A DNA stretch of 64,000 bases, taken from IMG/VR virus record IMGVR_UViG_3300024324_000416, positions 1 to 64,000 of that record. One strand, written 5' to 3'. Shown here in pieces: positions 1 through 64,000 of the stretch; position 1 is the first letter of the stretch, and each line of letters opens with the position of its first letter. The translations under genes and the position numbers were made by a program. The DNA comes from a virus. The notes below the pieces were generated by a model. The model was not told the DNA's origin and did not search any database. It saw only the letters and a list, made by a program, of their open reading frames with translations.

Positions 1-73
1 GAATTATAAATACTTTGTAACTATAATTTAAATATACCCCCTAAGTGTCAAAAAACTTATCTATGATAAATGA

Positions 74-102
74 TTGACATGGTGGGGGATTTTTAGTATA
101 AT
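74..102 (+). promoter_or_regulatory. Consensus sigma70/SigA promoter TTGACA-17-TATAAT
   Basis: TTGACA 74-79, TATAAT 97-102, 17-bp spacer; RBS AGGAG at 121-125 before ATG 132. Confidence 0.9.
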
Positions 103-131
103 AGGGGGACGGCTATTTTTAGGAGATTGAT

Positions 132-1910
132 ATGAAGGTTGTACTGCTCACGGCAGCAGCGATGGTTGCGGGAGTCTTTGTTGCCCCGACCGCACAGGCA
201 TATATGTGTCTGGATTTAACTACATATAAATATGTGGAGGTTGCAGACTCTATTGAGTGTAGGTCATATAATAATAGGGGTGAGTTTTCTACTCCCGCCC
301 CTGTGCCTGCGGCACCAGAAGAAGATAACGAAATGGTAACGGAACCTGTTACAGAAGAAGATAACGAAATGGTAACAGCAGAGGAGTTGCTGGATGAAGA
401 CTATTTTGGATCTAATGAAGTTATTGTAGAACTTACCAATGGTGACCTTGTTACTGGTGAAGTCACCCCCGCCGAAAGAGCACAGTTGGAAGCACTCCCA
501 GAGGTAGCCCTAGTGGAAGACTCCGCACCTGTTTATATCCAGGCAGACAGTTGGGGACTAGATCGTATCAACCAGTCAGACCTTCCCTTGGATGATTATT
601 ATGACGGGGGCACCGATGGATCAGGCGTGCGTGTGTATGTCATTGATACAGGCGTTGACTATAGCCTTTCTGAGTTTGCCAATGTAGAGCAAACAGGCTT
701 TGATGCCATTGATGGTGACACATGGGGAGATGGTCGTTTTCTTATTAGGGACGGCAACCCTATGGACTGTCACGGACACGGCACTCACGTTGCGGGTACT
801 GTAGCGGGAACAAACTATGGCGTAGCACCAGGAGCAACCATTGTACCTGTGCGTGTTTTGAGTTGTAGTGGATCAGGTTCTACCCGTGGTGTTATTGAAG
901 GTATTAAGTGGTCTATTGAAGATGCCGCTGGACGACCCGCTGTTATCAATATGTCTTTGGGTGGTAGTTATTCAGCCACAATGAATAGTGCAGTACAAGA
1001 CGCAGTTGATGCGGGTATCACAGTTGTAGTAGCCGCAGGCAATTCAAATTCATATGCTTCTAGTTATTCACCTGCCTCTGCCTCTAATGCTATTACTGTT
1101 GCGTCATCTACCTCTACCGACAGAAAATCTAGTTTCTCTAACTACGGCCCATTGGTAGATATCTGGGCTCCTGGGTCTAGCATTACATCTGTGTGGTACA
1201 ACGGTGGTACAAGGACTATTAGTGGTACTTCTATGGCTTCCCCTCACGTTGCTGGTGCTGCCGCTGCCTACCTTTCAGAAAATCCAGGCTCCTCTCCTGC
1301 CGCTATTGATTCAGCCTTGAAGAGCATGTCTGTTTCTAAGATTAGTGATTCTGAAACTACAAGTCGTTTGCTCCAATGGAATGTTGGAACAGATCCCAAC
1401 CCAGAACCAGAACCTACTCCCACACCAACACCTACTCCCACACCAGAGCCAGATCCCGTGCCTGCTCCTGCTCCCCCAGCGGCACCTGCTCCTGCTCCCG
1501 CACCTCCGTCAGGTGGAGGCGGTGGTAGTGCTCCCGCACCTGCCCCAGCACCAGATCCTATCCTAGAGGTTCCTCCTGTGTGGGTTCCACCAACACCAGA
1601 GAATCCTGTTACGATTCAGTCACAGCCAGATAACGAAACGGTACCGACACAACCACGCACCATAGAAAAGGTGGGAAAGAAAACGGTAGTCACATTACAG
1701 TTTGATGCAGATGACTACACTTCTGTCCGTACCTACAAATGGAATGCCAAGAAGAAGAAGTGGGAGCGAGTGCGTTACATTGTACGCTTTGATGACGGTG
1801 TACAAATGTCCTTCAAAAAGAAGGGCAAGTATAAGGTAATGGGAGTGAATCTCTCAGACAACACAAGAGAAGCATTACTTACCTTCAAAGTCAAGAAGGT
1901 GAAGAAATGA
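132..1910 (+). CDS. Secreted subtilisin-family (S8A, proteinase K/aqualysin-like) serine protease
   Basis: Signal peptide; catalytic motifs VIDTG, HGHGTHVAG, GTSMASPHVAG; oxyanion AAGN; Pro-rich linker and Lys-rich C-terminal domain. Confidence 0.93.
   Translation: MKVVLLTAAAMVAGVFVAPTAQAYMCLDLTTYKYVEVADSIECRSYNNRGEFSTPAPVPAAPEEDNEMVTEPVTEEDNEMVTAEELLDEDYFGSNEVIVELTNGDLVTGEVTPAERAQLEALPEVALVEDSAPVYIQADSWGLDRINQSDLPLDDYYDGGTDGSGVRVYVIDTGVDYSLSEFANVEQTGFDAIDGDTWGDGRFLIRDGNPMDCHGHGTHVAGTVAGTNYGVAPGATIVPVRVLSCSGSGSTRGVIEGIKWSIEDAAGRPAVINMSLGGSYSATMNSAVQDAVDAGITVVVAAGNSNSYASSYSPASASNAITVASSTSTDRKSSFSNYGPLVDIWAPGSSITSVWYNGGTRTISGTSMASPHVAGAAAAYLSENPGSSPAAIDSALKSMSVSKISDSETTSRLLQWNVGTDPNPEPEPTPTPTPTPTPEPDPVPAPAPPAAPAPAPAPPSGGGGGSAPAPAPAPDPILEVPPVWVPPTPENPVTIQSQPDNETVPTQPRTIEKVGKKTVVTLQFDADDYTSVRTYKWNAKKKKWERVRYIVRFDDGVQMSFKKKGKYKVMGVNLSDNTREALLTFKVKKVKK
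316..376 (+). repeat. 25-nt direct repeat x2 (EEDNEMVT) in the protease pro-region
   Basis: CAGAAGAAGATAACGAAATGGTAAC at 316-340 and 352-376. Confidence 0.9.
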
Positions 1911-1960
1911 GCCAGAATACTTTATTGTGTTCCATTTATGACCTATTTGCAAAGTAATAG

Positions 1961-1971
1961 TATGGTATAAT
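1961..1971 (+). promoter_or_regulatory. Extended -10 promoter
   Basis: TATGGTATAAT; RBS GGAGG at 1991-1995. Confidence 0.75.
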
Positions 1972-2002
1972 AAAATCAAATACTTTTCTAGGAGGATTGT
2001 TC

Positions 2003-3496
2003 GTGGGTTGGGATGAAGTAAAAGATGAAAAAGAAGGATATGTAAGAGTACGAAAGGGTAATGACCGTGGTAGTCTTGTTGGTCATATGCGTGACGCAAA
2101 CGATGATCCTAATGCAAAAGGATATATTGAACTAAATAAAGAAGACCTTGGCGGCATGGGTGATGGAGGATCTGCCCCACACTCCCATCCAGAGTATGTA
2201 GGAAAGACACATGCTCACGATGATAAGGCAGACACAACCCACACTCACAACAACTATGCAGACAAGACACACGATCATCCACCACAGGATCTAACCCACA
2301 ATCACAATGGGGTTTACCAGCCTGCGGGTACTTATGCAGACAAGACACATGCTCACCCTGAGAAGGCTGACACAACCCACACTCACGACACGACTCATAA
2401 TCACGACGCGGATTACGCACCTGTTCACGATCACCCGTATGCGTCTGACGGTCACGACCACGACGCTGCCTACAAGCATGACCATCCGTATGCGAAGGAT
2501 GACCACACGCATGACACATCGCATAGCCACGGCAATTACTTTCTCAAAGGTGGCGGGACTGACGATGACGGGAACTCGTTGCCCTTGCCTTACGGGGATG
2601 CGTTCACGCTGGGTGAGGCTGTCGATGGGGTCAAGGATGAGAACAGCGAGCAGAATGGTAGGCTAGATGCAGTTGAGGCTCACGGCCACCCTGACCTTGC
2701 GACCAAGGAAGATGTTGCGGCTTTGGAAGCGGAGATGGAACTGCTTGCCAAGACCTTGGAGTTCGGTGTATGGCAGGTTACTGATTCCAGTATTCGTCCT
2801 GGGAAAGTTAACTTGACCAGTAATGACTTTTCCGCAGTCGATAACATCTTGAATATCCACAACGAGGATACCAACGGTAAGACTCACGGCTGGACTGCTC
2901 TTGATGCTGGCTCGTACATTGAGTTAACCCAAGGCTCCTCCTCTGATGGTCGCAGTCTTGCTGACGCTGATTACGCCCTGTATGAGGTGACTAGCGTGAT
3001 GACAACTGACGACTGGGTTTCTATCACGGTGAAGTTGTATCAGGGTAACGGTGACGGGGTTAATGATGAGTTCTTCCGTATCAAGGTTATTGACCTTGCT
3101 GGTACTGACATTAACGACTTGGATTCGCGTTACGCAAAAACGAATCACACGCATGATGACAAGGTTCATCCTGGTAGGCCGTTCAGGTTTACTCCTGGCT
3201 TAAATGCCGACGGCGGCTTCCAAACCTTGGATGGTGGAGCACGGATTACCTTCGCCGTAAAAGACTTGAATGGCCTATCAAGGGTTCAGAACTCGTACCC
3301 TGATTTCTCTTGGGACGAGCATTGCAAAATAACTGTCTGGCATCGTGATTCTGGCGTTCTCAAGTTCGCGCTTAAAGCGGGAAAAACAACCGACTACAGC
3401 GCAGGGCATATTTCGTTCAAGGGTGGAGCGAAACTGTACGACAAGGGACTCGTTACTGGCGAGGTCTATGACATTGTGGTTGAGGGGTATTGGTAA
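2003..3496 (+). CDS. His-rich (HxH repeat) fibre-like protein
   Basis: GTG start after GGAGG (MGWDEV...); 13 tandem HxH motifs, short coiled coil, beta-rich C-terminus. Confidence 0.65.
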   Translation: MGWDEVKDEKEGYVRVRKGNDRGSLVGHMRDANDDPNAKGYIELNKEDLGGMGDGGSAPHSHPEYVGKTHAHDDKADTTHTHNNYADKTHDHPPQDLTHNHNGVYQPAGTYADKTHAHPEKADTTHTHDTTHNHDADYAPVHDHPYASDGHDHDAAYKHDHPYAKDDHTHDTSHSHGNYFLKGGGTDDDGNSLPLPYGDAFTLGEAVDGVKDENSEQNGRLDAVEAHGHPDLATKEDVAALEAEMELLAKTLEFGVWQVTDSSIRPGKVNLTSNDFSAVDNILNIHNEDTNGKTHGWTALDAGSYIELTQGSSSDGRSLADADYALYEVTSVMTTDDWVSITVKLYQGNGDGVNDEFFRIKVIDLAGTDINDLDSRYAKTNHTHDDKVHPGRPFRFTPGLNADGGFQTLDGGARITFAVKDLNGLSRVQNSYPDFSWDEHCKITVWHRDSGVLKFALKAGKTTDYSAGHISFKGGAKLYDKGLVTGEVYDIVVEGYW

Positions 3497-4404
3497 TGAT
3501 TGGTATGGGATTTACGCAAACAACGGGTAAAGAAGGAAACTGGCCCAAGGAAGTAACACACGCACGCATCTGGGATATAGGTGCAACATGGAAGGATATT
3601 CATGTTGGCCCTGACCAATACAATTGGGGACGCTTAGACGAAGTAATGGCTAAGATGGAAGGTATGGGTTATAAACACATTACCTATGTTATTGCCGCTA
3701 CCCCCCGTTGGGCCGCACAAGATCCCAATGCCCCCCATAGTGCTCCTTGGTTAGGCCCAGGCACAAACTCTCTACCAGGAGATCTTAATGCTTCTTGGAA
3801 ACCATTCGTAGCAAACTTATCACAACGATACAAGGGTCGCATTCACGCATATGAAATTTGGAATGAACCACAACTTGCTGATTTTATGTATCCTTACGAT
3901 GATAAGAATCGTAACAAACTTGCTCAGATGACTAAAGACGCTTCTCGTATCATTAAGGGTAATGACCCTGCCGCAAAAATTGGGTGTGCGTCAGTATTGC
4001 CCAGACCAAGTTCGGGCGGTATGAAGAAGGCCAAGAAATATTTCACAGCACTTAAAAAGAAGGATAGTAAAAACTGGTGCGGCATTGACTTTGTTTCCTG
4101 CCACATTTATCCAATGGGCTCCACATCGCAAGGGAAGTTGTGGAAAGAATATCACCAAGACGTAAAGAAGACTATGAAGGATATGGGTTGCCCCACTACA
4201 AAACTATGGGTGACCGAAACAGCACTAGGATTACTCTCTGACGGAATCCCACAGGACAAGGTAGAGAAGTATATGCAAACCATTAAAGACTACGTTAAGG
4301 GTGGTTTTGTAATGTGGTATGCTTGGGAGCGTCCTGACTTAAAGGGTGCTTGGATTGGCGACGGCACATATGCATGGACAGCAATTAAAAAGAGGTGGAG
4401 TTGA
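3496..4404 (+). CDS. Clan GH-A glycoside hydrolase (GH5/GH39-like TIM barrel)
   Basis: YEIWNEP acid/base, SCHIYP, LWVTET nucleophile, WYAW; TAATG coupling to upstream gene. Confidence 0.8.
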   Translation: MIGMGFTQTTGKEGNWPKEVTHARIWDIGATWKDIHVGPDQYNWGRLDEVMAKMEGMGYKHITYVIAATPRWAAQDPNAPHSAPWLGPGTNSLPGDLNASWKPFVANLSQRYKGRIHAYEIWNEPQLADFMYPYDDKNRNKLAQMTKDASRIIKGNDPAAKIGCASVLPRPSSGGMKKAKKYFTALKKKDSKNWCGIDFVSCHIYPMGSTSQGKLWKEYHQDVKKTMKDMGCPTTKLWVTETALGLLSDGIPQDKVEKYMQTIKDYVKGGFVMWYAWERPDLKGAWIGDGTYAWTAIKKRWS

Positions 4405-4532
4405 TGATAAAGATGAGTGATACAAAATTTGATGATGCAGAAGACGAAGAGAACTTCAAGTTGAAAGATATTCAACCTGAACCTTTTGTTGACGCACCTA
4501 GTGATGATGAAGGGGTGTCTGAAGATGCGTAG
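4404..4532 (+). CDS. Small acidic protein (42 aa; alternative start 4413), not in ORF track
   Basis: TGATG coupling; (MIK)MSDTKFDDAEDEENFKLKDIQPEPFVDAPSDDEGVSEDA*. Confidence 0.55.
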   Translation: MIKMSDTKFDDAEDEENFKLKDIQPEPFVDAPSDDEGVSEDA

Positions 4533-5205
4533 TGTAAAGAAGCAACAGGAATGGGCGAAGGGCCAGATCAAGAACCCTAGCCAAAGTTGGGATGGAATGT
4601 GCCAGTCGTTTGCTCGTCAGTCATACGGCATGGGTGGTTTTGGCGGTAGTGCGACTATCGCTTATGGCAACGTTTCGGAAAAATTTAAGCACAAGATTAC
4701 AAAGTACAGCGACAAGGAATGGTGGTCTTCGATCCCTCAGGGTGCTCTGATTTATTCTGATTCGGGAAAATATGGTCATGCTTGGGTTGCTGCTGGTGAC
4801 GGTGCTGCTTATTCTAACGACTATAAGCGTAAAGGTAAGATAGATAAGGTTCCTGTAGATCTTCCTGGTTGGAGCAATGTAAAGAAGGCTACTCTTGGTT
4901 ACATTGACGGCTGCCAGTGGTATGACAAGGACGGCAGCAAGAGATTCGGTTTGTCGTTTGACTTGTGGGACGGCAAGATTCCTCCGTTTGAGAATGTTAT
5001 GGCAGCGTTTGAGGATCAGTCTCTTGCCAATAAAGCAGTTTGGCGACTTGCTTGCCGATTGCGGGATATTGGATACGGAAAAGGTTCTCCAGTTGCTTAT
5101 GAGCAAAAGTGGCCTAATAAAAATTATGGTATTTGGTGTGACGCTATGAAGTTGGATAGTAAAAACTTCAGCGAAGTTGAGTTCAATCTAATCTTTGGTG
5201 TGTAA
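4525..5205 (+). CDS. Endolysin, CHAP/NlpC-P60-like Cys-His peptidase plus shared C-terminal domain
   Basis: WDGMCQSF and YGHAW motifs; C-terminal LWDGK domain shared with the two amidases. Confidence 0.7.
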   Translation: MRSVKKQQEWAKGQIKNPSQSWDGMCQSFARQSYGMGGFGGSATIAYGNVSEKFKHKITKYSDKEWWSSIPQGALIYSDSGKYGHAWVAAGDGAAYSNDYKRKGKIDKVPVDLPGWSNVKKATLGYIDGCQWYDKDGSKRFGLSFDLWDGKIPPFENVMAAFEDQSLANKAVWRLACRLRDIGYGKGSPVAYEQKWPNKNYGIWCDAMKLDSKNFSEVEFNLIFGV

Positions 5206-5263
5206 CGCTACTATTTACCACGCAAATTACACGGCAGACGTTTAATTTACATGCTTATTTCTA

Positions 5264-5285
5264 ACTACCCCTTTTTCGGGGTAGT
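5264..5285 (+). terminator. Stem-loop upstream of promoter
   Basis: ACTACCCC-TTTTTC-GGGGTAGT; no downstream U tract. Confidence 0.45.
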
Positions 5286-5291
5286 CAAAAA

Positions 5292-5302
5292 TATGGTATA
5301 AT
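5292..5302 (+). promoter_or_regulatory. Extended -10 promoter
   Basis: TATGGTATAAT; RBS AAGGAGG before GTG 5338. Confidence 0.75.
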
Positions 5303-5337
5303 AAAGAGTAATATAAATAAATGAGAAGGAGGTTACT

Positions 5338-6243
5338 GTGAGCGTTTCGGCAAAAGAGTTTGAGAAAGCAATCAACGAATCAGGCATTGCTAAAATCAAG
5401 TGGTGGAAAGACTGGGACAAGAACGACTGGAATGGTCGTAAAGGTTGGTCTACTAAGAGTGGAGACCCTCAGGGTTTGCTACTTCATCATAATGGTGGTG
5501 CTGCTACTGAGTCTACCAAACCCGAAGACAATAATGATTGCTCTAAAGATGACAATGGTGCTAAATTTGTAAATCGTCATCCTGACTTTAATTCGCCTGC
5601 CTCTCAATTCTTTTTGCGGCGTTGCGGTAAGTTAGATGTTAATGCTTACACACAATGCTATCACGCAGGCAAGGGCGATTTCACTGGTACTGATTGGGCA
5701 GGTCACAAGATCCCTAAAGACTCGGCTAACGGCTATCTGATGGGCATTGAGATTGCTTCCAAGGGCAAGAAGAATGACTTCACTGAAGCACAATGGGAAA
5801 CACTAACTAAGTTGGCAATTACTCTCAAAAAACTTTATGGATGGAAAGATCTCTCAAATTTCTACTTCCCAAGGCATAAAGACTGGGCAGGTTCACGGAA
5901 AAACGATATTCAGGCTTCGGGAAAATTTGTGCAGGGTAAGTTTGAAGAGTATGGGCAACTTTGGGACGGTAAGGTTCCTCCTTACGATTCAGTTCTTGCT
6001 GCTCAGGCAGATCAAACTCTTGCTAATAAGGCAGTTTTTAGGCTCACTAATAGATTGCATGATATTGGCTTTGGTAAAAGTACCCCTGTTGTTTACAAAC
6101 AGACTTGGCCTAATAAGAATTATGGATTGTGGTGTGATGCTAATGGCGTTGATGCAAGCGCAGTTTACACTATCAAGGTTCATTCACAAATTTTCGACAC
6201 TCCACTTTTGTGTGAGTGCTGTGGTCAGGAGTTGCCTGCATAG
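5338..6243 (+). CDS. Endolysin, N-acetylmuramoyl-L-alanine amidase (Amidase_2)
   Basis: LLLHHNGG, CYHAGKG, MGIEI, RHKDW...RKND Zn-amidase motifs. Confidence 0.85.
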   Translation: MSVSAKEFEKAINESGIAKIKWWKDWDKNDWNGRKGWSTKSGDPQGLLLHHNGGAATESTKPEDNNDCSKDDNGAKFVNRHPDFNSPASQFFLRRCGKLDVNAYTQCYHAGKGDFTGTDWAGHKIPKDSANGYLMGIEIASKGKKNDFTEAQWETLTKLAITLKKLYGWKDLSNFYFPRHKDWAGSRKNDIQASGKFVQGKFEEYGQLWDGKVPPYDSVLAAQADQTLANKAVFRLTNRLHDIGFGKSTPVVYKQTWPNKNYGLWCDANGVDASAVYTIKVHSQIFDTPLLCECCGQELPA

Positions 6244-6277
6244 TGTTTATGTTGCAGACCAAAGGGGTGTATTGTGA

Positions 6278-6514
6278 GTGAAGAATGTAGATCTTAAAGT
6301 TCTTGCTTTAAGTATTGTTGGTACTGTACTTGTTCTCCTTGTGTTTGGCGGACTTATTCGGGCAATAAAGGATGGCTCTGGACTTGATCCTGGTACCGCT
6401 TCTGCCGCCTTTGCACTTCTAGGTGCTATGGTTGCAGGCTCTCTTGGAGCAACGGCAGTCAAAAAGGATATAGACAATAAAGAAGAAGAAGAGGAAGAGG
6501 ACGAAGACTACTAA
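6278..6514 (+). CDS. Putative holin (2 TM segments)
   Basis: Two hydrophobic helices, located between lysins; acidic C-terminal tail. Confidence 0.6.
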   Translation: MKNVDLKVLALSIVGTVLVLLVFGGLIRAIKDGSGLDPGTASAAFALLGAMVAGSLGATAVKKDIDNKEEEEEEDEDY

Positions 6515-6517
6515 AGT

Positions 6518-6528
6518 TGTGGTATAAT
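6518..6528 (+). promoter_or_regulatory. Extended -10 promoter
   Basis: TGTGGTATAAT; RBS GGAGGT before ATG 6549. Confidence 0.8.
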
Positions 6529-6548
6529 GTTTTTCGGAGGTAAGTAAA

Positions 6549-6710
6549 ATGGACCCAAGAGAACGGCAACGTTTGGCTCGTGAAGCAGCCAAGGCTGGAA
6601 AGAATCCTGCCCCTGCCCCTGCACCTGTAGAAGAGGTTGTAGAGGTAGAAGAGGTAGTGGAGGTAGAAGTAGATCAGGAAGATAAACCCAGAACATTTTG
6701 GGGTGGCTGA
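6549..6710 (+). CDS. Small Pro/Glu-rich protein (53 aa), not in ORF track
   Basis: Own promoter and RBS; MDPRERQRLAREAAKAGKNPAPAPAPVEEVVEVEEVVEVEVDQEDKPRTFWGG*. Confidence 0.75.
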   Translation: MDPRERQRLAREAAKAGKNPAPAPAPVEEVVEVEEVVEVEVDQEDKPRTFWGG

Positions 6711-6712
6711 TC

Positions 6713-7603
6713 ATGGCTGTATCATCAGACAAGTTTAAGAAGGCACTAGATGCCTCTGGGTTAGACATTGAGTGGATGAGTGGTTGGAAGAACACTTGGC
6801 ACGGAATGAGTGCATGGAAGGGTAAGAACGGTAACCCCGTTGCCTTGATGCTTCATCATACCGCAGGTGCTTCCACAGATTCTACTGACCCCAAGCACAA
6901 GGGAAACCAATGTTCTGCTGATGACGGGCAGGTAAAGTTCGTACACCGCCACCCAGAGTTCAAAAGTCCCGCATCGCAATTCACTTTGCGACGTTGTGGT
7001 AAGTTAGCGATTAACGCCTACAAGCCTTGCTACCATGCAGGTAAGGGAGATTTTTCTGGTACAGAGTGGAAGGGTCTTGGAATTCCCAAGGACTCCGCAA
7101 ATACCTACCTCATGGGAATTGAAATCGTTTCGAAGGGACTTAAAGAAGATCTAACAGAAAATCAATGGCGAACACTCGCTACCCTTGCTAAGACACTTTC
7201 TGATTTGTATGGTTGGGGAGATACCGATACTTTCCACTTCCCCCGACACAAGGACTACGCTCCAGATCGCAAGGTAGATATCAAGGCATCAAACAAAATG
7301 GTGCAGAAGAAGTTCCAAGAGTACGCAGGACTATGGGATGGCAAGGTTCCAGCCATCGAAGGAATCTACAATGCCGAATTCGATCCTACACTCAAGAACC
7401 CTGCTACATGGAGACTTGCTAGTCGCCTAGCAGATTTGGGACACTACAAAGGCACACCTGTTAAGGGTGAAGTCGGATATCCAAAGAAAGCAATGGAAAA
7501 CTTTAATGCAAATACTAATATGGAAGACAAGTCAGCCTATGGTCCTAAGGCACATCGAAAAATCTTTAACATCGACAAGAGTGTTCCTGACGAAGAACTG
7601 TAA
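6713..7603 (+). CDS. Endolysin, second Amidase_2 paralog
   Basis: LMLHHTAG, CYHAGKG, MGIEI, RHKDY...RKVD; clearly paralogous to 5338-6243. Confidence 0.85.
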   Translation: MAVSSDKFKKALDASGLDIEWMSGWKNTWHGMSAWKGKNGNPVALMLHHTAGASTDSTDPKHKGNQCSADDGQVKFVHRHPEFKSPASQFTLRRCGKLAINAYKPCYHAGKGDFSGTEWKGLGIPKDSANTYLMGIEIVSKGLKEDLTENQWRTLATLAKTLSDLYGWGDTDTFHFPRHKDYAPDRKVDIKASNKMVQKKFQEYAGLWDGKVPAIEGIYNAEFDPTLKNPATWRLASRLADLGHYKGTPVKGEVGYPKKAMENFNANTNMEDKSAYGPKAHRKIFNIDKSVPDEEL

Positions 7604-7758
7604 GTAAGTGTGAAGATACAAAGCACAAGAGCGATAAGTTTAGTATAGAACACAACCACACCTAGGGCGAACTCGTGGCTATGAATCTCGGGGCAAGATA
7701 TATAGGATGATGACTTAACCTATAATTCGGCGGCAGAGAAAAAATATTTTCTTAAATT

Positions 7759-7769
7759 TATGGTATAAT
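7759..7769 (+). promoter_or_regulatory. Extended -10 promoter
   Basis: TATGGTATAAT; RBS GAGGGTG before ATG 7802. Confidence 0.75.
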
Positions 7770-7801
7770 TATATCAATACTTTGAACGAGGGTGATTATT
7801 A

Positions 7802-7963
7802 ATGGGTTGGGTTTCTCAAACCTCATACATTTATGTTTGGGGCAATGGTGGGAAGATAGGTCCAGGTGGAGGTTCTACACCAGGACCAGGACCAGGGCCA
7901 GATCCAGAGGATCTATCATTTATCCTAGACCAAAGTAAATTAGACACAGGAAAATTGGGGTAG
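7802..7963 (+). CDS. MGWVSQTSYIY microprotein 1 (53 aa), not in ORF track
   Basis: MGWVSQTSYIYVWGNGGKIGPGGGSTPGPGPGPDPEDLSFILDQSKLDTGKLG*; paralog at 11981. Confidence 0.8.
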   Translation: MGWVSQTSYIYVWGNGGKIGPGGGSTPGPGPGPDPEDLSFILDQSKLDTGKLG

Positions 7964-7973
7964 GGAGATAACA

Positions 7974-8789
7974 ATGGGTAAAACATATGTAGCAGACGAG
8001 GTGCTTAAGGCAACAGACCTAAACGCATCACTAGCAGATAAGATTGATAAGGGAGATTCCACTTACACAGACTTGAATGAAGTACAGACAGCAGTAGAAG
8101 CACTTGATGCTCGTCTTACTCACATTGAAGAAAACATTGAACCATCTATTCAAACCATTGTTAATACAGACGTTACTGTTACTGCTGGTGGTGCTGTAGC
8201 CACAGTAGATCCCCTAGGATCAGGTGGTTGGTACTACGCAAACTCTGGTGTCGGTGGTGAAAAAGCAAACTGGTACTTCTTTGGTCAGGGTGGTGGAGCA
8301 CTTACAGAAATTGTCACTTTGGGTGACCTAAACTCTATTTATGGTTTCTTCCGTCCCCGTTCAAATGAAACCCGCATTCCTTACGCTGCCCTCTACACAG
8401 CACCTCAAGGTGATGCCGACGACGCAGAAACTTGGTATCGATCCCGCATCGTATGGGAGATTCTTCCTGACCAACCAGGAGTACCCAATACAGGTGGTGA
8501 TACTCACAACTGGCCCACAATCGCACCAGGAGTACACGAGCCCCTACTAGCATGGGCAGGCAAGACCGACCCTGACGTATTCACAAACGTTACTCATTAC
8601 CAAATGCTAGAACAAGATTTTGTAACCGCAGGCCCAAAGGGAGATGAAGAGATTGTTTTGTTCCTTGTTATTGGAACTGACTCAAGTGAGAGTGCAGGCG
8701 GGTATAACTTTGTTCTCAATACAACAGGGGCAGATCTTGCTCTTGGAGGATATCAGTCAACATTACTAGCAGTACAATCAGACCTGTAG
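7974..8789 (+). CDS. Putative virion fibre/minor structural protein
   Basis: N-terminal YVADEVLKATDLN motif, short coiled coil; RBS GGGAGA. Confidence 0.5.
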   Translation: MGKTYVADEVLKATDLNASLADKIDKGDSTYTDLNEVQTAVEALDARLTHIEENIEPSIQTIVNTDVTVTAGGAVATVDPLGSGGWYYANSGVGGEKANWYFFGQGGGALTEIVTLGDLNSIYGFFRPRSNETRIPYAALYTAPQGDADDAETWYRSRIVWEILPDQPGVPNTGGDTHNWPTIAPGVHEPLLAWAGKTDPDVFTNVTHYQMLEQDFVTAGPKGDEEIVLFLVIGTDSSESAGGYNFVLNTTGADLALGGYQSTLLAVQSDL

Positions 8790-8803
8790 GAGGATATTGA
8801 AAA

Positions 8804-9838
8804 ATGGCAACAGTAAGTGGTGGATCTAAGCCTACTTTTACCGTAGATCAGGTTCTACATGCGGCAGAGATGAATCAACTAAACCAAGAATGGATTGTTG
8901 ACTCTGTTCCAGCAGGAAGTGCTGGTAAGAATGGTGACGTTGTTTTTGTAACTAACCAAGGTGGCGTGTGGGCAAAGGTTTCTGGATCATGGGTACAAGC
9001 ATCACTAACAAGTGCCGATATGCAATCCCTACAGGATCAAGTTGATGCTATTCAATCTAATGGATACGACGATTCAGAACTACGAGGACTTATCTCTGAT
9101 GAGGAAACCGAAAGGGTAGCAGGAGATCAAAATCTACAAAATCAGATTGATACTATTCAGTCTGGTGGATATGATGATACACAACTACGTTCTGACTTTG
9201 CAGCAGCAGATGCAGCAACTCTAACTAATGCTAATGATTACACAGATCAAGAAATTGCAGGAATTACTGTTCCTGATGTTTCTGACCTTGCTACAAAGAC
9301 TGAGGTTTCAGATGGTGATACAGCAACTCTAACTGCTGCCAATGCTTACACAGACGGCAAGGTTTATGACGCTACTTCTTTAGAGGCCGACGTTGCTCAA
9401 AACACAAGCGACATTTCTACTCTACAGACAGAGCAGGGCACACAAGATATTGCTATTCAAGCCAACACAGATGCCCTTGCTGATAAGTCAGACACAGATC
9501 ACATTCACGCCGCTGTCCCAGCACACCAACACCCACACGATCACAATACAGACTATGCTGCCATTATTCACACTCACACAGAAGTACCAGGACACAATCA
9601 CTCTAACTACGCCACAAAGACAGAACTATCAGATGGTTTAGCAGAAAAAGCAGACGATGACCACGTTCACATCCAAACGGGTAGTGGATTAACATTTGAT
9701 CCTGACCGTGAAGGCCAAGTAGTTCAATCTACAAACGGTATTGATTGGACAGCAGGAATGAGTCTAAGGGTAGTAACTTCCGTCCCAGATGAGACTGAGG
9801 GCGAAATTGGTGACGTTGTTTTCGTAGTGGGTGCGTGA
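8804..9838 (+). CDS. Fibre shaft protein (coiled coil plus HxH repeats)
   Basis: FTVDQVLHAAEMN N-terminus; GYDD and TLTxANxYTD repeats; HxH cluster; GDVVFV twice. Confidence 0.6.
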   Translation: MATVSGGSKPTFTVDQVLHAAEMNQLNQEWIVDSVPAGSAGKNGDVVFVTNQGGVWAKVSGSWVQASLTSADMQSLQDQVDAIQSNGYDDSELRGLISDEETERVAGDQNLQNQIDTIQSGGYDDTQLRSDFAAADAATLTNANDYTDQEIAGITVPDVSDLATKTEVSDGDTATLTAANAYTDGKVYDATSLEADVAQNTSDISTLQTEQGTQDIAIQANTDALADKSDTDHIHAAVPAHQHPHDHNTDYAAIIHTHTEVPGHNHSNYATKTELSDGLAEKADDDHVHIQTGSGLTFDPDREGQVVQSTNGIDWTAGMSLRVVTSVPDETEGEIGDVVFVVGA

Positions 9839-10695
9839 TGGCTGATCCTGGCGTGTGGGTCAAGGTTCAGCAGGGCGTTGCCACCGACGGTGGCGGTATT
9901 TACGCTAAGACTGCTGATGGTTGGACTGAGATCCCCGCAAGCAGCGTGACAAACGACCCGACCGCACCGATTGGCCCTAGCGTGTTTGATGAGGGTGCTG
10001 GAACGGGCGGCACTTACTTTGACAAGACCATAGGCGACACGACGTACAGGACTGTTGAGTTCTTGGACGACGGGACGTTTGTGTTGAGTCAGCCTGGTTT
10101 TGTTAGTTGGTGGTTGGGCAGCGCAGGCAAGAACGGCCTTGCCTCAGGGCAAAGCGCAATCATTGGCATAGGTGGCGGTCATGGTGCTGTCTGGGAGATG
10201 CACGACTGGTACTTGCCTGCTGGAACGTACACGGTCACGATTGGGCAGCCTGGGCGAAACTCTGGTAGCGCAGGCGCGTCAACAGTCGTTGAACCCGACA
10301 CGATCATTGGTGGCCTCATTAACGGGTTTGTTTGCAAAGGCGGTAACTCGTCAGACACCAACTACCCATTTGACTTGGGCGACAACAGAGGTGGGGTGCG
10401 GTTAGACAGCAACTACCAGCCAGAGTATTCATCTGGCACACCTGGGTCTGGTTACAACGGCGGTGGTGCTGGGCTGGGTGCTGATAACGCGAACAATCGT
10501 TACGGTGGTGATGCGAAACTGATTACGGGCTGGGCGCAAGCAGACTTTGATTACGGGCGGGGCGGCAACTCTGACTACGGGTATCACACGGTTGTCGCTA
10601 ACAGCGGTGACGGTGGCGGCGGTAATGAGAACTCATCTTTCCAAAAAGGCGGCTCTGGTCGTGCCTACATTCGGGTCAGGATTGTGGAGGACTGA
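9838..10695 (+). CDS. Glycine-rich adhesin/fibre-tip-like protein
   Basis: GVWVKV...YAKTADGW N-terminus; Gly-rich domain with GTYTVTIG and GGSGRAYIR. Confidence 0.6.
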   Translation: MADPGVWVKVQQGVATDGGGIYAKTADGWTEIPASSVTNDPTAPIGPSVFDEGAGTGGTYFDKTIGDTTYRTVEFLDDGTFVLSQPGFVSWWLGSAGKNGLASGQSAIIGIGGGHGAVWEMHDWYLPAGTYTVTIGQPGRNSGSAGASTVVEPDTIIGGLINGFVCKGGNSSDTNYPFDLGDNRGGVRLDSNYQPEYSSGTPGSGYNGGGAGLGADNANNRYGGDAKLITGWAQADFDYGRGGNSDYGYHTVVANSGDGGGGNENSSFQKGGSGRAYIRVRIVED

Positions 10696-11975
10696 TGAAA
10701 TCCACGAACCCTGACGGTGGTGTCTGGGTAAAAGTACACCCCGACAATACGGGTGGTGAACTGCCTGGTGTTGTGAGTATGTATGCAAAAACAGCAGATG
10801 GATGGGTTGAGGTTGGTTCAAGTAATGTTGCAGCAGAAGGTGCACCACCCGCACCTGTTATTACAAATCCCGAAGGTGGAAGTATTATTAAGTTTACCTC
10901 TGGTGGAAATGGTGCTGCTGGTGTTACCCTTGCTTATGGAGCAACCATTGAACCTCAAGGTGCAACTGTTGAGGTAGATCAAGACAATCTTGAAGTAATA
11001 GTTTCAGGCTCAATTCCTGATACTGACTACGTTGTTACTGTTTATGGTGTAAACGTTGCTGGTAAGGGTGAAGATGCAAAGACAAATCCTTTCCAACTGA
11101 ACTACAACGTTGCCACGGGAGGCAGCGAAAACATCGTGAATAACTACAACGGCACAAGCGAGAAGTGGAAGGTGCATACGTTCACAGGTAACGACACTTT
11201 CACGGTCGAAAGCAGCGTCAACAACTACCGCTACGTTGTTGTCGCTGGCGGTGGCGGAGCAGGCGGCGGCTCAGGCAATAACGCTCAAGGCTGGACCGCT
11301 GGAGGCGGTGGCTCTGGCGGAGTCTTGAACAGAAACGATCTTGTTCTGCCGCTAGGTGACATTCCTATCACTGTTGGCGGTGGCGGTGGAGGCGCAGGAC
11401 ACTCTGATTCTGGGTCGTCACCAAGAGGCGGTCAGGGCGGTGTATCGAAGATTGACACCTACGTTGTCACAACAGGTGGCGGCGGCGGTAATCATTCTGG
11501 CGGCTCTGGCGGCTCTGGCGGCGGTGGAGGTTTCGCAGGCGGTAATGGTGGCGGCGGAGGCGGCACGCTGGGTCAGGGCACAAACGGCACAGGTGGAAAC
11601 GGGCAAAGCCAACCAGCAGGGACAGGTGGCGGTGCAGGCGACGGCACATCAACAGCCCACACCACCGCAGGGCGCATAGACAACATCACGGGAACCGATG
11701 TGACCTACGCAAATACTTACGGAGCCATCGGTGGTGGCGGACCTGGCAACACACGCTACCAACTGACGGGAGCAAGCGGGAATAGCGGCATTGTTGTTAT
11801 CGCTTACCAGATTGGTATGAGCACCACAAGAGAAATCGAACAAGCACAGGCAGAACAAGCAGCCCGTGCCGCTGGTGTAGAAGAAGGCATCGAACAAGGA
11901 AAGCAAGAAGGATACGCACAAGCACAAGAAGAAGCAAAAGTGTGGTATAATGAACTTAACTTTAAAAAGGAGTGA
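10695..11975 (+). CDS. Glycine-rich adhesin/fibre-tip-like protein with FN3-like domain
   Basis: Same N-terminal peptide; PDTDYVVTVYGVNVAGKG (FN3-like); VHTFTG, VVAGGGG, GNSGIVVIAY. Confidence 0.6.
   Translation: MKSTNPDGGVWVKVHPDNTGGELPGVVSMYAKTADGWVEVGSSNVAAEGAPPAPVITNPEGGSIIKFTSGGNGAAGVTLAYGATIEPQGATVEVDQDNLEVIVSGSIPDTDYVVTVYGVNVAGKGEDAKTNPFQLNYNVATGGSENIVNNYNGTSEKWKVHTFTGNDTFTVESSVNNYRYVVVAGGGGAGGGSGNNAQGWTAGGGGSGGVLNRNDLVLPLGDIPITVGGGGGGAGHSDSGSSPRGGQGGVSKIDTYVVTTGGGGGNHSGGSGGSGGGGGFAGGNGGGGGGTLGQGTNGTGGNGQSQPAGTGGGAGDGTSTAHTTAGRIDNITGTDVTYANTYGAIGGGGPGNTRYQLTGASGNSGIVVIAYQIGMSTTREIEQAQAEQAARAAGVEEGIEQGKQEGYAQAQEEAKVWYNELNFKKE
11941..11951 (+). promoter_or_regulatory. Extended -10 promoter inside 3' end of upstream gene
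   Basis: TGTGGTATAAT; RBS AAGGAG before ATG 11981. Confidence 0.8.
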
Positions 11976-11980
11976 TTGCA

Positions 11981-12112
11981 ATGGGTTGGGTAAGTCAAAC
12001 ATCTTACATTTATGGATGGGCCAACGGCGGTAAGCCAGGTCCAGGCACAACAGTAGCATCTGCGCCTATTTCTGCTCCTTCTGTAGAAAACGACACTACT
12101 GACGAAGACTAA
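11981..12112 (+). CDS. MGWVSQTSYIY microprotein 2 (43 aa), not in ORF track
   Basis: MGWVSQTSYIYGWANGGKPGPGTTVASAPISAPSVENDTTDED*. Confidence 0.8.
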   Translation: MGWVSQTSYIYGWANGGKPGPGTTVASAPISAPSVENDTTDED

Positions 12113-12118
12113 ACTTCC

Positions 12119-12129
12119 TGTGGTATAAT
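12119..12129 (+). promoter_or_regulatory. Extended -10 promoter, leaderless start
   Basis: TGTGGTATAAT + 6 nt + ATG 12136, no RBS. Confidence 0.8.
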
Positions 12130-12135
12130 AGCCAT

Positions 12136-14058
12136 ATGTCTAATTCATCTGGTCTTTGGTTCTATAATTTAGCACAGTCAAATACGGCATACACTAGAGC
12201 ACTAAACTCATCTATTCTTCTTGCAGATGCAACAAAGCCAAGTCAAACATTTTCATCCTTGCGTAATGTTGGAAGCGGCGGGGAAGAGTACGATCTATTC
12301 TTTGATAGTGTTGATGTAAATATGACATTTAATACAGATAATGTATATTTCTCAGGTAAGGAATATGCTAAGTTCTCCTTGTTAAAAACAAAATTTGAAG
12401 ACACAAACTCCATTGACTTTGTTATTAATGTTGATTTAGATCCAGATCAGGTAGGATTGCAAACTCTTGTTTCTAGGGATGAGTCTTTTACTATCTTTTT
12501 AGATGATGGTATTCCTGTTTTTGAATCTACCTCTACCCGCTGGCTTATCACAGATACAGAGAATGATAGGATTAGAGAGCGTAAGGCTGTTTTCGTATAT
12601 AATGCTACAGAGGCTTTTACAGGATCTTGGTTGCGTGTGCGCTCTTCTTGGAGTGAAACAGGAACGGTAGTAGAGTTTTTCCAGAGTGATGATGGTGTTT
12701 CATACAGTCAAATAGGAACCAATATTACATCTAACGCTCTTGATATGTATTTTGGAGGTAGCACAATTACTGTTGCTGCTGATACAGGAGGCTTTAATTC
12801 TACCGCTGGAAAGTTCTACAAGTTTGAAGTAACTATGAACAATCCAGTATTGACTATCAATTTCGCTGATGCAGAGCCAGATAATCCTTGGTTTTATACA
12901 GAAGGAAACCTTGTAGAGTTTGTGCTACAAAGCAAAGAATCTACTGATCCTGTTTATTTAGAAAAGAGAGATGAGCCATATGTATTCTTCCCAAAGGGGT
13001 TTGGCAGAACATTCTCTAATGCCAAAATACCACAATCTTTTTATGAGTCAGACACTTGCGACATTCGTGTAGCATTTATTATTCCAGAGCAAGCAAGCAA
13101 CTGGAACGCAGATTTAATAAGTTTAAACGCTTTTAAGTTGTGTATTGATGATGGTGCTGTTTGTGTCCAGGGAGATGCCTATATGAAGGGAGACCAAACT
13201 TTTGATGACCTAGGGTATAAAAGGGGAGAGCCACTAGGGGCAAGACTTTTCTACAATAAGAAGACAAAGATGTTGAGTCTTTTTGTGGGGAAGCCATCAG
13301 AATCCGCATCAGATTTGGAAAGTTACATTTGGGTGGGTATAGGCAATAAAAAGTTAGAAAGGGCATCACAGGTATATGATACTATCACTCTTGGATCTAG
13401 AAACACAACAAGGGAAAACGACTTAATCATTCTTAATGCTAGTTTGTCTGGTGTAGATATTGATAAAGAAAATGTTGTTAATGAGATCAAGGATTCGTTC
13501 ACTACGGTGGTTGATAGAAGCATGATTCTACTAGACAAGTCATCTAAACTAAAGTCTAAGATATCTGACGCAGACTTTGACAATGGTTTCTCTCTTATGG
13601 TAGATCTCAAGAGCGTAAGCCAACCAACATATTTACCAGAAATTAGCAAAATGGAAAATGGTGTGGGTTGGTCTCTAGGAATAAGTGAAACCATGACTCC
13701 TGTCTTGATTGTTTCAGATGGTAACAAAACGGTAACGGTAAGGGGCAGCAAATTACAAGAAGGAGAAAACGTTTTGTCCGTAGTATTGGACAGAGAAAAC
13801 GAGGTCGCAACCCTTTACAATAATGGATTAAAATACGGTATGGGTTCCTTGGAAGGTGTGGGAAGCATAGCAAACAATAGCAAACTGTTTATTGGGGATA
13901 ATGATTTTGAGTTGTATAACGTTGGAATGTGGGACTACATGCTAACCGATGAAGAGGTTAAGGGCATGAGCCAGCATCTAAGGAGTATGACCAACTACGC
14001 CAATAATGCAGAGTTTGGACTATGGCATGTTGGTATCCCAGACCTAACTGTGGTATAA
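12136..14058 (+). CDS. LamG/concanavalin A-like multi-domain virion protein
   Basis: Beta-rich; C-terminal VVLDR...LYNNG...LFIG...WDYMLTDEEV resembles LamG domains. Confidence 0.55.
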   Translation: MSNSSGLWFYNLAQSNTAYTRALNSSILLADATKPSQTFSSLRNVGSGGEEYDLFFDSVDVNMTFNTDNVYFSGKEYAKFSLLKTKFEDTNSIDFVINVDLDPDQVGLQTLVSRDESFTIFLDDGIPVFESTSTRWLITDTENDRIRERKAVFVYNATEAFTGSWLRVRSSWSETGTVVEFFQSDDGVSYSQIGTNITSNALDMYFGGSTITVAADTGGFNSTAGKFYKFEVTMNNPVLTINFADAEPDNPWFYTEGNLVEFVLQSKESTDPVYLEKRDEPYVFFPKGFGRTFSNAKIPQSFYESDTCDIRVAFIIPEQASNWNADLISLNAFKLCIDDGAVCVQGDAYMKGDQTFDDLGYKRGEPLGARLFYNKKTKMLSLFVGKPSESASDLESYIWVGIGNKKLERASQVYDTITLGSRNTTRENDLIILNASLSGVDIDKENVVNEIKDSFTTVVDRSMILLDKSSKLKSKISDADFDNGFSLMVDLKSVSQPTYLPEISKMENGVGWSLGISETMTPVLIVSDGNKTVTVRGSKLQEGENVLSVVLDRENEVATLYNNGLKYGMGSLEGVGSIANNSKLFIGDNDFELYNVGMWDYMLTDEEVKGMSQHLRSMTNYANNAEFGLWHVGIPDLTVV

Positions 14059-14059
14059 T
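14049..14059 (+). promoter_or_regulatory. Extended -10 promoter containing upstream stop codon; leaderless start
   Basis: TGTGGTATAAT + 6 nt + ATG 14066. Confidence 0.8.
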
Positions 14060-14065
14060 AATACT

Positions 14066-14827
14066 ATGCCTGAAAATTATCCAGACCCAGTTGCAGGTCC
14101 ATTCATCATCCCCTCACTAGGGGACATTGCTGATGCCCCAGAGGGCTTCAAAGAGTTTGCCGACTCTATTCCTATTGGTGGAAATATCCGCATTATTGAT
14201 GCCACATCCACACCATTTACTATCACCCAGGCACATTCGGGTTCCCTACTGTCTTTTAAGGTTGCAGACGCATCCATTAAGTTTGATCCAGCACTTACAG
14301 AAGGTTTCAACTGTGGTTTGATCTCAACTGCTGGTGCTATTTATGTTGATCCCGCAGAAACCTTCCAAGGTGATAGTCAGGTATCTATTTACACTATGGG
14401 CTCTGTCGTAAAGGTAGCAGGAGATGTTATTGTTTCTAGGCCACAGGATCTATCTGAGGTTTCAGCAAACCTAAAGGTAAATAAATATGAAGCGGCAATA
14501 GTCACTATTGACGCTCAAAACGATAAGAATGGTGTTCTAACACTTAATACACAAGATAATGCAACATGGTCGGTTCCTGGGGGGTATGGTATTGGTGACG
14601 TTGTAAATATTTGTAATGCCTCTGATACTGATATGACTGTTGTTGCTGGTGATGGAGAGTCTGTAAAGTTCTGGTATGGAGCAACAACCATTGAGTCTAA
14701 TGGATCACCAGATAGATTCACATTGGCTACAAATTCAACCGCTACCCTTGTTCGCATTCCCAAGACGGGAAGTACGTCTACTGACTTTGCTTTAGGTGCA
14801 ATTGCTAGTGCTGTGAGTTGGTTATAA
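14066..14827 (+). CDS. Putative virion fibre/adaptor protein
   Basis: N-terminus (IPSLGDIADAPEGFKEFADSIP) paralogous to 16928 gene; two related beta domains. Confidence 0.5.
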   Translation: MPENYPDPVAGPFIIPSLGDIADAPEGFKEFADSIPIGGNIRIIDATSTPFTITQAHSGSLLSFKVADASIKFDPALTEGFNCGLISTAGAIYVDPAETFQGDSQVSIYTMGSVVKVAGDVIVSRPQDLSEVSANLKVNKYEAAIVTIDAQNDKNGVLTLNTQDNATWSVPGGYGIGDVVNICNASDTDMTVVAGDGESVKFWYGATTIESNGSPDRFTLATNSTATLVRIPKTGSTSTDFALGAIASAVSWL

Positions 14828-16927
14828 ATGGCTATTCTTGGAATGCATTATACGCAAGATCCAACAGACCCCGAAGCATATAAACACACCGACTGGGTTC
14901 GTATGTGGGATAACGAGGTTTATTGGAATCGCATTCACTATGGCGTAGATAAATACAGTTGGGGAAGACTTGATTACTTAGTAAATGATTTGTATGCTGG
15001 AAAAGAAATTGTGTATTGCATCGGTGGAACACCACAATGGTTAGCACAAAATCCCAGTCAGGGAGACTACAAGCCATGGATGGGTGCTGGGTCAAACTCA
15101 TTACCTTCTGACACTAGCGGCGGTACAGACTCTTACGGAGACTCATTCAGCAAAGGTACTGACGAATGGAACAAGTTCTGTTATGTACTTGCTGATAGAT
15201 ACAAGGGAAGAATAAAGGCTTATGAGTTTTGGAATGAGCCACAGTTGCTTGGCTACATGGCACCCTGGGATTCAACTACCCGTAATCTAATGGCTAAGAT
15301 GATTAAGCGAGGGGCAGGAACCTTAAAATCAGTAGATTCAAATGCCATTACTATTGGGCCAAGCATTTTTGTGGGAACCTCTGGGCGTGTGACACGAGCC
15401 ACAAAGATCGTTGAGGCTTTGGCTGGAACACAGAGTAGTTACGGCCCTTGGGAAAATCTAGATGCCATGGCCTGCCATATCTATCCAGCAGAAGGGGATG
15501 GGAAAACAGAATGGCGGCGGCAGTTAGATGAAAACAGAAGCATTATTTCAAGCAACGGTGGCCCCAGTAAAACATGGATCACAGAAACAAACTACAACCT
15601 TCTTGGCGAAGTCCTTCCAGAAGACGGAACCACATACAACCTAGTTTCTAACACATATGATGAGGCAGGTGGAAAGTTCATCTTCTGGTACGCATACGAT
15701 AGAACAGCAGACCTAGGTGGTTTGGATATCCGTGCCCCACAAGACGGAAATAGTTTTGAAGCGTTCAACGCTATGGTTGAAAAGACAAAGGGAATCACAT
15801 ACCCTCCATTATTGGATGTTACCATTACCTCATCTCACACAACATGGACGGGTAGCAATCCAACGGACTCCGCAACAGTAAGTTTCACCATATCAAATAA
15901 CGGTTTGAATGGTGTTGAGGTATCTCACAGCAAGGGTGGACTTGAGCCTGCTTTTGGATCTGTTCCCATTACCGCTGGGGGCTCCACTACATACGAAGCC
16001 GAAATAACAGAAGATCCACCATCTAGTACATACACAGTAACATTCACCATTACTGATGGAATCAATACAGAGGACTACACCGTATCTGAGGTGCTAGATC
16101 CAAAGCCCTCCCCCCTTCCACAGATTTCTCTTTCCGTAAACGGTATCGAAGGAGACTGGACTGGATCAGAAGCAAATGACTCCAAGACCTTCACCTTCAA
16201 CGTACAGAATACATCTGATAGCAATAGCCTTACTGTCACTCATAGTAGAGGTGGTCTAACTCCATCTTCCTTGTCTTTGAGTGTGGGCTCATCTGCAACC
16301 TTTACAGAAAGCATTACATCTCGTCCAGCAAGCGGTATCTATGAAGTTACTTTTACAGGTACCGCAAGTGATTCAAGAACAAAGCAATATTACGAGTCAT
16401 TCAACGTAACAGAAAAGCCCCCTCCCCCACCACCAGACGAGGGTGACGAAAGTCATCAACTAACTTGTAGTTGGAAGAATGATAGGAATAAGGAAACTCT
16501 GGAAACAGAGCATACCGTTGATGGGCCTGCCAGATACGCAGAAGATAACTGTACTGAATACTTCCAAGAGCAGTACCCAGAAAAATGGGTAGGTGGAGAT
16601 GATTGGTTCTTAACATCATACGAGTGGGACGATGATGGTGCAGAGAATGTTAATCCCCCAGGAGGAAGCGGCAACAAGGCATGGCCTATTGTTGATCTTG
16701 CAGAAGTACTTCTAAAAGATGGAGACAGCATTAACGAAAATCACTATAGGCAATTGGTTGTAATGGAAGATGGTGGAGTCCTAAACATTCCAGAAGAAAT
16801 GGATATAGGGTTCCAGTTCGCTCTGGTGTGCTATAATTATCCTGTTACGTTGGTAACGGGCAAGGTAGATAATACAGAAAGCACCGTACCAACCAACACA
16901 CTAGCAATTGTAAGTAAGGTGATTTAA
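14828..16927 (+). CDS. Clan GH-A glycoside hydrolase plus two Ig-like repeats plus fibre-type domain
   Basis: YEFWNEP, ACHIYP, WITET, FWYAY; repeated WTGS...F...N...HS(K/R)GGL; paralog of 3496-4404. Confidence 0.75.
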   Translation: MAILGMHYTQDPTDPEAYKHTDWVRMWDNEVYWNRIHYGVDKYSWGRLDYLVNDLYAGKEIVYCIGGTPQWLAQNPSQGDYKPWMGAGSNSLPSDTSGGTDSYGDSFSKGTDEWNKFCYVLADRYKGRIKAYEFWNEPQLLGYMAPWDSTTRNLMAKMIKRGAGTLKSVDSNAITIGPSIFVGTSGRVTRATKIVEALAGTQSSYGPWENLDAMACHIYPAEGDGKTEWRRQLDENRSIISSNGGPSKTWITETNYNLLGEVLPEDGTTYNLVSNTYDEAGGKFIFWYAYDRTADLGGLDIRAPQDGNSFEAFNAMVEKTKGITYPPLLDVTITSSHTTWTGSNPTDSATVSFTISNNGLNGVEVSHSKGGLEPAFGSVPITAGGSTTYEAEITEDPPSSTYTVTFTITDGINTEDYTVSEVLDPKPSPLPQISLSVNGIEGDWTGSEANDSKTFTFNVQNTSDSNSLTVTHSRGGLTPSSLSLSVGSSATFTESITSRPASGIYEVTFTGTASDSRTKQYYESFNVTEKPPPPPPDEGDESHQLTCSWKNDRNKETLETEHTVDGPARYAEDNCTEYFQEQYPEKWVGGDDWFLTSYEWDDDGAENVNPPGGSGNKAWPIVDLAEVLLKDGDSINENHYRQLVVMEDGGVLNIPEEMDIGFQFALVCYNYPVTLVTGKVDNTESTVPTNTLAIVSKVI

Positions 16928-17347
16928 ATGTCTGATCCCATCTTAACTGATACATACACCACTACCCCCTTGCCCCCAATGACTGTGGGTTGGGACGCAC
17001 AGGTTCCTTCATATGACGCAAGGGTGGATATGCCTCAGGCATTTCGTCAGTTTGCTGATACTATCCCAGAAGACTTCCCTATTGGAACCATGGAGCAGTC
17101 TGGCTTACCGTTTGTTATTGATGAAACACACTTACAAAAGATTATTATTGCAACAAACCCTACAGTTGAGCAATGGAATATTACTGAGGGGCTAGACGTT
17201 GGTTTTCAAGTATCAGTTGATCCAACTACGGCAAGCATCAACATCGTGATTAATGGCGGTGTAGAGCAGATGTTCCCAGGAAGTCAAATAACTGCCCTGA
17301 GCATCTTAACAAAAATCTCTGAAACAGAATGGATATTGAGTCAATAA
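16928..17347 (+). CDS. Putative virion adaptor protein
   Basis: VPSYDARVDMPQAFRQFADTIP; GLDVGFQ...LTKISETEWIL; RBS AAGGTGA. Confidence 0.5.
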   Translation: MSDPILTDTYTTTPLPPMTVGWDAQVPSYDARVDMPQAFRQFADTIPEDFPIGTMEQSGLPFVIDETHLQKIIIATNPTVEQWNITEGLDVGFQVSVDPTTASINIVINGGVEQMFPGSQITALSILTKISETEWILSQ

Positions 17348-17511
17348 TGTTATCACAAGCATGGTGGCTACTAGGCCCATCAACACTAAACAGGGACGAT
17401 AGGTATTACGGACGAGAGCCAGATGACTTTGTGCCATTCGTTCTTGACTATTCTTCAATTGGTGGCGATGACCAACTGAAAGAGTATTTCGAACTACCAG
17501 AAAGTCCCTAA
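17347..17511 (+). CDS. Hypothetical protein
   Basis: TAATG coupling, fills the gap. Confidence 0.5.
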   Translation: MLSQAWWLLGPSTLNRDDRYYGREPDDFVPFVLDYSSIGGDDQLKEYFELPESP

Positions 17512-17513
17512 TA

Positions 17514-17702
17514 ATGACGAAGCCTTGGAACCTACTAAGAAAAAAGAACTACACCACACAGGATGTAGCCGATGAGCGTCTTGATATATGTAGGATATGT
17601 CCAGAGTTTATCAAATCTACCAAGCAATGTAAGAAATGCGGGTGTTTTATGGTAGCCAAAACAAAACTAACAAAATCCACATGCCCTCTGGGTAAGTGGT
17701 AA
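17514..17702 (+). CDS. Small Cys-rich metal-binding protein
   Basis: RLDICRICP...QCKKCGC...CPLGKW. Confidence 0.7.
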   Translation: MTKPWNLLRKKNYTTQDVADERLDICRICPEFIKSTKQCKKCGCFMVAKTKLTKSTCPLGKW

Positions 17703-17703
17703 G

Positions 17704-17714
17704 TGTGGTATAAT
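17704..17714 (+). promoter_or_regulatory. Extended -10 promoter, leaderless start
   Basis: TGTGGTATAAT + 6 nt + ATG 17721. Confidence 0.8.
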
Positions 17715-17720
17715 ACCAAC

Positions 17721-18710
17721 ATGGCTATTAGATATCAAGAATGGGAAGATGGCGACAAACTATACGCATCCGCCCTAAACGAAGCGGTAGCAAATGGTGT
17801 TGTCCAAGTAGATCTTGTTTCTGAGATTGCTACTGTTTTTTCTAATCACCTAGAGGTAAACGTTGTATACTGCTTGGAGGACAATCTCACCTATGGTCGT
17901 GGACAAACAGAGTTTGAGCCACTACAGGTTTCTAAGGAGACAATCGTTCTCAGCGGAGAAGATGAGCAAGGTACCGCCACCACAACAAAAACAAGGTATG
18001 ATTCGGGTGGTAGCACATATGATAACTACACATTCAAGGGAACAGACACATTTTTGGTAAAGGCACCAGGAGCAGTTGTTGACATTCTTGTAACTTCTGG
18101 TGGAGGCCCAGGTGGAACCCAACACGCATCACACGGCGCAGGCGGCGGTGGAGGGGGAGGAACTAGGTACATTACAAATGTTACTCTAACACCAGGAACC
18201 TATTCCGTTTCTATTGGGAGTGGAACAGCGTCAGCATTTTATAGGACACAGGGCCATGGTCAGGGTGGAAGGTCTGTGTTTAAGAATGAAACAACAAATA
18301 TAGTTTTGTATAATCCCACAGGTGGAGGCCCAGGTGGGCACACATACAGCACCCAGGGGCAGGGAGAGAAGTGGAGTGGTCTTAACGGAGGATCTGGTGG
18401 CGGTGCTTCCGATGGAGGAGGAGTCGGGGCAGGTGTAGCAGGAGAGGGCCAAAACGGTGGTGGACTGACTGGTGGAGGCGCAGGCCCAACCTACGGTCAA
18501 GGTGGACAGGGAACAGGTCTTACTCTTACTAACTGGAAGGAATCTGGCAACTACTATGTTGCTCACACCAACAACAGAAACCATGCAAATGGCGCAGCAT
18601 ATTCGGGAGCAGGTGGATCATCTGGTGTTGGGGGAAACAATCACGGTGCGCATAACGGTGGAAAGTCTGGGGGATCTGGTATTATTATGATGAGGAAGAA
18701 GATAAAATGA
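17721..18710 (+). CDS. Glycine-rich fibre/adhesin protein
   Basis: WEDGDKLYASALN N-terminus; Gly-rich domain with GTYSVSIG, GGSGIIMMR. Confidence 0.6.
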   Translation: MAIRYQEWEDGDKLYASALNEAVANGVVQVDLVSEIATVFSNHLEVNVVYCLEDNLTYGRGQTEFEPLQVSKETIVLSGEDEQGTATTTKTRYDSGGSTYDNYTFKGTDTFLVKAPGAVVDILVTSGGGPGGTQHASHGAGGGGGGGTRYITNVTLTPGTYSVSIGSGTASAFYRTQGHGQGGRSVFKNETTNIVLYNPTGGGPGGHTYSTQGQGEKWSGLNGGSGGGASDGGGVGAGVAGEGQNGGGLTGGGAGPTYGQGGQGTGLTLTNWKESGNYYVAHTNNRNHANGAAYSGAGGSSGVGGNNHGAHNGGKSGGSGIIMMRKKIK

Positions 18711-19192
18711 TCTGCGGAATAGCACAGTTAGATGACTCAAACATTGTAGTTAATGTAATTACAAGTGATTCAGACAACTGGGGACATTTCGATACCTACG
18801 ATGAAACAAATCAGGCTATGCGTGATTGGTATGCAAATCTTCTACCTGATATGGATGTAAGCAAACTTTATCTTTTGTTTACTGGTGAACTTTGTGCTAT
18901 TAATGATATGTATGATGACAATCCTCTCTCCCCCGCAAGATTTAAGGAAAGCAATCCTTACGCAGATCCAATGCCTGAGGATGTTGGAATGTATGATGAA
19001 GATTATGGTCGCTGGTGGCCCTATGTTCCTGATGAAAATGGTGGATTTGTTTGGGGTAAGGAATATTTCACAAAAGATTTTCCAAGGGTTAGGAACACAT
19101 CAAGCACAACTACTGTATATTCCACAGATTCTTTTGATGGGGAGTTAGGTCCAGCAGACAGAAACTATGATGGTCCTATTGCGTGGTTATAA
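18707..19192 (+). CDS. Hypothetical protein (possible fibre chaperone)
   Basis: ATGA overlap; AQLDDSNIVVNVI N-terminus; follows a Gly-rich gene. Confidence 0.5.
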   Translation: MICGIAQLDDSNIVVNVITSDSDNWGHFDTYDETNQAMRDWYANLLPDMDVSKLYLLFTGELCAINDMYDDNPLSPARFKESNPYADPMPEDVGMYDEDYGRWWPYVPDENGGFVWGKEYFTKDFPRVRNTSSTTTVYSTDSFDGELGPADRNYDGPIAWL

Positions 19193-19422
19193 TGGCTGAG
19201 AGATTTTGGATTGCAGAGGTACAGGATAAACTAAAGCCAAGCGAGATAAACATTCTTGCCAACAATACTTTTATGCAGGTAGATTCTGTAAATGATCTTA
19301 CATCTCCGCTAATTGAAAATGTAAATGTTGTTTATTCCAAAGAAGACTACACAGCATTCCGTAGGCTTGCGCCAGGTATCGGCAAAGACAAGTGGGAAAC
19401 CACAGGTGCTATTTCAGCATAA
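19192..19422 (+). CDS. Small paralog of the 17721 N-terminal domain
   Basis: DKLKPSEIN...QVDSV...VNVVYSKED matches DKLYASALN...QVDLV...VNVVYCLED. Confidence 0.65.
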   Translation: MAERFWIAEVQDKLKPSEINILANNTFMQVDSVNDLTSPLIENVNVVYSKEDYTAFRRLAPGIGKDKWETTGAISA

Positions 19423-19461
19423 CTAAGTTTATTAAATTGTTATAGGGTAATCGCTCAACCA

Positions 19462-19490
19462 TTGACTTACCCTCAAACGTATGATATAAT
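19462..19490 (+). promoter_or_regulatory. TTGACT-17-TATAAT promoter, leaderless start
   Basis: -35 at 19462-19467, TGATATAAT ending 19490, 7 nt to ATG 19498. Confidence 0.85.
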
Positions 19491-19497
19491 ATTCCAC

Positions 19498-20088
19498 ATG
19501 GCAGAAGGACACACCCCCACAGACTCAATGGCAGGAAACGCTCGTCGTGGTCTTGCACTCCGTAAGGAATATGGTCGTGGAGGAACTGCCGTAGGCGTGG
19601 CTCGTGCCCGTGATATTTCTAACAAAGCATCTCTATCAAACTCAACTGTAATGCGTATGCATTCATTCTTCTCCCGTCATCGGGTAGATAAGAAGGGGAA
19701 GGGCTGGACAGCAGGATCAGAAGGATACCCATCCAACGGTCTTATTGCTTGGCTCCTTTGGGGTGGCGATAGTGGTGCAGCATGGGCACAGTCAAAGCGT
19801 AATGCTATCAAGGGATCACAGAAGGCATTGTGGTCAGGTAGCGCATTCTCATTCCAAAAGGCAGAGTCAGTCAAAGTAGGACAGATGGTGTCTTGGAACT
19901 CATCAGGTGGTCGGGCATCGGGTAAGGTTCTTCGTGTTATCAACAACGGGTCTTACAGCGTTCCTAACTCTTCTTTGACTATTACAGGAACACCTGATTC
20001 CCCTGCCGCTGCTATTCGTGTCTATCGTGATGGCGAACCAACCGACACAATCGTCGGGCACAAAGTAAAATCTTTAACACCAAAGTAA
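19498..20088 (+). CDS. Two-domain basic protein with C-terminal Tudor/SH3-like (DUF2945-like) domain; possible internal head protein
   Basis: ARRGL...GGTAVGVARA...RMHSFFSRH...WLLWGG; VKVGQMVSWNSSGG...GKV. Confidence 0.55.
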   Translation: MAEGHTPTDSMAGNARRGLALRKEYGRGGTAVGVARARDISNKASLSNSTVMRMHSFFSRHRVDKKGKGWTAGSEGYPSNGLIAWLLWGGDSGAAWAQSKRNAIKGSQKALWSGSAFSFQKAESVKVGQMVSWNSSGGRASGKVLRVINNGSYSVPNSSLTITGTPDSPAAAIRVYRDGEPTDTIVGHKVKSLTPK

Positions 20089-20127
20089 GTAAAACCAACA
20101 ATACAATTTATAAGGAGTAATACATTT

Positions 20128-22182
20128 ATGTTTAGTTTCCGCTTAACCGACGACTTTATTAATCAGTATAAGGATCGTGAGGTTCCATTTGGCTTTCGTG
20201 ACGCAGGCACAAACGCACTAGGAGAGATCACCTTTATCCGCACTTACTCTCGTAAGAAAGAGGACGGTACAAAAGAGAAGTGGTGGGAAGTATGCCAACG
20301 TGTTATCAATGGCATGTACACCATTCAGAAGGATCATTGCAAGGCTAACCGACTACCTTGGAATGACCGCAAGGCACATGCTTCCGCACAGGAAGCCTTT
20401 GATCGTATGTTCAACTTGAAGTGGACACCTCCTGGTCGTGGTCTATGGATGATGGGGGCAGATATGGTTATGGAGAATCGCAATAGTGCTGCTCTCCAAA
20501 ACTGTGCTTTCGTAAGCACACGAGATATCGACAAGTACGATCCAGGTGCTTTGTTTGCTTGGACAATGGATGCCTTGATGCTTGGCGTTGGTGTTGGTTT
20601 TGATACTTTGGGGGCAGAGAAGGAAATGGATATCTACCCCACAACAGAAGAGGTAAATATCTACACAATTCCTGATAGCCGTGAAGGATGGGTAGAGAGT
20701 GTTCGCTTGCTTATCAATTCTTTCCTTACACCAAAAAAGCCACGACAAGAGTTTAACTACGAATTGATTCGTCCCTACGGATCTCCCATCAAGGGCTTTG
20801 GAGGAACAGCATCAGGCCCACAGCCACTTATCACCATGCACGAGACAATCCGCAGGGTAGTGGGTAGCAGAGTAGGCGAAAAACTAGACAGCAGGGCCGT
20901 GGTAGATATTGTTAACCTTATTGGTACTTGCGTAGTGGCTGGAAATGTTAGACGCTCTGCGACCCTAGCATTAGGTAAAACTAACGATTCTTTATTTGCT
21001 AATCTTAAAAATGCAGAAGAGTTCCCAGAACGTAACTCATTCGACCCAGAGAATCCAGGTTGGGCTTGGATGAGCAACAACTCTATTGCAGCGGAGGTGG
21101 GTACAAAATATGAGGACTATGTTGACCTTATTACGGACAATGGTGAGCCAGGTTTCATTTGGCTTGACGTATCTCGCAACTACGGACGTACAGGAGATGC
21201 ACCAGATGGCAAAGATGCACGGGTTATGGGATTCAACCCATGTGCGGAACAACCACTAGAGTCATACGAACTGTGTACACTAGTTGAGGTTCACATGAAC
21301 CAGCACGAGAGCAAGGAAGACTTCCTACGCACTCTCAAGTTTGCTTACCTTTACGGCAAGACTGTAACCTTGCTACCTACTCATTGGCAGCAGACAAACG
21401 CTATCATGCAGCGTAACCGTCGTATCGGTACATCACTCACAGGTCTTGCTTCCTTTGCCGATAGCAAGGGTCTTCCCACACTACGGGAATGGCAAGATGA
21501 GGGATACAATCGTGTGCGTGAATGTGATACACAATACTCTGAGTGGCTTTGTATCCGTGAGTCTGTGCGTGCTACAACCGTAAAGCCCTCTGGCTCTGTG
21601 TCTATCCTATCAGGTGAAACACCAGGAGTCCATTGGGGGCCAGGAGGCAAGCACTTCCTACGGGCCATTCGTTTTAGCGACCAAGACCCAATGCTTCCAC
21701 TATTCAAGGCAGCAGGGTACAAGGTAGAAAAAGATATAGTATCAGCAAATACAAAGGTGGTTTACTTCCCAGTAAAGTCAGACCACGAGCGTAGCGAGAA
21801 GGATGTTTCTCTGTTTGAGAAGATTGGTCTTGCTGCGACTACACAGAAGTATTGGAGTGATAATGGAGTATCTGTCACGTTATCGTTTGATGCAGAAACA
21901 GAAAAGAAACATATCGCACCCTCGCTCCACATGTATGAGGGACAACTTAAGGCAGTTTCGTTCTTGCCTATGTCGAATAGTACCTACCCCCAACAACCGT
22001 ATACACAAATAACAGAAGAGGAATACAATAAGTATGTTGGTAAGATTATGAAGATTGACTTTACTCCCATTTATGAGGGAGAGGAGTCATTCGACGCAGA
22101 GGGAGATCGCTACTGCACTACCGATGTTTGCGAGATGCCACAGATTATCACATCTGATATTGCCGATACAGTTGTGGTATAA
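20128..22182 (+). CDS. nrdJ: Class II (adenosylcobalamin-dependent) ribonucleotide reductase
   Basis: PPGRGLW, NCAFVS, NPCAEQ, ELCTL, TVKPSGS, C-terminal YCTTDVC; no beta subunit nearby. Confidence 0.92.
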   Translation: MFSFRLTDDFINQYKDREVPFGFRDAGTNALGEITFIRTYSRKKEDGTKEKWWEVCQRVINGMYTIQKDHCKANRLPWNDRKAHASAQEAFDRMFNLKWTPPGRGLWMMGADMVMENRNSAALQNCAFVSTRDIDKYDPGALFAWTMDALMLGVGVGFDTLGAEKEMDIYPTTEEVNIYTIPDSREGWVESVRLLINSFLTPKKPRQEFNYELIRPYGSPIKGFGGTASGPQPLITMHETIRRVVGSRVGEKLDSRAVVDIVNLIGTCVVAGNVRRSATLALGKTNDSLFANLKNAEEFPERNSFDPENPGWAWMSNNSIAAEVGTKYEDYVDLITDNGEPGFIWLDVSRNYGRTGDAPDGKDARVMGFNPCAEQPLESYELCTLVEVHMNQHESKEDFLRTLKFAYLYGKTVTLLPTHWQQTNAIMQRNRRIGTSLTGLASFADSKGLPTLREWQDEGYNRVRECDTQYSEWLCIRESVRATTVKPSGSVSILSGETPGVHWGPGGKHFLRAIRFSDQDPMLPLFKAAGYKVEKDIVSANTKVVYFPVKSDHERSEKDVSLFEKIGLAATTQKYWSDNGVSVTLSFDAETEKKHIAPSLHMYEGQLKAVSFLPMSNSTYPQQPYTQITEEEYNKYVGKIMKIDFTPIYEGEESFDAEGDRYCTTDVCEMPQIITSDIADTVVV

Positions 22183-22183
22183 T
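22173..22183 (+). promoter_or_regulatory. Extended -10 promoter containing nrdJ stop codon
   Basis: TGTGGTATAAT read as GTG GTA TAA. Confidence 0.65.
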
Positions 22184-22230
22184 AAATTTAGGAGACAGAA
22201 CCTTCAACTGTGGTTAGGATAGGTCTGCTG

Positions 22231-22258
22231 CAGATTGCCCCCCAAGAGGGGGCATCTG
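22231..22258 (+). terminator. GC-rich stem-loop
   Basis: CAGAT-T-GCCCCC-CAAGA-GGGGGC-ATCTG; no U tract. Confidence 0.55.
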
Positions 22259-22267
22259 TGGTATAAT
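22257..22267 (+). promoter_or_regulatory. Extended -10 promoter, (near-)leaderless start
   Basis: TGTGGTATAAT + 8 nt + ATG 22276, no RBS. Confidence 0.8.
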
Positions 22268-22275
22268 GAACTATT

Positions 22276-25155
22276 ATGGCTAGAGACATTAATCTATATG
22301 CAGCAAGACTTTTTGGAGAGCACCCAATTGCTACATGGACTTTAGATGATATCACCTCTAACGCCTCTTTGCAGTATTTCTCTGACGACTTCCCAGCAAT
22401 TGTTGCCGACGGCTATACAACAGGTTTGCCTCTTGTTTATGGTTCTAGTCAATCAGTTGGGGTAACATCAGACAGCACGGGTATCATTATTGAAACAGAA
22501 GATCGGTTATGGTCACAAGTAAAGACATACTCAAATACAGGATTTGTAGTAGATTGGAAGTTCTGGTACAACGAGAACATTACATTTCAGGAATTGCTAG
22601 AGGAAGAGCGTTTCGTAATTGAGTTTGGTGAGGCAGGAATTGAGCATAACGGTTACGGCATGTTCACCAACGGTGGCAAATACAACAAATACACATATGA
22701 GTTTTGGACCCGCATTAATCCAAGGGTAGATGTTCCTCGTAAGATCTGGGGCACACTAACTACATTGGACGGCATCTGGGTCAAAGACAATTACATAACT
22801 TTAGCAGTAGGAAACAAGTACAAGTCTTTTGCTATCGAAAATTGGTTTAGGCCAATGCTCTTGAATGTAACATACACATCAAACCAGGCAAGGCTTCTTA
22901 TAAACGGACAAGAGGTTATCTCTCTTGATCTTAATCCAGAAGAGTTTAACTTTGATCCTATTAACGATGAGGTGACTGGTGAAGGTCTGCTTGGATTCAT
23001 GGGATACCCAGAGATTGATTTGTTTGAGGTTGATTGCTTCTCTATCTTCCCCTACATTGTTCCTGATGAAGTATGTAAACGTAGGTTTGTATGGGGTCAA
23101 GGTCTATCCGACGCAGCATCATTCTCCACATTCTTCGAAAACTCTACCACATACATTGACTGGTCGTTTGCAAATTACGCAACTTCCGCTATCTACCCAG
23201 ATGTTTTCAATTGGGACACAGGATACATTAGCGGATTGGTTACAAGCCGTGGATATGTAAAGACACCAAACTACAAACTTCCAGAAATTTTTATCCAGGG
23301 TAGAAAGTTAGAAAACTTATACAAAGAAAACCTATTCAACAACTCAACAGAAACAGTAAGCCCTGGATTCTCCTTCAAGCCTGAATTTGACTGGACGCAA
23401 AACTCATACTTCTACTTTGATAGCATTGAGAAACTAGAGTCTCCCCCGCAGATTATCTATGGAGTCTTTTCTAAGCATTGGTACGAAACTAGCACCGACC
23501 CTCAACCACTTTTCAGATTTGTGAAACGGTATACCGATGATGTTATCGACATTGTGATACAGGGAAACAACGTTCACTATATATATAACGGTGATGTAAA
23601 GTATTCTTTCCCTGTGCAGGATGATGTTCCCTTTACTGTGGGTCTTGATTTGAATGCGATTGTAAAAGAGAGTGTTGAGTTTAAGAACTTCCTTACAAGC
23701 CTTGCTGATGTTGAGGTGTTTGTTGGTGGTGATGGAGAAAGCACATTCTCTGGTTTAATTTATCGTGTTGGTCTTAGTGATACAGCAATGGTTGCTCGTG
23801 AAGAACTGGTGCAATATTTCCCAAGCGGCATTGCTAATCCTTATCACAACATGGCTACGTCAAAGGGTACCTATGTCATTAGACCCTTCATAAGATATGG
23901 AAACTTCTATCTTGACATTGAGGCAGGAGGATTCTGGGAGGATGCAATTCCTCTATCTTACTTTGGTAGGAACTTCCAAAAAGATGATGGAACCTACGAA
24001 TCAAAACTTGACTTGTTGCAACTAAACATCGGGTACGACGGATTGTACAAGATTAGAGATAATGGCTATGATGTGGGTGGTAGTGAAATGAAGTGCTACA
24101 TAACTTTCCAACCATTAGAGGCAAAGAATAATAAGTTGCTAAGAGAGTTTACATCAACACAAAGCCTACCTAAAAACAGAATAATTGATGTAAGTGGAAT
24201 GACAGCCCCAGATCTTGCTATTACAAAATTTGAATGGATAAATGGTACAGTAGTTGTGCCTCCACAAAATTACGATTCTTGGAAAATAGTTGTACATTTT
24301 GATGTTTATGCAGAAGCCGTAATATCTTCTCCATTCTCTGTAAAACAACTTTCTATGTCCTCGCAGGCGTACAAGGATGAGGCAGAGGTTGGAACTAGGT
24401 TCGGGAACAAACTATCATCAACAGACAACTTTGCTATATACAAAGAGAATACACCATATCTATATCTAACAAAAGACAGCGGCATAGAGCCACTAGACGG
24501 CCCCGTTAATACGCCAATCAACCCTAACGGTAATTTCCCATATTTGGTTGGTAACCTTAATATGTTTATTAAGCCCAATATCCTTATGGATACCGAAAAC
24601 ACCCTGTTCTCTATTGTATCTCGTAACGGAGTAATGGATATAAAGCACAACGGTACTGGTTGGGTGTTGCGTAGAAATGATCTTCCCATTGAGTATGTTG
24701 CCCTATATCAGAATGGTGAAGAGGTTACAGAGTTTACATTCGATGTAGATAAGTGGACAATGGTGGGCGTGGAGTTTGGTGAACCACTTGACTTCTCTGT
24801 CTCTACCTTATATAAGATTATTTTAAATGAGGGGGCAGTCTATCAAAACATCTCTGTGTCAGCACTATCAGAAACACAGGTAGAGAGCACCGCTATCGTT
24901 AGGCTTTGGGAAGGTGTAAGGATTCAGACTTGGGGAGACTGGGTTAATGACCCATCTGTTGAAACCTTTGCAGATCTCGTTTCTTCACGAGCATACCTAC
25001 AGTACCCCGTTGATCCAACACAGATTTATAAGATATTTACAGGTGGAAATACCACCAGCGTAGGCTCAGAAGATCCACCACTCAAGGTAGGGGAAATGAA
25101 CACAACCATGGCTACTGGCGTTGAGTGGAAAACATTTGATAGAAGACCTTCATAA
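22276..25155 (+). CDS. Large minor virion protein with LamG-like domains
   Basis: EHPIATWTLDD N-terminus, YTYEFW, LLINGQEV; 959 aa. Confidence 0.55.
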   Translation: MARDINLYAARLFGEHPIATWTLDDITSNASLQYFSDDFPAIVADGYTTGLPLVYGSSQSVGVTSDSTGIIIETEDRLWSQVKTYSNTGFVVDWKFWYNENITFQELLEEERFVIEFGEAGIEHNGYGMFTNGGKYNKYTYEFWTRINPRVDVPRKIWGTLTTLDGIWVKDNYITLAVGNKYKSFAIENWFRPMLLNVTYTSNQARLLINGQEVISLDLNPEEFNFDPINDEVTGEGLLGFMGYPEIDLFEVDCFSIFPYIVPDEVCKRRFVWGQGLSDAASFSTFFENSTTYIDWSFANYATSAIYPDVFNWDTGYISGLVTSRGYVKTPNYKLPEIFIQGRKLENLYKENLFNNSTETVSPGFSFKPEFDWTQNSYFYFDSIEKLESPPQIIYGVFSKHWYETSTDPQPLFRFVKRYTDDVIDIVIQGNNVHYIYNGDVKYSFPVQDDVPFTVGLDLNAIVKESVEFKNFLTSLADVEVFVGGDGESTFSGLIYRVGLSDTAMVAREELVQYFPSGIANPYHNMATSKGTYVIRPFIRYGNFYLDIEAGGFWEDAIPLSYFGRNFQKDDGTYESKLDLLQLNIGYDGLYKIRDNGYDVGGSEMKCYITFQPLEAKNNKLLREFTSTQSLPKNRIIDVSGMTAPDLAITKFEWINGTVVVPPQNYDSWKIVVHFDVYAEAVISSPFSVKQLSMSSQAYKDEAEVGTRFGNKLSSTDNFAIYKENTPYLYLTKDSGIEPLDGPVNTPINPNGNFPYLVGNLNMFIKPNILMDTENTLFSIVSRNGVMDIKHNGTGWVLRRNDLPIEYVALYQNGEEVTEFTFDVDKWTMVGVEFGEPLDFSVSTLYKIILNEGAVYQNISVSALSETQVESTAIVRLWEGVRIQTWGDWVNDPSVETFADLVSSRAYLQYPVDPTQIYKIFTGGNTTSVGSEDPPLKVGEMNTTMATGVEWKTFDRRPS

Positions 25156-25187
25156 TCTGGTCTTGTTCCGTCACGCAAACTATAACT

Positions 25188-25198
25188 TGTGGTATAAT
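25188..25198 (+). promoter_or_regulatory. Extended -10 promoter, leaderless start
   Basis: TGTGGTATAAT + 6 nt + ATG 25205. Confidence 0.8.
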
Positions 25199-25204
25199 AT
25201 GGTT

Positions 25205-25564
25205 ATGTCAAATAAAAGGAAAGCACTAAAGAAACCACGAGTAACTGTAGTAGACGAGAATCCAGGTTGGGGTATTTACGCTTGGAAGAAGGCAGATGGA
25301 AGTTTGTTTATGGATGAAGATCATAACCTACTTAACATTCCATCCCGACAATACGATATGGACAAGATGGCTCAGATTACCAATGCCGCTGCCCATTACG
25401 GTGAGCCAGAGGGCAGGCCATACTTTATTCCTGGTATCCAACGAGCCACAGATGAAGAGTACACAGAACAGCGTGAAAGAATGAAGTCAGGGCTACTACC
25501 AACCATGAATGACTTCAACGCAGTTACAGACGCAAAGAAGGCGGCAGGAATACAAGATGGCTAA
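25205..25564 (+). CDS. Hypothetical protein upstream of portal
   Basis: Leaderless ATG; overlaps portal start. Confidence 0.65.
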   Translation: MSNKRKALKKPRVTVVDENPGWGIYAWKKADGSLFMDEDHNLLNIPSRQYDMDKMAQITNAAAHYGEPEGRPYFIPGIQRATDEEYTEQRERMKSGLLPTMNDFNAVTDAKKAAGIQDG

Positions 25565-27113
25565 TATCGTAGCAAAGACATTTGACTTTGAAGAAGAGGG
25601 ACCACAGTTTTACGATCCATTCCAAAAGTCTTGGGATGAGATTAAAGATATGCGTGGCCTAGATACAAACTTCAAGCGTCGTACTTCACGAGTAGTAAAA
25701 GGATACCTGGAAGACTCCAAATCACGAGCAACAGGTAGAGATGACGCTGGTCGAAAGTCACTAAACTCACGGCAGGGAAAGGGTTATGCAACTTTTGATG
25801 TTATTCAACCACCCTATGATCTTGTAGAACTAGCAAACTTCTATGACTCTAACTTTGCTAACCATGCTGCTATTGACGCTAAGGTAGAGAACATCGTTGG
25901 TCTTGGTTATGACTGGAAGATGACTTCTGCTACTATGCAAAAGGTAGAAGATGAGACAGGAGAAAAACTAGACTTTATCCACAGGAAGATTGATCGTTTG
26001 AAGGCAACCATGGAAGATTGGTTAGAAAGCCTAAATAATGATTCTACATTCACAGGAACAATGGAGCGTGTCCTCACCGATATGCTTGCTACAGGTAATG
26101 GATACTTGGAGATCGGTCGAACCACAACAGGCGAGATTGGATACCTTGGACACGTTCCAGCACCCACAATGCGTGCTCGTCGTTTGCACGATGGATATAT
26201 CCAGATCGTAGCAGAGAAGGTTGTTTACTTCCGAAAGTTCGGGGCAACGAATCCAAACCCTGTTACCGATGATCCACGACCCAATGAGATTATTCACTTC
26301 AAGGAATACTCACCCCTCAATACTTACTACGGCATCCCTGATGTTATTTCTGCTTTGCAGGCAATTAAGGGAGAGCAGTTTGCCGCACAATACAACATTG
26401 ACTATTTTGAAAACAAGGCTGTGCCTCGTTACATCGTAACAGTCAAGGGTGCTCAACTATCCCCAGAGAGTGAAGAGCGTCTGTTCCGCTTCCTACAAAC
26501 AGGGCTAAAGGGACAGAATCACCGTACCTTGTATGTGCCTCTACCCTCTGATGCCGATGGCAACAAGGTTGATTTTGAAATGCATCCCGTAGAAAACACA
26601 GTACAGGATGGATCATTCAAGGACTATCGTAAGCAAAACCGTGACGATATCCTAATGGCTCATCAGGTTCCTTTGTCTAAACTAGGTGGTGTGGATGCAT
26701 CTGCTATTGCTGCTGCTCTTTCTCAAGACCGCACATTCAAGGAGCAAGTCACCCGCCCAGCCCAACGGCATCTGCAAAAAGCAATCTCTCAAATAACTAA
26801 GGAAAAGACAGATGTTGTTGAGTTGATGTTCAAAGAGGCAACATTGACTGATGAAATTGCTATGTCTCAGATCCACGAGCGTTACCTACGAAACCAAGCA
26901 ATGACTCCCAATGAGGTTCGTGAGATTCTTGGCTTGCCAGCACGCAAGGGTAGCGATAAAATGGTTGAAATGTCATCACAACAACAAGCAAGTCAGCGTC
27001 AAAATGCAGAAGGAAATTCTGCCCGTCAGCGTGAAAGGACAAACTCCCAAAGCGACGGAGTAGCCACAGTAGATGGCAGAAATCCCAAGGGTGAGGGTAC
27101 TAAAACTGAGTGA
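25557..27113 (+). CDS. Portal protein
   Basis: TGNGYLEI, NEIIHFK...YYGIP, YFENKAVP, MTPNEVREILGL; position before protease. Confidence 0.9.
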   Translation: MANIVAKTFDFEEEGPQFYDPFQKSWDEIKDMRGLDTNFKRRTSRVVKGYLEDSKSRATGRDDAGRKSLNSRQGKGYATFDVIQPPYDLVELANFYDSNFANHAAIDAKVENIVGLGYDWKMTSATMQKVEDETGEKLDFIHRKIDRLKATMEDWLESLNNDSTFTGTMERVLTDMLATGNGYLEIGRTTTGEIGYLGHVPAPTMRARRLHDGYIQIVAEKVVYFRKFGATNPNPVTDDPRPNEIIHFKEYSPLNTYYGIPDVISALQAIKGEQFAAQYNIDYFENKAVPRYIVTVKGAQLSPESEERLFRFLQTGLKGQNHRTLYVPLPSDADGNKVDFEMHPVENTVQDGSFKDYRKQNRDDILMAHQVPLSKLGGVDASAIAAALSQDRTFKEQVTRPAQRHLQKAISQITKEKTDVVELMFKEATLTDEIAMSQIHERYLRNQAMTPNEVREILGLPARKGSDKMVEMSSQQQASQRQNAEGNSARQRERTNSQSDGVATVDGRNPKGEGTKTE

Positions 27114-27152
27114 TGTTAAAATTTTAACAAAAAAATTAAAACGTTACAAAAA

Positions 27153-27163
27153 TGTGATATAAT
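27153..27163 (+). promoter_or_regulatory. Extended -10 promoter variant
   Basis: TGTGATATAAT, 10 nt before ATG 27174. Confidence 0.7.
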
Positions 27164-27173
27164 AGGGTACACT

Positions 27174-28385
27174 ATGGAAAAGGCAAATTTCTCATTAGAC
27201 AATAATGCTGTACGGGTTTCTATGCCCATCGCCAAGGTAGATGAAGAAAGGCGAACTGTAAGCGGTTTTGCATCTCTTGATAATCTAGATCGACAAGGCG
27301 ATATTGTAACAAAGGAAGCATCAGTAAATGCTTTTCACAACTTTGCAGGCAATATCCGTGAACAGCATGACGCAAAGAAAGCGGTAGGCAAAATGGTAGA
27401 CTTCAAGGAAGATACCTATTTTGACTCAGATGCAAATAAAATGTACGCAGGAGTTTATGTATCTGCTTATATTTCAAAGGGTGCTCAAGACACTTGGGAA
27501 AAGATTCTTGACGGCACTCTCACAGGATTTTCTATTGCAGGTAGTATTGATGAAGAGGACACTATGTATGATGGTGACCTTGAAAAGAGCGTCCGTGTTA
27601 TCAAAGAGTTTACTCTAAGTGAGTTGTCTCTTGTGGATGTTCCAGCAAATCAGTTTGCTAACGTTCTATCTATTCAGAAGAACGGCGATGTAACGGGTAT
27701 GCTTGCTAAGGCACTAATCGAAAATGTGTACTATTGCGGTCACGATGATGTGGTTCAACTGTCATCTACCGTGAAGTCAGCCTGTCCTCGCTGTAGCGAA
27801 GCAATGGAAAACATCGGCTTTGTTGAGTCGAACGACCCCGACAAGGCACAGATGGTTAAGGGCATTCTAACCACAGTAAGGAAAAATAAGGAGGTAGAGA
27901 ATATGTCCGAAAATACAGAAGCCACTCCTGAAACCCCCGAGGCAGTAGAAGAAGCCGTTGGAGAAGTGAAGGCAGAAGTTGAAGAGGCCGTAGAGGAAGT
28001 CAAGGAAGTTGTAGAGGAAACAACAGAAGAGGCAACCGAAGAGCAGGCCGAAGAGATTGATACAGTAGAGATGAAAATCGAGGCATTGACTACAGCAGTA
28101 GCCGATATCTCAACACAGATTCTTGAAATCAAGGCTCTTGCTGATGCAGTTACAAAGGTTTATTCACAGGTATCTGAGGTCTCCAAGGCAGTCGCTACAC
28201 TTAATAGCGAGTTTGTCACCCTCAGGGCACAAGATCAAGAGTTTGGAAAGCGTGTTGACGCAGTAGAAAAAGATACTGCTTTCCGAAAGTCTGCTGATTT
28301 TGGAGAAATCATGCAGTCTCAGCCAGCAATGGTTGAGAAATCACTATGGGACGGTCGTTTCCTCAAGAAGTCCGACCTATTCTAA
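27174..28385 (+). CDS. Capsid maturation protease (HK97-type) fused to scaffold-like coiled coil
   Basis: DRQGDIV, IREQH, GFSIAG, ELSLVDVPAN; acidic helical C-terminus. Confidence 0.88.
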   Translation: MEKANFSLDNNAVRVSMPIAKVDEERRTVSGFASLDNLDRQGDIVTKEASVNAFHNFAGNIREQHDAKKAVGKMVDFKEDTYFDSDANKMYAGVYVSAYISKGAQDTWEKILDGTLTGFSIAGSIDEEDTMYDGDLEKSVRVIKEFTLSELSLVDVPANQFANVLSIQKNGDVTGMLAKALIENVYYCGHDDVVQLSSTVKSACPRCSEAMENIGFVESNDPDKAQMVKGILTTVRKNKEVENMSENTEATPETPEAVEEAVGEVKAEVEEAVEEVKEVVEETTEEATEEQAEEIDTVEMKIEALTTAVADISTQILEIKALADAVTKVYSQVSEVSKAVATLNSEFVTLRAQDQEFGKRVDAVEKDTAFRKSADFGEIMQSQPAMVEKSLWDGRFLKKSDLF

Positions 28386-28419
28386 ATTACAGAAAAAAAA
28401 TCAGGAGGTGAATAGAATT

Positions 28420-29760
28420 ATGTCAGACGAAATTACTACAGAAGAGTTTTCAGACGTTAGCCTAAAGAAGGCCGCTGGTGATCAGGTACAAGGTGCCGCA
28501 GATCGTCAGGGAGTCAACCCAGGTGTTAACCCAGTTCAGAACGCAACTGGTAACCCAGGCACCACTGAAAACGTTGGTAACCCAAACACACATCACGCAT
28601 CAGGATACATTGGTGTTGGTGGTGTTGGACAGCAGAACGATGGCGAGGCACTTAACTATGGAAACATGGGGCAAGCACTCAATCCTCAGGCAATGGGGGA
28701 AGCCAGTCCACTAGATATTAATCCATCTGGTCAGATTGGTGGTGGTGTCCTTAACCCAGATCAGGCTCGTCAGTTCATTGATTACGTTTGGGATGGAACC
28801 GTTCTTGCAAAGGACGGTCGACGCATCACAATGCGTGCAAACACCGTTGAACTAGAAAAGATCAACGTTGGTCAACGAGTTCTCCGTGCCGCAGCACAGG
28901 CTGATGGTTCATACGAGAACGCAGGGGCAACATTCACTAAGGTAGACCTTTCTACCAAGAAGTTGCGTCTTGACTGGGAGGTTTCAACTGAGGCACTTGA
29001 AGATAATATCGAAGGTGCAGCACTAGAAGATCACCTAGTACGTTTGATGACAGCAGCATTTGCTAATGACATTGAGGATCTAGCCATTAATGGTGACCTA
29101 GGTAAGACTACGGATCCATTCTTGGGTATCATGGACGGTTTCCATGTACAGGTGCAGAACAAGGCTCACGCAGCAGTTCCACCAGTATTCGCAACCGCCG
29201 CAGGTGCCGCAGGTGGCGCAGATACTCTAGATCAGAATGCACAGCCAGTAGGTGACTGGGATCGTTTCATCAATGAGGGTGGAGCACAAGATCCAGTTGC
29301 AGTTGCCGCAGGCGACCCAACATGGGACACCGAGGTCATGCAGGAGATCATCCTAGCAATGCCTCGTAAGTACCGTGCCATCAAGAGTGGTCTACGTTTC
29401 TACGCAGGTAGCGATACCTTTGCTAAGATCGTGGCTGCTAATGGCACAGGAACCAACACAGGACAATGGCCTGCTTCCTACGAGTATGCAAACGCATACC
29501 TCAATGGAAACGGCCAGGAATTCGGTGGGCCACAGGCTACCCGAGTTCTTGGTGTGCCCGTTCTTGAGGTACCTTACTTCCCAGAAGATTACGTTGAACT
29601 AACATTCCCACAGAACCGTATCTGGGGAATTCAGCGTGATATCACGGTCAACCGTGAGTACCAGAGCAAGAAGGACACAATTGAATACACAGTATTCATG
29701 CGGTTCGGTATTGCCTGGGAAGAGTTGGATGCAGTTGCATACACCGAGTACACAGCATAA
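28420..29760 (+). CDS. Major capsid protein (HK97 fold)
   Basis: Strong RBS AGGAGGTG; LNPDQARQFID, EALEDNIEG, DIEDLAINGD; followed by terminator. Confidence 0.88.
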   Translation: MSDEITTEEFSDVSLKKAAGDQVQGAADRQGVNPGVNPVQNATGNPGTTENVGNPNTHHASGYIGVGGVGQQNDGEALNYGNMGQALNPQAMGEASPLDINPSGQIGGGVLNPDQARQFIDYVWDGTVLAKDGRRITMRANTVELEKINVGQRVLRAAAQADGSYENAGATFTKVDLSTKKLRLDWEVSTEALEDNIEGAALEDHLVRLMTAAFANDIEDLAINGDLGKTTDPFLGIMDGFHVQVQNKAHAAVPPVFATAAGAAGGADTLDQNAQPVGDWDRFINEGGAQDPVAVAAGDPTWDTEVMQEIILAMPRKYRAIKSGLRFYAGSDTFAKIVAANGTGTNTGQWPASYEYANAYLNGNGQEFGGPQATRVLGVPVLEVPYFPEDYVELTFPQNRIWGIQRDITVNREYQSKKDTIEYTVFMRFGIAWEELDAVAYTEYTA

Positions 29761-29777
29761 TTCATATGCGCTATGTT

Positions 29778-29801
29778 GGGGGAGGGCTACGGCTCTCCCC
29801 C
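29778..29801 (+). terminator. Stem-loop after capsid gene
   Basis: GGGGGAGGGC-TACG-GCTCTCCCCC (cUACGg tetraloop). Confidence 0.75.
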
Positions 29802-29811
29802 TTCAAGCATT

Positions 29812-29822
29812 TGTGGTATAAT
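29812..29822 (+). promoter_or_regulatory. Extended -10 promoter
   Basis: TGTGGTATAAT; RBS AAGGAG before ATG 29851. Confidence 0.8.
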
Positions 29823-29850
29823 AGTGTCAATAGTAGTGAAGGAGACAACT

Positions 29851-30333
29851 ATGAATTTTAAAGATATGCCAATTCGGGAGTTGCGGGAATACGCAAAGAC
29901 CAACGGTATTAAGTTGCAGAGCGCAACGAAAAAGGCAGACATTGTTGCTATTCTAGAAGCAACAGAGGCACCATCAGAAGAGATCACTTTTGATGCCGAG
30001 CCTGAGACCCCTAGTGTCATAACAGCACCTACAGAGGATGCTCGTGCAGCACGAGAGCAAGAAGAAATTGATATCCGTCTAGATGAACTCGTCGTAAATG
30101 CTAACAAGCCAACCGCACAAGACGACAAGGTTTGTATTTACTCTGAGCGTCGTTACTCCTCTTCTAAGTTGGGTAAACTAGATCTAGGGTACAACATCGT
30201 AAAGAAAGATCTTGCAGTAATGTGGGTTCGACTTCCAGATGTTCGTGCAGCATCTAAGGATGAACTTGCTAGGGCACAGGCTTCTGGTATTAAGCCAGGG
30301 CAACTGGTAGGCCCAAAGGGACGTAGAATGTAA
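29851..30333 (+). CDS. Rho_N/HeH-like domain protein
   Basis: FKDMPIRELREYAKTNGIKLQSATKKADIVAIL. Confidence 0.6.
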   Translation: MNFKDMPIRELREYAKTNGIKLQSATKKADIVAILEATEAPSEEITFDAEPETPSVITAPTEDARAAREQEEIDIRLDELVVNANKPTAQDDKVCIYSERRYSSSKLGKLDLGYNIVKKDLAVMWVRLPDVRAASKDELARAQASGIKPGQLVGPKGRRM

Positions 30334-31313
30334 TGAAGGTATATCGTAATCCCCCCAAGCCCATAACTGTAACTATTCCAGACGGAAAGCCATTTACAGA
30401 ATATGATGTTGCTGTTGTAAACAACTTCACAACTTGGGGGGATGCGATTACCTCAGACGCTTCTGGGAATATTGTCTTTGATCTTCCAGACTATCCATTT
30501 AATATGTTTGATGAAACATACGATCTCTCCGTACAAGAGGTGGCGGCAGGTTACACATGGAATGACTCCAAAACAGACTTTGTAGAAGATTTAACAATTG
30601 TTCACCCCTACATAGACCCAAACAATCCAGACTTTGATCCACAAGGAGAAGAACTTATTCGGGCACTTATTGATGCCATTACTGGTGGATTCTATTACAC
30701 CCGTATGCCGTTTGAGGGACAGGGGCTAGGTATTGATTTCTTTGCCCTCCCAGGAATGAACGGTATGGATAATGAGCCATACGCACAAGGGGGATTGTCG
30801 GAGATCCTAGACGTATGGGAGAACAACATCCACGTTTACAAGAAGTATCCAAAAGAAGGAGAAGAGTGGACAAACTGGAGGTCTTACGAACTGACACAAG
30901 ACCGCACAGCCGCTACTACGGTGTGGGGAGAGCGTAGGTTTGAGGCAGGTCATGAGCCAAGGTACAAGCGTCCAAGGTCTGATTCATACAGAAACTATGA
31001 TCGTCATTCACCATTCTTTCCCAAAAACTTTTACTACAACTGGATACTAGGTGGAGGGTACAAGAATGTCCCCGACGACATTATTCTAGCAGCACTAATC
31101 CTTTTGCGGAACTGGATTGATACAGGACACATCGGCGGTAACGTAATGGATGACTACATCAAGGAATACTCCACAGACCAATTCAAGTTAGTGTATGGAG
31201 ATAGGAGCAAGGCGTTAGGTGGATTTGGTTCTACAGGTAGTGAGCCTGTTGATATGATCCTAAAGAAATACCTAAACAAGAAGCCACAACTCCGTCGTCT
31301 TGGGGTGTTGTAA
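30333..31313 (+). CDS. Head-to-tail adaptor
   Basis: Synteny; GYKNVPDDIILAA...YIKEYSTDQF...VDMILKKY. Confidence 0.65.
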   Translation: MKVYRNPPKPITVTIPDGKPFTEYDVAVVNNFTTWGDAITSDASGNIVFDLPDYPFNMFDETYDLSVQEVAAGYTWNDSKTDFVEDLTIVHPYIDPNNPDFDPQGEELIRALIDAITGGFYYTRMPFEGQGLGIDFFALPGMNGMDNEPYAQGGLSEILDVWENNIHVYKKYPKEGEEWTNWRSYELTQDRTAATTVWGERRFEAGHEPRYKRPRSDSYRNYDRHSPFFPKNFYYNWILGGGYKNVPDDIILAALILLRNWIDTGHIGGNVMDDYIKEYSTDQFKLVYGDRSKALGGFGSTGSEPVDMILKKYLNKKPQLRRLGVL

Positions 31314-31862
31314 ATGGGCGTGCAACTTCCAGCCTTCCTAGGTGGAATGCAATGCGATGTTTACTATTGTACATACACCTACTTAGATCAAGAGCCAGAG
31401 TCAATCCTTGTTCCATCAGGACAGTTTCAAGATGAGTTTGGCAACCCACTACCACAAGAAAACGTCGTGACTGGTGGTGCGGGGCAGAATGAATACGGTG
31501 AGGCAATAAAGGTCTGGTACATGGATAGGACGCAAAAGAAAGCCTACTGGAACGTCATGGGCACCGTAAATCTCCAAGACCTCTCAGCGGACAGAGAATT
31601 TGAATATAAGAAAAGGTTGAATGGTAGGTTTATGGGTGATGTAGATCCACGGGTAGATAGTACAGGAGAGTACCACCCATTCACAGATATGATTATTACA
31701 AACATCAAGGACACAGCAACAGGAAAGGAACTTCACCTAAACGAGGACGGTAGCCCTATCATCTTTGAGGTTATGAGTGTTGATCCTTTTATTAATCCTT
31801 GGAACGAGATTGAATATTACAAGATGCTATTAGAGCGTGCCGATGACCAGGGGATGCTATGA
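31314..31862 (+). CDS. Head closure/stopper protein
   Basis: Synteny; QNEYGEAIKVW. Confidence 0.55.
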   Translation: MGVQLPAFLGGMQCDVYYCTYTYLDQEPESILVPSGQFQDEFGNPLPQENVVTGGAGQNEYGEAIKVWYMDRTQKKAYWNVMGTVNLQDLSADREFEYKKRLNGRFMGDVDPRVDSTGEYHPFTDMIITNIKDTATGKELHLNEDGSPIIFEVMSVDPFINPWNEIEYYKMLLERADDQGML

Positions 31863-32521
31863 TAAGTGTAGATGCAACTGACTTCAATAAAGTAATAAAC
31901 AATGCTATCCAATACTCAAATGGATTTCTCAATGGTGTACAGTCCCAAGAGCAAATGATGTTGCGTCAAATAGCAGAGGTAACAAAGCAAGCATTCTACA
32001 AGTATGTTGATTCTTCTGCACGCTTAGATCCAGCATCTTTGCACCATGTATACGAATGGGGTCAGACTGGAAGCCCAGGTGCTCGTCTGTTTGATCTTGA
32101 CGCATTCATTGGTTCTGGTTTCATTAGGTTTGTATCCAAGTTTCTACCAAGTGAGTCAATCCCACCAACAGGAAATACCCCATTTTACGACAAAGCACGA
32201 ATCATGGAAGAGGGTATTGCTGTAACGATTGAGCCACAAGAGGGTAGTGTTCTTGCTTTTGAGGGGGAAGATGGAGAGATGGTTTTTACCCCCAATAGTG
32301 TAACAGTACAAAGTCCAGGCGGTCCAGAGACAGAGGGTGGATATGAGCAGGTGTTCCGTGAGTTCTTCAACAATTATCTAGACAGAGTTTTGGTACAGGA
32401 ATTGCTAAGAGACTTTTCAACAGCAGACGAGTTTTTTCGTGGATGGAGAAGGGGCATGTCTTATTCATCTGGTAAAAGGCAAGGCAAGAAGTATGCTACA
32501 ATTAAGGGAGGTATTGGATAA
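31859..32521 (+). CDS. Neck/tail completion protein
   Basis: Synteny; KARIMEEG...LAF. Confidence 0.5.
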   Translation: MISVDATDFNKVINNAIQYSNGFLNGVQSQEQMMLRQIAEVTKQAFYKYVDSSARLDPASLHHVYEWGQTGSPGARLFDLDAFIGSGFIRFVSKFLPSESIPPTGNTPFYDKARIMEEGIAVTIEPQEGSVLAFEGEDGEMVFTPNSVTVQSPGGPETEGGYEQVFREFFNNYLDRVLVQELLRDFSTADEFFRGWRRGMSYSSGKRQGKKYATIKGGIG

Positions 32522-33042
32522 TGGCATTAAAAGATATGGTTCCTATGGTTCCAGCGGTACCCGTTAATAGATACCTTTGGAGCAAAATAGCAGAACTAGA
32601 CCCAGACTTTGTTTTAGAATACAATGGCGTACAGCCATTCTTTCCCCTTGGCGAGAGTGCATCTGGCGGTACTCCTTGGGAAGAGTTGCCTACATTTGTA
32701 TATGACCGAATGATGGTTATCAATCCTAACCCATTCTACCCCATCAAGAAGGAGCAGATCCACTACGCTCTCAAAGCAAATCCATCAGACTCTATGGCCC
32801 TAGGTTCTGCCGTACAGTACATTCTTGACGGCATGGACGATGTAGCACAGGATATCAATGCTTACAATAAGGACAAGGACTACGGAATCTTCTTCCATCA
32901 CGTTCGGGTATTCCAAACCTCTACGCAGATCTCAAGTTCAGGGGCACAGAGGAACTACACCACAAGTCAGTATTATGTAAGTAAGTTCATCATTGAAACA
33001 GAATTTCATTACAATGAACGCAAAGCATTGCTTAACCGATAA
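32521..33042 (+). CDS. Putative tail terminator
   Basis: Position immediately before major tail gene. Confidence 0.5.
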   Translation: MALKDMVPMVPAVPVNRYLWSKIAELDPDFVLEYNGVQPFFPLGESASGGTPWEELPTFVYDRMMVINPNPFYPIKKEQIHYALKANPSDSMALGSAVQYILDGMDDVAQDINAYNKDKDYGIFFHHVRVFQTSTQISSSGAQRNYTTSQYYVSKFIIETEFHYNERKALLNR

Positions 33043-33045
33043 AAT

Positions 33046-33056
33046 TGTGGTATAAT
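33046..33056 (+). promoter_or_regulatory. Extended -10 promoter for major tail gene
   Basis: TGTGGTATAAT, with TTGCTT 17 bp upstream of TATAAT; RBS GAGGTG. Confidence 0.8.
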
Positions 33057-33127
33057 ATACAACGAGGAAACACCCCTAACCGTAGTGTATCTCCAATACA
33101 TTACACAATAAAAGAGGTGAAAAAATT

Positions 33128-33964
33128 ATGGCAGTAAATTCGTACAAGCGTGGTGACTCCAAGAACATCATCGTCGGTGCAGCAGCACTATTTGTTCATT
33201 CAAGTGGTCCGCTACCCGATCCCGCTACCGCTGACATGCCAGCCTTTGCAGATGAGTCCTACAAGGATACTCTGATGAGCACAGGTGGCGAGAAGTGGCG
33301 CAACGTTGGATACACCCAAAATGGTATGGAAATCACCATCACACCTGACTTCGGTGAGGTTGAGGTTGATCAGTTGCTAGACTCCGCTAAGATCTTCAAG
33401 CAGGGTATGGAGGTTATGCTTAACACAACCTTCGCAGAGGCTACTCTAGAGAACCTTCTCTACGCAATCGCCGCAAGCCCAGCCGATCTTAACTACGGTC
33501 TTACCGCAAGGGATGCCGACACAGGTCTACCTGATACTTACTCAGGTGTCCGTGACGACTCCCTTAACGATGGTCAGCATGATAGCACTGGTGTTGGTGC
33601 AGCAGGTATCTCAGCCTCAACAGAGGGTGAGGGTCTAGTTGCAGCAACCGCAGGTTACGTCTCAGGCGTTACTGACGGTCTAGACATGTTGGAAATCAAC
33701 GCTGGTAACCTTGGTGAGTGCCCAATTGAGCGTGCTCTTTGCGCCGTTGGACCAGGCACAGGTGACTGTGAGGTAGGTTCCGAGATTGAGCGTATCTACG
33801 TTGCATTCCGTGCACTTAGCATGGATGCAGTAACCGTCTCAGTTTCTCGTGACGCTGCATCAACATTCGATGCCAACTTCCGTTTGCTACCTGCAAACAA
33901 TGGTTCATACGGACGTATCATCGACCGCACCTACTCAATTTCAGGTGTACCAACAATTTCATAA
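33128..33964 (+). CDS. Major tail protein
   Basis: NIIVGAA, WRNVGYTQNG, EVEVDQ, TTFAEATLENL; precedes chaperone and TMP. Confidence 0.85.
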   Translation: MAVNSYKRGDSKNIIVGAAALFVHSSGPLPDPATADMPAFADESYKDTLMSTGGEKWRNVGYTQNGMEITITPDFGEVEVDQLLDSAKIFKQGMEVMLNTTFAEATLENLLYAIAASPADLNYGLTARDADTGLPDTYSGVRDDSLNDGQHDSTGVGAAGISASTEGEGLVAATAGYVSGVTDGLDMLEINAGNLGECPIERALCAVGPGTGDCEVGSEIERIYVAFRALSMDAVTVSVSRDAASTFDANFRLLPANNGSYGRIIDRTYSISGVPTIS

Positions 33965-33990
33965 TAAAACATACAACATAATAAACCGCA

Positions 33991-34017
33991 GCCCCCGTCC
34001 CTATTGGGCGGGGGTTT
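33991..34017 (+). terminator. Stem-loop terminator
   Basis: GCCCCCGTCC-CTATT-GGGCGGGGGT followed by TT. Confidence 0.7.
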
Positions 34018-34022
34018 CGGTG

Positions 34023-34033
34023 TGTGGTATAAT
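34023..34033 (+). promoter_or_regulatory. Extended -10 promoter
   Basis: TGTGGTATAAT; RBS TAAGGA before ATG 34077. Confidence 0.8.
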
Positions 34034-34076
34034 GGGGGTAGGCAAAAAAGCCTATACTACTACTTTAAGGAATAAA

Positions 34077-34409
34077 ATGGCTACAACAGTTTATGAAACA
34101 ACTGAGATTGAGTTGCTTGACGGCACCAAGATTTCTATGCGTCCACTCAAGATTTCACTACTTCGTGAGTTTATGAAGAAGTTTGGTGAGATCGCAGAGG
34201 TTGCAGATGATAACGACAAGAGCATGGATGTTCTACTTGATTGTGTCCAGATTGCTATGAAGCAATACTCTCCTGATCTCTCTGATGACCGTGAGCGTCT
34301 AGAAGATTCAATTGACCTACCCTCTGTCTACAAGGTTGTAGAAGCCGCATCAGGCATTAAGTTTGATGAAGTGGGAAACCCAGCGGCGGGACTACCTGGG
34401 ACGAACTAG
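34077..34409 (+). CDS. Tail assembly chaperone (gpG-like)
   Basis: Between major tail and TMP; slippery GGGAAAC near 3' end. Confidence 0.85.
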   Translation: MATTVYETTEIELLDGTKISMRPLKISLLREFMKKFGEIAEVADDNDKSMDVLLDCVQIAMKQYSPDLSDDRERLEDSIDLPSVYKVVEAASGIKFDEVGNPAAGLPGTN

Positions 34410-34810
34410 ATCTCGCTGAGTTAGAGTCGCAAGTTTTCCTATCAGGTATATGGAAAAACTTTGAAGAGTTAGAAGACAGCCTATGCATGGCTGAACTTAT
34501 TATGATATTGGAAAGTATGCGTGAGCAGGAGTACAATGATAAAAAGTTTGCGGCAGCCATGCAGGGAGTTGATCTAGATAAAGAGACAGGTAGAAGGCCG
34601 CAGCCAAAGAAAGCAGAACAAAAGAAAGCATCCACCTTTGAGGACATTCAGGCTCGTGTTTCATCGGGTGGTGCGGCTAAAGATGCTAATGACATTCTTT
34701 CTTTGCAGGGAAGGTACGGAGCACAAAAAGGTTTCCAAATGGGCAAAGATATGGGATATGCAAGGTTCACTCAAGGCGATGAAAATGCTCCCTCAAATCC
34801 CTTAGGATAA
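34077..34810 (+). CDS. Tail assembly chaperone, -1 frameshift product (gpGT-like)
   Basis: G GGA AAC at 34373-34379; the -1 frame is open from 34373 into the 34487-34810 ORF. Confidence 0.85.
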
Positions 34811-34818
34811 AAACTCTC

Positions 34819-34829
34819 TATGGTATAAT
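34819..34829 (+). promoter_or_regulatory. Extended -10 promoter for tape measure gene
   Basis: TATGGTATAAT. Confidence 0.75.
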
Positions 34830-34851
34830 GAACCATGGAGATGCCTGAATA

Positions 34852-37800
34852 ATGAGTGATACAGACGCTAATATCAGAATCAATATTGAGACTGCCAAAG
34901 CGCAGGCTCAACTCCGTGCGTTGCAGACTCAGGTAGCAACTCTACAGAAGACCATGGCGGGTACCTCCATGGCAAATATGGGGGTAGCAGGAGCAGGTTT
35001 AGCAGCCTCCATGCCCCAACTTAAAGGCTTTAATAATGAAATTGTTACAATGGCCTCCAACACAAAGTTGTTGGACAAATCACTTGCAGGGGCATCACGA
35101 GGTATCTCTGATTCATTTACCACGATGCGTCAGTCCATTACAAAAACTGGTACAGCCTATGATTTGGCGGTACAAAAAGCAAATCTCCTAAATAGGAAAT
35201 ACAAAGAGGTAGGCAGAAACCTTGATGGAATGTCTACAGTTGTCAGAAGTTCACCAATTAAGAGCATGGCGACGGATTCGCAAATTGCCACACAGCGTTT
35301 GTCTATCTTTAACAGGGCATTGCAGCAGGGATCTACCTCTATTCTCAACTGGGGTAAGAACATGCAATGGGCAGGCCGTCAGTTGATGGTTGGCTTTACC
35401 GTTCCTTTGACTATTGCCGCAGGTCTGGCAGCCAAAGCATTTATGGATCTTGAGCGTGAGGTTATTAACTTCAAGAGGGTCTATGGTGACTTTGATACTT
35501 CTATTAATGAAACCAACGCAATGGCAGATGCCGTACAAGAATTAGCAATTGAGATGACTCGCCTAGGCTTCACAGCAAAAGAAACCACAGGTCTAGCAGC
35601 AGACGCAGCCGCTACAGGTTTGGTAGGAGATGAACTACTTAACGTAACAAGGCAAGCAACCAATTTGGCTACCTTGGGTATGATTAGTCAGGATCAAGCC
35701 CTAAACACAATGATCTCTCTAAACTCTGCATTTAAGATTCAGGGTCAAGAACTAGAGGACACCGTAAACTTCCTCAACGCTGTTGAGAACCAAACTGTCT
35801 TAGCACTCTCTGACGTTACAGAGTCTATTCCTTTAGTTGCTCCTGTTATTCAGGGTCTTGGTGGCGACATTCAAGACCTAGCAGTTATGCTTACCGCTAT
35901 GCGTGAGGGCGGCATTGGAGCAAATGAGGCAGCCAACGCACTCAAAACATCTCTAGCACGGTTGATCACCCCAGCAAAGGCGGCACGGGATAGAGCAGGG
36001 GAACTAGGCATCAACCTAAATGCAATCGTAGAAGATAATGAGGGAGACCTCATGGGCATGATTAATTCTTTGGCTCAGGCCATGGAGGGTCTGTCTGATT
36101 TAGATACCCAGAAACTACTATCTGATCTATTTGGTAAGCGTCAGTTTGCTAGGATGGGTGCTCTCTTTACTAACATCGCTGATGACGCATCACAGGCACA
36201 ACGAGTTATTGAATTGACTACCACATCTACCGCAGAACTTGCAGCACTAGCAGACAGAGAGTTAGGTGAAATTGCAGGGTCTTCAACAATGAGATTCACC
36301 TCTGCACTAGAACAACTTAAAGTTGCTATTGCTCCAATTGGCGAGGCTGTATTAAAACTTATTACACCAGTTCTTGAGTTCGGTACAAAAGTTGCAAACT
36401 GGTTTAATGACCTTGGAGATAATGCAAAGAAAGCCCTAGGTTTTCTTACAGTAGGTATCGGTGTAGTTATCCCTGGTCTAGTTATGTTTATTGGTTTGAT
36501 GGGTAACTTGACAGGTATTCTGCTAAAAGGATTCCAAACCATACTGAACCTTGTTCCAGCACTTAGGAATTTGGGTGGAGGTGCTGAGTACCTATCCAAT
36601 GAACAACTAGAGGCAGCAAATGCAGCGGCACAATTGAATACACAAGAGTCAGTTCTCAATAGCACTTTAAGTGCACAAGCAACAATTGTAGGAAACCTAG
36701 TTGGTCAATACAATGCACTAGCAACTAGCATGAGAGGTGTACCTGGCGGGGCAGGCCCAGCAGGAAAGCCACCAGTAAAGATGGCTACAGGAGGTAACGT
36801 ACCAGGATCAGGCACGGGAGATAGGGTTCCTGCACTCTTGACTCCTGGTGAGTTTGTTGTAAAGAAGAGTCAGGCAGACAAGCACCGTGGATTCTTATCG
36901 GCACTTAATGGTGGATCAGTTAAAGGCTTTAATGAAGGGGGGTCAGTACAGGTTGGCGGTAGAACCGTTCCAGTAGGATTTGATATAGGAGCATTAGACA
37001 CTCGTGCATTGGAAAAAAAGATTGCAAAGGCGTTAGAGTGGGGAGTTTCGGAAGCAGACATAGAAAGAATTATTGCACAATCTGTTGAGCAGGGTGTCAC
37101 TCAGGGAATGAGCAGTAAAGAGGGCACCAAGCAAGTATCAGAGGGTATGGCAAAAGAGTTGGGGCGAGAAGGTCTTGGATCAAGACAAAAGTATAATAAA
37201 GATGGGGAACTTTGGACAGAAAAGTCTCACGTTATGGACCCCATCCGACTTAGCACAAAAGAAGTGGACGCTTACGCAGAATCTATTAGAGCAAGCGGTG
37301 ATCAGGCTACTAAGGCTGGTAAGGCACAACTGGAACTTATTGATGCAGTTGGAGCATCAAATGTTAAGGTTGAACAACTTGGAGACGCAGTATTAGATCT
37401 TCCATCGGCAGTAAACCAAAGTCTAAAGGGTGGGGGGCAAATGTCTGGTAAGGCAGCAAAGACAGCCTTGTTAGACCCAGACGTATTAGCAAATACTTTC
37501 AATACGCAAAAAGAGCAATGGGCAAACTACTCTACTGATATGAATTTGTCTCAACAGGAAATTGACTCTGGGTTTGCACAAATTGATGCTGCACAAGCAG
37601 AATATGAACAGCATATTCGCAATATTTCTGACGATGCAATTGTTGTTGAACAAGCAACTACTGACCTTGGTGAAAATACAGTCGCTCTAAATAAGGTATA
37701 TGAAAAATCAACACAGAATACAAAGGGTGCATTTAAAGAATTCCAAAATGAAATTAAGAAGGGGGGCAAAAACATAAGACTGTCCCTGACAGAAGAAGGA

Positions 37801-40800
37801 AAGAGAATTGCAAAGGCAAAGGGGTTTGGAACAAAGTCAGATGGTGTGTTCCAAACTTCACATGGAAAGGTTGCAAATAGGAGAACATCGACAGCAGCGG
37901 GTGCCCTACCAGACAGGGGTCGTCGGGGTAACTCTGCTGGTGTTACCAACTATCAAACAGTTGCAATGACTCAACGAGGCAAGGCAGCAGCACAAGCATA
38001 TGAGAAAGGTCTGCAACAAGAATTGAAGGGAAGTGACCCATACTTAGCAGCAAGAGATAGAAACAGTCCACATCCACAAGCGGCTATTGATGGGGCAGAT
38101 GATGCTGATTCATATGAAGCATCACGAAGGGCAGCCTTAGAGGGTTCTGACCCATACACAGATGCAAAGCAATCAGAAGGTTTGGCTGGATCTCCTAGCC
38201 AATCAAATAAAAGACTTGAAGCACTACAGAATAAAAGGGCAGGAACAACACAGCAAGCAATAGTTGCGGATCAAAAGGTTGTGGCAGCAAGCAATAGGCA
38301 GGTTGCAGCACAAAATAGATTTGCCACAGTAACAAACGTTGCATCTGCTGCAATGACTAATGTTGCTAAGGGTGCTAAAGGATTTGGTAAGGCATTGCTT
38401 AAAGGTAGTGGAAAACTATCCGCTGCAACAGGAGCAATGACAGGTGTAGTATTTGCGGCATCTATGATTCCTGGTCCGTTACAAGAACTATCACAACAGA
38501 TCATGCCTGCGACATTTGGATTAATGGCTGTTCAACAACTTCTTCCATTGCTAAAGAATCCTTGGGTTGCTCTTGCTGCTGCCGTCGTCGCCGCTGGCGT
38601 GGGAATCTGGTATTTAAATAAGACCACACAAGAGGCAGCAGAAGCATCAGCAAAATATGCAAAGACAATGATGGGTGCAAGAGAAGACATTCAGAAATAT
38701 TCAGACCAATTTGGAAACCTGTCTAATATTGAAAAAGAGGCACAAAGAAAAGTACAAAGAGAAACAGGAGAGTCTGTTGATGAAGAGAGTTTGTCTGAGG
38801 CAAAAGGATTTATAGAGGCAGAGGTAGGTAAAGAACTAATTGAAAGAGTTAAGTCTGCACAGTCTAATGGTGGAGCAGACGAAGCGGCAAGGTCGTTGGC
38901 GCAAAACCTAGCAAGACAAATTGGGGCAGGAACCATTAGCGAAAGTCTTGCTAATGCTATTTCTTATGAGGTTGCAAATGCAGTTGGAGATCAAGATATA
39001 GCAATAGATTCTATTATGAACGTAAATGAAATTCTTGGCCCCAATGGAAATGATTATCTAAAAGATCCTTTGCGAATCACAACAGAACTTTTAACAAGTG
39101 GTTGGGACATGGAAGAAGCAATGAACAATGCTGGATTACAATGGGATGGTCTATCATGGTATACACAAGTATTTATGATAGCAAAGGGTGATGGTACTGT
39201 TGATCTTTTTGCACCACAAGCAGCAGAGTCTGCTATTCAAGACCTTAAAATAATTGAAGAGGGTGAAGCAGCAATTGCAGAGGCACTTGCAACAGAAGCA
39301 ATTAATGCAGAAGAAGCAAAGAACCAGTTTGCAGAATTAGCCAAATTGCGTAGCGAATATTCATCAAATGATGCCCTAAAGGAAGCGCAGACATTGTATG
39401 GAGATGATTGGGGAGACGATCAAACAATTCAATTCCAAGAAAGAATTATCGATAGTTTTAAGTCAAGCGTAAATATGGAACTCGGAAAAGAAAAAGGAGA
39501 AGAGTTTGTAGAGGGAATAAACAAAGCAACAGATGATAACCTTGCAGCAGTTGATTTCCTTGATCCAAAATCCATGGAAACAGCAAAAGACCAACTAGAA
39601 AATTCCCTTGCGTTATGGGAAACAGACTTGGGGATGGCTATGGGTCGGGACGACACAGAGGGAATTGCTATTGCTAAAGCAGGAATAGAAGAAATAAACG
39701 GGTCTTTGAAAAGTTTAAGAACATATGCAGAAGACCTTCCAAACGCACTAAATGCCGTTTCATCAGGGTTGATTGATATTGAAGAAGGCATGGATATAGA
39801 TGACCTCATTGGAAAATGGAAAGAATACAAAGAAGAGATTCCTTCTGCTCAATGGCTAATGGGACAACTTGAACCAGAGAAACCTTTGTATGAGGCAATT
39901 TTTGGTGATGATGCACTACTTGGAATGCCCGAAGAAAAGGCTAACGAGTTGAAAGAAAATATGACTACTGCAATGATTGAAGTAACGCAAGCAGGAGGAG
40001 ATATTGATGATTTGTTTGCAATGATGGACGGTGACCTGCAAGCAACTGCCGCCGCTGCTAAAGAATTTGGACACATATTTAGTGAAGAATTTGACAACCT
40101 TCCAAAGAAACAACAAACAGACTTTATTCTTAATTTTGCTACAGACACTTTAGGGTGGAGCGACGAACTTGTTGCTTGGTTTGAGGCTCAAGATCCGAAT
40201 ACACAAAAGGAGTTCCTCCTTACTGTTATGACTAAGTATGAAGAATACGGAACTCCTAGTGCGGCGATGGCTCTTGCCGACGACGATCCATGGACGGCAC
40301 GATGGATCCATCGACAAAACCCCTCTGATTTGATACGCCAAGGGGAGACCGACGACGACGGAAAGGATCCCGCTCCAACAAAAACGCCACCGACCAGCAG
40401 CGGCAGCAGCGGCGGTAGTGAACCAGAACTAGATTGGCTAGAGCAACTACTAGAGGATACAAAAGAATCCAAAATACTTTATGGAAAAATCGTAGAAGAA
40501 GGAAAGGGCTCGATCATTGCAAGGAAGGGGTACATTCAATGGCTAAGAGAAAAAACAGGTCTAACTGAGGAGGCAATACAGGAACTTGCTAAAGACAAGG
40601 AAGCCAGAGACAGGTTTAAGGAAATGAGCAAAGCCAAACGAGACGAGTATGTTCAGAAGTCTAACAATAATGCTTTCCGTAAAGAACGTGACGACGTAAG
40701 GGCTAGAGAAGAAGAAGAGGCAAAGAAGGGAACGGTGCAAGATGAACTAGGCGACACCCTTCTCAGCCAAACCATTCAAGGCAATGAAACCCTTCTTACC

Positions 40801-42339
40801 TTGTACAATGGGACAAACGCAGAAAAGAAGAAAGCAACAGAACTTGGTCAAAGAATTGTTAATTTGGATTCCACGCAAATAGATCAACAGAAAAAAATTA
40901 ATGATCAAATTAAGCAGCAAAACGATTACCTGCTATCGCAAATGAAGGTGTCCAAGATGGTAACATCAATGGCAATTGAGCGTGCTGCCCTTGGCGGTAA
41001 GACTCTGAACGATCTCCAAGTTGATAACAATGTTTATAATAAAGAGGCAGCATGGATTAGGGCAACACAGATCGAACCACAGGAAGAACTTATTGAAGGA
41101 CAACAGGATCTTATTGATGGCTACGAAAGAGAAATAGATAAGGTACAAGAAGTCATTGATGGCTACGAGAGAGAAGTTGAGCACAAGCAACGCAAGATTG
41201 ATTTGATGAATCGTGAAGATGAATTGCGTATGCGTGAATCAGATATGCTTTCACACGACCTCAAACTTATGGGGTACCAGGAAGAAACAATTAATGATAC
41301 ATACAACGCAAGAATTGATGCATTAACCAAGGTACAGCAAATAAATCAAAACATTGCTAAGTCTCAGCAGACACAACTAGGATTGTCTGATGCTCTTTCC
41401 CGTGGTGATATTGGTGCTGCCGCTCAAGCCGCTGCACAGATGCAATCAGAGCAGGCAGATTTTGCAGCACAAGCATTCTCTTCTTCCCTAGAAACAGCAA
41501 GAGATTCTGCTGTAAATTCTTTGACGGGACAAGATAGTGGTCTTACTCGTGATCAAATTGATGATAGGCAACGAGTACTAGAGGAGCAGTCTTACCAAAA
41601 CAAACTTGCAACATTAGCAATTTCAGATGAGATCTACAACATTCAAGAAAAGATCTATGGGCAAGAAGTTTTGATTGAGGCACAGGAAGTTCTTATCTCA
41701 GAAGCAAACAAGAATATTCTTGGATATCAAGATCAAATTGCTTTGATTGAAGATGGTCGTCTAAAAACTATTGAGGATATTGTTAAAGAAAACGATAAGC
41801 AACTTGCTTTTGCTGAGTGGCAGATAGCAGCAGGCACAGCAGAGCACGACAAGGCAATTGGTCGGGCAGAGCAAGAGTTCAAGGCATTAGAGGACATTAA
41901 TAATCTAGAACTTAAGAGTCTAGAAATAGAAGAGGCACAGGGCGTACAGATTAAGCAAAACCTAGATCTTATGAACTCTTTCGGAAAAGCGACAGCAAGA
42001 GCAATGAAGGCCATAAAGTCAGGAGAATTTGATCCTGTTAAGTACAGCGAAAAGGTAGGAAAGCAGTCAGCAGCACTTGCCAAGCAAATGTCATCAATTT
42101 CCTTTGACGCAACCAAGTATGAGGGTATGATTGGACCAAAGACAACAGCATCTTTTAACGTATCTCAAACAGCCTCCCCAGTCTCATCTGGTATAATGGG
42201 TGGTATAGCAGGAAACGTAACAAACAACTTTATGAATAACAGCGTAAGGGTAGATGCAGCAGGAGCAAATGCCAACGAAGTAGCAGACATTGTTATCCGT
42301 AGGTTGGAAATAGACAAGACGAAGAATACAGGAGGATAG
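34852..42339 (+). CDS. Tape measure protein
   Basis: 2495 aa helical; TP901-type core; MATGG...DRVPALLTPGEFVV motif; follows chaperone. Confidence 0.93.
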   Translation: MSDTDANIRINIETAKAQAQLRALQTQVATLQKTMAGTSMANMGVAGAGLAASMPQLKGFNNEIVTMASNTKLLDKSLAGASRGISDSFTTMRQSITKTGTAYDLAVQKANLLNRKYKEVGRNLDGMSTVVRSSPIKSMATDSQIATQRLSIFNRALQQGSTSILNWGKNMQWAGRQLMVGFTVPLTIAAGLAAKAFMDLEREVINFKRVYGDFDTSINETNAMADAVQELAIEMTRLGFTAKETTGLAADAAATGLVGDELLNVTRQATNLATLGMISQDQALNTMISLNSAFKIQGQELEDTVNFLNAVENQTVLALSDVTESIPLVAPVIQGLGGDIQDLAVMLTAMREGGIGANEAANALKTSLARLITPAKAARDRAGELGINLNAIVEDNEGDLMGMINSLAQAMEGLSDLDTQKLLSDLFGKRQFARMGALFTNIADDASQAQRVIELTTTSTAELAALADRELGEIAGSSTMRFTSALEQLKVAIAPIGEAVLKLITPVLEFGTKVANWFNDLGDNAKKALGFLTVGIGVVIPGLVMFIGLMGNLTGILLKGFQTILNLVPALRNLGGGAEYLSNEQLEAANAAAQLNTQESVLNSTLSAQATIVGNLVGQYNALATSMRGVPGGAGPAGKPPVKMATGGNVPGSGTGDRVPALLTPGEFVVKKSQADKHRGFLSALNGGSVKGFNEGGSVQVGGRTVPVGFDIGALDTRALEKKIAKALEWGVSEADIERIIAQSVEQGVTQGMSSKEGTKQVSEGMAKELGREGLGSRQKYNKDGELWTEKSHVMDPIRLSTKEVDAYAESIRASGDQATKAGKAQLELIDAVGASNVKVEQLGDAVLDLPSAVNQSLKGGGQMSGKAAKTALLDPDVLANTFNTQKEQWANYSTDMNLSQQEIDSGFAQIDAAQAEYEQHIRNISDDAIVVEQATTDLGENTVALNKVYEKSTQNTKGAFKEFQNEIKKGGKNIRLSLTEEGKRIAKAKGFGTKSDGVFQTSHGKVANRRTSTAAGALPDRGRRGNSAGVTNYQTVAMTQRGKAAAQAYEKGLQQELKGSDPYLAARDRNSPHPQAAIDGADDADSYEASRRAALEGSDPYTDAKQSEGLAGSPSQSNKRLEALQNKRAGTTQQAIVADQKVVAASNRQVAAQNRFATVTNVASAAMTNVAKGAKGFGKALLKGSGKLSAATGAMTGVVFAASMIPGPLQELSQQIMPATFGLMAVQQLLPLLKNPWVALAAAVVAAGVGIWYLNKTTQEAAEASAKYAKTMMGAREDIQKYSDQFGNLSNIEKEAQRKVQRETGESVDEESLSEAKGFIEAEVGKELIERVKSAQSNGGADEAARSLAQNLARQIGAGTISESLANAISYEVANAVGDQDIAIDSIMNVNEILGPNGNDYLKDPLRITTELLTSGWDMEEAMNNAGLQWDGLSWYTQVFMIAKGDGTVDLFAPQAAESAIQDLKIIEEGEAAIAEALATEAINAEEAKNQFAELAKLRSEYSSNDALKEAQTLYGDDWGDDQTIQFQERIIDSFKSSVNMELGKEKGEEFVEGINKATDDNLAAVDFLDPKSMETAKDQLENSLALWETDLGMAMGRDDTEGIAIAKAGIEEINGSLKSLRTYAEDLPNALNAVSSGLIDIEEGMDIDDLIGKWKEYKEEIPSAQWLMGQLEPEKPLYEAIFGDDALLGMPEEKANELKENMTTAMIEVTQAGGDIDDLFAMMDGDLQATAAAAKEFGHIFSEEFDNLPKKQQTDFILNFATDTLGWSDELVAWFEAQDPNTQKEFLLTVMTKYEEYGTPSAAMALADDDPWTARWIHRQNPSDLIRQGETDDDGKDPAPTKTPPTSSGSSGGSEPELDWLEQLLEDTKESKILYGKIVEEGKGSIIARKGYIQWLREKTGLTEEAIQELAKDKEARDRFKEMSKAKRDEYVQKSNNNAFRKERDDVRAREEEEAKKGTVQDELGDTLLSQTIQGNETLLTLYNGTNAEKKKATELGQRIVNLDSTQIDQQKKINDQIKQQNDYLLSQMKVSKMVTSMAIERAALGGKTLNDLQVDNNVYNKEAAWIRATQIEPQEELIEGQQDLIDGYEREIDKVQEVIDGYEREVEHKQRKIDLMNREDELRMRESDMLSHDLKLMGYQEETINDTYNARIDALTKVQQINQNIAKSQQTQLGLSDALSRGDIGAAAQAAAQMQSEQADFAAQAFSSSLETARDSAVNSLTGQDSGLTRDQIDDRQRVLEEQSYQNKLATLAISDEIYNIQEKIYGQEVLIEAQEVLISEANKNILGYQDQIALIEDGRLKTIEDIVKENDKQLAFAEWQIAAGTAEHDKAIGRAEQEFKALEDINNLELKSLEIEEAQGVQIKQNLDLMNSFGKATARAMKAIKSGEFDPVKYSEKVGKQSAALAKQMSSISFDATKYEGMIGPKTTASFNVSQTASPVSSGIMGGIAGNVTNNFMNNSVRVDAAGANANEVADIVIRRLEIDKTKNTGG
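42189..42197 (+). promoter_or_regulatory. Internal extended -10 promoter for tail tip genes
   Basis: TGGTATAAT about 145 nt before ATG 42341 (RBS AGGAGG). Confidence 0.55.
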
Positions 42340-42340
42340 A

Positions 42341-42991
42341 ATGGCTGGACTATATGGACCCACAGTTACAACTGGCTTGGGAAACTCCTACATTGATAAT
42401 CGCAAACGCTGGAACCGACCACAGGCTATGTTGTGGTCAAACAATCCTGGCGAGGTTGTGAAGTCTGGTCAGTATTCTGGATCAACATATCCTTTGGGGC
42501 AAGAAGGGGTAGACTTCATCGTTGTCTCTGATCATAGCAGATCCCCTATCTCAATGGACTTTCAAAGAATAGAAAATAGAATGCGTATGGTAAATGGTAA
42601 TATGAGGTCATACCATACAGCAGACAAGTTAGCAATCAACTGTTCTTGGGGATTGCTGCCTTCACGATCATATCACAACAAAACAACATACGCTATGGAT
42701 GGATCACGCACACCCGCAGGAGGATGTGAGTATACAGCAGACGGAGGTGCTGGTGGGGTAGATATGGTAAATTGGTACAGAAATACCAAAGGACCAATGT
42801 GGGTGTTTCTGTCATACGATAACTTTGATAAGTATGTTGACGAGAATGGAACTCCAAGTGGAAACGAAATGGAAATGCTAAACTATTTCCCTGATAGGTA
42901 TCAGATGTTCTTTTCCTCATTTAACTTCTCTATTGAGAAGCGGGGCATTTACGATATGTGGAATGTATCTGTGAGTCTGGACGAAGCATAA
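42341..42991 (+). CDS. Distal tail (Dit)-like minor tail protein
   Basis: First gene after TMP; RMVNGNMRSYH...WNVSVSLDEA. Confidence 0.65.
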   Translation: MAGLYGPTVTTGLGNSYIDNRKRWNRPQAMLWSNNPGEVVKSGQYSGSTYPLGQEGVDFIVVSDHSRSPISMDFQRIENRMRMVNGNMRSYHTADKLAINCSWGLLPSRSYHNKTTYAMDGSRTPAGGCEYTADGGAGGVDMVNWYRNTKGPMWVFLSYDNFDKYVDENGTPSGNEMEMLNYFPDRYQMFFSSFNFSIEKRGIYDMWNVSVSLDEA

Positions 42992-45900
42992 TGTACGGAG
43001 AAGAAGATTTTCAGAATTACATGAAAACATCTCACACTATCGAAACAGATAGTCGTGTGATAGCAGAATGGAATATGAACATTCCAGGTAATATTCAGGC
43101 AGTAGGCAACTATGAGGTTAGGAACGGCAACGTAGTTGAGAATGCCCCCAATGCTACAGACAGCAATACAGTTGTCACCAGTCAATACTACCAAGAAGGA
43201 GCAAGCACACCTACTCAATTTACAGACAATCGTGAGCGTATGCGTTTGCTGTACTCACTTTCAGAGTGCATAACCCCCAACCGCCCTCGTAGCGGTATCA
43301 ACAAGCCATTGTACCTAGGGTACACAACATCAGACACAATATCGGCACAATACATTAATAATTATGGTAGTTTTATTGCAGAGCGTCCAAGGTATTACAT
43401 GGGCTCACGCTTTGACTCATTTAAGTATTGGACTTCATACCGTGTTGATAAGATCGGTAAGGAGCGAGGTATCTCTAATGAGGATGGAACCATTGATGAC
43501 GTTGCCCCCTATGTTATGTACAAGAGTCCTGTCCCTGCAAATCGCATCGTAATAAAGATGCAAACAAATGTGGGAGAAAAAAACCTTGGGCCATTCCGTG
43601 TAGGAGATGACCTCATACAAGATCCTTTGTTTGGTTCAGAAAATGCTACAGTACCTACTAGTTGGTATGTACAGTTGCGAGTCAATGGAGATTGGGAAAC
43701 AGTAAAGACTCTTACAGACTCAAACATTCCTAGTGATGGATATGTGGAATTAGGTTTTGGTTATTCTTTGGGGGAGGACGCAAAGATTGTTGGCATCATG
43801 CCTACCCCCAATGCTCTACCAAATACAGCAGAAGAAGGAGACACATACTGGGTAGAATCCGCATCAGCGTACTACAAGTACAACAGACCAGAGTGGAAGG
43901 TAGTAGAACCAATTGAAGGATGGGACGTTATAGATGCTACACTACGAGACACAACCCCTGTAGCAAGCGACCTTGTAAGAAATGAGATTACTGATAAGGA
44001 AGTGCAATATATTGAGGGCATCCGTATTGTAGTCACAAACATGAACAAGCCAAACCAAACCTTTGATCTTATTGAAATGTCACCACGATTGGTAGCAGAT
44101 CTAACAAATAGAGTTATGACCTTTAACGTGTCTAAGATTCTTGGAGATTTAGCAAACAGCCCCTTGCCTGTCGGCAAGTTGCTTGCTTCTACTGGAACTA
44201 TGGGAATAAACAACAATGATGCTGCATTCTCCTACGAGAATACTGATAGCCTGCTATGTATTACAAATGCAGGAAAGATTGTAGACACAGTAATGCACAC
44301 AAAAATTAAGGTAACTTTCTATGATGTTGTAAAGAATGTGATTGTGTCTAATGAAAGCGCATTGGGTAAAATACAAACAGAGGAACAAAACGTTCACATT
44401 CCTATCAAGACCTTGTACTCTGATGGCTTCCCTCAATCGACTGGTCAGTTTGATACCGTAGATGTTACATTACGAGACAAGTACAGTTTCTTGGAAAGTG
44501 AGAAAGCACCAGAATTGTTCTTGCAGGATATCTCTCTATCCTTTGCTATCGTAATGCTGCTTGACCATATAGGTTTTACAAACTACAAGTTCTACCGATT
44601 GGAAAATGAGCAAGACGACATTATCCCATTCTTCTTTGTTTCTTCTGGCAAAAACGTAGCAGAGATTTTGCAACAACTTGCTACCGCCAGCCAATGTGCT
44701 ATGTGGTTTGATGAGGAAAACAACCTTTGTGTTGGTACTCGTGAGTGGCTGTTCTCTAATCAAAGAGAAGCCGTTGGTGTCTTGCGTGCAGAAAATGATG
44801 AGGAGGGATTGGCTAACGTCATAAGTATTGCGTCAAGAGAAAAGAAGGTAGTAAACAACGGAAGCATCTCATTTACTGAACGGTACATTCAAAGAGAGTT
44901 CGAAACAATAAAGCAAGCATTCCATACGTCAAGATGGAAGAACTGGACATACAAGCCTGTGCTACTTTGGGAGATTGCTCCTGATGAAACATTGCGAACA
45001 TACAATACCGTATCTAAAGAAGGTAGCATCTACTCCTTGAGTGCTCTCCCCTTATCAGAGGATATTACAGATCAAGAGCCACAGGTTGTTGGTGGAGAAA
45101 TAGTAAATAACGTAATGGAGTTTGGTGAGGGCATTACTTGGCTGGGGCGAGCCAACGGATACTTTTATGCTAACGGAGAGATTATTAGGTTTGATGCTAT
45201 TGAATTTTCTATATCTGGACTAGGAACTAGGTGGGTCACAGACAACGATGACTACCAGGGATACTTAGCAGACTTGCCATTTGGGGGCAAGATCTATGCC
45301 ACAGGTCGTGTGCGTATTTGGGCAGAGCCAACCTATGATCAAAACGGAAACTATGTTTCTATCAACGCTCATGGTCGTGGTCAATTTGGTACGCCAATTG
45401 TAGAGCACAAAGCAGGGCTAAACGAATACTGGACAGACAACACAAACTGCTACGGTTTGCAAATGGATTCATCATACTTGTACTCCCCTGACCACATTCG
45501 CAAATATCCTTTAGGTATGGATAATGCTATCTCGGCTATGGATGATAGCGTCCATCTTAATGCTAGAAACTCAGACAGGACTAGCGTTATCAAAAACTTT
45601 TTAGCAGATACATTCCAGACGGAACAGGAAAACTTTAGATTTAACTCAACCAACAGAGGAACGGTACAGGCTTCTTCACTTGTATTTACTGGCCCCAAAG
45701 ACTTTGAAGATCGTGGAGACAACCAAGCCAAAACCGCAGACAACCTAACATATATCTTGAAGGACTTTGGTGCCGAAGCCCCATATCATCACTACGGCAC
45801 TCGCATGAGAATTATTGGAGAGATTCTCTCTAACTCTAACACTAAGCAAACTGCCGTGGGGCAGAGTGAATATGTAACGCTACAACCAGACAACCCATCT

Positions 45901-47478
45901 GAGCAGGTTAACATTGTGGGTGGTGGAGGTGGCCTAGCCATTCAGGTAGATCCAACTACAAGTGGTGGGTACTTCTATGAATTGGTGGCCCTATCAGAGG
46001 ACGGCAACCCCAAGAATCCAGCCAACCCAACATACAACGCTACAGTAACCATGACCCCAGACAGAGGAACATCTAAGGTAGTCATCTCAACAGGTGTTGA
46101 GCACAACATAGAAGAAGCAGATAGGTTTGTAGTAACGTACAATGGCTCAGATCCATCACTTAAAGCACTATCTGGGGAGTGGACAGCAGAGGCGGTAGAG
46201 GTTAAGCAAGGAAAGGTACGCATTCGTATTGATGGAGAATACAGTTACAACGGTGCGGAGACAGTAAAGATCCAGAAGATTGGTTCTGGTGCAGTTACAC
46301 TATCTAACATATTCTTTTACAAAATGCAAGAGAAAGATGGCGAGATGATCCCCTTGGTTATGTGGGAAGGTCTTGCAGAGATCTTGGTAAATGAAGGAAA
46401 GTTTACAGAGAGTTTCAGGATATCAACAAACGAAAAAGAAACCATCTATGATATGGGTGTAGAATTTAAGGACACATCTAACTCTCGCACATTCTATCTA
46501 TACTTAAACAACAAGCAAATTGCTACTGTCACAGACGACGATCCAATTCAAAGGCCAAGAAACACTTGTGCCATGTTTGTAAGAGGAAAAGCAAAGTGTA
46601 TGTTCAGCAACATCTATGCCTTGACTGAGAGAATATCCGAAAACCCATCTGCGGTGGCAGCAAATAATATCTCTGATGTTTTTGGAACAAAGAGCATTAC
46701 TCAAACAGAGTCAATTAGAAAGTATGGAATCTCTGGAATGGTTCGTGAGTCCTACCTATCAGGAATCAAGACCGAAGGTGCCCCAGACTATCAAATGTAT
46801 TTTGATGAGTTTGGAACCATTATGCGAGAGTGTGCCTATATAGAGGCCAAGTACGATCAGGCATATCCAGCACTTGCCGCTATGCTGGCTTCTCCAATTA
46901 GTAATGCAAAGGGGTACAGCACTTCTGGCTTCATAGCAGGAGCATATGGAGCAGAGTTTTTGGTATTCAATAACACAGACACAGCATTGCAACTTGACGC
47001 AGATAGTGGCAACTTCTTGAGAATTATTGGAGTGTCCTTTACACAAGACACAACAAAAGAACTTACCGTAGACGATTACTACGGCAAGGTAGGAGACTTG
47101 TCCAAACTAAATAATCCAGACACAAATGTTTCTGCCCAAGAGTACCGTGAGAAGTATAATCAAATTATTACATCTCGTAGTAAGTATGGTGTAAAAGATT
47201 TCGATGGTATGAGTAGTGATTACATCCAAAACACGGCACAGGCAGAAAATATGATAGGGTGGATTATGAGCAAAACAATGGAGCCAAAGCAAATGATTGG
47301 TATCAATGCCTTTGGTTTGCAGCACACAGAGTTGGGCGATATCTATACCCTCAACTACAAGGTTCTAGATGGTGTTGATGCCATTTCCAATGAAGAGAAA
47401 AGGTTTGTAACATATCAGGTTGATTACGGTAAAACTGAGCAAGGCGTAAATATGTCTTTGTATTTGGTGGAGGTGTAA
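42991..47478 (+). CDS. Large minor tail/baseplate hub protein
   Basis: TAATG coupling; about 1495 aa; LQQLATASQCAMWFDEENNL hub-like motif. Confidence 0.7.
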   Translation: MYGEEDFQNYMKTSHTIETDSRVIAEWNMNIPGNIQAVGNYEVRNGNVVENAPNATDSNTVVTSQYYQEGASTPTQFTDNRERMRLLYSLSECITPNRPRSGINKPLYLGYTTSDTISAQYINNYGSFIAERPRYYMGSRFDSFKYWTSYRVDKIGKERGISNEDGTIDDVAPYVMYKSPVPANRIVIKMQTNVGEKNLGPFRVGDDLIQDPLFGSENATVPTSWYVQLRVNGDWETVKTLTDSNIPSDGYVELGFGYSLGEDAKIVGIMPTPNALPNTAEEGDTYWVESASAYYKYNRPEWKVVEPIEGWDVIDATLRDTTPVASDLVRNEITDKEVQYIEGIRIVVTNMNKPNQTFDLIEMSPRLVADLTNRVMTFNVSKILGDLANSPLPVGKLLASTGTMGINNNDAAFSYENTDSLLCITNAGKIVDTVMHTKIKVTFYDVVKNVIVSNESALGKIQTEEQNVHIPIKTLYSDGFPQSTGQFDTVDVTLRDKYSFLESEKAPELFLQDISLSFAIVMLLDHIGFTNYKFYRLENEQDDIIPFFFVSSGKNVAEILQQLATASQCAMWFDEENNLCVGTREWLFSNQREAVGVLRAENDEEGLANVISIASREKKVVNNGSISFTERYIQREFETIKQAFHTSRWKNWTYKPVLLWEIAPDETLRTYNTVSKEGSIYSLSALPLSEDITDQEPQVVGGEIVNNVMEFGEGITWLGRANGYFYANGEIIRFDAIEFSISGLGTRWVTDNDDYQGYLADLPFGGKIYATGRVRIWAEPTYDQNGNYVSINAHGRGQFGTPIVEHKAGLNEYWTDNTNCYGLQMDSSYLYSPDHIRKYPLGMDNAISAMDDSVHLNARNSDRTSVIKNFLADTFQTEQENFRFNSTNRGTVQASSLVFTGPKDFEDRGDNQAKTADNLTYILKDFGAEAPYHHYGTRMRIIGEILSNSNTKQTAVGQSEYVTLQPDNPSEQVNIVGGGGGLAIQVDPTTSGGYFYELVALSEDGNPKNPANPTYNATVTMTPDRGTSKVVISTGVEHNIEEADRFVVTYNGSDPSLKALSGEWTAEAVEVKQGKVRIRIDGEYSYNGAETVKIQKIGSGAVTLSNIFFYKMQEKDGEMIPLVMWEGLAEILVNEGKFTESFRISTNEKETIYDMGVEFKDTSNSRTFYLYLNNKQIATVTDDDPIQRPRNTCAMFVRGKAKCMFSNIYALTERISENPSAVAANNISDVFGTKSITQTESIRKYGISGMVRESYLSGIKTEGAPDYQMYFDEFGTIMRECAYIEAKYDQAYPALAAMLASPISNAKGYSTSGFIAGAYGAEFLVFNNTDTALQLDADSGNFLRIIGVSFTQDTTKELTVDDYYGKVGDLSKLNNPDTNVSAQEYREKYNQIITSRSKYGVKDFDGMSSDYIQNTAQAENMIGWIMSKTMEPKQMIGINAFGLQHTELGDIYTLNYKVLDGVDAISNEEKRFVTYQVDYGKTEQGVNMSLYLVEV

Positions 47479-47479
47479 G

Positions 47480-48088
47480 ATGGCTACCTATGCTGAATTG
47501 CAAGCAGCCCTACAACGAGAGCACGAGCATTGGAAGGCTACTGGTGAAAGTAGAACAGCAGAGTCTACAAGGCTAAGAAACTGGTGGGCAGGGTATCAAG
47601 CCCCAGCCCCAGCACCCGCACCACCTCCTGCTCCACCACCCCCTCCACCTCCCCCACCTAAGGGACAGGATGCTATAACCGCTAATGTGCAGGTTGGAGA
47701 TACAAACATAGTTACTTGGACCAAGACTGATATGTCTGTGTCTCAATTGGAGGAACTATATTTTCAAGATGTTGGCGGCACCGAAATTCTTTCTGTAGCA
47801 AGGCACGACAATATCAATGGAGAAGAGACAGCATACCGATACCTAGGCAATGTTGATGAGTTGCAGATGCAGTTCAACAGCCTAAACCTTATGCTAAACA
47901 ATGATATTAGAAACATCTTCAACAAGTTTGCTATTGATATGTCCAAGAGAATCCCTGACCTAGAGGCAGCCGTAGAGAGCGATACCACAGGGTTTGTGGT
48001 ATACTTAGATAGTGTCAATGAGGATGAATATGTCCAACTTGAAGTTGCAACAGAGCACGAATTAATACAATTGGAGGTAAACCCATGA
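47480..48088 (+). CDS. Minor tail protein with polyproline linker
   Basis: APAPAPAPPPAPPPPPPPPPK; tail module. Confidence 0.55.
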   Translation: MATYAELQAALQREHEHWKATGESRTAESTRLRNWWAGYQAPAPAPAPPPAPPPPPPPPPKGQDAITANVQVGDTNIVTWTKTDMSVSQLEELYFQDVGGTEILSVARHDNINGEETAYRYLGNVDELQMQFNSLNLMLNNDIRNIFNKFAIDMSKRIPDLEAAVESDTTGFVVYLDSVNEDEYVQLEVATEHELIQLEVNP

Positions 48089-49137
48089 TCACCAATAACG
48101 GCAAAGACCTTATTGGAAAGTACCTATTGGGTCAGGTTCCCTCCTATGCCTCCTATATATCTTTTGGTTGCGGGGCCGATCCTTTGGAACTAGCCAAGGG
48201 AGATGAGACAGAAATGAAGTTTGAGATGTTCCGTGTTCCTATTTCGGCAAGGTCTTTGCTAGGAGATCAAATCTCTTTTGCTGCTGAGATTCCCTTTGAT
48301 CCTCGCTACCGCATTACAGAGGTTGGGGTATGGTCAGATGGCTCAAATGCCCTCTCACAGAGCGATAGCCGACTTATCTTCTCCTTTGTGGATAGTGAGA
48401 ACTGGAAGATTTATGATGCCGATCCTAACGTTCCCATTTCTATTCCTGTAGTTGCTGACCCTCTATCGGAAAAGACACTTGCTGATGAGGATGGGGTCAT
48501 TCGTGTTGTAGATGAAGTGTTCTGGTGCAATGCCTCTAACCAAACCCTTGTCCACAAAGTAACAAGCGGCTATGATCGCAGAGATGAAGGAGCAAGGTTC
48601 CTAAATCAGACTCTATTTGTTCGTGGCGATACGCAGAAGAAGATCTACATCGACGGTCGTAACGTAGACCTATCACAAAACTCACCAGAGGATTTGCTTA
48701 AATTGGCGGTAGCCCTACACAAGACAACACCTGAGGAGCCTACCACAACAAACTTTACCCCACCAACAATTACTTTAAGGTTTATGCGTGACCCAGGCAA
48801 CCCCACATCAGGTTTCGCAGAATTCACCGTACAGCCAAATCTTACAGATGAAGATGACTCAACAACATACAAAAAGTATCAGGTTCTAGAGCAGAAACTA
48901 GACGATCTAATCTACTCCGCAAACTTTACCTGGAAAGAAACACGATGGGTGGAAATGGAAATATCAAACGGTAGTGCAGATTGGTATCTAGCATTCGATG
49001 CAATGCGCTTTGATAATAAAACCACCCCAAACCCCCTATATGTTATGTCTGGATACACCGTCCCAGATGAGATTGTCAACAAGATCGCTGGTTCTAACTC
49101 ATTCCTAGAATTTAGATTTGGTCTAGAGGTTATGTAA
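48085..49137 (+). CDS. Minor tail protein
   Basis: MITNNGKDLI...ITEVGVW; tail module. Confidence 0.6.
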   Translation: MITNNGKDLIGKYLLGQVPSYASYISFGCGADPLELAKGDETEMKFEMFRVPISARSLLGDQISFAAEIPFDPRYRITEVGVWSDGSNALSQSDSRLIFSFVDSENWKIYDADPNVPISIPVVADPLSEKTLADEDGVIRVVDEVFWCNASNQTLVHKVTSGYDRRDEGARFLNQTLFVRGDTQKKIYIDGRNVDLSQNSPEDLLKLAVALHKTTPEEPTTTNFTPPTITLRFMRDPGNPTSGFAEFTVQPNLTDEDDSTTYKKYQVLEQKLDDLIYSANFTWKETRWVEMEISNGSADWYLAFDAMRFDNKTTPNPLYVMSGYTVPDEIVNKIAGSNSFLEFRFGLEVM

Positions 49138-49289
49138 TGTCTAAAAAAGTAGAAGTAAAGTACGAAGATATGCCTGAGGTTCCAGAGGACTATTTCATGG
49201 TCAGAGCCCGTGTGGTATCTCTTGATGAGAACCGCACCTCCCATTGGGTATATTTCACGGTTCCCAATCCCAACCCTAGTGTGGTATAA
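49137..49289 (+). CDS. Small protein (50 aa), not in ORF track
   Basis: TAATG coupling; MSKKVEVKYEDMPEVPEDYFMVRARVVSLDENRTSHWVYFTVPNPNPSVV*; stop lies in promoter. Confidence 0.65.
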   Translation: MSKKVEVKYEDMPEVPEDYFMVRARVVSLDENRTSHWVYFTVPNPNPSVV

Positions 49290-49290
49290 T
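49280..49290 (+). promoter_or_regulatory. Extended -10 promoter containing stop codon; leaderless start
   Basis: TGTGGTATAAT + 6 nt + ATG 49297. Confidence 0.8.
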
Positions 49291-49296
49291 AGGACT

Positions 49297-49740
49297 ATGG
49301 CTAGAGTACCCTTACCCGAAAGAGGACAACCACTAGACGTTGCCTATATCTATTCCCTTGCATCTGCCATCAATGATTTGGCGGTACAGGTTTCGGATAA
49401 TGCTACAAACTACTCAACAATCTATACTACTACAATGGGTAATCAAAACTTTAAAACAAGTGAATTGAAGTTTATTACAGCCACAGAGCAGGTTGTGAGT
49501 GGCGAGTCAGTTATTGCTGATACTACAAAAGATTTATCTTTCAACTTTCCTACAGACTACAAGTACATTCCCGTAGTTACAGTAAGCCCTGTGAACGTGG
49601 GAAAGAACAACTACGGAAATAACATAATTGTGTCGATCAAGGAGGTTACGACAAGTCGTGTTGACTACACGGTTCGGTACAACGTTACTGGATCTGTTTC
49701 CCTGTCAGTTAATATTGTAGCGGTAGGAATTCCTCAGTAA
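49297..49740 (+). CDS. Minor tail protein (H-type lectin-like C-terminus)
   Basis: FNFPTDYKYIPVVTVS...NIVAVG. Confidence 0.55.
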   Translation: MARVPLPERGQPLDVAYIYSLASAINDLAVQVSDNATNYSTIYTTTMGNQNFKTSELKFITATEQVVSGESVIADTTKDLSFNFPTDYKYIPVVTVSPVNVGKNNYGNNIIVSIKEVTTSRVDYTVRYNVTGSVSLSVNIVAVGIPQ

Positions 49741-50261
49741 TGTCGGATGTTAAACCTCCCCGTGCACCTCGTCGTACCAAAACCCTATGGTTCCTCAATG
49801 GAACATTAGTTAAGAAGATTCACATTTCCAGGGCACAAGGAATGATTACTTTACATGATATTAATAGATGGGAAAAGTTTATGATCCCTCTGTCCGAATG
49901 GAAGAAGAAGCGGAGGCGTGCATACCTAGTTAGTGAAACTGCTAGATTATTAAACTTACACCGAAAATCCCTGCCTAGATTAGTTAGCCGTGGTATTCTA
50001 CCACCCCCTGTAGGTGCTACCAAGGACGGCATCCCTGTGTTCGGTAAAAAGGCATACTACAGCGAGGATACAATCAAGGATATGAGAGAGATTTTAGCGG
50101 GGCAGCACATAGGACGACCTCGTAAAGATGGATTCATTACAAATAATAAAACACCCACGGCCCTAGAGTTATCAATAGCCATGGGGGATTCGACACAACT
50201 ATATACTAAAAATAAATCAGGAAACTTTATTCCTGTGTTCGCAGAAGAAATATACGACTGA
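49740..50261 (+). CDS. MerR-like helix-turn-helix DNA-binding protein
   Basis: YLVSETARLLNLHRKSLPRLVSRGILP...YYSEDTI. Confidence 0.65.
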   Translation: MSDVKPPRAPRRTKTLWFLNGTLVKKIHISRAQGMITLHDINRWEKFMIPLSEWKKKRRRAYLVSETARLLNLHRKSLPRLVSRGILPPPVGATKDGIPVFGKKAYYSEDTIKDMREILAGQHIGRPRKDGFITNNKTPTALELSIAMGDSTQLYTKNKSGNFIPVFAEEIYD

Positions 50262-50265
50262 CCCC

Positions 50266-50294
50266 TTGACAAAATCAGGGGTAGTGTGTATAAT
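50266..50294 (+). promoter_or_regulatory. TTGACA-17-TATAAT promoter of replication operon
   Basis: -35 at 50266-50271, -10 at 50289-50294; RBS AAGGAGG. Confidence 0.9.
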
Positions 50295-50328
50295 ATACTT
50301 ATAGAGAAAACCTTTGAAGGAGGTTATT

Positions 50329-50529
50329 ATGGAAAACACCAAGGTTACTTGGACACTAGGTTACACACTTAATACTGGAAACTTCCAGTCACTACGCCTT
50401 GACGCTTCTGTTGAGGACTATGTTCGTGAAGGTGAAACCACTAAAGATGCATCAGATAGAGTCTATGCATTCGTTGAGCAAGAGTTGGTAAATAAATTGG
50501 CAGAAGCCAAGGAGGAACTAAGTGGCTAA
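50329..50529 (+). CDS. Hypothetical protein
   Basis: Strong RBS; YTLNTGNFQSLRLD. Confidence 0.75.
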   Translation: MENTKVTWTLGYTLNTGNFQSLRLDASVEDYVREGETTKDASDRVYAFVEQELVNKLAEAKEELSG

Positions 50530-50833
50530 GAAACAACCAAAGTATGCCGTACTTGACTATTGGAAAGATTCGGTGTATAATACTTATGGTTTCTACCCAC
50601 AAATGAATAGGAACACAGAACAATGGGCTGCTAGAGATTTAGTAGATTCTTACGGTATGCCTACTGTCCTTGAGTTAATAGATTATTACATTTCTATTTG
50701 TGCTACTACCCCAAAATGGGATACCTTTAAGTACAAGTGTGATGACCTCTTGACTAAGAAAAACGAAATAGAAGAAGATTTAAGATTACGAGAAGAAAAC
50801 AGGAAGAAGGCAAAAGCGTGGCTACTAACCTAG
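50522..50833 (+). CDS. Hypothetical protein (possible helicase loader/initiator)
   Basis: RBS AAGGAGG; directly upstream of helicase. Confidence 0.55.
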   Translation: MAKKQPKYAVLDYWKDSVYNTYGFYPQMNRNTEQWAARDLVDSYGMPTVLELIDYYISICATTPKWDTFKYKCDDLLTKKNEIEEDLRLREENRKKAKAWLLT

Positions 50834-52047
50834 AAGATAGGCTGTTGAGTGCAGTCCTAAAAGATGCACAGATTCACGTTCTGCTACAGGCAGATGCAAC
50901 TAAGTTGTTCCGCACACACGGGGATGTGTGGGAGTTTGTTCGGAAGTATTACGAGCAGAACCAAGTTGTGCCCACCGTGAATCTCGTGAAGGAGAGGTTT
51001 ATTGACTTTGAGCCACAGATTGAGGTAGGAGCAACCAAGCACCATCTAGACGAATTGCGTGCTGACTACCTGCGGGACAACCTTCGCAACACTCTACGCA
51101 CAGCGGCAACGTCCGTTCAGGAGGGTGAGACTGTTGAGGCATTGGATAAGTTGATTGCTGATGCTGCTGAACTAAAGAGGATAACTAGTGAGGTTCGTGA
51201 CCTAGACGTATCAGACATTGACAATGCTCTGGACTACTTTGAGCAAGTTCGTATCCTAAATGAGTCTGGCTCCCACGGCATTCGCACAGGGCTACCAGGC
51301 TTTGATAACTACCTACCCGCAGGTATTACACCAGGGCAGTTGGGTGTGCTTCTTGCCTACCCTGCTATTGGTAAGTCCTGGTTCGTTGTTTACATGGCGG
51401 CACAGGCATGGATGCAGGGACGCTCACCACTTGTTATCTCTATGGAGATGACAGAGCAAGAGGTTCGCAACCGCTTCTTCACCGTGCTAGGTGCAGGAAT
51501 GTGGCGGCATCGCAAGTTGAGCCGTGGTGAAGTAGAACTAGATCAAATGAAGTCATGGATGGAAAAGACATTCGCAGGCAAGCCACCTATCCATATCATT
51601 TCTAATGAGGGTATTGGCGAGATCAATCCTGCTGTTGTGCGTGGTAAGATTGACCAGCACTCACCAGACATTGTTTTCCTAGATTATCTTAACTTGATGA
51701 CTTCTAACACCAAGGCAGACTCAGAGGTTGTTAAGATGAAGAATCTAAGCCGTGAGTTGAAGTTGCTTGCCCTATCAAGTGCTGTTCCTATTGTGGCTAT
51801 TTCATCTGCTACCCCTGATGACGTAACCCGCATGGACGTAGCACCTACCCTTGGTCAGACCTCTTGGTCACGCCAGATTGCATATGACGCTGACTGGCTG
51901 TTGGCTCTGGGCAGGGCAGCAAATAGTGATACGCTAGAATGTGTATTCCGCAAGAACCGTAACGGATTCCTAGGAGAGTTTATGCTCACAGTAGATTTTG
52001 ACTCTGGTAGTTTTATCTACAAGGACTTTGAGGATGACGACCTGTAA
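50818..52047 (+). CDS. dnaB: DnaB-like replicative helicase
   Basis: Walker A AYPAIGKS, SMEM, VFLDYL, IAYDAD, KNRNG. Confidence 0.9.
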   Translation: MATNLEDRLLSAVLKDAQIHVLLQADATKLFRTHGDVWEFVRKYYEQNQVVPTVNLVKERFIDFEPQIEVGATKHHLDELRADYLRDNLRNTLRTAATSVQEGETVEALDKLIADAAELKRITSEVRDLDVSDIDNALDYFEQVRILNESGSHGIRTGLPGFDNYLPAGITPGQLGVLLAYPAIGKSWFVVYMAAQAWMQGRSPLVISMEMTEQEVRNRFFTVLGAGMWRHRKLSRGEVELDQMKSWMEKTFAGKPPIHIISNEGIGEINPAVVRGKIDQHSPDIVFLDYLNLMTSNTKADSEVVKMKNLSRELKLLALSSAVPIVAISSATPDDVTRMDVAPTLGQTSWSRQIAYDADWLLALGRAANSDTLECVFRKNRNGFLGEFMLTVDFDSGSFIYKDFEDDDL

Positions 52048-52123
52048 TCACGACTACGTTGAGTGGAGGGGTAGAGAGATCTGTCAGGAGTGCGGTGTTG
52101 AAAAAGACTACACAAATGAGTAA
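52034..52123 (+). CDS. 29-aa Zn-finger-like microprotein, not in ORF track
   Basis: MTTCNHDYVEWRGREICQECGVEKDYTNE*. Confidence 0.5.
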   Translation: MTTCNHDYVEWRGREICQECGVEKDYTNE

Positions 52124-52125
52124 AT

Positions 52126-52136
52126 GATGGTATAAT
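52126..52136 (+). promoter_or_regulatory. Extended -10 promoter, leaderless start
   Basis: GATGGTATAAT + 7 nt + ATG 52144. Confidence 0.75.
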
Positions 52137-52143
52137 ATGTTCC

Positions 52144-52467
52144 ATGAAAACTGCACATCGGAGTATCAAAAGGTTCTCTATTGACGGAAGGATCATATCA
52201 TCCACAGCGTTCTCCCGAATGCAGCAGATCTACTCAGAGGTACTAGAAGAACAAATGCGGGAGGCAGGATATGTACCACGCCTTGACCTCATGCCAGAAT
52301 GGACAACTTCATATCAGAAATCATATTACGAATTTGAAATATCCATATACGGGACATACGTCGGAAGGAAAAAAGCAAAGTGCCTAGAAGGAGTAGAAGG
52401 CGGGAAGCCAGTCTATTTTCACCAGAACAGACCGAAAGAGTCATCCTTGCCTCAGGCGGCACCATAG
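52144..52467 (+). CDS. Hypothetical protein
   Basis: Leaderless start; MREAGYVPRLDL. Confidence 0.65.
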   Translation: MKTAHRSIKRFSIDGRIISSTAFSRMQQIYSEVLEEQMREAGYVPRLDLMPEWTTSYQKSYYEFEISIYGTYVGRKKAKCLEGVEGGKPVYFHQNRPKESSLPQAAP

Positions 52468-53327
52468 CAGGAGAAGTAGACACGGACTGGATCATATTCT
52501 GTCCGTACCATGCCAACACCCGAACACCTGCTGCTGAGATCGACAAAGAGAACGGCACGTTCTTCTGCTTTGGCTGTCGCAAGATTGCATCTCTCATGGA
52601 GTATGTGATGGAGATGACGGGCCAGAATGAGTTTAGTGCCCTGCGTCTTATCAAGAAGTATGAGCAAGAGGTAAACTTTGTTGATGTTCTAGACAAGAAG
52701 TTGGTTGAGAAGCCTGACTATGTTCAGTTTGATAACGAAACGGTAACAAGGCTGCATGAGCAAGCACTTTCAAGTGACCGTGCCCGTGACTACTTTGCGG
52801 GTAGAGGAATAACAAACCTAACAACATATAAACTAGGATACTCACAGGCACAGGATATGGTGACAGTTCCTCAGTTTGATCCAAGTGGAACTATCTGTGT
52901 GGGATGGGTGGCTCGTAGCATTGAGGGCAAGGACTTCAAGAACACCCCCAAACTACCTAAATCAAAGATACTATTCAACCTACACAGGGTTAGAAGTTCG
53001 GAGTATGTCTATGTAGTAGAGTCATCGTTTGATGCCATTAGGCTGCACGATGAGGGCGTTCCCGCTGTTGCTACATTAGGGGCAAACGTATCCAATAAGC
53101 AATGCGACCTAATGAAAAAGTATTTCAATCAAGTTTATGTTGTACCAGATACCGATGAGGCAGGAAAAATGATGGGTGAAAAGGTATTGACTCAGTTGGG
53201 TACTCGTGGTATAATTATAGGGTTGCCAGATCGCTACAAGGATGTTGGTGATCTTACAACAGAAGATATAACTAAATTACATGATAAAGTACAAAATCCA
53301 TTAACATTACTAGGAGAAAAAATATGA
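52380..53327 (+). CDS. dnaG: DNA primase (CHC2 zinc finger plus TOPRIM)
   Basis: CPYH...FFCFGC; VVESSFDA, ATLG, PDTDEAG, KDVGD. Confidence 0.88.
   Translation: MPRRSRRREASLFSPEQTERVILASGGTIAGEVDTDWIIFCPYHANTRTPAAEIDKENGTFFCFGCRKIASLMEYVMEMTGQNEFSALRLIKKYEQEVNFVDVLDKKLVEKPDYVQFDNETVTRLHEQALSSDRARDYFAGRGITNLTTYKLGYSQAQDMVTVPQFDPSGTICVGWVARSIEGKDFKNTPKLPKSKILFNLHRVRSSEYVYVVESSFDAIRLHDEGVPAVATLGANVSNKQCDLMKKYFNQVYVVPDTDEAGKMMGEKVLTQLGTRGIIIGLPDRYKDVGDLTTEDITKLHDKVQNPLTLLGEKI
53187..53215 (+). promoter_or_regulatory. Internal TTGACT-17-TATAAT promoter for ssb
   Basis: -35 at 53187-53192, GTGGTATAAT ending 53215, inside primase. Confidence 0.75.
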
Positions 53328-53989
53328 GCATTGTAAAAGGTCTCAAAAACGTAGAGACAATTGTTAACAAGAAGACATACGACTCAAGTGGCCCCAAGAC
53401 ACGTTGGCTACAACTTGACGACGGGCAGAGTGCAAAGATTCGCTTTGCTAACGAACTAGACGAGGACTCACCAAACTTTGACGAAGGTCGCAATCTTGCT
53501 ATCGTCGTTCGTGAGCACTCCAATCCCAAGGACTACAAGCGTAAGGCTGTTTGTACCATGGAGTCAGAGGGACGAGACTGGGCAGAGGAGATGCACCGCA
53601 AAGATCCAAAGGCAGGCTGGGGCGGTCGTAACCGTTTCTACGTCAATGTCCTAGTGGACGACGGCATGGAAGATCCATACATCGCAGTATGGTCACAGGG
53701 ACTAGGTAAGCAGTCTGCTGTTCACACTATGTTGGAGTACACCTCCGACACGGGCAGCATCAGTAACCTAACTTGGAAGATCAAGCGTCAGGGCACAGGA
53801 ACCGACACTACCTATGTGTTGCTCCCAACTGCTCCTGATTCTGAGCCTTTCGATTGGTCACCATACGAACTATACAATCTTGAGAATGTTGTTCGTAAGG
53901 TTCCCTACGCAGAGCAAGAGCAGTTCTACCTTGGCTTTGAGGGTGGAATGCCCACTTCATCTGCAAGCACCACAAACATTAACTGGTAA
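53324..53989 (+). CDS. Single-stranded DNA-binding protein (gp32-like)
   Basis: WLQLDDGQSAKIRF, RFYVNVL, KIKRQGTGTDTTY; replication module. Confidence 0.7.
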   Translation: MSIVKGLKNVETIVNKKTYDSSGPKTRWLQLDDGQSAKIRFANELDEDSPNFDEGRNLAIVVREHSNPKDYKRKAVCTMESEGRDWAEEMHRKDPKAGWGGRNRFYVNVLVDDGMEDPYIAVWSQGLGKQSAVHTMLEYTSDTGSISNLTWKIKRQGTGTDTTYVLLPTAPDSEPFDWSPYELYNLENVVRKVPYAEQEQFYLGFEGGMPTSSASTTNINW

Positions 53990-53995
53990 GGTGGT

Positions 53996-54022
53996 TGGCG
54001 GTGGGGAATGCCCTCACCGCCA
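53996..54022 (+). terminator. Stem-loop after ssb
   Basis: TGGCGGTGGGG...CCTCACCGCCA inverted repeat. Confidence 0.65.
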
Positions 54023-54113
54023 CCCCCTTCCGTCTAAACAAATTAATAAAAGCAGCAAACTATTTGGTCAGGGCTGAGAAAGCCCCCCACCAAAAATATA
54101 CTTAGGAAAGGTA

Positions 54114-54797
54114 ATGCCAAACATAAAATTTCTTATGCGACCAGAGACAGTAGGCTTTGAAGCCCCTGTGCCTGCAAGCAAATGCGTGCCAGACTGGTAT
54201 GTAAAAACACTTCCCTACATTGATGAGCAAACAAAAGAGTTGCCGCTAACTAAAGACGGTGGAGTAAATAGAACTATCAAGAGTTGTATGCCTGTATTTG
54301 ATGCAATGACTCAAGGATACATATGGAAGACTCCCTGCGATATACAATTTAACTTAGATGAATTCTCAAGGGTCACTCACCCAAACATGCCTTTTCAGGT
54401 TTTAGATTTTACTCATTCTACGCAACAGACACAACACTATCCTAATTTAGGTCAAGGGTTCAAGTGGATGTTGCCCTTCCAGATTCAGACCCCCAAGGGG
54501 TACAGCACTTTATTTAAACATCCTTCACATCAGGACTTGCCATTCACCACACTAGAAGGTATTGTGGATACAGACAGGCACCCCATTCCCACGCATTGTC
54601 CTGCGTATATTCCTGCTGAGTTCCAAGGTGTAATACCCAAGGGCACTCCCATCGTTCAGATGATCCCATTCAAGCGGGAGGCATGGAAGTCAATGTCAGA
54701 GGTAGATGGTAGAATAGAGGAAAGAGTCATACAGTTTGCAACCAAGTTTGAAAAACAATATAAGATAAACTACAGAGATAAGAAGGTATACAAGTAA
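54114..54797 (+). CDS. Conserved phage protein, possible dUTPase-like beta fold
   Basis: PDWY, TIKSCMP...GY, TPKGYS, GIVDTD, KGTPIVQMIPFKR. Confidence 0.5.
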   Translation: MPNIKFLMRPETVGFEAPVPASKCVPDWYVKTLPYIDEQTKELPLTKDGGVNRTIKSCMPVFDAMTQGYIWKTPCDIQFNLDEFSRVTHPNMPFQVLDFTHSTQQTQHYPNLGQGFKWMLPFQIQTPKGYSTLFKHPSHQDLPFTTLEGIVDTDRHPIPTHCPAYIPAEFQGVIPKGTPIVQMIPFKREAWKSMSEVDGRIEERVIQFATKFEKQYKINYRDKKVYK

Positions 54798-57700
54798 TGT
54801 ATTCACCCTTGCACGTTCACACTCACTACTCACCCATGGATGGTGTAGCCACCCCTCAAGAATATATTGATAGGGCATTGGCAATCGGCATGGAGTCAGT
54901 AGCCATCACAGACCACGGCACGCTATCAGGTCACCGTGAGTTCTATCGGGTAGCCAAGGAAGCAGGCATCAAGCCTATCCTAGGTATCGAAGGCTACTTC
55001 ACTAAGGATCGCCACGATAAGCGAGACAAGGCAGAACGCACAGACCCACTAGACTTAAACTACAATCACTTGGTAGTGCTTGCTAAGAATGCTAAGGGTC
55101 TTGCCAATCTATCTAAGATTAGTGAGATTGCTTGGACGGAGGGATTCAACCGAAAGCCACGCTTTGACTTTGAGATCCTAGACAAGTACGGTGATGACCT
55201 TATCATTACCTCTGGCTGCATGTCGGGTATGATTAACAAGGCTATTGAGGCTGGTGAGTTTGCCGTAGCCAAGGAACATCTCAAGTGGTTTGATGATCGC
55301 TTTGGTGATGACTTCTACGTTGAGGTTATGCCACACAACCAACCAGGCATGAACGCTGCACTAGTGGAGTTGGCAAAGGAAGGTGGCTACCAACTTGTAG
55401 TGACTCCTGACTGCCACCATGCAACGTTAGATCAAAAGATCATCCAAGAAGTTATGCTACTTAATAACACTCACGCAAAGATGGATAAGGAAGCAGACTT
55501 TAAGAAGTCTCTCAAGTATGACAACCTCATGGAACGGTTTGACTACCTCTATGGCTCTGACCGCATGATGAGTTTCAATAAGTTTGATATTCATCTGCTT
55601 GATTACAATGAGATGAAGTCTGCTATGGGTGATGACTGGGACGAGTCAATGGCTACTAATTCTCTTGCGGCAGCAGAAAAGGTAGAGGACTACAATATCA
55701 AGTCTAACCTAAACCTACTCCCTGTCACACACAAAGACAGCGACGAAGAGATTCGCACCCTTGCCTTTGCAGGGCTCAAGGATCTCAAACTAGATGAGCA
55801 TCCAGAATACGTTGAGCGTCTGGAAGAAGAGTTGTCCATCATCAAGGATAAGAAGTTTGCACCCTACTTTATTGTTGTGCGTAACATGATCCAATGGGCA
55901 AAGAAGAATGACATTATGGTCGGCCCTGGTCGTGGTTCTAGTGCAGGCTCACTCCTGTGCTACACCCTAGGCATCACAGAGGTAGATCCTATTGAGCATA
56001 ATCTTTTGTTCTTCCGCTTCATTGACCTTGACCGTGATGACTGGCCTGACATTGACACAGACATTATGGACACTAGGCGTGAGGAAGTCAAGCAATATCT
56101 AGAAGCACAATACAAGCACGTTGCCTCTATCGCTACTTTCTTAACTTTCAAAGATAAGGGTATGGTGCGTGACATTTGTCGTGTGCTCAACATCCCCTTG
56201 GGTGAGGTCAACCGTGCCCTAAAGAACGTAGAGACTTGGGATCACTTCTGCTCCTCTCGTACCACAGCAGACTTCCGTGAGAAGTACCCAGAGATTGTGG
56301 AGATCGGTGAGCAGTTGCGTGGTCGTATCCGTGGCACAGGCATCCATGCCGCAGGCGTGGTGACTAGCAAGAAGCCTATCTCGCAGGTTACTGCTATTGA
56401 GACTCGTGTAGATCCTTCCTCCAAAGAGCGTATCCCTGTAGTCGGGGTAGATATGGATGAGGCAGCAGAGATCGGTCTTATCAAGATTGATGCACTAGGG
56501 CTTAAGACTCTATCCGTTGTGCAAGACGCACTCAGCATCATTGAGGAACGCACAGGAAATAAGATTGACATAACACAAGTTAAGTTAGATGACAAGAAGG
56601 TGTACGAAATGCTTGCAGCAGGTCGCACCAAGGGTGTGTTCCAATGTGAGACTACACCTTACACTAACTTGCTTGTCAAGATGCAGGTTTCTAACTTTGA
56701 GGAACTTGCTGCTTCTAACGCTCTCATTCGTCCTGGTGCTATGAAGTCTATCGGTCGTCAGTACCTAGACCGCAAGAATGGCAAGCAGGCTGTAGAGTTT
56801 ATCTCACCTTTGATGAAGGACTGGACAGCAGACACATTCGGTCTGATCCTTTACCAGGAGCAGGTTATGCGTGCTTGCGTAGAACTAGGCGGTATGACGA
56901 AGGGCGAAGCAAACAAAGTCCGTAAGATCATTGGTAAGAAGAAAGACGTTAAAGAGTTCAACAAGTTTAAGAAGAAGTTTGTTGCTGGTGCGTCCAAGCA
57001 TATTGGTTCTACTTATGCTGAGTCCATGTGGACTGACTTTGAGAAGCACGCTGGATACTCATTCAATAAGTCTCACGCTGTTGCATACTCCATGTTGTCA
57101 TACTGGACTGCATGGCTCAAGACTAACTATCCTCTAGAGTTTATGTACGCTATCTTGCGTAACGAGAAGGATACTGACTCTCGCACAGAATACCTTATTG
57201 AGTGCAAGCGTATGGGTATCCCCCTCAAGTTGCCTCACATCAACGATAGCGAACTAGACTTTACTATCGAAGGCAAGGGCATTCGTTTCGGTATAACATC
57301 AATTAAGTATATCTCTGCGTTGGTTGGCGAACGGTATCTCAATCATCGTCCATTCAAGTCGTACAAGGAGATTGAGGAACTGACATACACCAAGGGTGCT
57401 GGTCTTAACAGCCGTGCTCTCAAGGCTATGAATGCCGTAGGTGCATTGACATTCCCAGACAACGCTGCTGATGAAGAGAAGGTGCGTAGCAATCTGTATG
57501 AGTACCTTAATCTACCAGAGTTCAATGTGGATGTGCCCTCGCACTTCTATGCATTCCTTGATGACTGTGATGACCATGAGGACAAGGGTGTGTTCATCTA
57601 CATGGGTGTAGTGAACGGTATCCGTCAGGGTAAAGGTTGGAGTCTGGTAAACATCATGGATGGTACAGGCACCGCAGGATTCTTTGATGAACAGAACACA

Positions 57701-58063
57701 ACTATTGAGAAGGGCAAGAGTTATGTTATACTTGTCGCAAACAATAGAGTTATGGAGTTTGTCCCTGTGGAAGAGATTCGTGACAACAAGGCTTCATTCG
57801 TTAGGTTCCTAAACCTAAAGCAACTTTCTTTTGCAGAAGATGAGTTCTATGTATTGGCTTGGAAGCCTCGCAAGACTAAGGCTGGGGCAAACATGGGATC
57901 TTTGTTGGTTGCTAATTCATCACGAGAGATGCGTGCGGTAACTGTGTTCCCATCATCTTTTGCTATGGCTCACACTCGCTTGGAGTTGGGCAAAGCATTC
58001 AAGATGGAGTTCGGTAAGACTAAGCAAGGCGATTTAACGTTGGAAGAAGTAATCAGAAACTAA
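54797..58063 (+). CDS. dnaE: DNA polymerase III alpha subunit
   Basis: PHP motifs LHVHTHYS and AITDHG; GRGSSAGS, PDIDTD, HAAGVV, KIDALGL, YSFNKSHA. Confidence 0.96.
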   Translation: MYSPLHVHTHYSPMDGVATPQEYIDRALAIGMESVAITDHGTLSGHREFYRVAKEAGIKPILGIEGYFTKDRHDKRDKAERTDPLDLNYNHLVVLAKNAKGLANLSKISEIAWTEGFNRKPRFDFEILDKYGDDLIITSGCMSGMINKAIEAGEFAVAKEHLKWFDDRFGDDFYVEVMPHNQPGMNAALVELAKEGGYQLVVTPDCHHATLDQKIIQEVMLLNNTHAKMDKEADFKKSLKYDNLMERFDYLYGSDRMMSFNKFDIHLLDYNEMKSAMGDDWDESMATNSLAAAEKVEDYNIKSNLNLLPVTHKDSDEEIRTLAFAGLKDLKLDEHPEYVERLEEELSIIKDKKFAPYFIVVRNMIQWAKKNDIMVGPGRGSSAGSLLCYTLGITEVDPIEHNLLFFRFIDLDRDDWPDIDTDIMDTRREEVKQYLEAQYKHVASIATFLTFKDKGMVRDICRVLNIPLGEVNRALKNVETWDHFCSSRTTADFREKYPEIVEIGEQLRGRIRGTGIHAAGVVTSKKPISQVTAIETRVDPSSKERIPVVGVDMDEAAEIGLIKIDALGLKTLSVVQDALSIIEERTGNKIDITQVKLDDKKVYEMLAAGRTKGVFQCETTPYTNLLVKMQVSNFEELAASNALIRPGAMKSIGRQYLDRKNGKQAVEFISPLMKDWTADTFGLILYQEQVMRACVELGGMTKGEANKVRKIIGKKKDVKEFNKFKKKFVAGASKHIGSTYAESMWTDFEKHAGYSFNKSHAVAYSMLSYWTAWLKTNYPLEFMYAILRNEKDTDSRTEYLIECKRMGIPLKLPHINDSELDFTIEGKGIRFGITSIKYISALVGERYLNHRPFKSYKEIEELTYTKGAGLNSRALKAMNAVGALTFPDNAADEEKVRSNLYEYLNLPEFNVDVPSHFYAFLDDCDDHEDKGVFIYMGVVNGIRQGKGWSLVNIMDGTGTAGFFDEQNTTIEKGKSYVILVANNRVMEFVPVEEIRDNKASFVRFLNLKQLSFAEDEFYVLAWKPRKTKAGANMGSLLVANSSREMRAVTVFPSSFAMAHTRLELGKAFKMEFGKTKQGDLTLEEVIRN

Positions 58064-58071
58064 GGAGAAGA

Positions 58072-58422
58072 ATGACATATCTAAATGACATGGACGACCT
58101 GGCACACACGCTACACGCTCACGCAAAGCGTCAGGGCTTCTACGAGCCTTACGATCACATGGATGAGGCAGACTACGTTGTGTTCTACCTCAAGCAACTT
58201 GCTATGGTGCATAGCGAAGTAACCGAAGTGCTAGAAGCAATCCGCAAGGAGAAGGGCGACGAGGAAGTAGTAGAGGAACTAGCAGACATTATGATTCGTG
58301 TGCTTGACTTCTGGGCATTCCTCAATGAGACAGGCTACACAAAGCGTAGCCTAGCAGATGCTCTCAACAAAAAGGTAGAGACAAACAAGCAACGTGAGTG
58401 GCGACACGGGGTGCTTGCGTAA
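58072..58422 (+). CDS. MazG-like nucleotide pyrophosphohydrolase
   Basis: HSEVTEVLEAIRK...EELADIMIRVLD. Confidence 0.8.
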   Translation: MTYLNDMDDLAHTLHAHAKRQGFYEPYDHMDEADYVVFYLKQLAMVHSEVTEVLEAIRKEKGDEEVVEELADIMIRVLDFWAFLNETGYTKRSLADALNKKVETNKQREWRHGVLA

Positions 58423-59417
58423 TGAGTGTAGAGGCAGTTCTCGCACAACTAAACCCAAAGATGCGACAAGCAATTAACTTTGGTAGTGACATTCAGTATG
58501 ACCGTCAGCCCTTGCCTAGCCATGCTTTGACTCGTGCCCTCAATGGTGGGTTGCCTTATGGTAGGCAGTCCCTCATCTGGGGCAGTAAGAGTGCTGCTAA
58601 GTCTTCCCTGTGTCTACAGATCGTAAGTATGGCTCAGGAGGCAGGCAAGTCCTGTGCTTGGATCGACGCAGAGCAATCGTTCGATCCATCCTGGGCACAC
58701 AAGTTGGGGGTAGATGAAAAAAACCTCATCGTATCAGAAGCAAAGACAACTAATGATATGGCAAACACAGGCACAGACCTTATGAAGGCAGGCATTGATG
58801 TGTTGGTTGTTGACTCTATCTCTGCTCTCCTACCCGCCATCTACTTTGAGAAGGGTAATGAAGAGTTGAAAGACTTGGAGAACACAAAGCAGATTGGTGC
58901 TGAGTCAAAGGATATGGGCAACGCAGTAAAGATGCTGAACTACGCTAATAAGAAGACACTACTTATTCTTATCTCACAACAGCGTAATCAGATCTCTGCC
59001 ATGTACACACAGTTGCAACCCACAGGTGGTCAGGCAACTAAGTTTTATTCATCTGTTGTTATCAAACTATTCTCTTCTGAGTCGCAGAAGCAAGCACTAG
59101 AAAAGAAGATCCAGATTGGAGACAAACTAATCAATGAGGTTGTTGGTCGTAAGATCATCTGGGACGTTCAGTTTTCTAAGACCTCACCCCCATTCCAGCA
59201 GGGAGAGTATGACTTCTACTTCCGTGGTGATTCTATCGGAATCGACATTATTGGTGACCTTGTAGATCTATCAGTTAACATGGGCATCATCGAAAAGGGT
59301 GGTGCATGGTACACCTGTGAAGGCGAACGGTATCAAGGACGAGACAACCTTATCGCAGGAGTGCGTGAAGACCTAGACGTACAAGACACCTTGATTGCCA
59401 AGGTACGAGATGCCTAA
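58422..59417 (+). CDS. recA: RecA-like recombinase
   Basis: GGLPYGR, WIDAE, VVDSI, PTGG, KGGAWY, QGRD. Confidence 0.9.
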   Translation: MSVEAVLAQLNPKMRQAINFGSDIQYDRQPLPSHALTRALNGGLPYGRQSLIWGSKSAAKSSLCLQIVSMAQEAGKSCAWIDAEQSFDPSWAHKLGVDEKNLIVSEAKTTNDMANTGTDLMKAGIDVLVVDSISALLPAIYFEKGNEELKDLENTKQIGAESKDMGNAVKMLNYANKKTLLILISQQRNQISAMYTQLQPTGGQATKFYSSVVIKLFSSESQKQALEKKIQIGDKLINEVVGRKIIWDVQFSKTSPPFQQGEYDFYFRGDSIGIDIIGDLVDLSVNMGIIEKGGAWYTCEGERYQGRDNLIAGVREDLDVQDTLIAKVRDA

Positions 59418-59550
59418 ATTTAATGTGTACGAAGGACAATTCATTTGCTATGAGTGTAAGGGCACAGTCCCTACAGCACGCTTCTGGACTAAGAAATACT
59501 TGCTCTCTTGGAAGTGCAAGTGTGGTCACGTTAGTGAGGTGAACTTATGA
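59410..59550 (+). CDS. 46-aa Zn-ribbon protein, not in ORF track
   Basis: MPKFNVYEGQFICYECKGTVPTARFWTKKYLLSWKCKCGHVSEVNL*. Confidence 0.7.
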   Translation: MPKFNVYEGQFICYECKGTVPTARFWTKKYLLSWKCKCGHVSEVNL

Positions 59551-59723
59551 GTGAAGGGATACTAAAGGTTACAGAGTCAGGGACATACACATTGTGTGAG
59601 GTCTGTGGTTTTATCAGATCTGATATGTCCCCCGATAATCATGTGAGGGTGGTGCATCATGGTCTTCCTCCCGAAGACATTCTACCCCAAAGCAAAAGTA
59701 AAACTTTGGAGCGAAAGGGTTGA
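59547..59723 (+). CDS. 58-aa C2H2-like Zn-finger protein, not in ORF track
   Basis: ATGA overlap, RBS GAGGTG; CEVC-x11-H-x4-H. Confidence 0.6.
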   Translation: MSEGILKVTESGTYTLCEVCGFIRSDMSPDNHVRVVHHGLPPEDILPQSKSKTLERKG

Positions 59724-59726
59724 GAA

Positions 59727-60044
59727 GTGGTAGATTATAATAAACGAGAAGCATCAGAAGCAAAACGTATGGGAGCAAAACTTCATAAAAATTCGGGAAG
59801 AGGGATGAAAAAAGGCGACGGCACATGGAAAAGATTCCTAGTCGATTGGAAGTTTGCTAAGAAGTCCTTTACTTTAAATAAAGATGTATGGTCTAAGGTA
59901 GTAACAGACACACTAAAGTCAGATAGAGAAAAGAATCCTGCACTCATCATTGTGCTAGGAGAAGGCAACGACATTGTTCGACTAGCAATTATAGAACAAG
60001 AAGTGCTTGAACAACTTGACACAGACAATAGCGATATGGTATAA
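59727..60044 (+). CDS. Holliday junction resolvase-like PD-(D/E)xK nuclease
   Basis: NSGRG..KGD...VDWK...KSF. Confidence 0.65.
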   Translation: MVDYNKREASEAKRMGAKLHKNSGRGMKKGDGTWKRFLVDWKFAKKSFTLNKDVWSKVVTDTLKSDREKNPALIIVLGEGNDIVRLAIIEQEVLEQLDTDNSDMV

Positions 60045-60045
60045 T
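60016..60045 (+). promoter_or_regulatory. TTGACA-18-TATAAT promoter containing upstream stop
   Basis: -35 at 60016-60021; TATGGTATAAT 60035-60045 read as ATG GTA TAA. Confidence 0.8.
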
Positions 60046-60070
60046 ATATCTAACAACAGAGAGGCTTGTA

Positions 60071-60394
60071 ATGAGCGACAGCGTAATAGAGTTGGTAAAC
60101 GAAGTATCAGAGTTTACTGATATTGCCGACTACATGAATGACGATGCACTTACAGAGGTGCTGGCAACTATTGTAAAACTAATAGCACAGCCAGACATTC
60201 CTGCAACTGCTGCTATTCCACTTATCATTAGGTTGGAAGCGTGGGCGGCTGCGTTCAACATGCAAGCAAGTTATTACACGAACATTGACAAAAGTGATCG
60301 TGCTAGGAAGAATCTTTATTATTCAATCACCGACTCCACACGCCGTCTTGTCGATGCTTTGAAGTATACGACAAGGAATGGTTATCGTGGCTAA
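60071..60394 (+). CDS. Hypothetical protein
   Basis: RBS GAGG; helical. Confidence 0.65.
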   Translation: MSDSVIELVNEVSEFTDIADYMNDDALTEVLATIVKLIAQPDIPATAAIPLIIRLEAWAAAFNMQASYYTNIDKSDRARKNLYYSITDSTRRLVDALKYTTRNGYRG

Positions 60395-61181
60395 GAACCT
60401 AATGAAGGAACTAATTGTGGCACACAAAGGAAAGTCTTGGTTAAACGCAAATGAGTTCACCAAGCGACTAGAAGAAGGATACTTGCGTCAGTTTGGAAGC
60501 AAGTTCACAACTAAGAAGACCTTTGCTCCATCAGGTCTGGCATGGAACCAGGGCGAGTGTCCTCGCTATTGGTACATCGCATTCAACGGGGCAGAGTTTG
60601 TAGATGACGAGCGTGAGGCAAAGGCAGTAGCCAACATGCAGCACGGCACAGTATCTCACGAGCGTATCCAGAAGGCACTAGATCTATCTGATATTCCCGC
60701 TGAGATGGAGGTTAAGATTCGTAATGAAGATCCTCCTATCTTTGGGTATGCTGACGGCATCCTAGATTGGGCTGGTGACGAGAATGTTGTGCTAGAGATC
60801 AAGACCATGCGTGAGGAAGGCTTTGCTAGAGTCAAGGCCGCAGGCAAGCCAAAGAAGCATCACATCTTCCAGTTGCTCGTCTACATGAAGATCCAAAAGG
60901 CAACCAGGGGCATCATCATGTATGAGTCCAAGAACGCTAATGAGTTGCTGGCTCTTCCTGTTGAGATCAATGACACCTACCGTGATTACATGGACTACCT
61001 ATGGGGTTGGCTCCGTGAGGTTAGGTCTGCCTTTGACAACGACACGTTGCCTGAAAAGAACTACCGATCAAATTCAAGGGTATGCAAGAACTGCCCAGTC
61101 AAGGCTACCTGTGATACACTTGGAGATGGAGTAATCAAAATTAAATCGTTGGAGACCGTACCAGATGCTGAAGAACTGTGA
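60387..61181 (+). CDS. Cas4-family (PD-(D/E)xK, Fe-S) exonuclease
   Basis: CPRYW, GTVSHE, GYADGI, LEIKT, QLLVYM, CKNCPVKATC. Confidence 0.85.
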   Translation: MAKNLMKELIVAHKGKSWLNANEFTKRLEEGYLRQFGSKFTTKKTFAPSGLAWNQGECPRYWYIAFNGAEFVDDEREAKAVANMQHGTVSHERIQKALDLSDIPAEMEVKIRNEDPPIFGYADGILDWAGDENVVLEIKTMREEGFARVKAAGKPKKHHIFQLLVYMKIQKATRGIIMYESKNANELLALPVEINDTYRDYMDYLWGWLREVRSAFDNDTLPEKNYRSNSRVCKNCPVKATCDTLGDGVIKIKSLETVPDAEEL

Positions 61182-61431
61182 GTGGTGTGGAAAAGACTTT
61201 GATGCTAGTGTTTCCTATCAAGTCTACTGCTCTGCTGAGTGTAGAACTACTGCAACAAAAGACAACACATCACAGAAGCAAAGAGCAAAGAAGGCAGAAG
61301 CACGAAAGAGCAAAGACCGTAGGTGTACAACCTGTGGTAAACCACTTTCAATATACAACGATGAAAACTATTGTTCCTCTTGTATCGGAAGTAAAAAAGA
61401 TTACAAGAAATTTCTAAGGAATATTAAGTGA
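61165..61431 (+). CDS. Cys-rich zinc-binding protein
   Basis: CEWC, YCSAEC, CTTC, CSSC. Confidence 0.75.
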   Translation: MLKNCEWCGKDFDASVSYQVYCSAECRTTATKDNTSQKQRAKKAEARKSKDRRCTTCGKPLSIYNDENYCSSCIGSKKDYKKFLRNIK

Positions 61432-61985
61432 CACCTTTTCTGTCTGTTGACTCCTCTACGCAGTCCTTAGCATTTGCTATCTGGACTAAACGACTTGAGG
61501 CTTGGGGAAAGATTGTATTTAAGCATGAGGCAAAGGGCATCTACGATAAGGTGGGAGTCATAGGGAAAAAGACAGGAGCGTTCACTAATGAACTTCTGGA
61601 AACCTGGGACATAACTAGAATGATAATTGAAAAGCCTATCTTTGCCAACAGTCCTATGACTGCTGCTAACCTGGCCCTTGCACAAGGCTCTCTCGTAGGT
61701 GCTGCGCTGGTTTCAGGTGTTAAGGAGGTAGTTGGGGTAGAGCCGATTACCTGGGCCGCACACATCGGCAACGCAAATTTAAATAAGAAAGAAAAGGAAC
61801 AGATCAAGTTGGACTTTCCAGGGCAGTCAGCAAACTGGTATAAGACTAAACAAAGAGATTTCCGCAAGCAACGCACTATGGACTATGTAAATAATAGATT
61901 TGGAATAGATATTAAAGATAATGACGTAGGGGACGCTATCGGCATCGGATGTTGGGCGTTGGATAAAGGAATGTTTGACAAATAG
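61428..61985 (+). CDS. RuvC-like resolvase
   Basis: LSVDSST, IIEKP, DNDVGDAIGIG. Confidence 0.8.
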   Translation: MTPFLSVDSSTQSLAFAIWTKRLEAWGKIVFKHEAKGIYDKVGVIGKKTGAFTNELLETWDITRMIIEKPIFANSPMTAANLALAQGSLVGAALVSGVKEVVGVEPITWAAHIGNANLNKKEKEQIKLDFPGQSANWYKTKQRDFRKQRTMDYVNNRFGIDIKDNDVGDAIGIGCWALDKGMFDK

Positions 61986-62003
61986 GACGATTTAAGGTAT
62001 AAT
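61975..62003 (+). promoter_or_regulatory. TTGACA-17-TATAAT promoter, leaderless start
   Basis: -35 at 61975-61980, -10 at 61998-62003, 6 nt to ATG 62010. Confidence 0.9.
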
Positions 62004-62009
62004 AGAGAC

Positions 62010-62168
62010 ATGAGTAAAGGCCACAGCGTTGGACTACACAATAATAAGGCGTGGTTATTTAAGAGGTATTGTGTTGATAAGAAAGCAGTCAAAGCAATAG
62101 CAAAAGAGGCAGGTGTGAGCGAAGTAAGTGTTTATGCCTCTATCAAGAAGATGGGATTAAAGAGATGA
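62010..62168 (+). CDS. 52-aa HTH protein, not in ORF track
   Basis: MSKGHSVGLHNNKAWLFKRYCVDKKAVKAIAKEAGVSEVSVYASIKKMGLKR*; ATGA overlap with next gene. Confidence 0.75.
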   Translation: MSKGHSVGLHNNKAWLFKRYCVDKKAVKAIAKEAGVSEVSVYASIKKMGLKR

Positions 62169-62779
62169 TACAGGAAGTTCTTTCGTATAAAGAAACCTTG
62201 ACTCTAGATGAGATCAAGGGAAATGTTTTTGTTATTGATGACTTCCTTGCTCCCATTGATGCTGAATTTCTTATGCGTGCCATGTTTGATTGGGATCACT
62301 TCCCTTGGTACATGGTTCCCCGTGACGTTGCGGGGGTAGGAGAGTATGTAGAAAATCCAGACCCAAGAGATATGTATTTTAAGCATGACTTCTTTAACTC
62401 CCACTTTAATGTTTCTCCCACCATTCGCCTCATGGCACCATTTGTAGAGAAGTTGGTTCCTCGTGCCATCTCACGCATCCGTGCAAATGTATATGCAGCG
62501 AGGGAGGAGCCATTTCAGTTTGGCTTCCACACCGACTACGACGATATTGCAACGGCAGTTTACTATGTAAACACTAATAACGGTGCTACTCTGTTTGAGA
62601 GTGGTGACAGCGTTGAGTCCAAGCAAGGCAGGCTGGTGTTGTTTGATTCTAATCTAAAGCACACTACAAGGAACCATACAGATATTTCGTCAAGGATGTT
62701 GATTAACTTTAACTATGTGCCCTGCTCAAAGAAATTTGATGTAGGCCCAGGAACCTACAAAGAAATTAATTATGGATAA
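62165..62779 (+). CDS. 2OG-Fe(II) oxygenase superfamily protein
   Basis: VIDDFL, HTD, YYVNTNNG.T, RLVLFDS..KH, RMLINFNY. Confidence 0.8.
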   Translation: MIQEVLSYKETLTLDEIKGNVFVIDDFLAPIDAEFLMRAMFDWDHFPWYMVPRDVAGVGEYVENPDPRDMYFKHDFFNSHFNVSPTIRLMAPFVEKLVPRAISRIRANVYAAREEPFQFGFHTDYDDIATAVYYVNTNNGATLFESGDSVESKQGRLVLFDSNLKHTTRNHTDISSRMLINFNYVPCSKKFDVGPGTYKEINYG

Positions 62780-63155
62780 TACTATTGACCTACCAACAAA
62801 ACTAAACCAACAGAAGAAACTAGAGGAAGAGATCAATGTGCTAAATAAGAAGGTAGATGACTACACAGAACAGGTTGCTCTCGTAGACCTCATCGCTAAC
62901 GCACCATCAGGGCCAGCCATCTCTGTTGCCTGTGACCAAATCAAGCGTCTGTTGCTTGAGAAGAATGTAGCATACGGCGACTCTGCCCTATCCCCTATCC
63001 AGATCTTTGCAAAAGCGGGGGCACAAGAAGGTATCGCCAACCGCATTGATGACAAACTAAATAGGATTAAGAACAATCAAACTTATGTTGGAGACAATGA
63101 CCTTGACGATTTGATTGGCTACCTTATCCTTTATAAGATTTCTCAATCTAACTAA
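62772..63155 (+). CDS. Nucleotide-modification-associated domain 1 (DUF1599-like) protein
   Basis: LLEKNVAYGDS...RIDDKLNRI...DLIGYLIL. Confidence 0.6.
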   Translation: MDNTIDLPTKLNQQKKLEEEINVLNKKVDDYTEQVALVDLIANAPSGPAISVACDQIKRLLLEKNVAYGDSALSPIQIFAKAGAQEGIANRIDDKLNRIKNNQTYVGDNDLDDLIGYLILYKISQSN

Positions 63156-63159
63156 TCTA

Positions 63160-63188
63160 TTGACAATTCGTTACCATTCTGGTATAAT
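63160..63188 (+). promoter_or_regulatory. TTGACA-17-TATAAT promoter with extended -10
   Basis: -35 at 63160-63165, TGGTATAAT ending 63188. Confidence 0.9.
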
Positions 63189-63216
63189 AGATATTACCTA
63201 CTAACAAAGGAAAGTA

Positions 63217-63528
63217 ATGGCTAAGAGAATCAGGCGGTCCAAGTTCGTCCAGCAACACGATCAACTAAATACTCATTGGGTGACAACCCCATCCTATCAG
63301 GTGTCCGAACGTCGGACGTTAGAGCCTGGTGATGAGATCAAGATTACTGAGGTGTGGGGCACTCGCTTCCGTTTTGTGCGGCACGTTTACAATCCAAAGA
63401 CAGAGACAGAGTGGATTGATTGCGTCGAACTACACAAGGGGCAGTATGCCCAGCAGAGGTCATTCCGACCAGAGCGTATCAAGGTTCTGCCTAAGAAGCG
63501 TAAGAAGAAGCAAAAAGAGACACAATAG
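63217..63528 (+). CDS. Hypothetical basic protein (SH3-like)
   Basis: RBS AAGGA; LEPGDEIKI...FRF...EWIDC...RSFRPERIK. Confidence 0.65.
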   Translation: MAKRIRRSKFVQQHDQLNTHWVTTPSYQVSERRTLEPGDEIKITEVWGTRFRFVRHVYNPKTETEWIDCVELHKGQYAQQRSFRPERIKVLPKKRKKKQKETQ

Positions 63529-63559
63529 TGTGATACAATATAAAGGTTGTTTCGACAAC

Positions 63560-63593
63560 AGGGCACGACTCAAAAGGTCGTGCTCTTTTATTT
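63560..63593 (+). terminator. Rho-independent terminator
   Basis: AGGGCACGAC-TCAAAAG-GTCGTGCTCT-TTTATTT. Confidence 0.8.
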
Positions 63594-63621
63594 ACACTAA
63601 AGAATAACAAGGAGAACGACA

Positions 63622-64000
63622 ATGAATAAGATTAAACAAACGGCTGGGGTAATAGTATCAACTGCTCTCATAGCAGCAGCAGTGGCGTTACCAGCAGCAG
63701 CAGCAGTTCCTATGGATGACGCAAAAGCGGCGGTAGGCGGATCGAACGTAGATGACGGAGAAGATGGCTGGATGGACTACCCAAGTGTTGTTCAAAAGGG
63801 TGAGAAGTATTTCCCAACAGCGGTATCATTTTATCAAGGCCCAGAGTATAAGGAAAAATGGAATAAATGTCGGCTGCATATTCGGCAGAGGGAGTCTCGC
63901 AATGTGTATGGGGCACTAAACCACAGCGGGAAATACAAAGGTGCATATCAAATGTCACCTGAGTTCTCTGTTGGTGCTGGCTGGCGGATACAAAAGAGTA
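63622..64000 (+). CDS. Secreted lysozyme-like transglycosylase (Rpf/SceD-like), truncated by window end
   Basis: RBS AAGGAG; signal peptide; CRLHIRQRES...Y.A.N.SGKYKGAYQM. Confidence 0.7.
   Translation, partial: MNKIKQTAGVIVSTALIAAAVALPAAAAVPMDDAKAAVGGSNVDDGEDGWMDYPSVVQKGEKYFPTAVSFYQGPEYKEKWNKCRLHIRQRESRNVYGALNHSGKYKGAYQMSPEFSVGAGWRIQKS

Follow-up and report, generated by a model that had tools for sequence, protein, structure and literature searches.

Two microproteins with a shared N-terminal peptide, candidate headers of late-gene cassettes exchanged among uncultured marine phages

In the window, that is the whole stretch of 64,000 nucleotides analysed here, two very short open reading frames that begin with nearly the same peptide stand on either side of a group of fibre-like genes, and the locus raises the question of whether they are genuine genes and, if so, what such small proteins could do for a phage. 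The initial annotation had proposed that the shared N-terminal peptide docks on the virion, that the tail of the first copy (type 1) is a hook capturing fibres that begin with VL.A..LN, and that the second copy (type 2) is a competing blank plug, both together setting the number of fibres. The features needed to follow the argument are these:

7759-7769, + strand: extended -10 promoter TATGGTATAAT of the type 1 header, a consensus match; loci L003-L008 have TATGGTATAAT or TATGATATAAT
7776-7801, + strand: short leader with Shine-Dalgarno GAGGGTGA at 7788-7795, resembling the leaders of type 2 and of the 2003 gene
7802-7867, + strand: shared N-terminal module MGWVSQTSYIYVWGNGGKIGPG, 22 codons, supported by the direct repeat and by pS/pN between the paralogues
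7802-7963, + strand: type 1 microprotein, 53 aa, with the constant N-peptide, a Pro/Gly linker of variable length and the FILDQSKLDTGKLG tail
7919-7960, + strand: type 1 tail motif FILDQSKLDTGKLG, which hardly varies across 17 type 1 sequences
7974-8789, + strand: fibre-like protein of 271 aa with the N-terminus MGKTY..VLKATDLN, always next downstream of type 1
8804-9838, 9835-10695 and 10695-11975, + strand: three further fibre-like genes
11933-12129, + strand: island of high nucleotide conservation (header plus next promoter), a mosaic joint
11941-11951, + strand: TGTGGTATAAT, extended -10 promoter for type 2, within the last part of gene 10695-11975
11981-12112, + strand: type 2 microprotein, 43 aa, with the constant N-peptide, a Pro/Ala/Ser stretch and an acidic end
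12119-12129, + strand: promoter (family D5) of the leaderless LamG-like gene 12136-14058, 6 nt past the type 2 stop

Both ORFs were found again at 7802-7963 (53 aa) and 11981-12112 (43 aa), with the peptides first described for them and MGWVSQTSYIY.W.NGGK.GPG in common. A back-translated MGWVSQTSYIY pattern has exactly two sites in the window and none in 100 shuffles, and a protein search of the whole virus contig (78,439 bases) retrieved the same two copies only. At the DNA level the module is a repeat (family D6) of 66 nt with 80% identity, its copies lying 4179 nt apart. The synonymous differences listed in the initial annotation (GTT/GTA, TCT/AGT, ACC/ACA, TCA/TCT, AAT/AAC) are all there, and TCT/AGT is a switch of serine codon family between the paralogues. 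Over codons 2-18 the paralogues differ with pS 0.55-0.73 against pN 0.10, while within type 2 pS is 0.29 and pN 0 over codons 2-21; these comparisons uphold the earlier statement that conservation acts on the protein. As an alternative cause of conservation we searched 11 aligned headers for a conserved RNA structure and found no shared hairpin and 0 compensatory pairs; Rfam and tRNA scans of the window gave nothing either, indicating that it holds no intron or known RNA element. Both ORFs are thus real coding genes under purifying selection as protein, and the functional part is the first 18-21 residues, with the core MGWVSQ..Y..VWGNGGK. The acidic tail of type 2 drifts (pN/pS 1.3), and this lack of residue-specific constraint fits a tail without a specific partner.

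Homologues were then considered across sequence collections. About 25 distinct relatives were found, all from seawater or estuarine metagenomes and all of 42-61 aa, with the frame intact in every one, and indels in the linker are always in frame. Distant members keep MGWVS..VWGNGG despite diverged DNA, and all the more distant ones have the acidic architecture that had been called blank. No fusion to a larger protein appeared in a word-index search or in an unrestricted profile search of 1.84 billion proteins; long profile matches (P0018, P0021) are repetitive proteins with many weak repeat matches and were not taken as relatives. With E values allowed up to 10, neither microprotein matches Pfam or PHROG; sequence searches of the PDB had no meaningful result, and the ESM Atlas held no usable match. 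Among cultured phages the peptide search returned nothing for type 1 and a chance-level match (E 7) for type 2, a nucleotide search with 7600-12200 was empty, and protein and degenerate DNA patterns had no match in IMG/VR and GTDB genomes. The two microproteins belong to a new, lineage-restricted family. The phages that carry it are marine siphophages distantly related to Streptomyces cluster BE-like phages; by portal protein the nearest cultured relative is Streptomyces phage Francob, in which no comparable fibre cassette and no microprotein gene were found.

An N-peptide profile run against the 680 ORFs of the window recognized only the two microproteins, and no other N-terminus or docking motif. 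A kinship of the N-peptide with the N-terminus of the 2003 protein, or with the GDVVFV, GVWVKV and DGWVEV motifs of the fibre genes, was rejected by the profile test. At the nucleotide level a third header is nevertheless present:

1961-2011, + strand: third header, with TATGGTATAAT, a similar leader and a GTG GGT TGG start (MGW), opening the fibre-like gene 2003-3496

This gene encodes a His-rich fibre-like protein of 497 aa, unrelated to the microproteins past MGW. It shares the leader pattern ACTTT..AGG.GTGATT with both headers, and promoter, leader and start are common to type 1, type 2, the form found in L016 and the 2003 gene. It is conceivable, then, that the headers are evolutionary leftovers, in which a duplicated 5' end of a fibre gene has been kept as promoter and recombination joint and the peptide is inert. 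The same promoter-leader-MGW start on a full-length fibre-like gene would be expected from such an origin, as would the coincidence of headers with mosaic breakpoints. However, an inert peptide agrees poorly with the pN of 0 within type 2 and the serine codon-family switch, with some 25 variants all open, with the retention of the N-terminal core in distant members, and with the end of similarity to the 2003 protein immediately after MGW. We regard this explanation as very unlikely.

Concerning expression signals, each ORF has its own promoter and ribosome binding site, as had been noted: TGGTATAAT lies at 7761-7769 and at 11943-11951, with a Shine-Dalgarno upstream of both ATGs (AAGGAGTGA at 11967-11975 for type 2). 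On the + strand of the window TGGTATAAT occurs 21 times against 0.45 expected, and by sequence match the extended -10 is kept in all related loci. Promoter, leader and first 22 codons together recur as a direct repeat of about 110 nt whose copies have diverged. Among the related phages, mosaic breakpoints fall at the edges of this repeat and at other promoter copies. In the island 11933-12129, 73-90% of the columns are invariant, against 0-33% upstream and 23-47% downstream. The match of L011 to the window stops at 12129 and resumes at 14051, both of them promoter copies; L012 joins window position 6528 to 11937, placing the holin promoter straight onto the type 2 header; and the similarity of L003 restarts at 11936. 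Between the two headers, the window, L003 and L010 carry different sets of genes. Breakpoints might, however, fall at promoters for no other reason than that genes begin and end there, and the paralogous repeats, about 80% identical with perfect runs of at most 11 nt, are a poor substrate for ordinary homologous recombination. No terminator-like site was found at or beside either header.

This arrangement recalls the promoter-early stem-loops (PeSLs) of T4-type phages. As described by Arbiol et al. 2010 (PMC2839356) and Comeau et al. 2014 (PMC4122927), PeSL cassettes are short repeats around a strong sigma-70-type promoter; they are scattered in variable regions, where recombination from one copy to another shuffles, removes or replaces the intervening genes. 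Likewise, each header here has a sigma-70-type promoter sequence, whose activity is predicted, and the copies flank variable genes and are the places where genome differences break. Unlike PeSLs, the headers have no terminator stem-loop, and the repeat reaches into an ORF that is translated and selected as protein. The phages, too, are siphophages related to actinophages and not T4-type myoviruses, and the genes concerned are late and host-recognition genes instead of early non-essential ones. Mini-circles, formed when neighbouring copies recombine, are a further trait of PeSL cassettes.

The two types of ORF differ in their tails, and here the first description is borne out: copy 1 runs through a Pro/Gly linker into FILDQSKLDTGKLG, whereas copy 2 has a Pro/Ala/Ser stretch and then an acidic end. 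In the 17 type 1 sequences the linker and residues 36-39 vary. Counts of neighbouring genes refer to the window and the L-numbered metagenome loci; P0001-P0015 and the distant members P0020, P0022 and P0023 stand outside them. Type 1 lies upstream of a 7974 homologue in 7/7 loci (the window and L003-L008), and type 2 upstream of the LamG-like gene, which has no match in cultured phages, in 7/7 complete loci. The four ORFs between the two microprotein genes, all on the + strand, had been called fibre genes. Pfam Gly_rich_2 is matched by two of them, in one case above the curated cut-off and in the other slightly under it; one of the two also matches a PHROG tail family, and marine Synechococcus and Vibrio phages have hypothetical or 'tail' proteins that match 7974 in its C-terminal domain. 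These matches make the label 'fibre-like' reasonable, though not proven. The number and kind of the two Gly-rich fibre-like genes vary among relatives.

The stop codon of type 1 and the start codon of 7974 overlap in some relatives, and a programmed frameshift or a read-through fusing the two proteins was considered and rejected. Relatives with CAG for TAG have a type 1 only six codons longer, ending at a TAA that overlaps the 7974 ATG, and in L003-L008 the 7974 frame is closed by a stop 3 codons upstream of its ATG. Homologues of 7974 all begin with their own N-terminus and are never fused to the microprotein; two relatives of 7974 have an N-terminus matching Pfam PF18454 instead. RNA-library contigs from four seawater runs (7807-8142 and similar spans) link type 1 with the 7974 start, a weak support since DNA carry-over is possible. 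In the contigs of the four runs the type 2 region 11807-12340 is uncovered, although contigs cannot show absence. A joint from 8303 to 10602 in two RNA runs was disregarded, its shorter side being just 21 nt. Type 2 is followed by the separate promoter of a leaderless gene, so that co-expression with the gene it precedes is not required.

The family is not confined to the neighbourhood of fibres. A hybrid form lies directly upstream of the amidase gene in L016 and L017, and in L012 a type 2 copy comes directly after the holin, while in the window and in L003 both copies are beside fibre and LamG-like genes. The amidase-side and holin-side members show that the family reaches beyond the fibre cassette, and they speak against the fibre-specific role first assigned to it. 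The model of dock, hook and plug has points in its favour. A constant N-peptide with two kinds of tail, a conserved type 1 motif always beside fibre gene 7974, and a type 2 tail drifting freely as a partnerless tail should, are all as that model would have them. A similar motif moreover occurs on another small ORF before another fibre gene:

17347-17511, + strand: member of a second small-protein family, with a QAWWLLGPSTL N-terminus and then FVLDYSSIGGDDQL, lying upstream of a Cys-rich ORF of 62 aa and of 17721-18710, a Gly-rich fibre gene

Its F.[LV]D.S motif resembles the type 1 tail and is kept in divergent relatives, but the resemblance is not significant (hhalign P 0.13), and ORF 17347 has no match in cultured phages. 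Cultured-phage proteins match neither peptide, so that the likeness to minor-tail C-termini put forward in the initial annotation found no backing among them. Furthermore, the supposedly blank tail is the widespread and more divergent form, and blank-tailed members stand before the amidase and after the holin, away from fibre genes. The model is improbable as it was formulated. Structure prediction gave little guidance: the AlphaFold2 monomer of the microprotein has a pLDDT of 51, indicating no autonomous fold, the model of 7974 (pLDDT 41) was too poor for a fold search, and a complex prediction with three copies each of 7974 and type 1, using custom alignments, gave no answer (score 0.01).

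The reading that we prefer, with a probability of about 0.4, is that the microproteins are headers of exchangeable late-gene cassettes, having a constant N-peptide and cassette-specific ends. A header comprises an extended -10 promoter and a short leader whose Shine-Dalgarno is strong, followed by a short ORF in which the N-peptide gives way to a Pro-rich spacer of variable length and then to the cassette-specific end. FILDQSKLDTGKLG goes with the 7974 fibre operon and the freely drifting acidic tail with the LamG-like gene or the amidase, and headers and promoter copies coincide with the breakpoints of swapped, lost and gained fibre and lysis modules. The N-peptide is probably a docking or escort peptide, which may fold only on its partner, perhaps a component of the virion or of its assembly that all cassettes have in common. 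The type 1 tail would then be a second contact, tied to the fibre operon, and the repeat of about 110 nt could both carry expression signals from place to place and provide the homology by which modules are exchanged. One could go further and see in the N-peptide a universal plug for a single virion or assembly site, with exchangeable tails that recruit host-recognition modules or leave the site empty. Every swappable cassette would in this case bring its own adaptor at its 5' end, and since promoter, recombination joint and docking peptide would all reside in the same ~110 nt, genetic exchange would be tied to structural compatibility. This extension we hold to be unlikely.

Constant docking elements are familiar from the branched receptor-binding anchors of G7C (gp66/gp63.1) and the CBA120 tailspikes, which are folded N-terminal domains of large tailspikes with solved interfaces. 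The idea of exchangeable host-recognition modules on one virion site is the same, but the candidate here is a free protein of 42-61 aa with no predicted fold, never fused to a fibre. Neither microprotein has Pfam or PHROG membership among tail fibre chaperones of the Tfa, gp38 or gp57A type, and in those systems the chaperone gene lies immediately downstream of its fibre gene, whereas type 1 is upstream of 7974 in all seven loci.

The ORFs could also be regulatory leader peptides, acting while they are translated: the nascent N-peptide in the exit tunnel would cause a pause at the Lys-Pro-Gly-Pro-Gly stretch, which would set ribosome traffic into a coupled gene or the occupancy of an adjacent promoter, and the remaining ORF would be a spacer. 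Several traits suit such a mechanism. Constraint is limited to the first 21 residues and is followed by a Pro-rich stretch and a neutral tail; type 1 and the L016-form ORFs end at the Shine-Dalgarno of the next gene, and type 2 ends 6 nt before the next promoter; and there is the stop-start overlap of type 1 with 7974 in some relatives. In known arrest leader peptides (TnaC, SecM, SpeFL) a short ORF likewise precedes the regulated genes, and Trp and Pro are key residues, for example in TnaC and SecM; the present peptides are also conserved as amino acids, with an invariant Trp and then Pro and Gly. However, known arrest peptides are conserved near their C-terminal stall site and not from residue 1, while conservation here extends from residue 1 to a point about 20-35 codons before the stop. 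No C-terminal arrest motif is seen, the constraint being on codons 2-21 with the remaining type 2 codons at pN/pS 1.3, and no Pro-Pro stalling motif occurs in the type 1 of the window. A spacer would not be conserved as protein, as the type 1 tail is; no conserved downstream RNA structure for a switch accompanies the headers, and downstream arrangements differ between the two types. We consider this mechanism unlikely.

An equally low probability is given to a role as free-standing small effectors of lysis or of the host, shuffled into the fibre region, for instance a modulator or escort of amidase or holin, or an acidic decoy for a host protein. The members inside the lysis cassette in L012, L016 and L017 and the acidic tail that the holin also carries speak for it, together with an unrelated ORF that takes the place before the amidase:

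6549-6710, + strand: unrelated ORF of 53 aa with a PAPAPAPVEE acidic stretch, before amidase 2, where L016 and L017 have the microprotein

The presence of an unrelated ORF in this amidase-side slot hints, against the reading preferred above, that position may matter more than the peptide. RNA-library loose ends at 6710/6713 show further acidic-tailed variants reaching the amidase Shine-Dalgarno, and such variants would also suit small effectors. A precedent is Gp1 of mycobacteriophage Ms6, a small chaperone-like protein whose gene is upstream of the endolysin gene lysA and coupled to it, and which the L016 and L017 members and ORF 6549-6710 resemble in being small genes immediately upstream of a lysin. 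Yet the microproteins have no sequence similarity to a known family and most members are not beside a lysin: the copies of the window and of L003 are next to fibre and LamG-like genes, and the type 1 tail motif is linked to a fibre. Moreover, the microproteins lack a signal peptide and a transmembrane segment, and they match no PHROG lysis family.

Phage host range evolves largely through swapped receptor-binding and lysis modules, and apart from a few model phages little is understood of how such modules, once swapped, remain expressed and structurally compatible. The repeated unit of promoter, leader and micro-ORF marks module joints in an abundant uncultured marine lineage. If the N-peptide is truly a docking or escort element, the unit would be a compact, natural plug-and-play link between recombination and assembly, and a handle for fibre engineering; if instead it acts as a leader peptide, phage late genes would prove to contain a new regulator of the arrest type. 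Either way, it is a clean case of a functional microprotein missed by routine annotation.

The window spans 64 kb from the start of an IMG/VR virus contig of 78,439 bases. All its long ORFs lie on the + strand, and so do the two microprotein ORFs:

7802-7963, + strand: type 1 microprotein, 53 aa, starting MGWVSQTSYIY.W.NGGK.GPG
11981-12112, + strand: type 2 microprotein, 43 aa, starting MGWVSQTSYIY.W.NGGK.GPG

The back-translated pattern matches only these two ORF starts in the window, with no match in 100 shuffles, and a protein search of the whole 78,439-base contig revealed no third copy of the common N-terminal segment (N-peptide). The DNA repeat underlying the two starts is 66 nt long, with 80% identity and copies 4179 nt apart. 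Both ORFs are preceded by a strong Shine-Dalgarno sequence and by the promoter motif TGGTATAAT, of which 21 copies were counted on the + strand of the window vs 0.45 expected. The initial annotation had described two ORFs with a common start, each with its own promoter and ribosome binding site, and the ORFs, the pattern search and the motif count confirm this in every detail.

Conservation had also been placed at the protein level, and the substitution figures agree: paralogue against paralogue, pS is 0.55-0.73 and pN 0.10 over codons 2-18 in the window together with eleven related loci, and the synonymous differences include a TCT/AGT serine switch. In a set of six type 2 genes, pS is 0.29 and pN 0 over codons 2-21, and the remainder of the ORF has a pS of 0.13 and a pN of 0.18 (ratio 1.3); for the same two parts of the type 1 genes the ratios are 0.28 and 0.24. 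The type 1 linker varies in length (ORFs of 50-61 aa), always in frame and with the tail kept. Eleven aligned headers (each an extended -10 promoter, a short leader with Shine-Dalgarno and a short ORF) contained neither a conserved RNA structure nor compensatory pairs. From the pN/pS figures, the in-frame linkers and the lack of conserved RNA structure, we infer that selection acts on the peptide, in type 2 on its first 21 residues only, and we hold with high confidence that the ORFs are real genes encoding translated microproteins. The alternative that a duplicated fibre 5' end left them behind without function is contradicted by the type 2 pN of 0 and appears very improbable. A peptide acting while still nascent, as a regulator with a pause at KPGPG, seems unlikely to us. 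Contigs of four seawater RNA libraries cover 7807-8142, 7815-8145, 7885-8198 and 7897-8113, each running unbroken from type 1 into the first part of gene 7974; they support transcription, though weakly, since such libraries can contain DNA.

Homologues, which the initial annotation proposed to look for, were found with the frame kept. When 5.8 billion proteins were searched by word index, 15 relatives of 46-61 aa were returned and none longer; a profile search that covered the full 1.84 billion representatives yielded six true matches of 44-54 aa, two of them duplicates of sequences already found. Two long proteins from the profile search were rejected, being repetitive and matching via many weak repeats. 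Distant members retain MGWVS, one Tyr and VWGNGG, and since a Pro-rich stretch and an acidic end are found in all of them, this "blank" architecture is the common form; the type 1 tail FILDQSKLDTGKLG is a derived variant within the family. Fifteen metagenome loci were recovered, and the runs containing the window stretch are seawater metagenomes. No family match was found in Pfam, PHROGs, PDB sequences, the ESM Atlas, cultured phages, IMG/VR or GTDB genomes, and the protein family is new, without annotated relative. One type 2 variant (P0019) keeps the N-peptide and loses the acidic tail because its frame changes and continues into the promoter downstream; the variant is naturally tail-less or else reflects an assembly error. 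The phage has the gene order lysin-portal-tape measure-DnaE in common with Streptomyces phages such as Francob, its portal protein is 46-48% identical to portals of Streptomyces phages (e.g. Francob), and Francob, when examined, had no comparable cassette.

Promoter, leader and start region are similar in type 1, type 2, the form found in locus L016 and the full-length fibre-like gene 2003, which likewise begins MGW. The type 2 header (11933-12129) has 73-90% invariant columns, its flanks 0-33% upstream and 23-47% downstream. Locus L011 matches the window at 91% over 11933-12129, and the match after that starts at 14051, both 12129 and 14051 being promoter copies; L012 follows the window from the holin to 6528 and resumes at 11937, the common stretch being the promoter, and in L003 similarity resumes at 11936. 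Between the two headers, the number and kind of genes vary among the window, L003 and L010. Since nucleotide similarity stops and restarts there, the leaderless promoters at 12121-12129 and 14051-14059 bound a replaceable single-gene module. We conclude with high confidence that header DNA coincides with recombination joints of exchangeable late cassettes. In L011 and L014 the place of the LamG-like gene 12136-14058 is taken by a 674-aa gene that resembles it at the C-terminus only.

In behaviour, the closest known system is the PeSL cassette of T4-type phages, whose promoter-bearing repeats mediate modular shuffling (PMC2839356; PMC4122927). Like it, the header has a promoter (by sequence match), and breakpoints between related phages fall at its copies; unlike it, the header lacks a terminator stem-loop and includes a translated ORF under selection, so that it is a variant of the PeSL idea, not a member.

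Concerning gene neighbourhoods, a 7974 homologue lies directly downstream of type 1 in 7/7 loci; in some type 1 relatives, where CAG stands in place of the TAG stop, the ORF is closed by a TAA overlapping the 7974 ATG. Type 2 is followed, in 7 loci, by a LamG-like 640-aa gene or its unrelated-looking 674-aa counterpart, and a leaderless promoter lies 6 nt past its stop codon. A hybrid form, combining the Val-Trp-Gly residues of type 1 with an acidic tail, is located 2 nt upstream of an amidase gene in L016 and L017, and in L012 type 2 comes directly after the holin. In the window, the position before amidase 2 is occupied by an unrelated 53-aa ORF (6549-6710) that has only a PAPAPV-acidic stretch in common with the family, and RNA-library contigs with loose ends at 6710/6713 carry more acidic-tailed variants before amidase 2. 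As members also adjoin amidase, holin and LamG-like genes, the family is not tied to fibre genes. That the microproteins are effectors of lysis, or host effectors, has in our view a small probability.

The amidase 2 ORF, listed from TTG 6698 (MGWLIM...), probably has its start at ATG 6713, in line with the starts of its homologues in L006, L007, L013, L016 and L017; its "MGW" was rejected as a microprotein relative, being an overlap with the end of the small ORF 6549-6710. In the window, about 120 nt (7621-7740) separate amidase 2 from the type 1 promoter; they are missing from L003, L006 and L007 and have no Rfam match. Upstream of the lysis genes, 132-5205 contains a subtilase (Peptidase_S8, E 4e-46), the His-rich fibre-like 2003-3496, a glycosyl hydrolase (3490-4404) and another lysin-like ORF. 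Counted together with 7974-18710, this gives a host-surface block of almost 19 kb, placed before the RNR and head genes.

The tail FILDQSKLDTGKLG is nearly invariant among 17 type 1 sequences, and by eye its ILDQSKLD resembles the pattern of fibre N-termini (VLKATDLN). A second small-protein family was compared with it:

17347-17511: 54 aa, invariant N-terminus QAWWLLGPSTL, carrying FVLDYSSIGGDDQL, an F.[LV]D.S motif and an acidic end

Divergent relatives of this ORF, which lies upstream of a Gly-rich fibre gene, have FRVDISISDGTDIV at the same place as FVLDYSSIGGDDQL; the hhalign alignment of its motif with the type 1 tail motif is non-significant (P 0.13). In the initial annotation the N-peptide docks on the virion, the type 1 tail hooks fibres and type 2 is a blank plug, the two together tuning fibre number; we regard this model as improbable.

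The start of ORF 17347-17511 overlaps gene 16928-17347 in a TAATG; next come a 62-aa ORF with four Cys (weak DUF6171 match) and the leaderless Gly-rich fibre gene 17721-18710, a trio retained in L009 and in the divergent L011 and L014. Elsewhere, the end of 8804-9838 (..GDVVFVVGA; window 9779-9870) repeats the opening portion of a motif that occurs complete near its own N-terminus (GDVVFVTNQGGVWAKVSGSWVQ). The rest of the motif, GVWVKV..., stands at the beginning of the overlapping gene that follows and of the Gly-rich genes of L010, as if one motif had been divided between neighbouring genes. The proteins P0033 and P0034, homologues of the 7974-8789 head domain, have the N-terminus IQIKRGTAA.W... 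(Pfam PF18454) instead of MGKTY..VLKATDLN, and further 7974 homologues have long His-rich insertions; N-terminal modules are swapped and the C-terminal domain is constant.

Our results support describing the microproteins as translated products in which a strictly constrained constant N-peptide is followed by a spacer and then by an end that differs by cassette; their genes lie at the 5' border of late cassettes that are exchangeable. The predicted fold of 7974 is too uncertain for fold comparison. The microprotein monomer model has no confident fold (pLDDT 51). Because of this, and because a short invariant aromatic segment is followed by a floppy tail, the N-peptide could be a docking or escort element folding on binding. 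To the combined reading, translated header microproteins at joints with such an N-peptide, we tentatively assign a probability of about 0.4; within it, our confidence in docking is low. The interest of the family is moderate, and it would become sharply higher if the N-peptide were truly a common docking plug.
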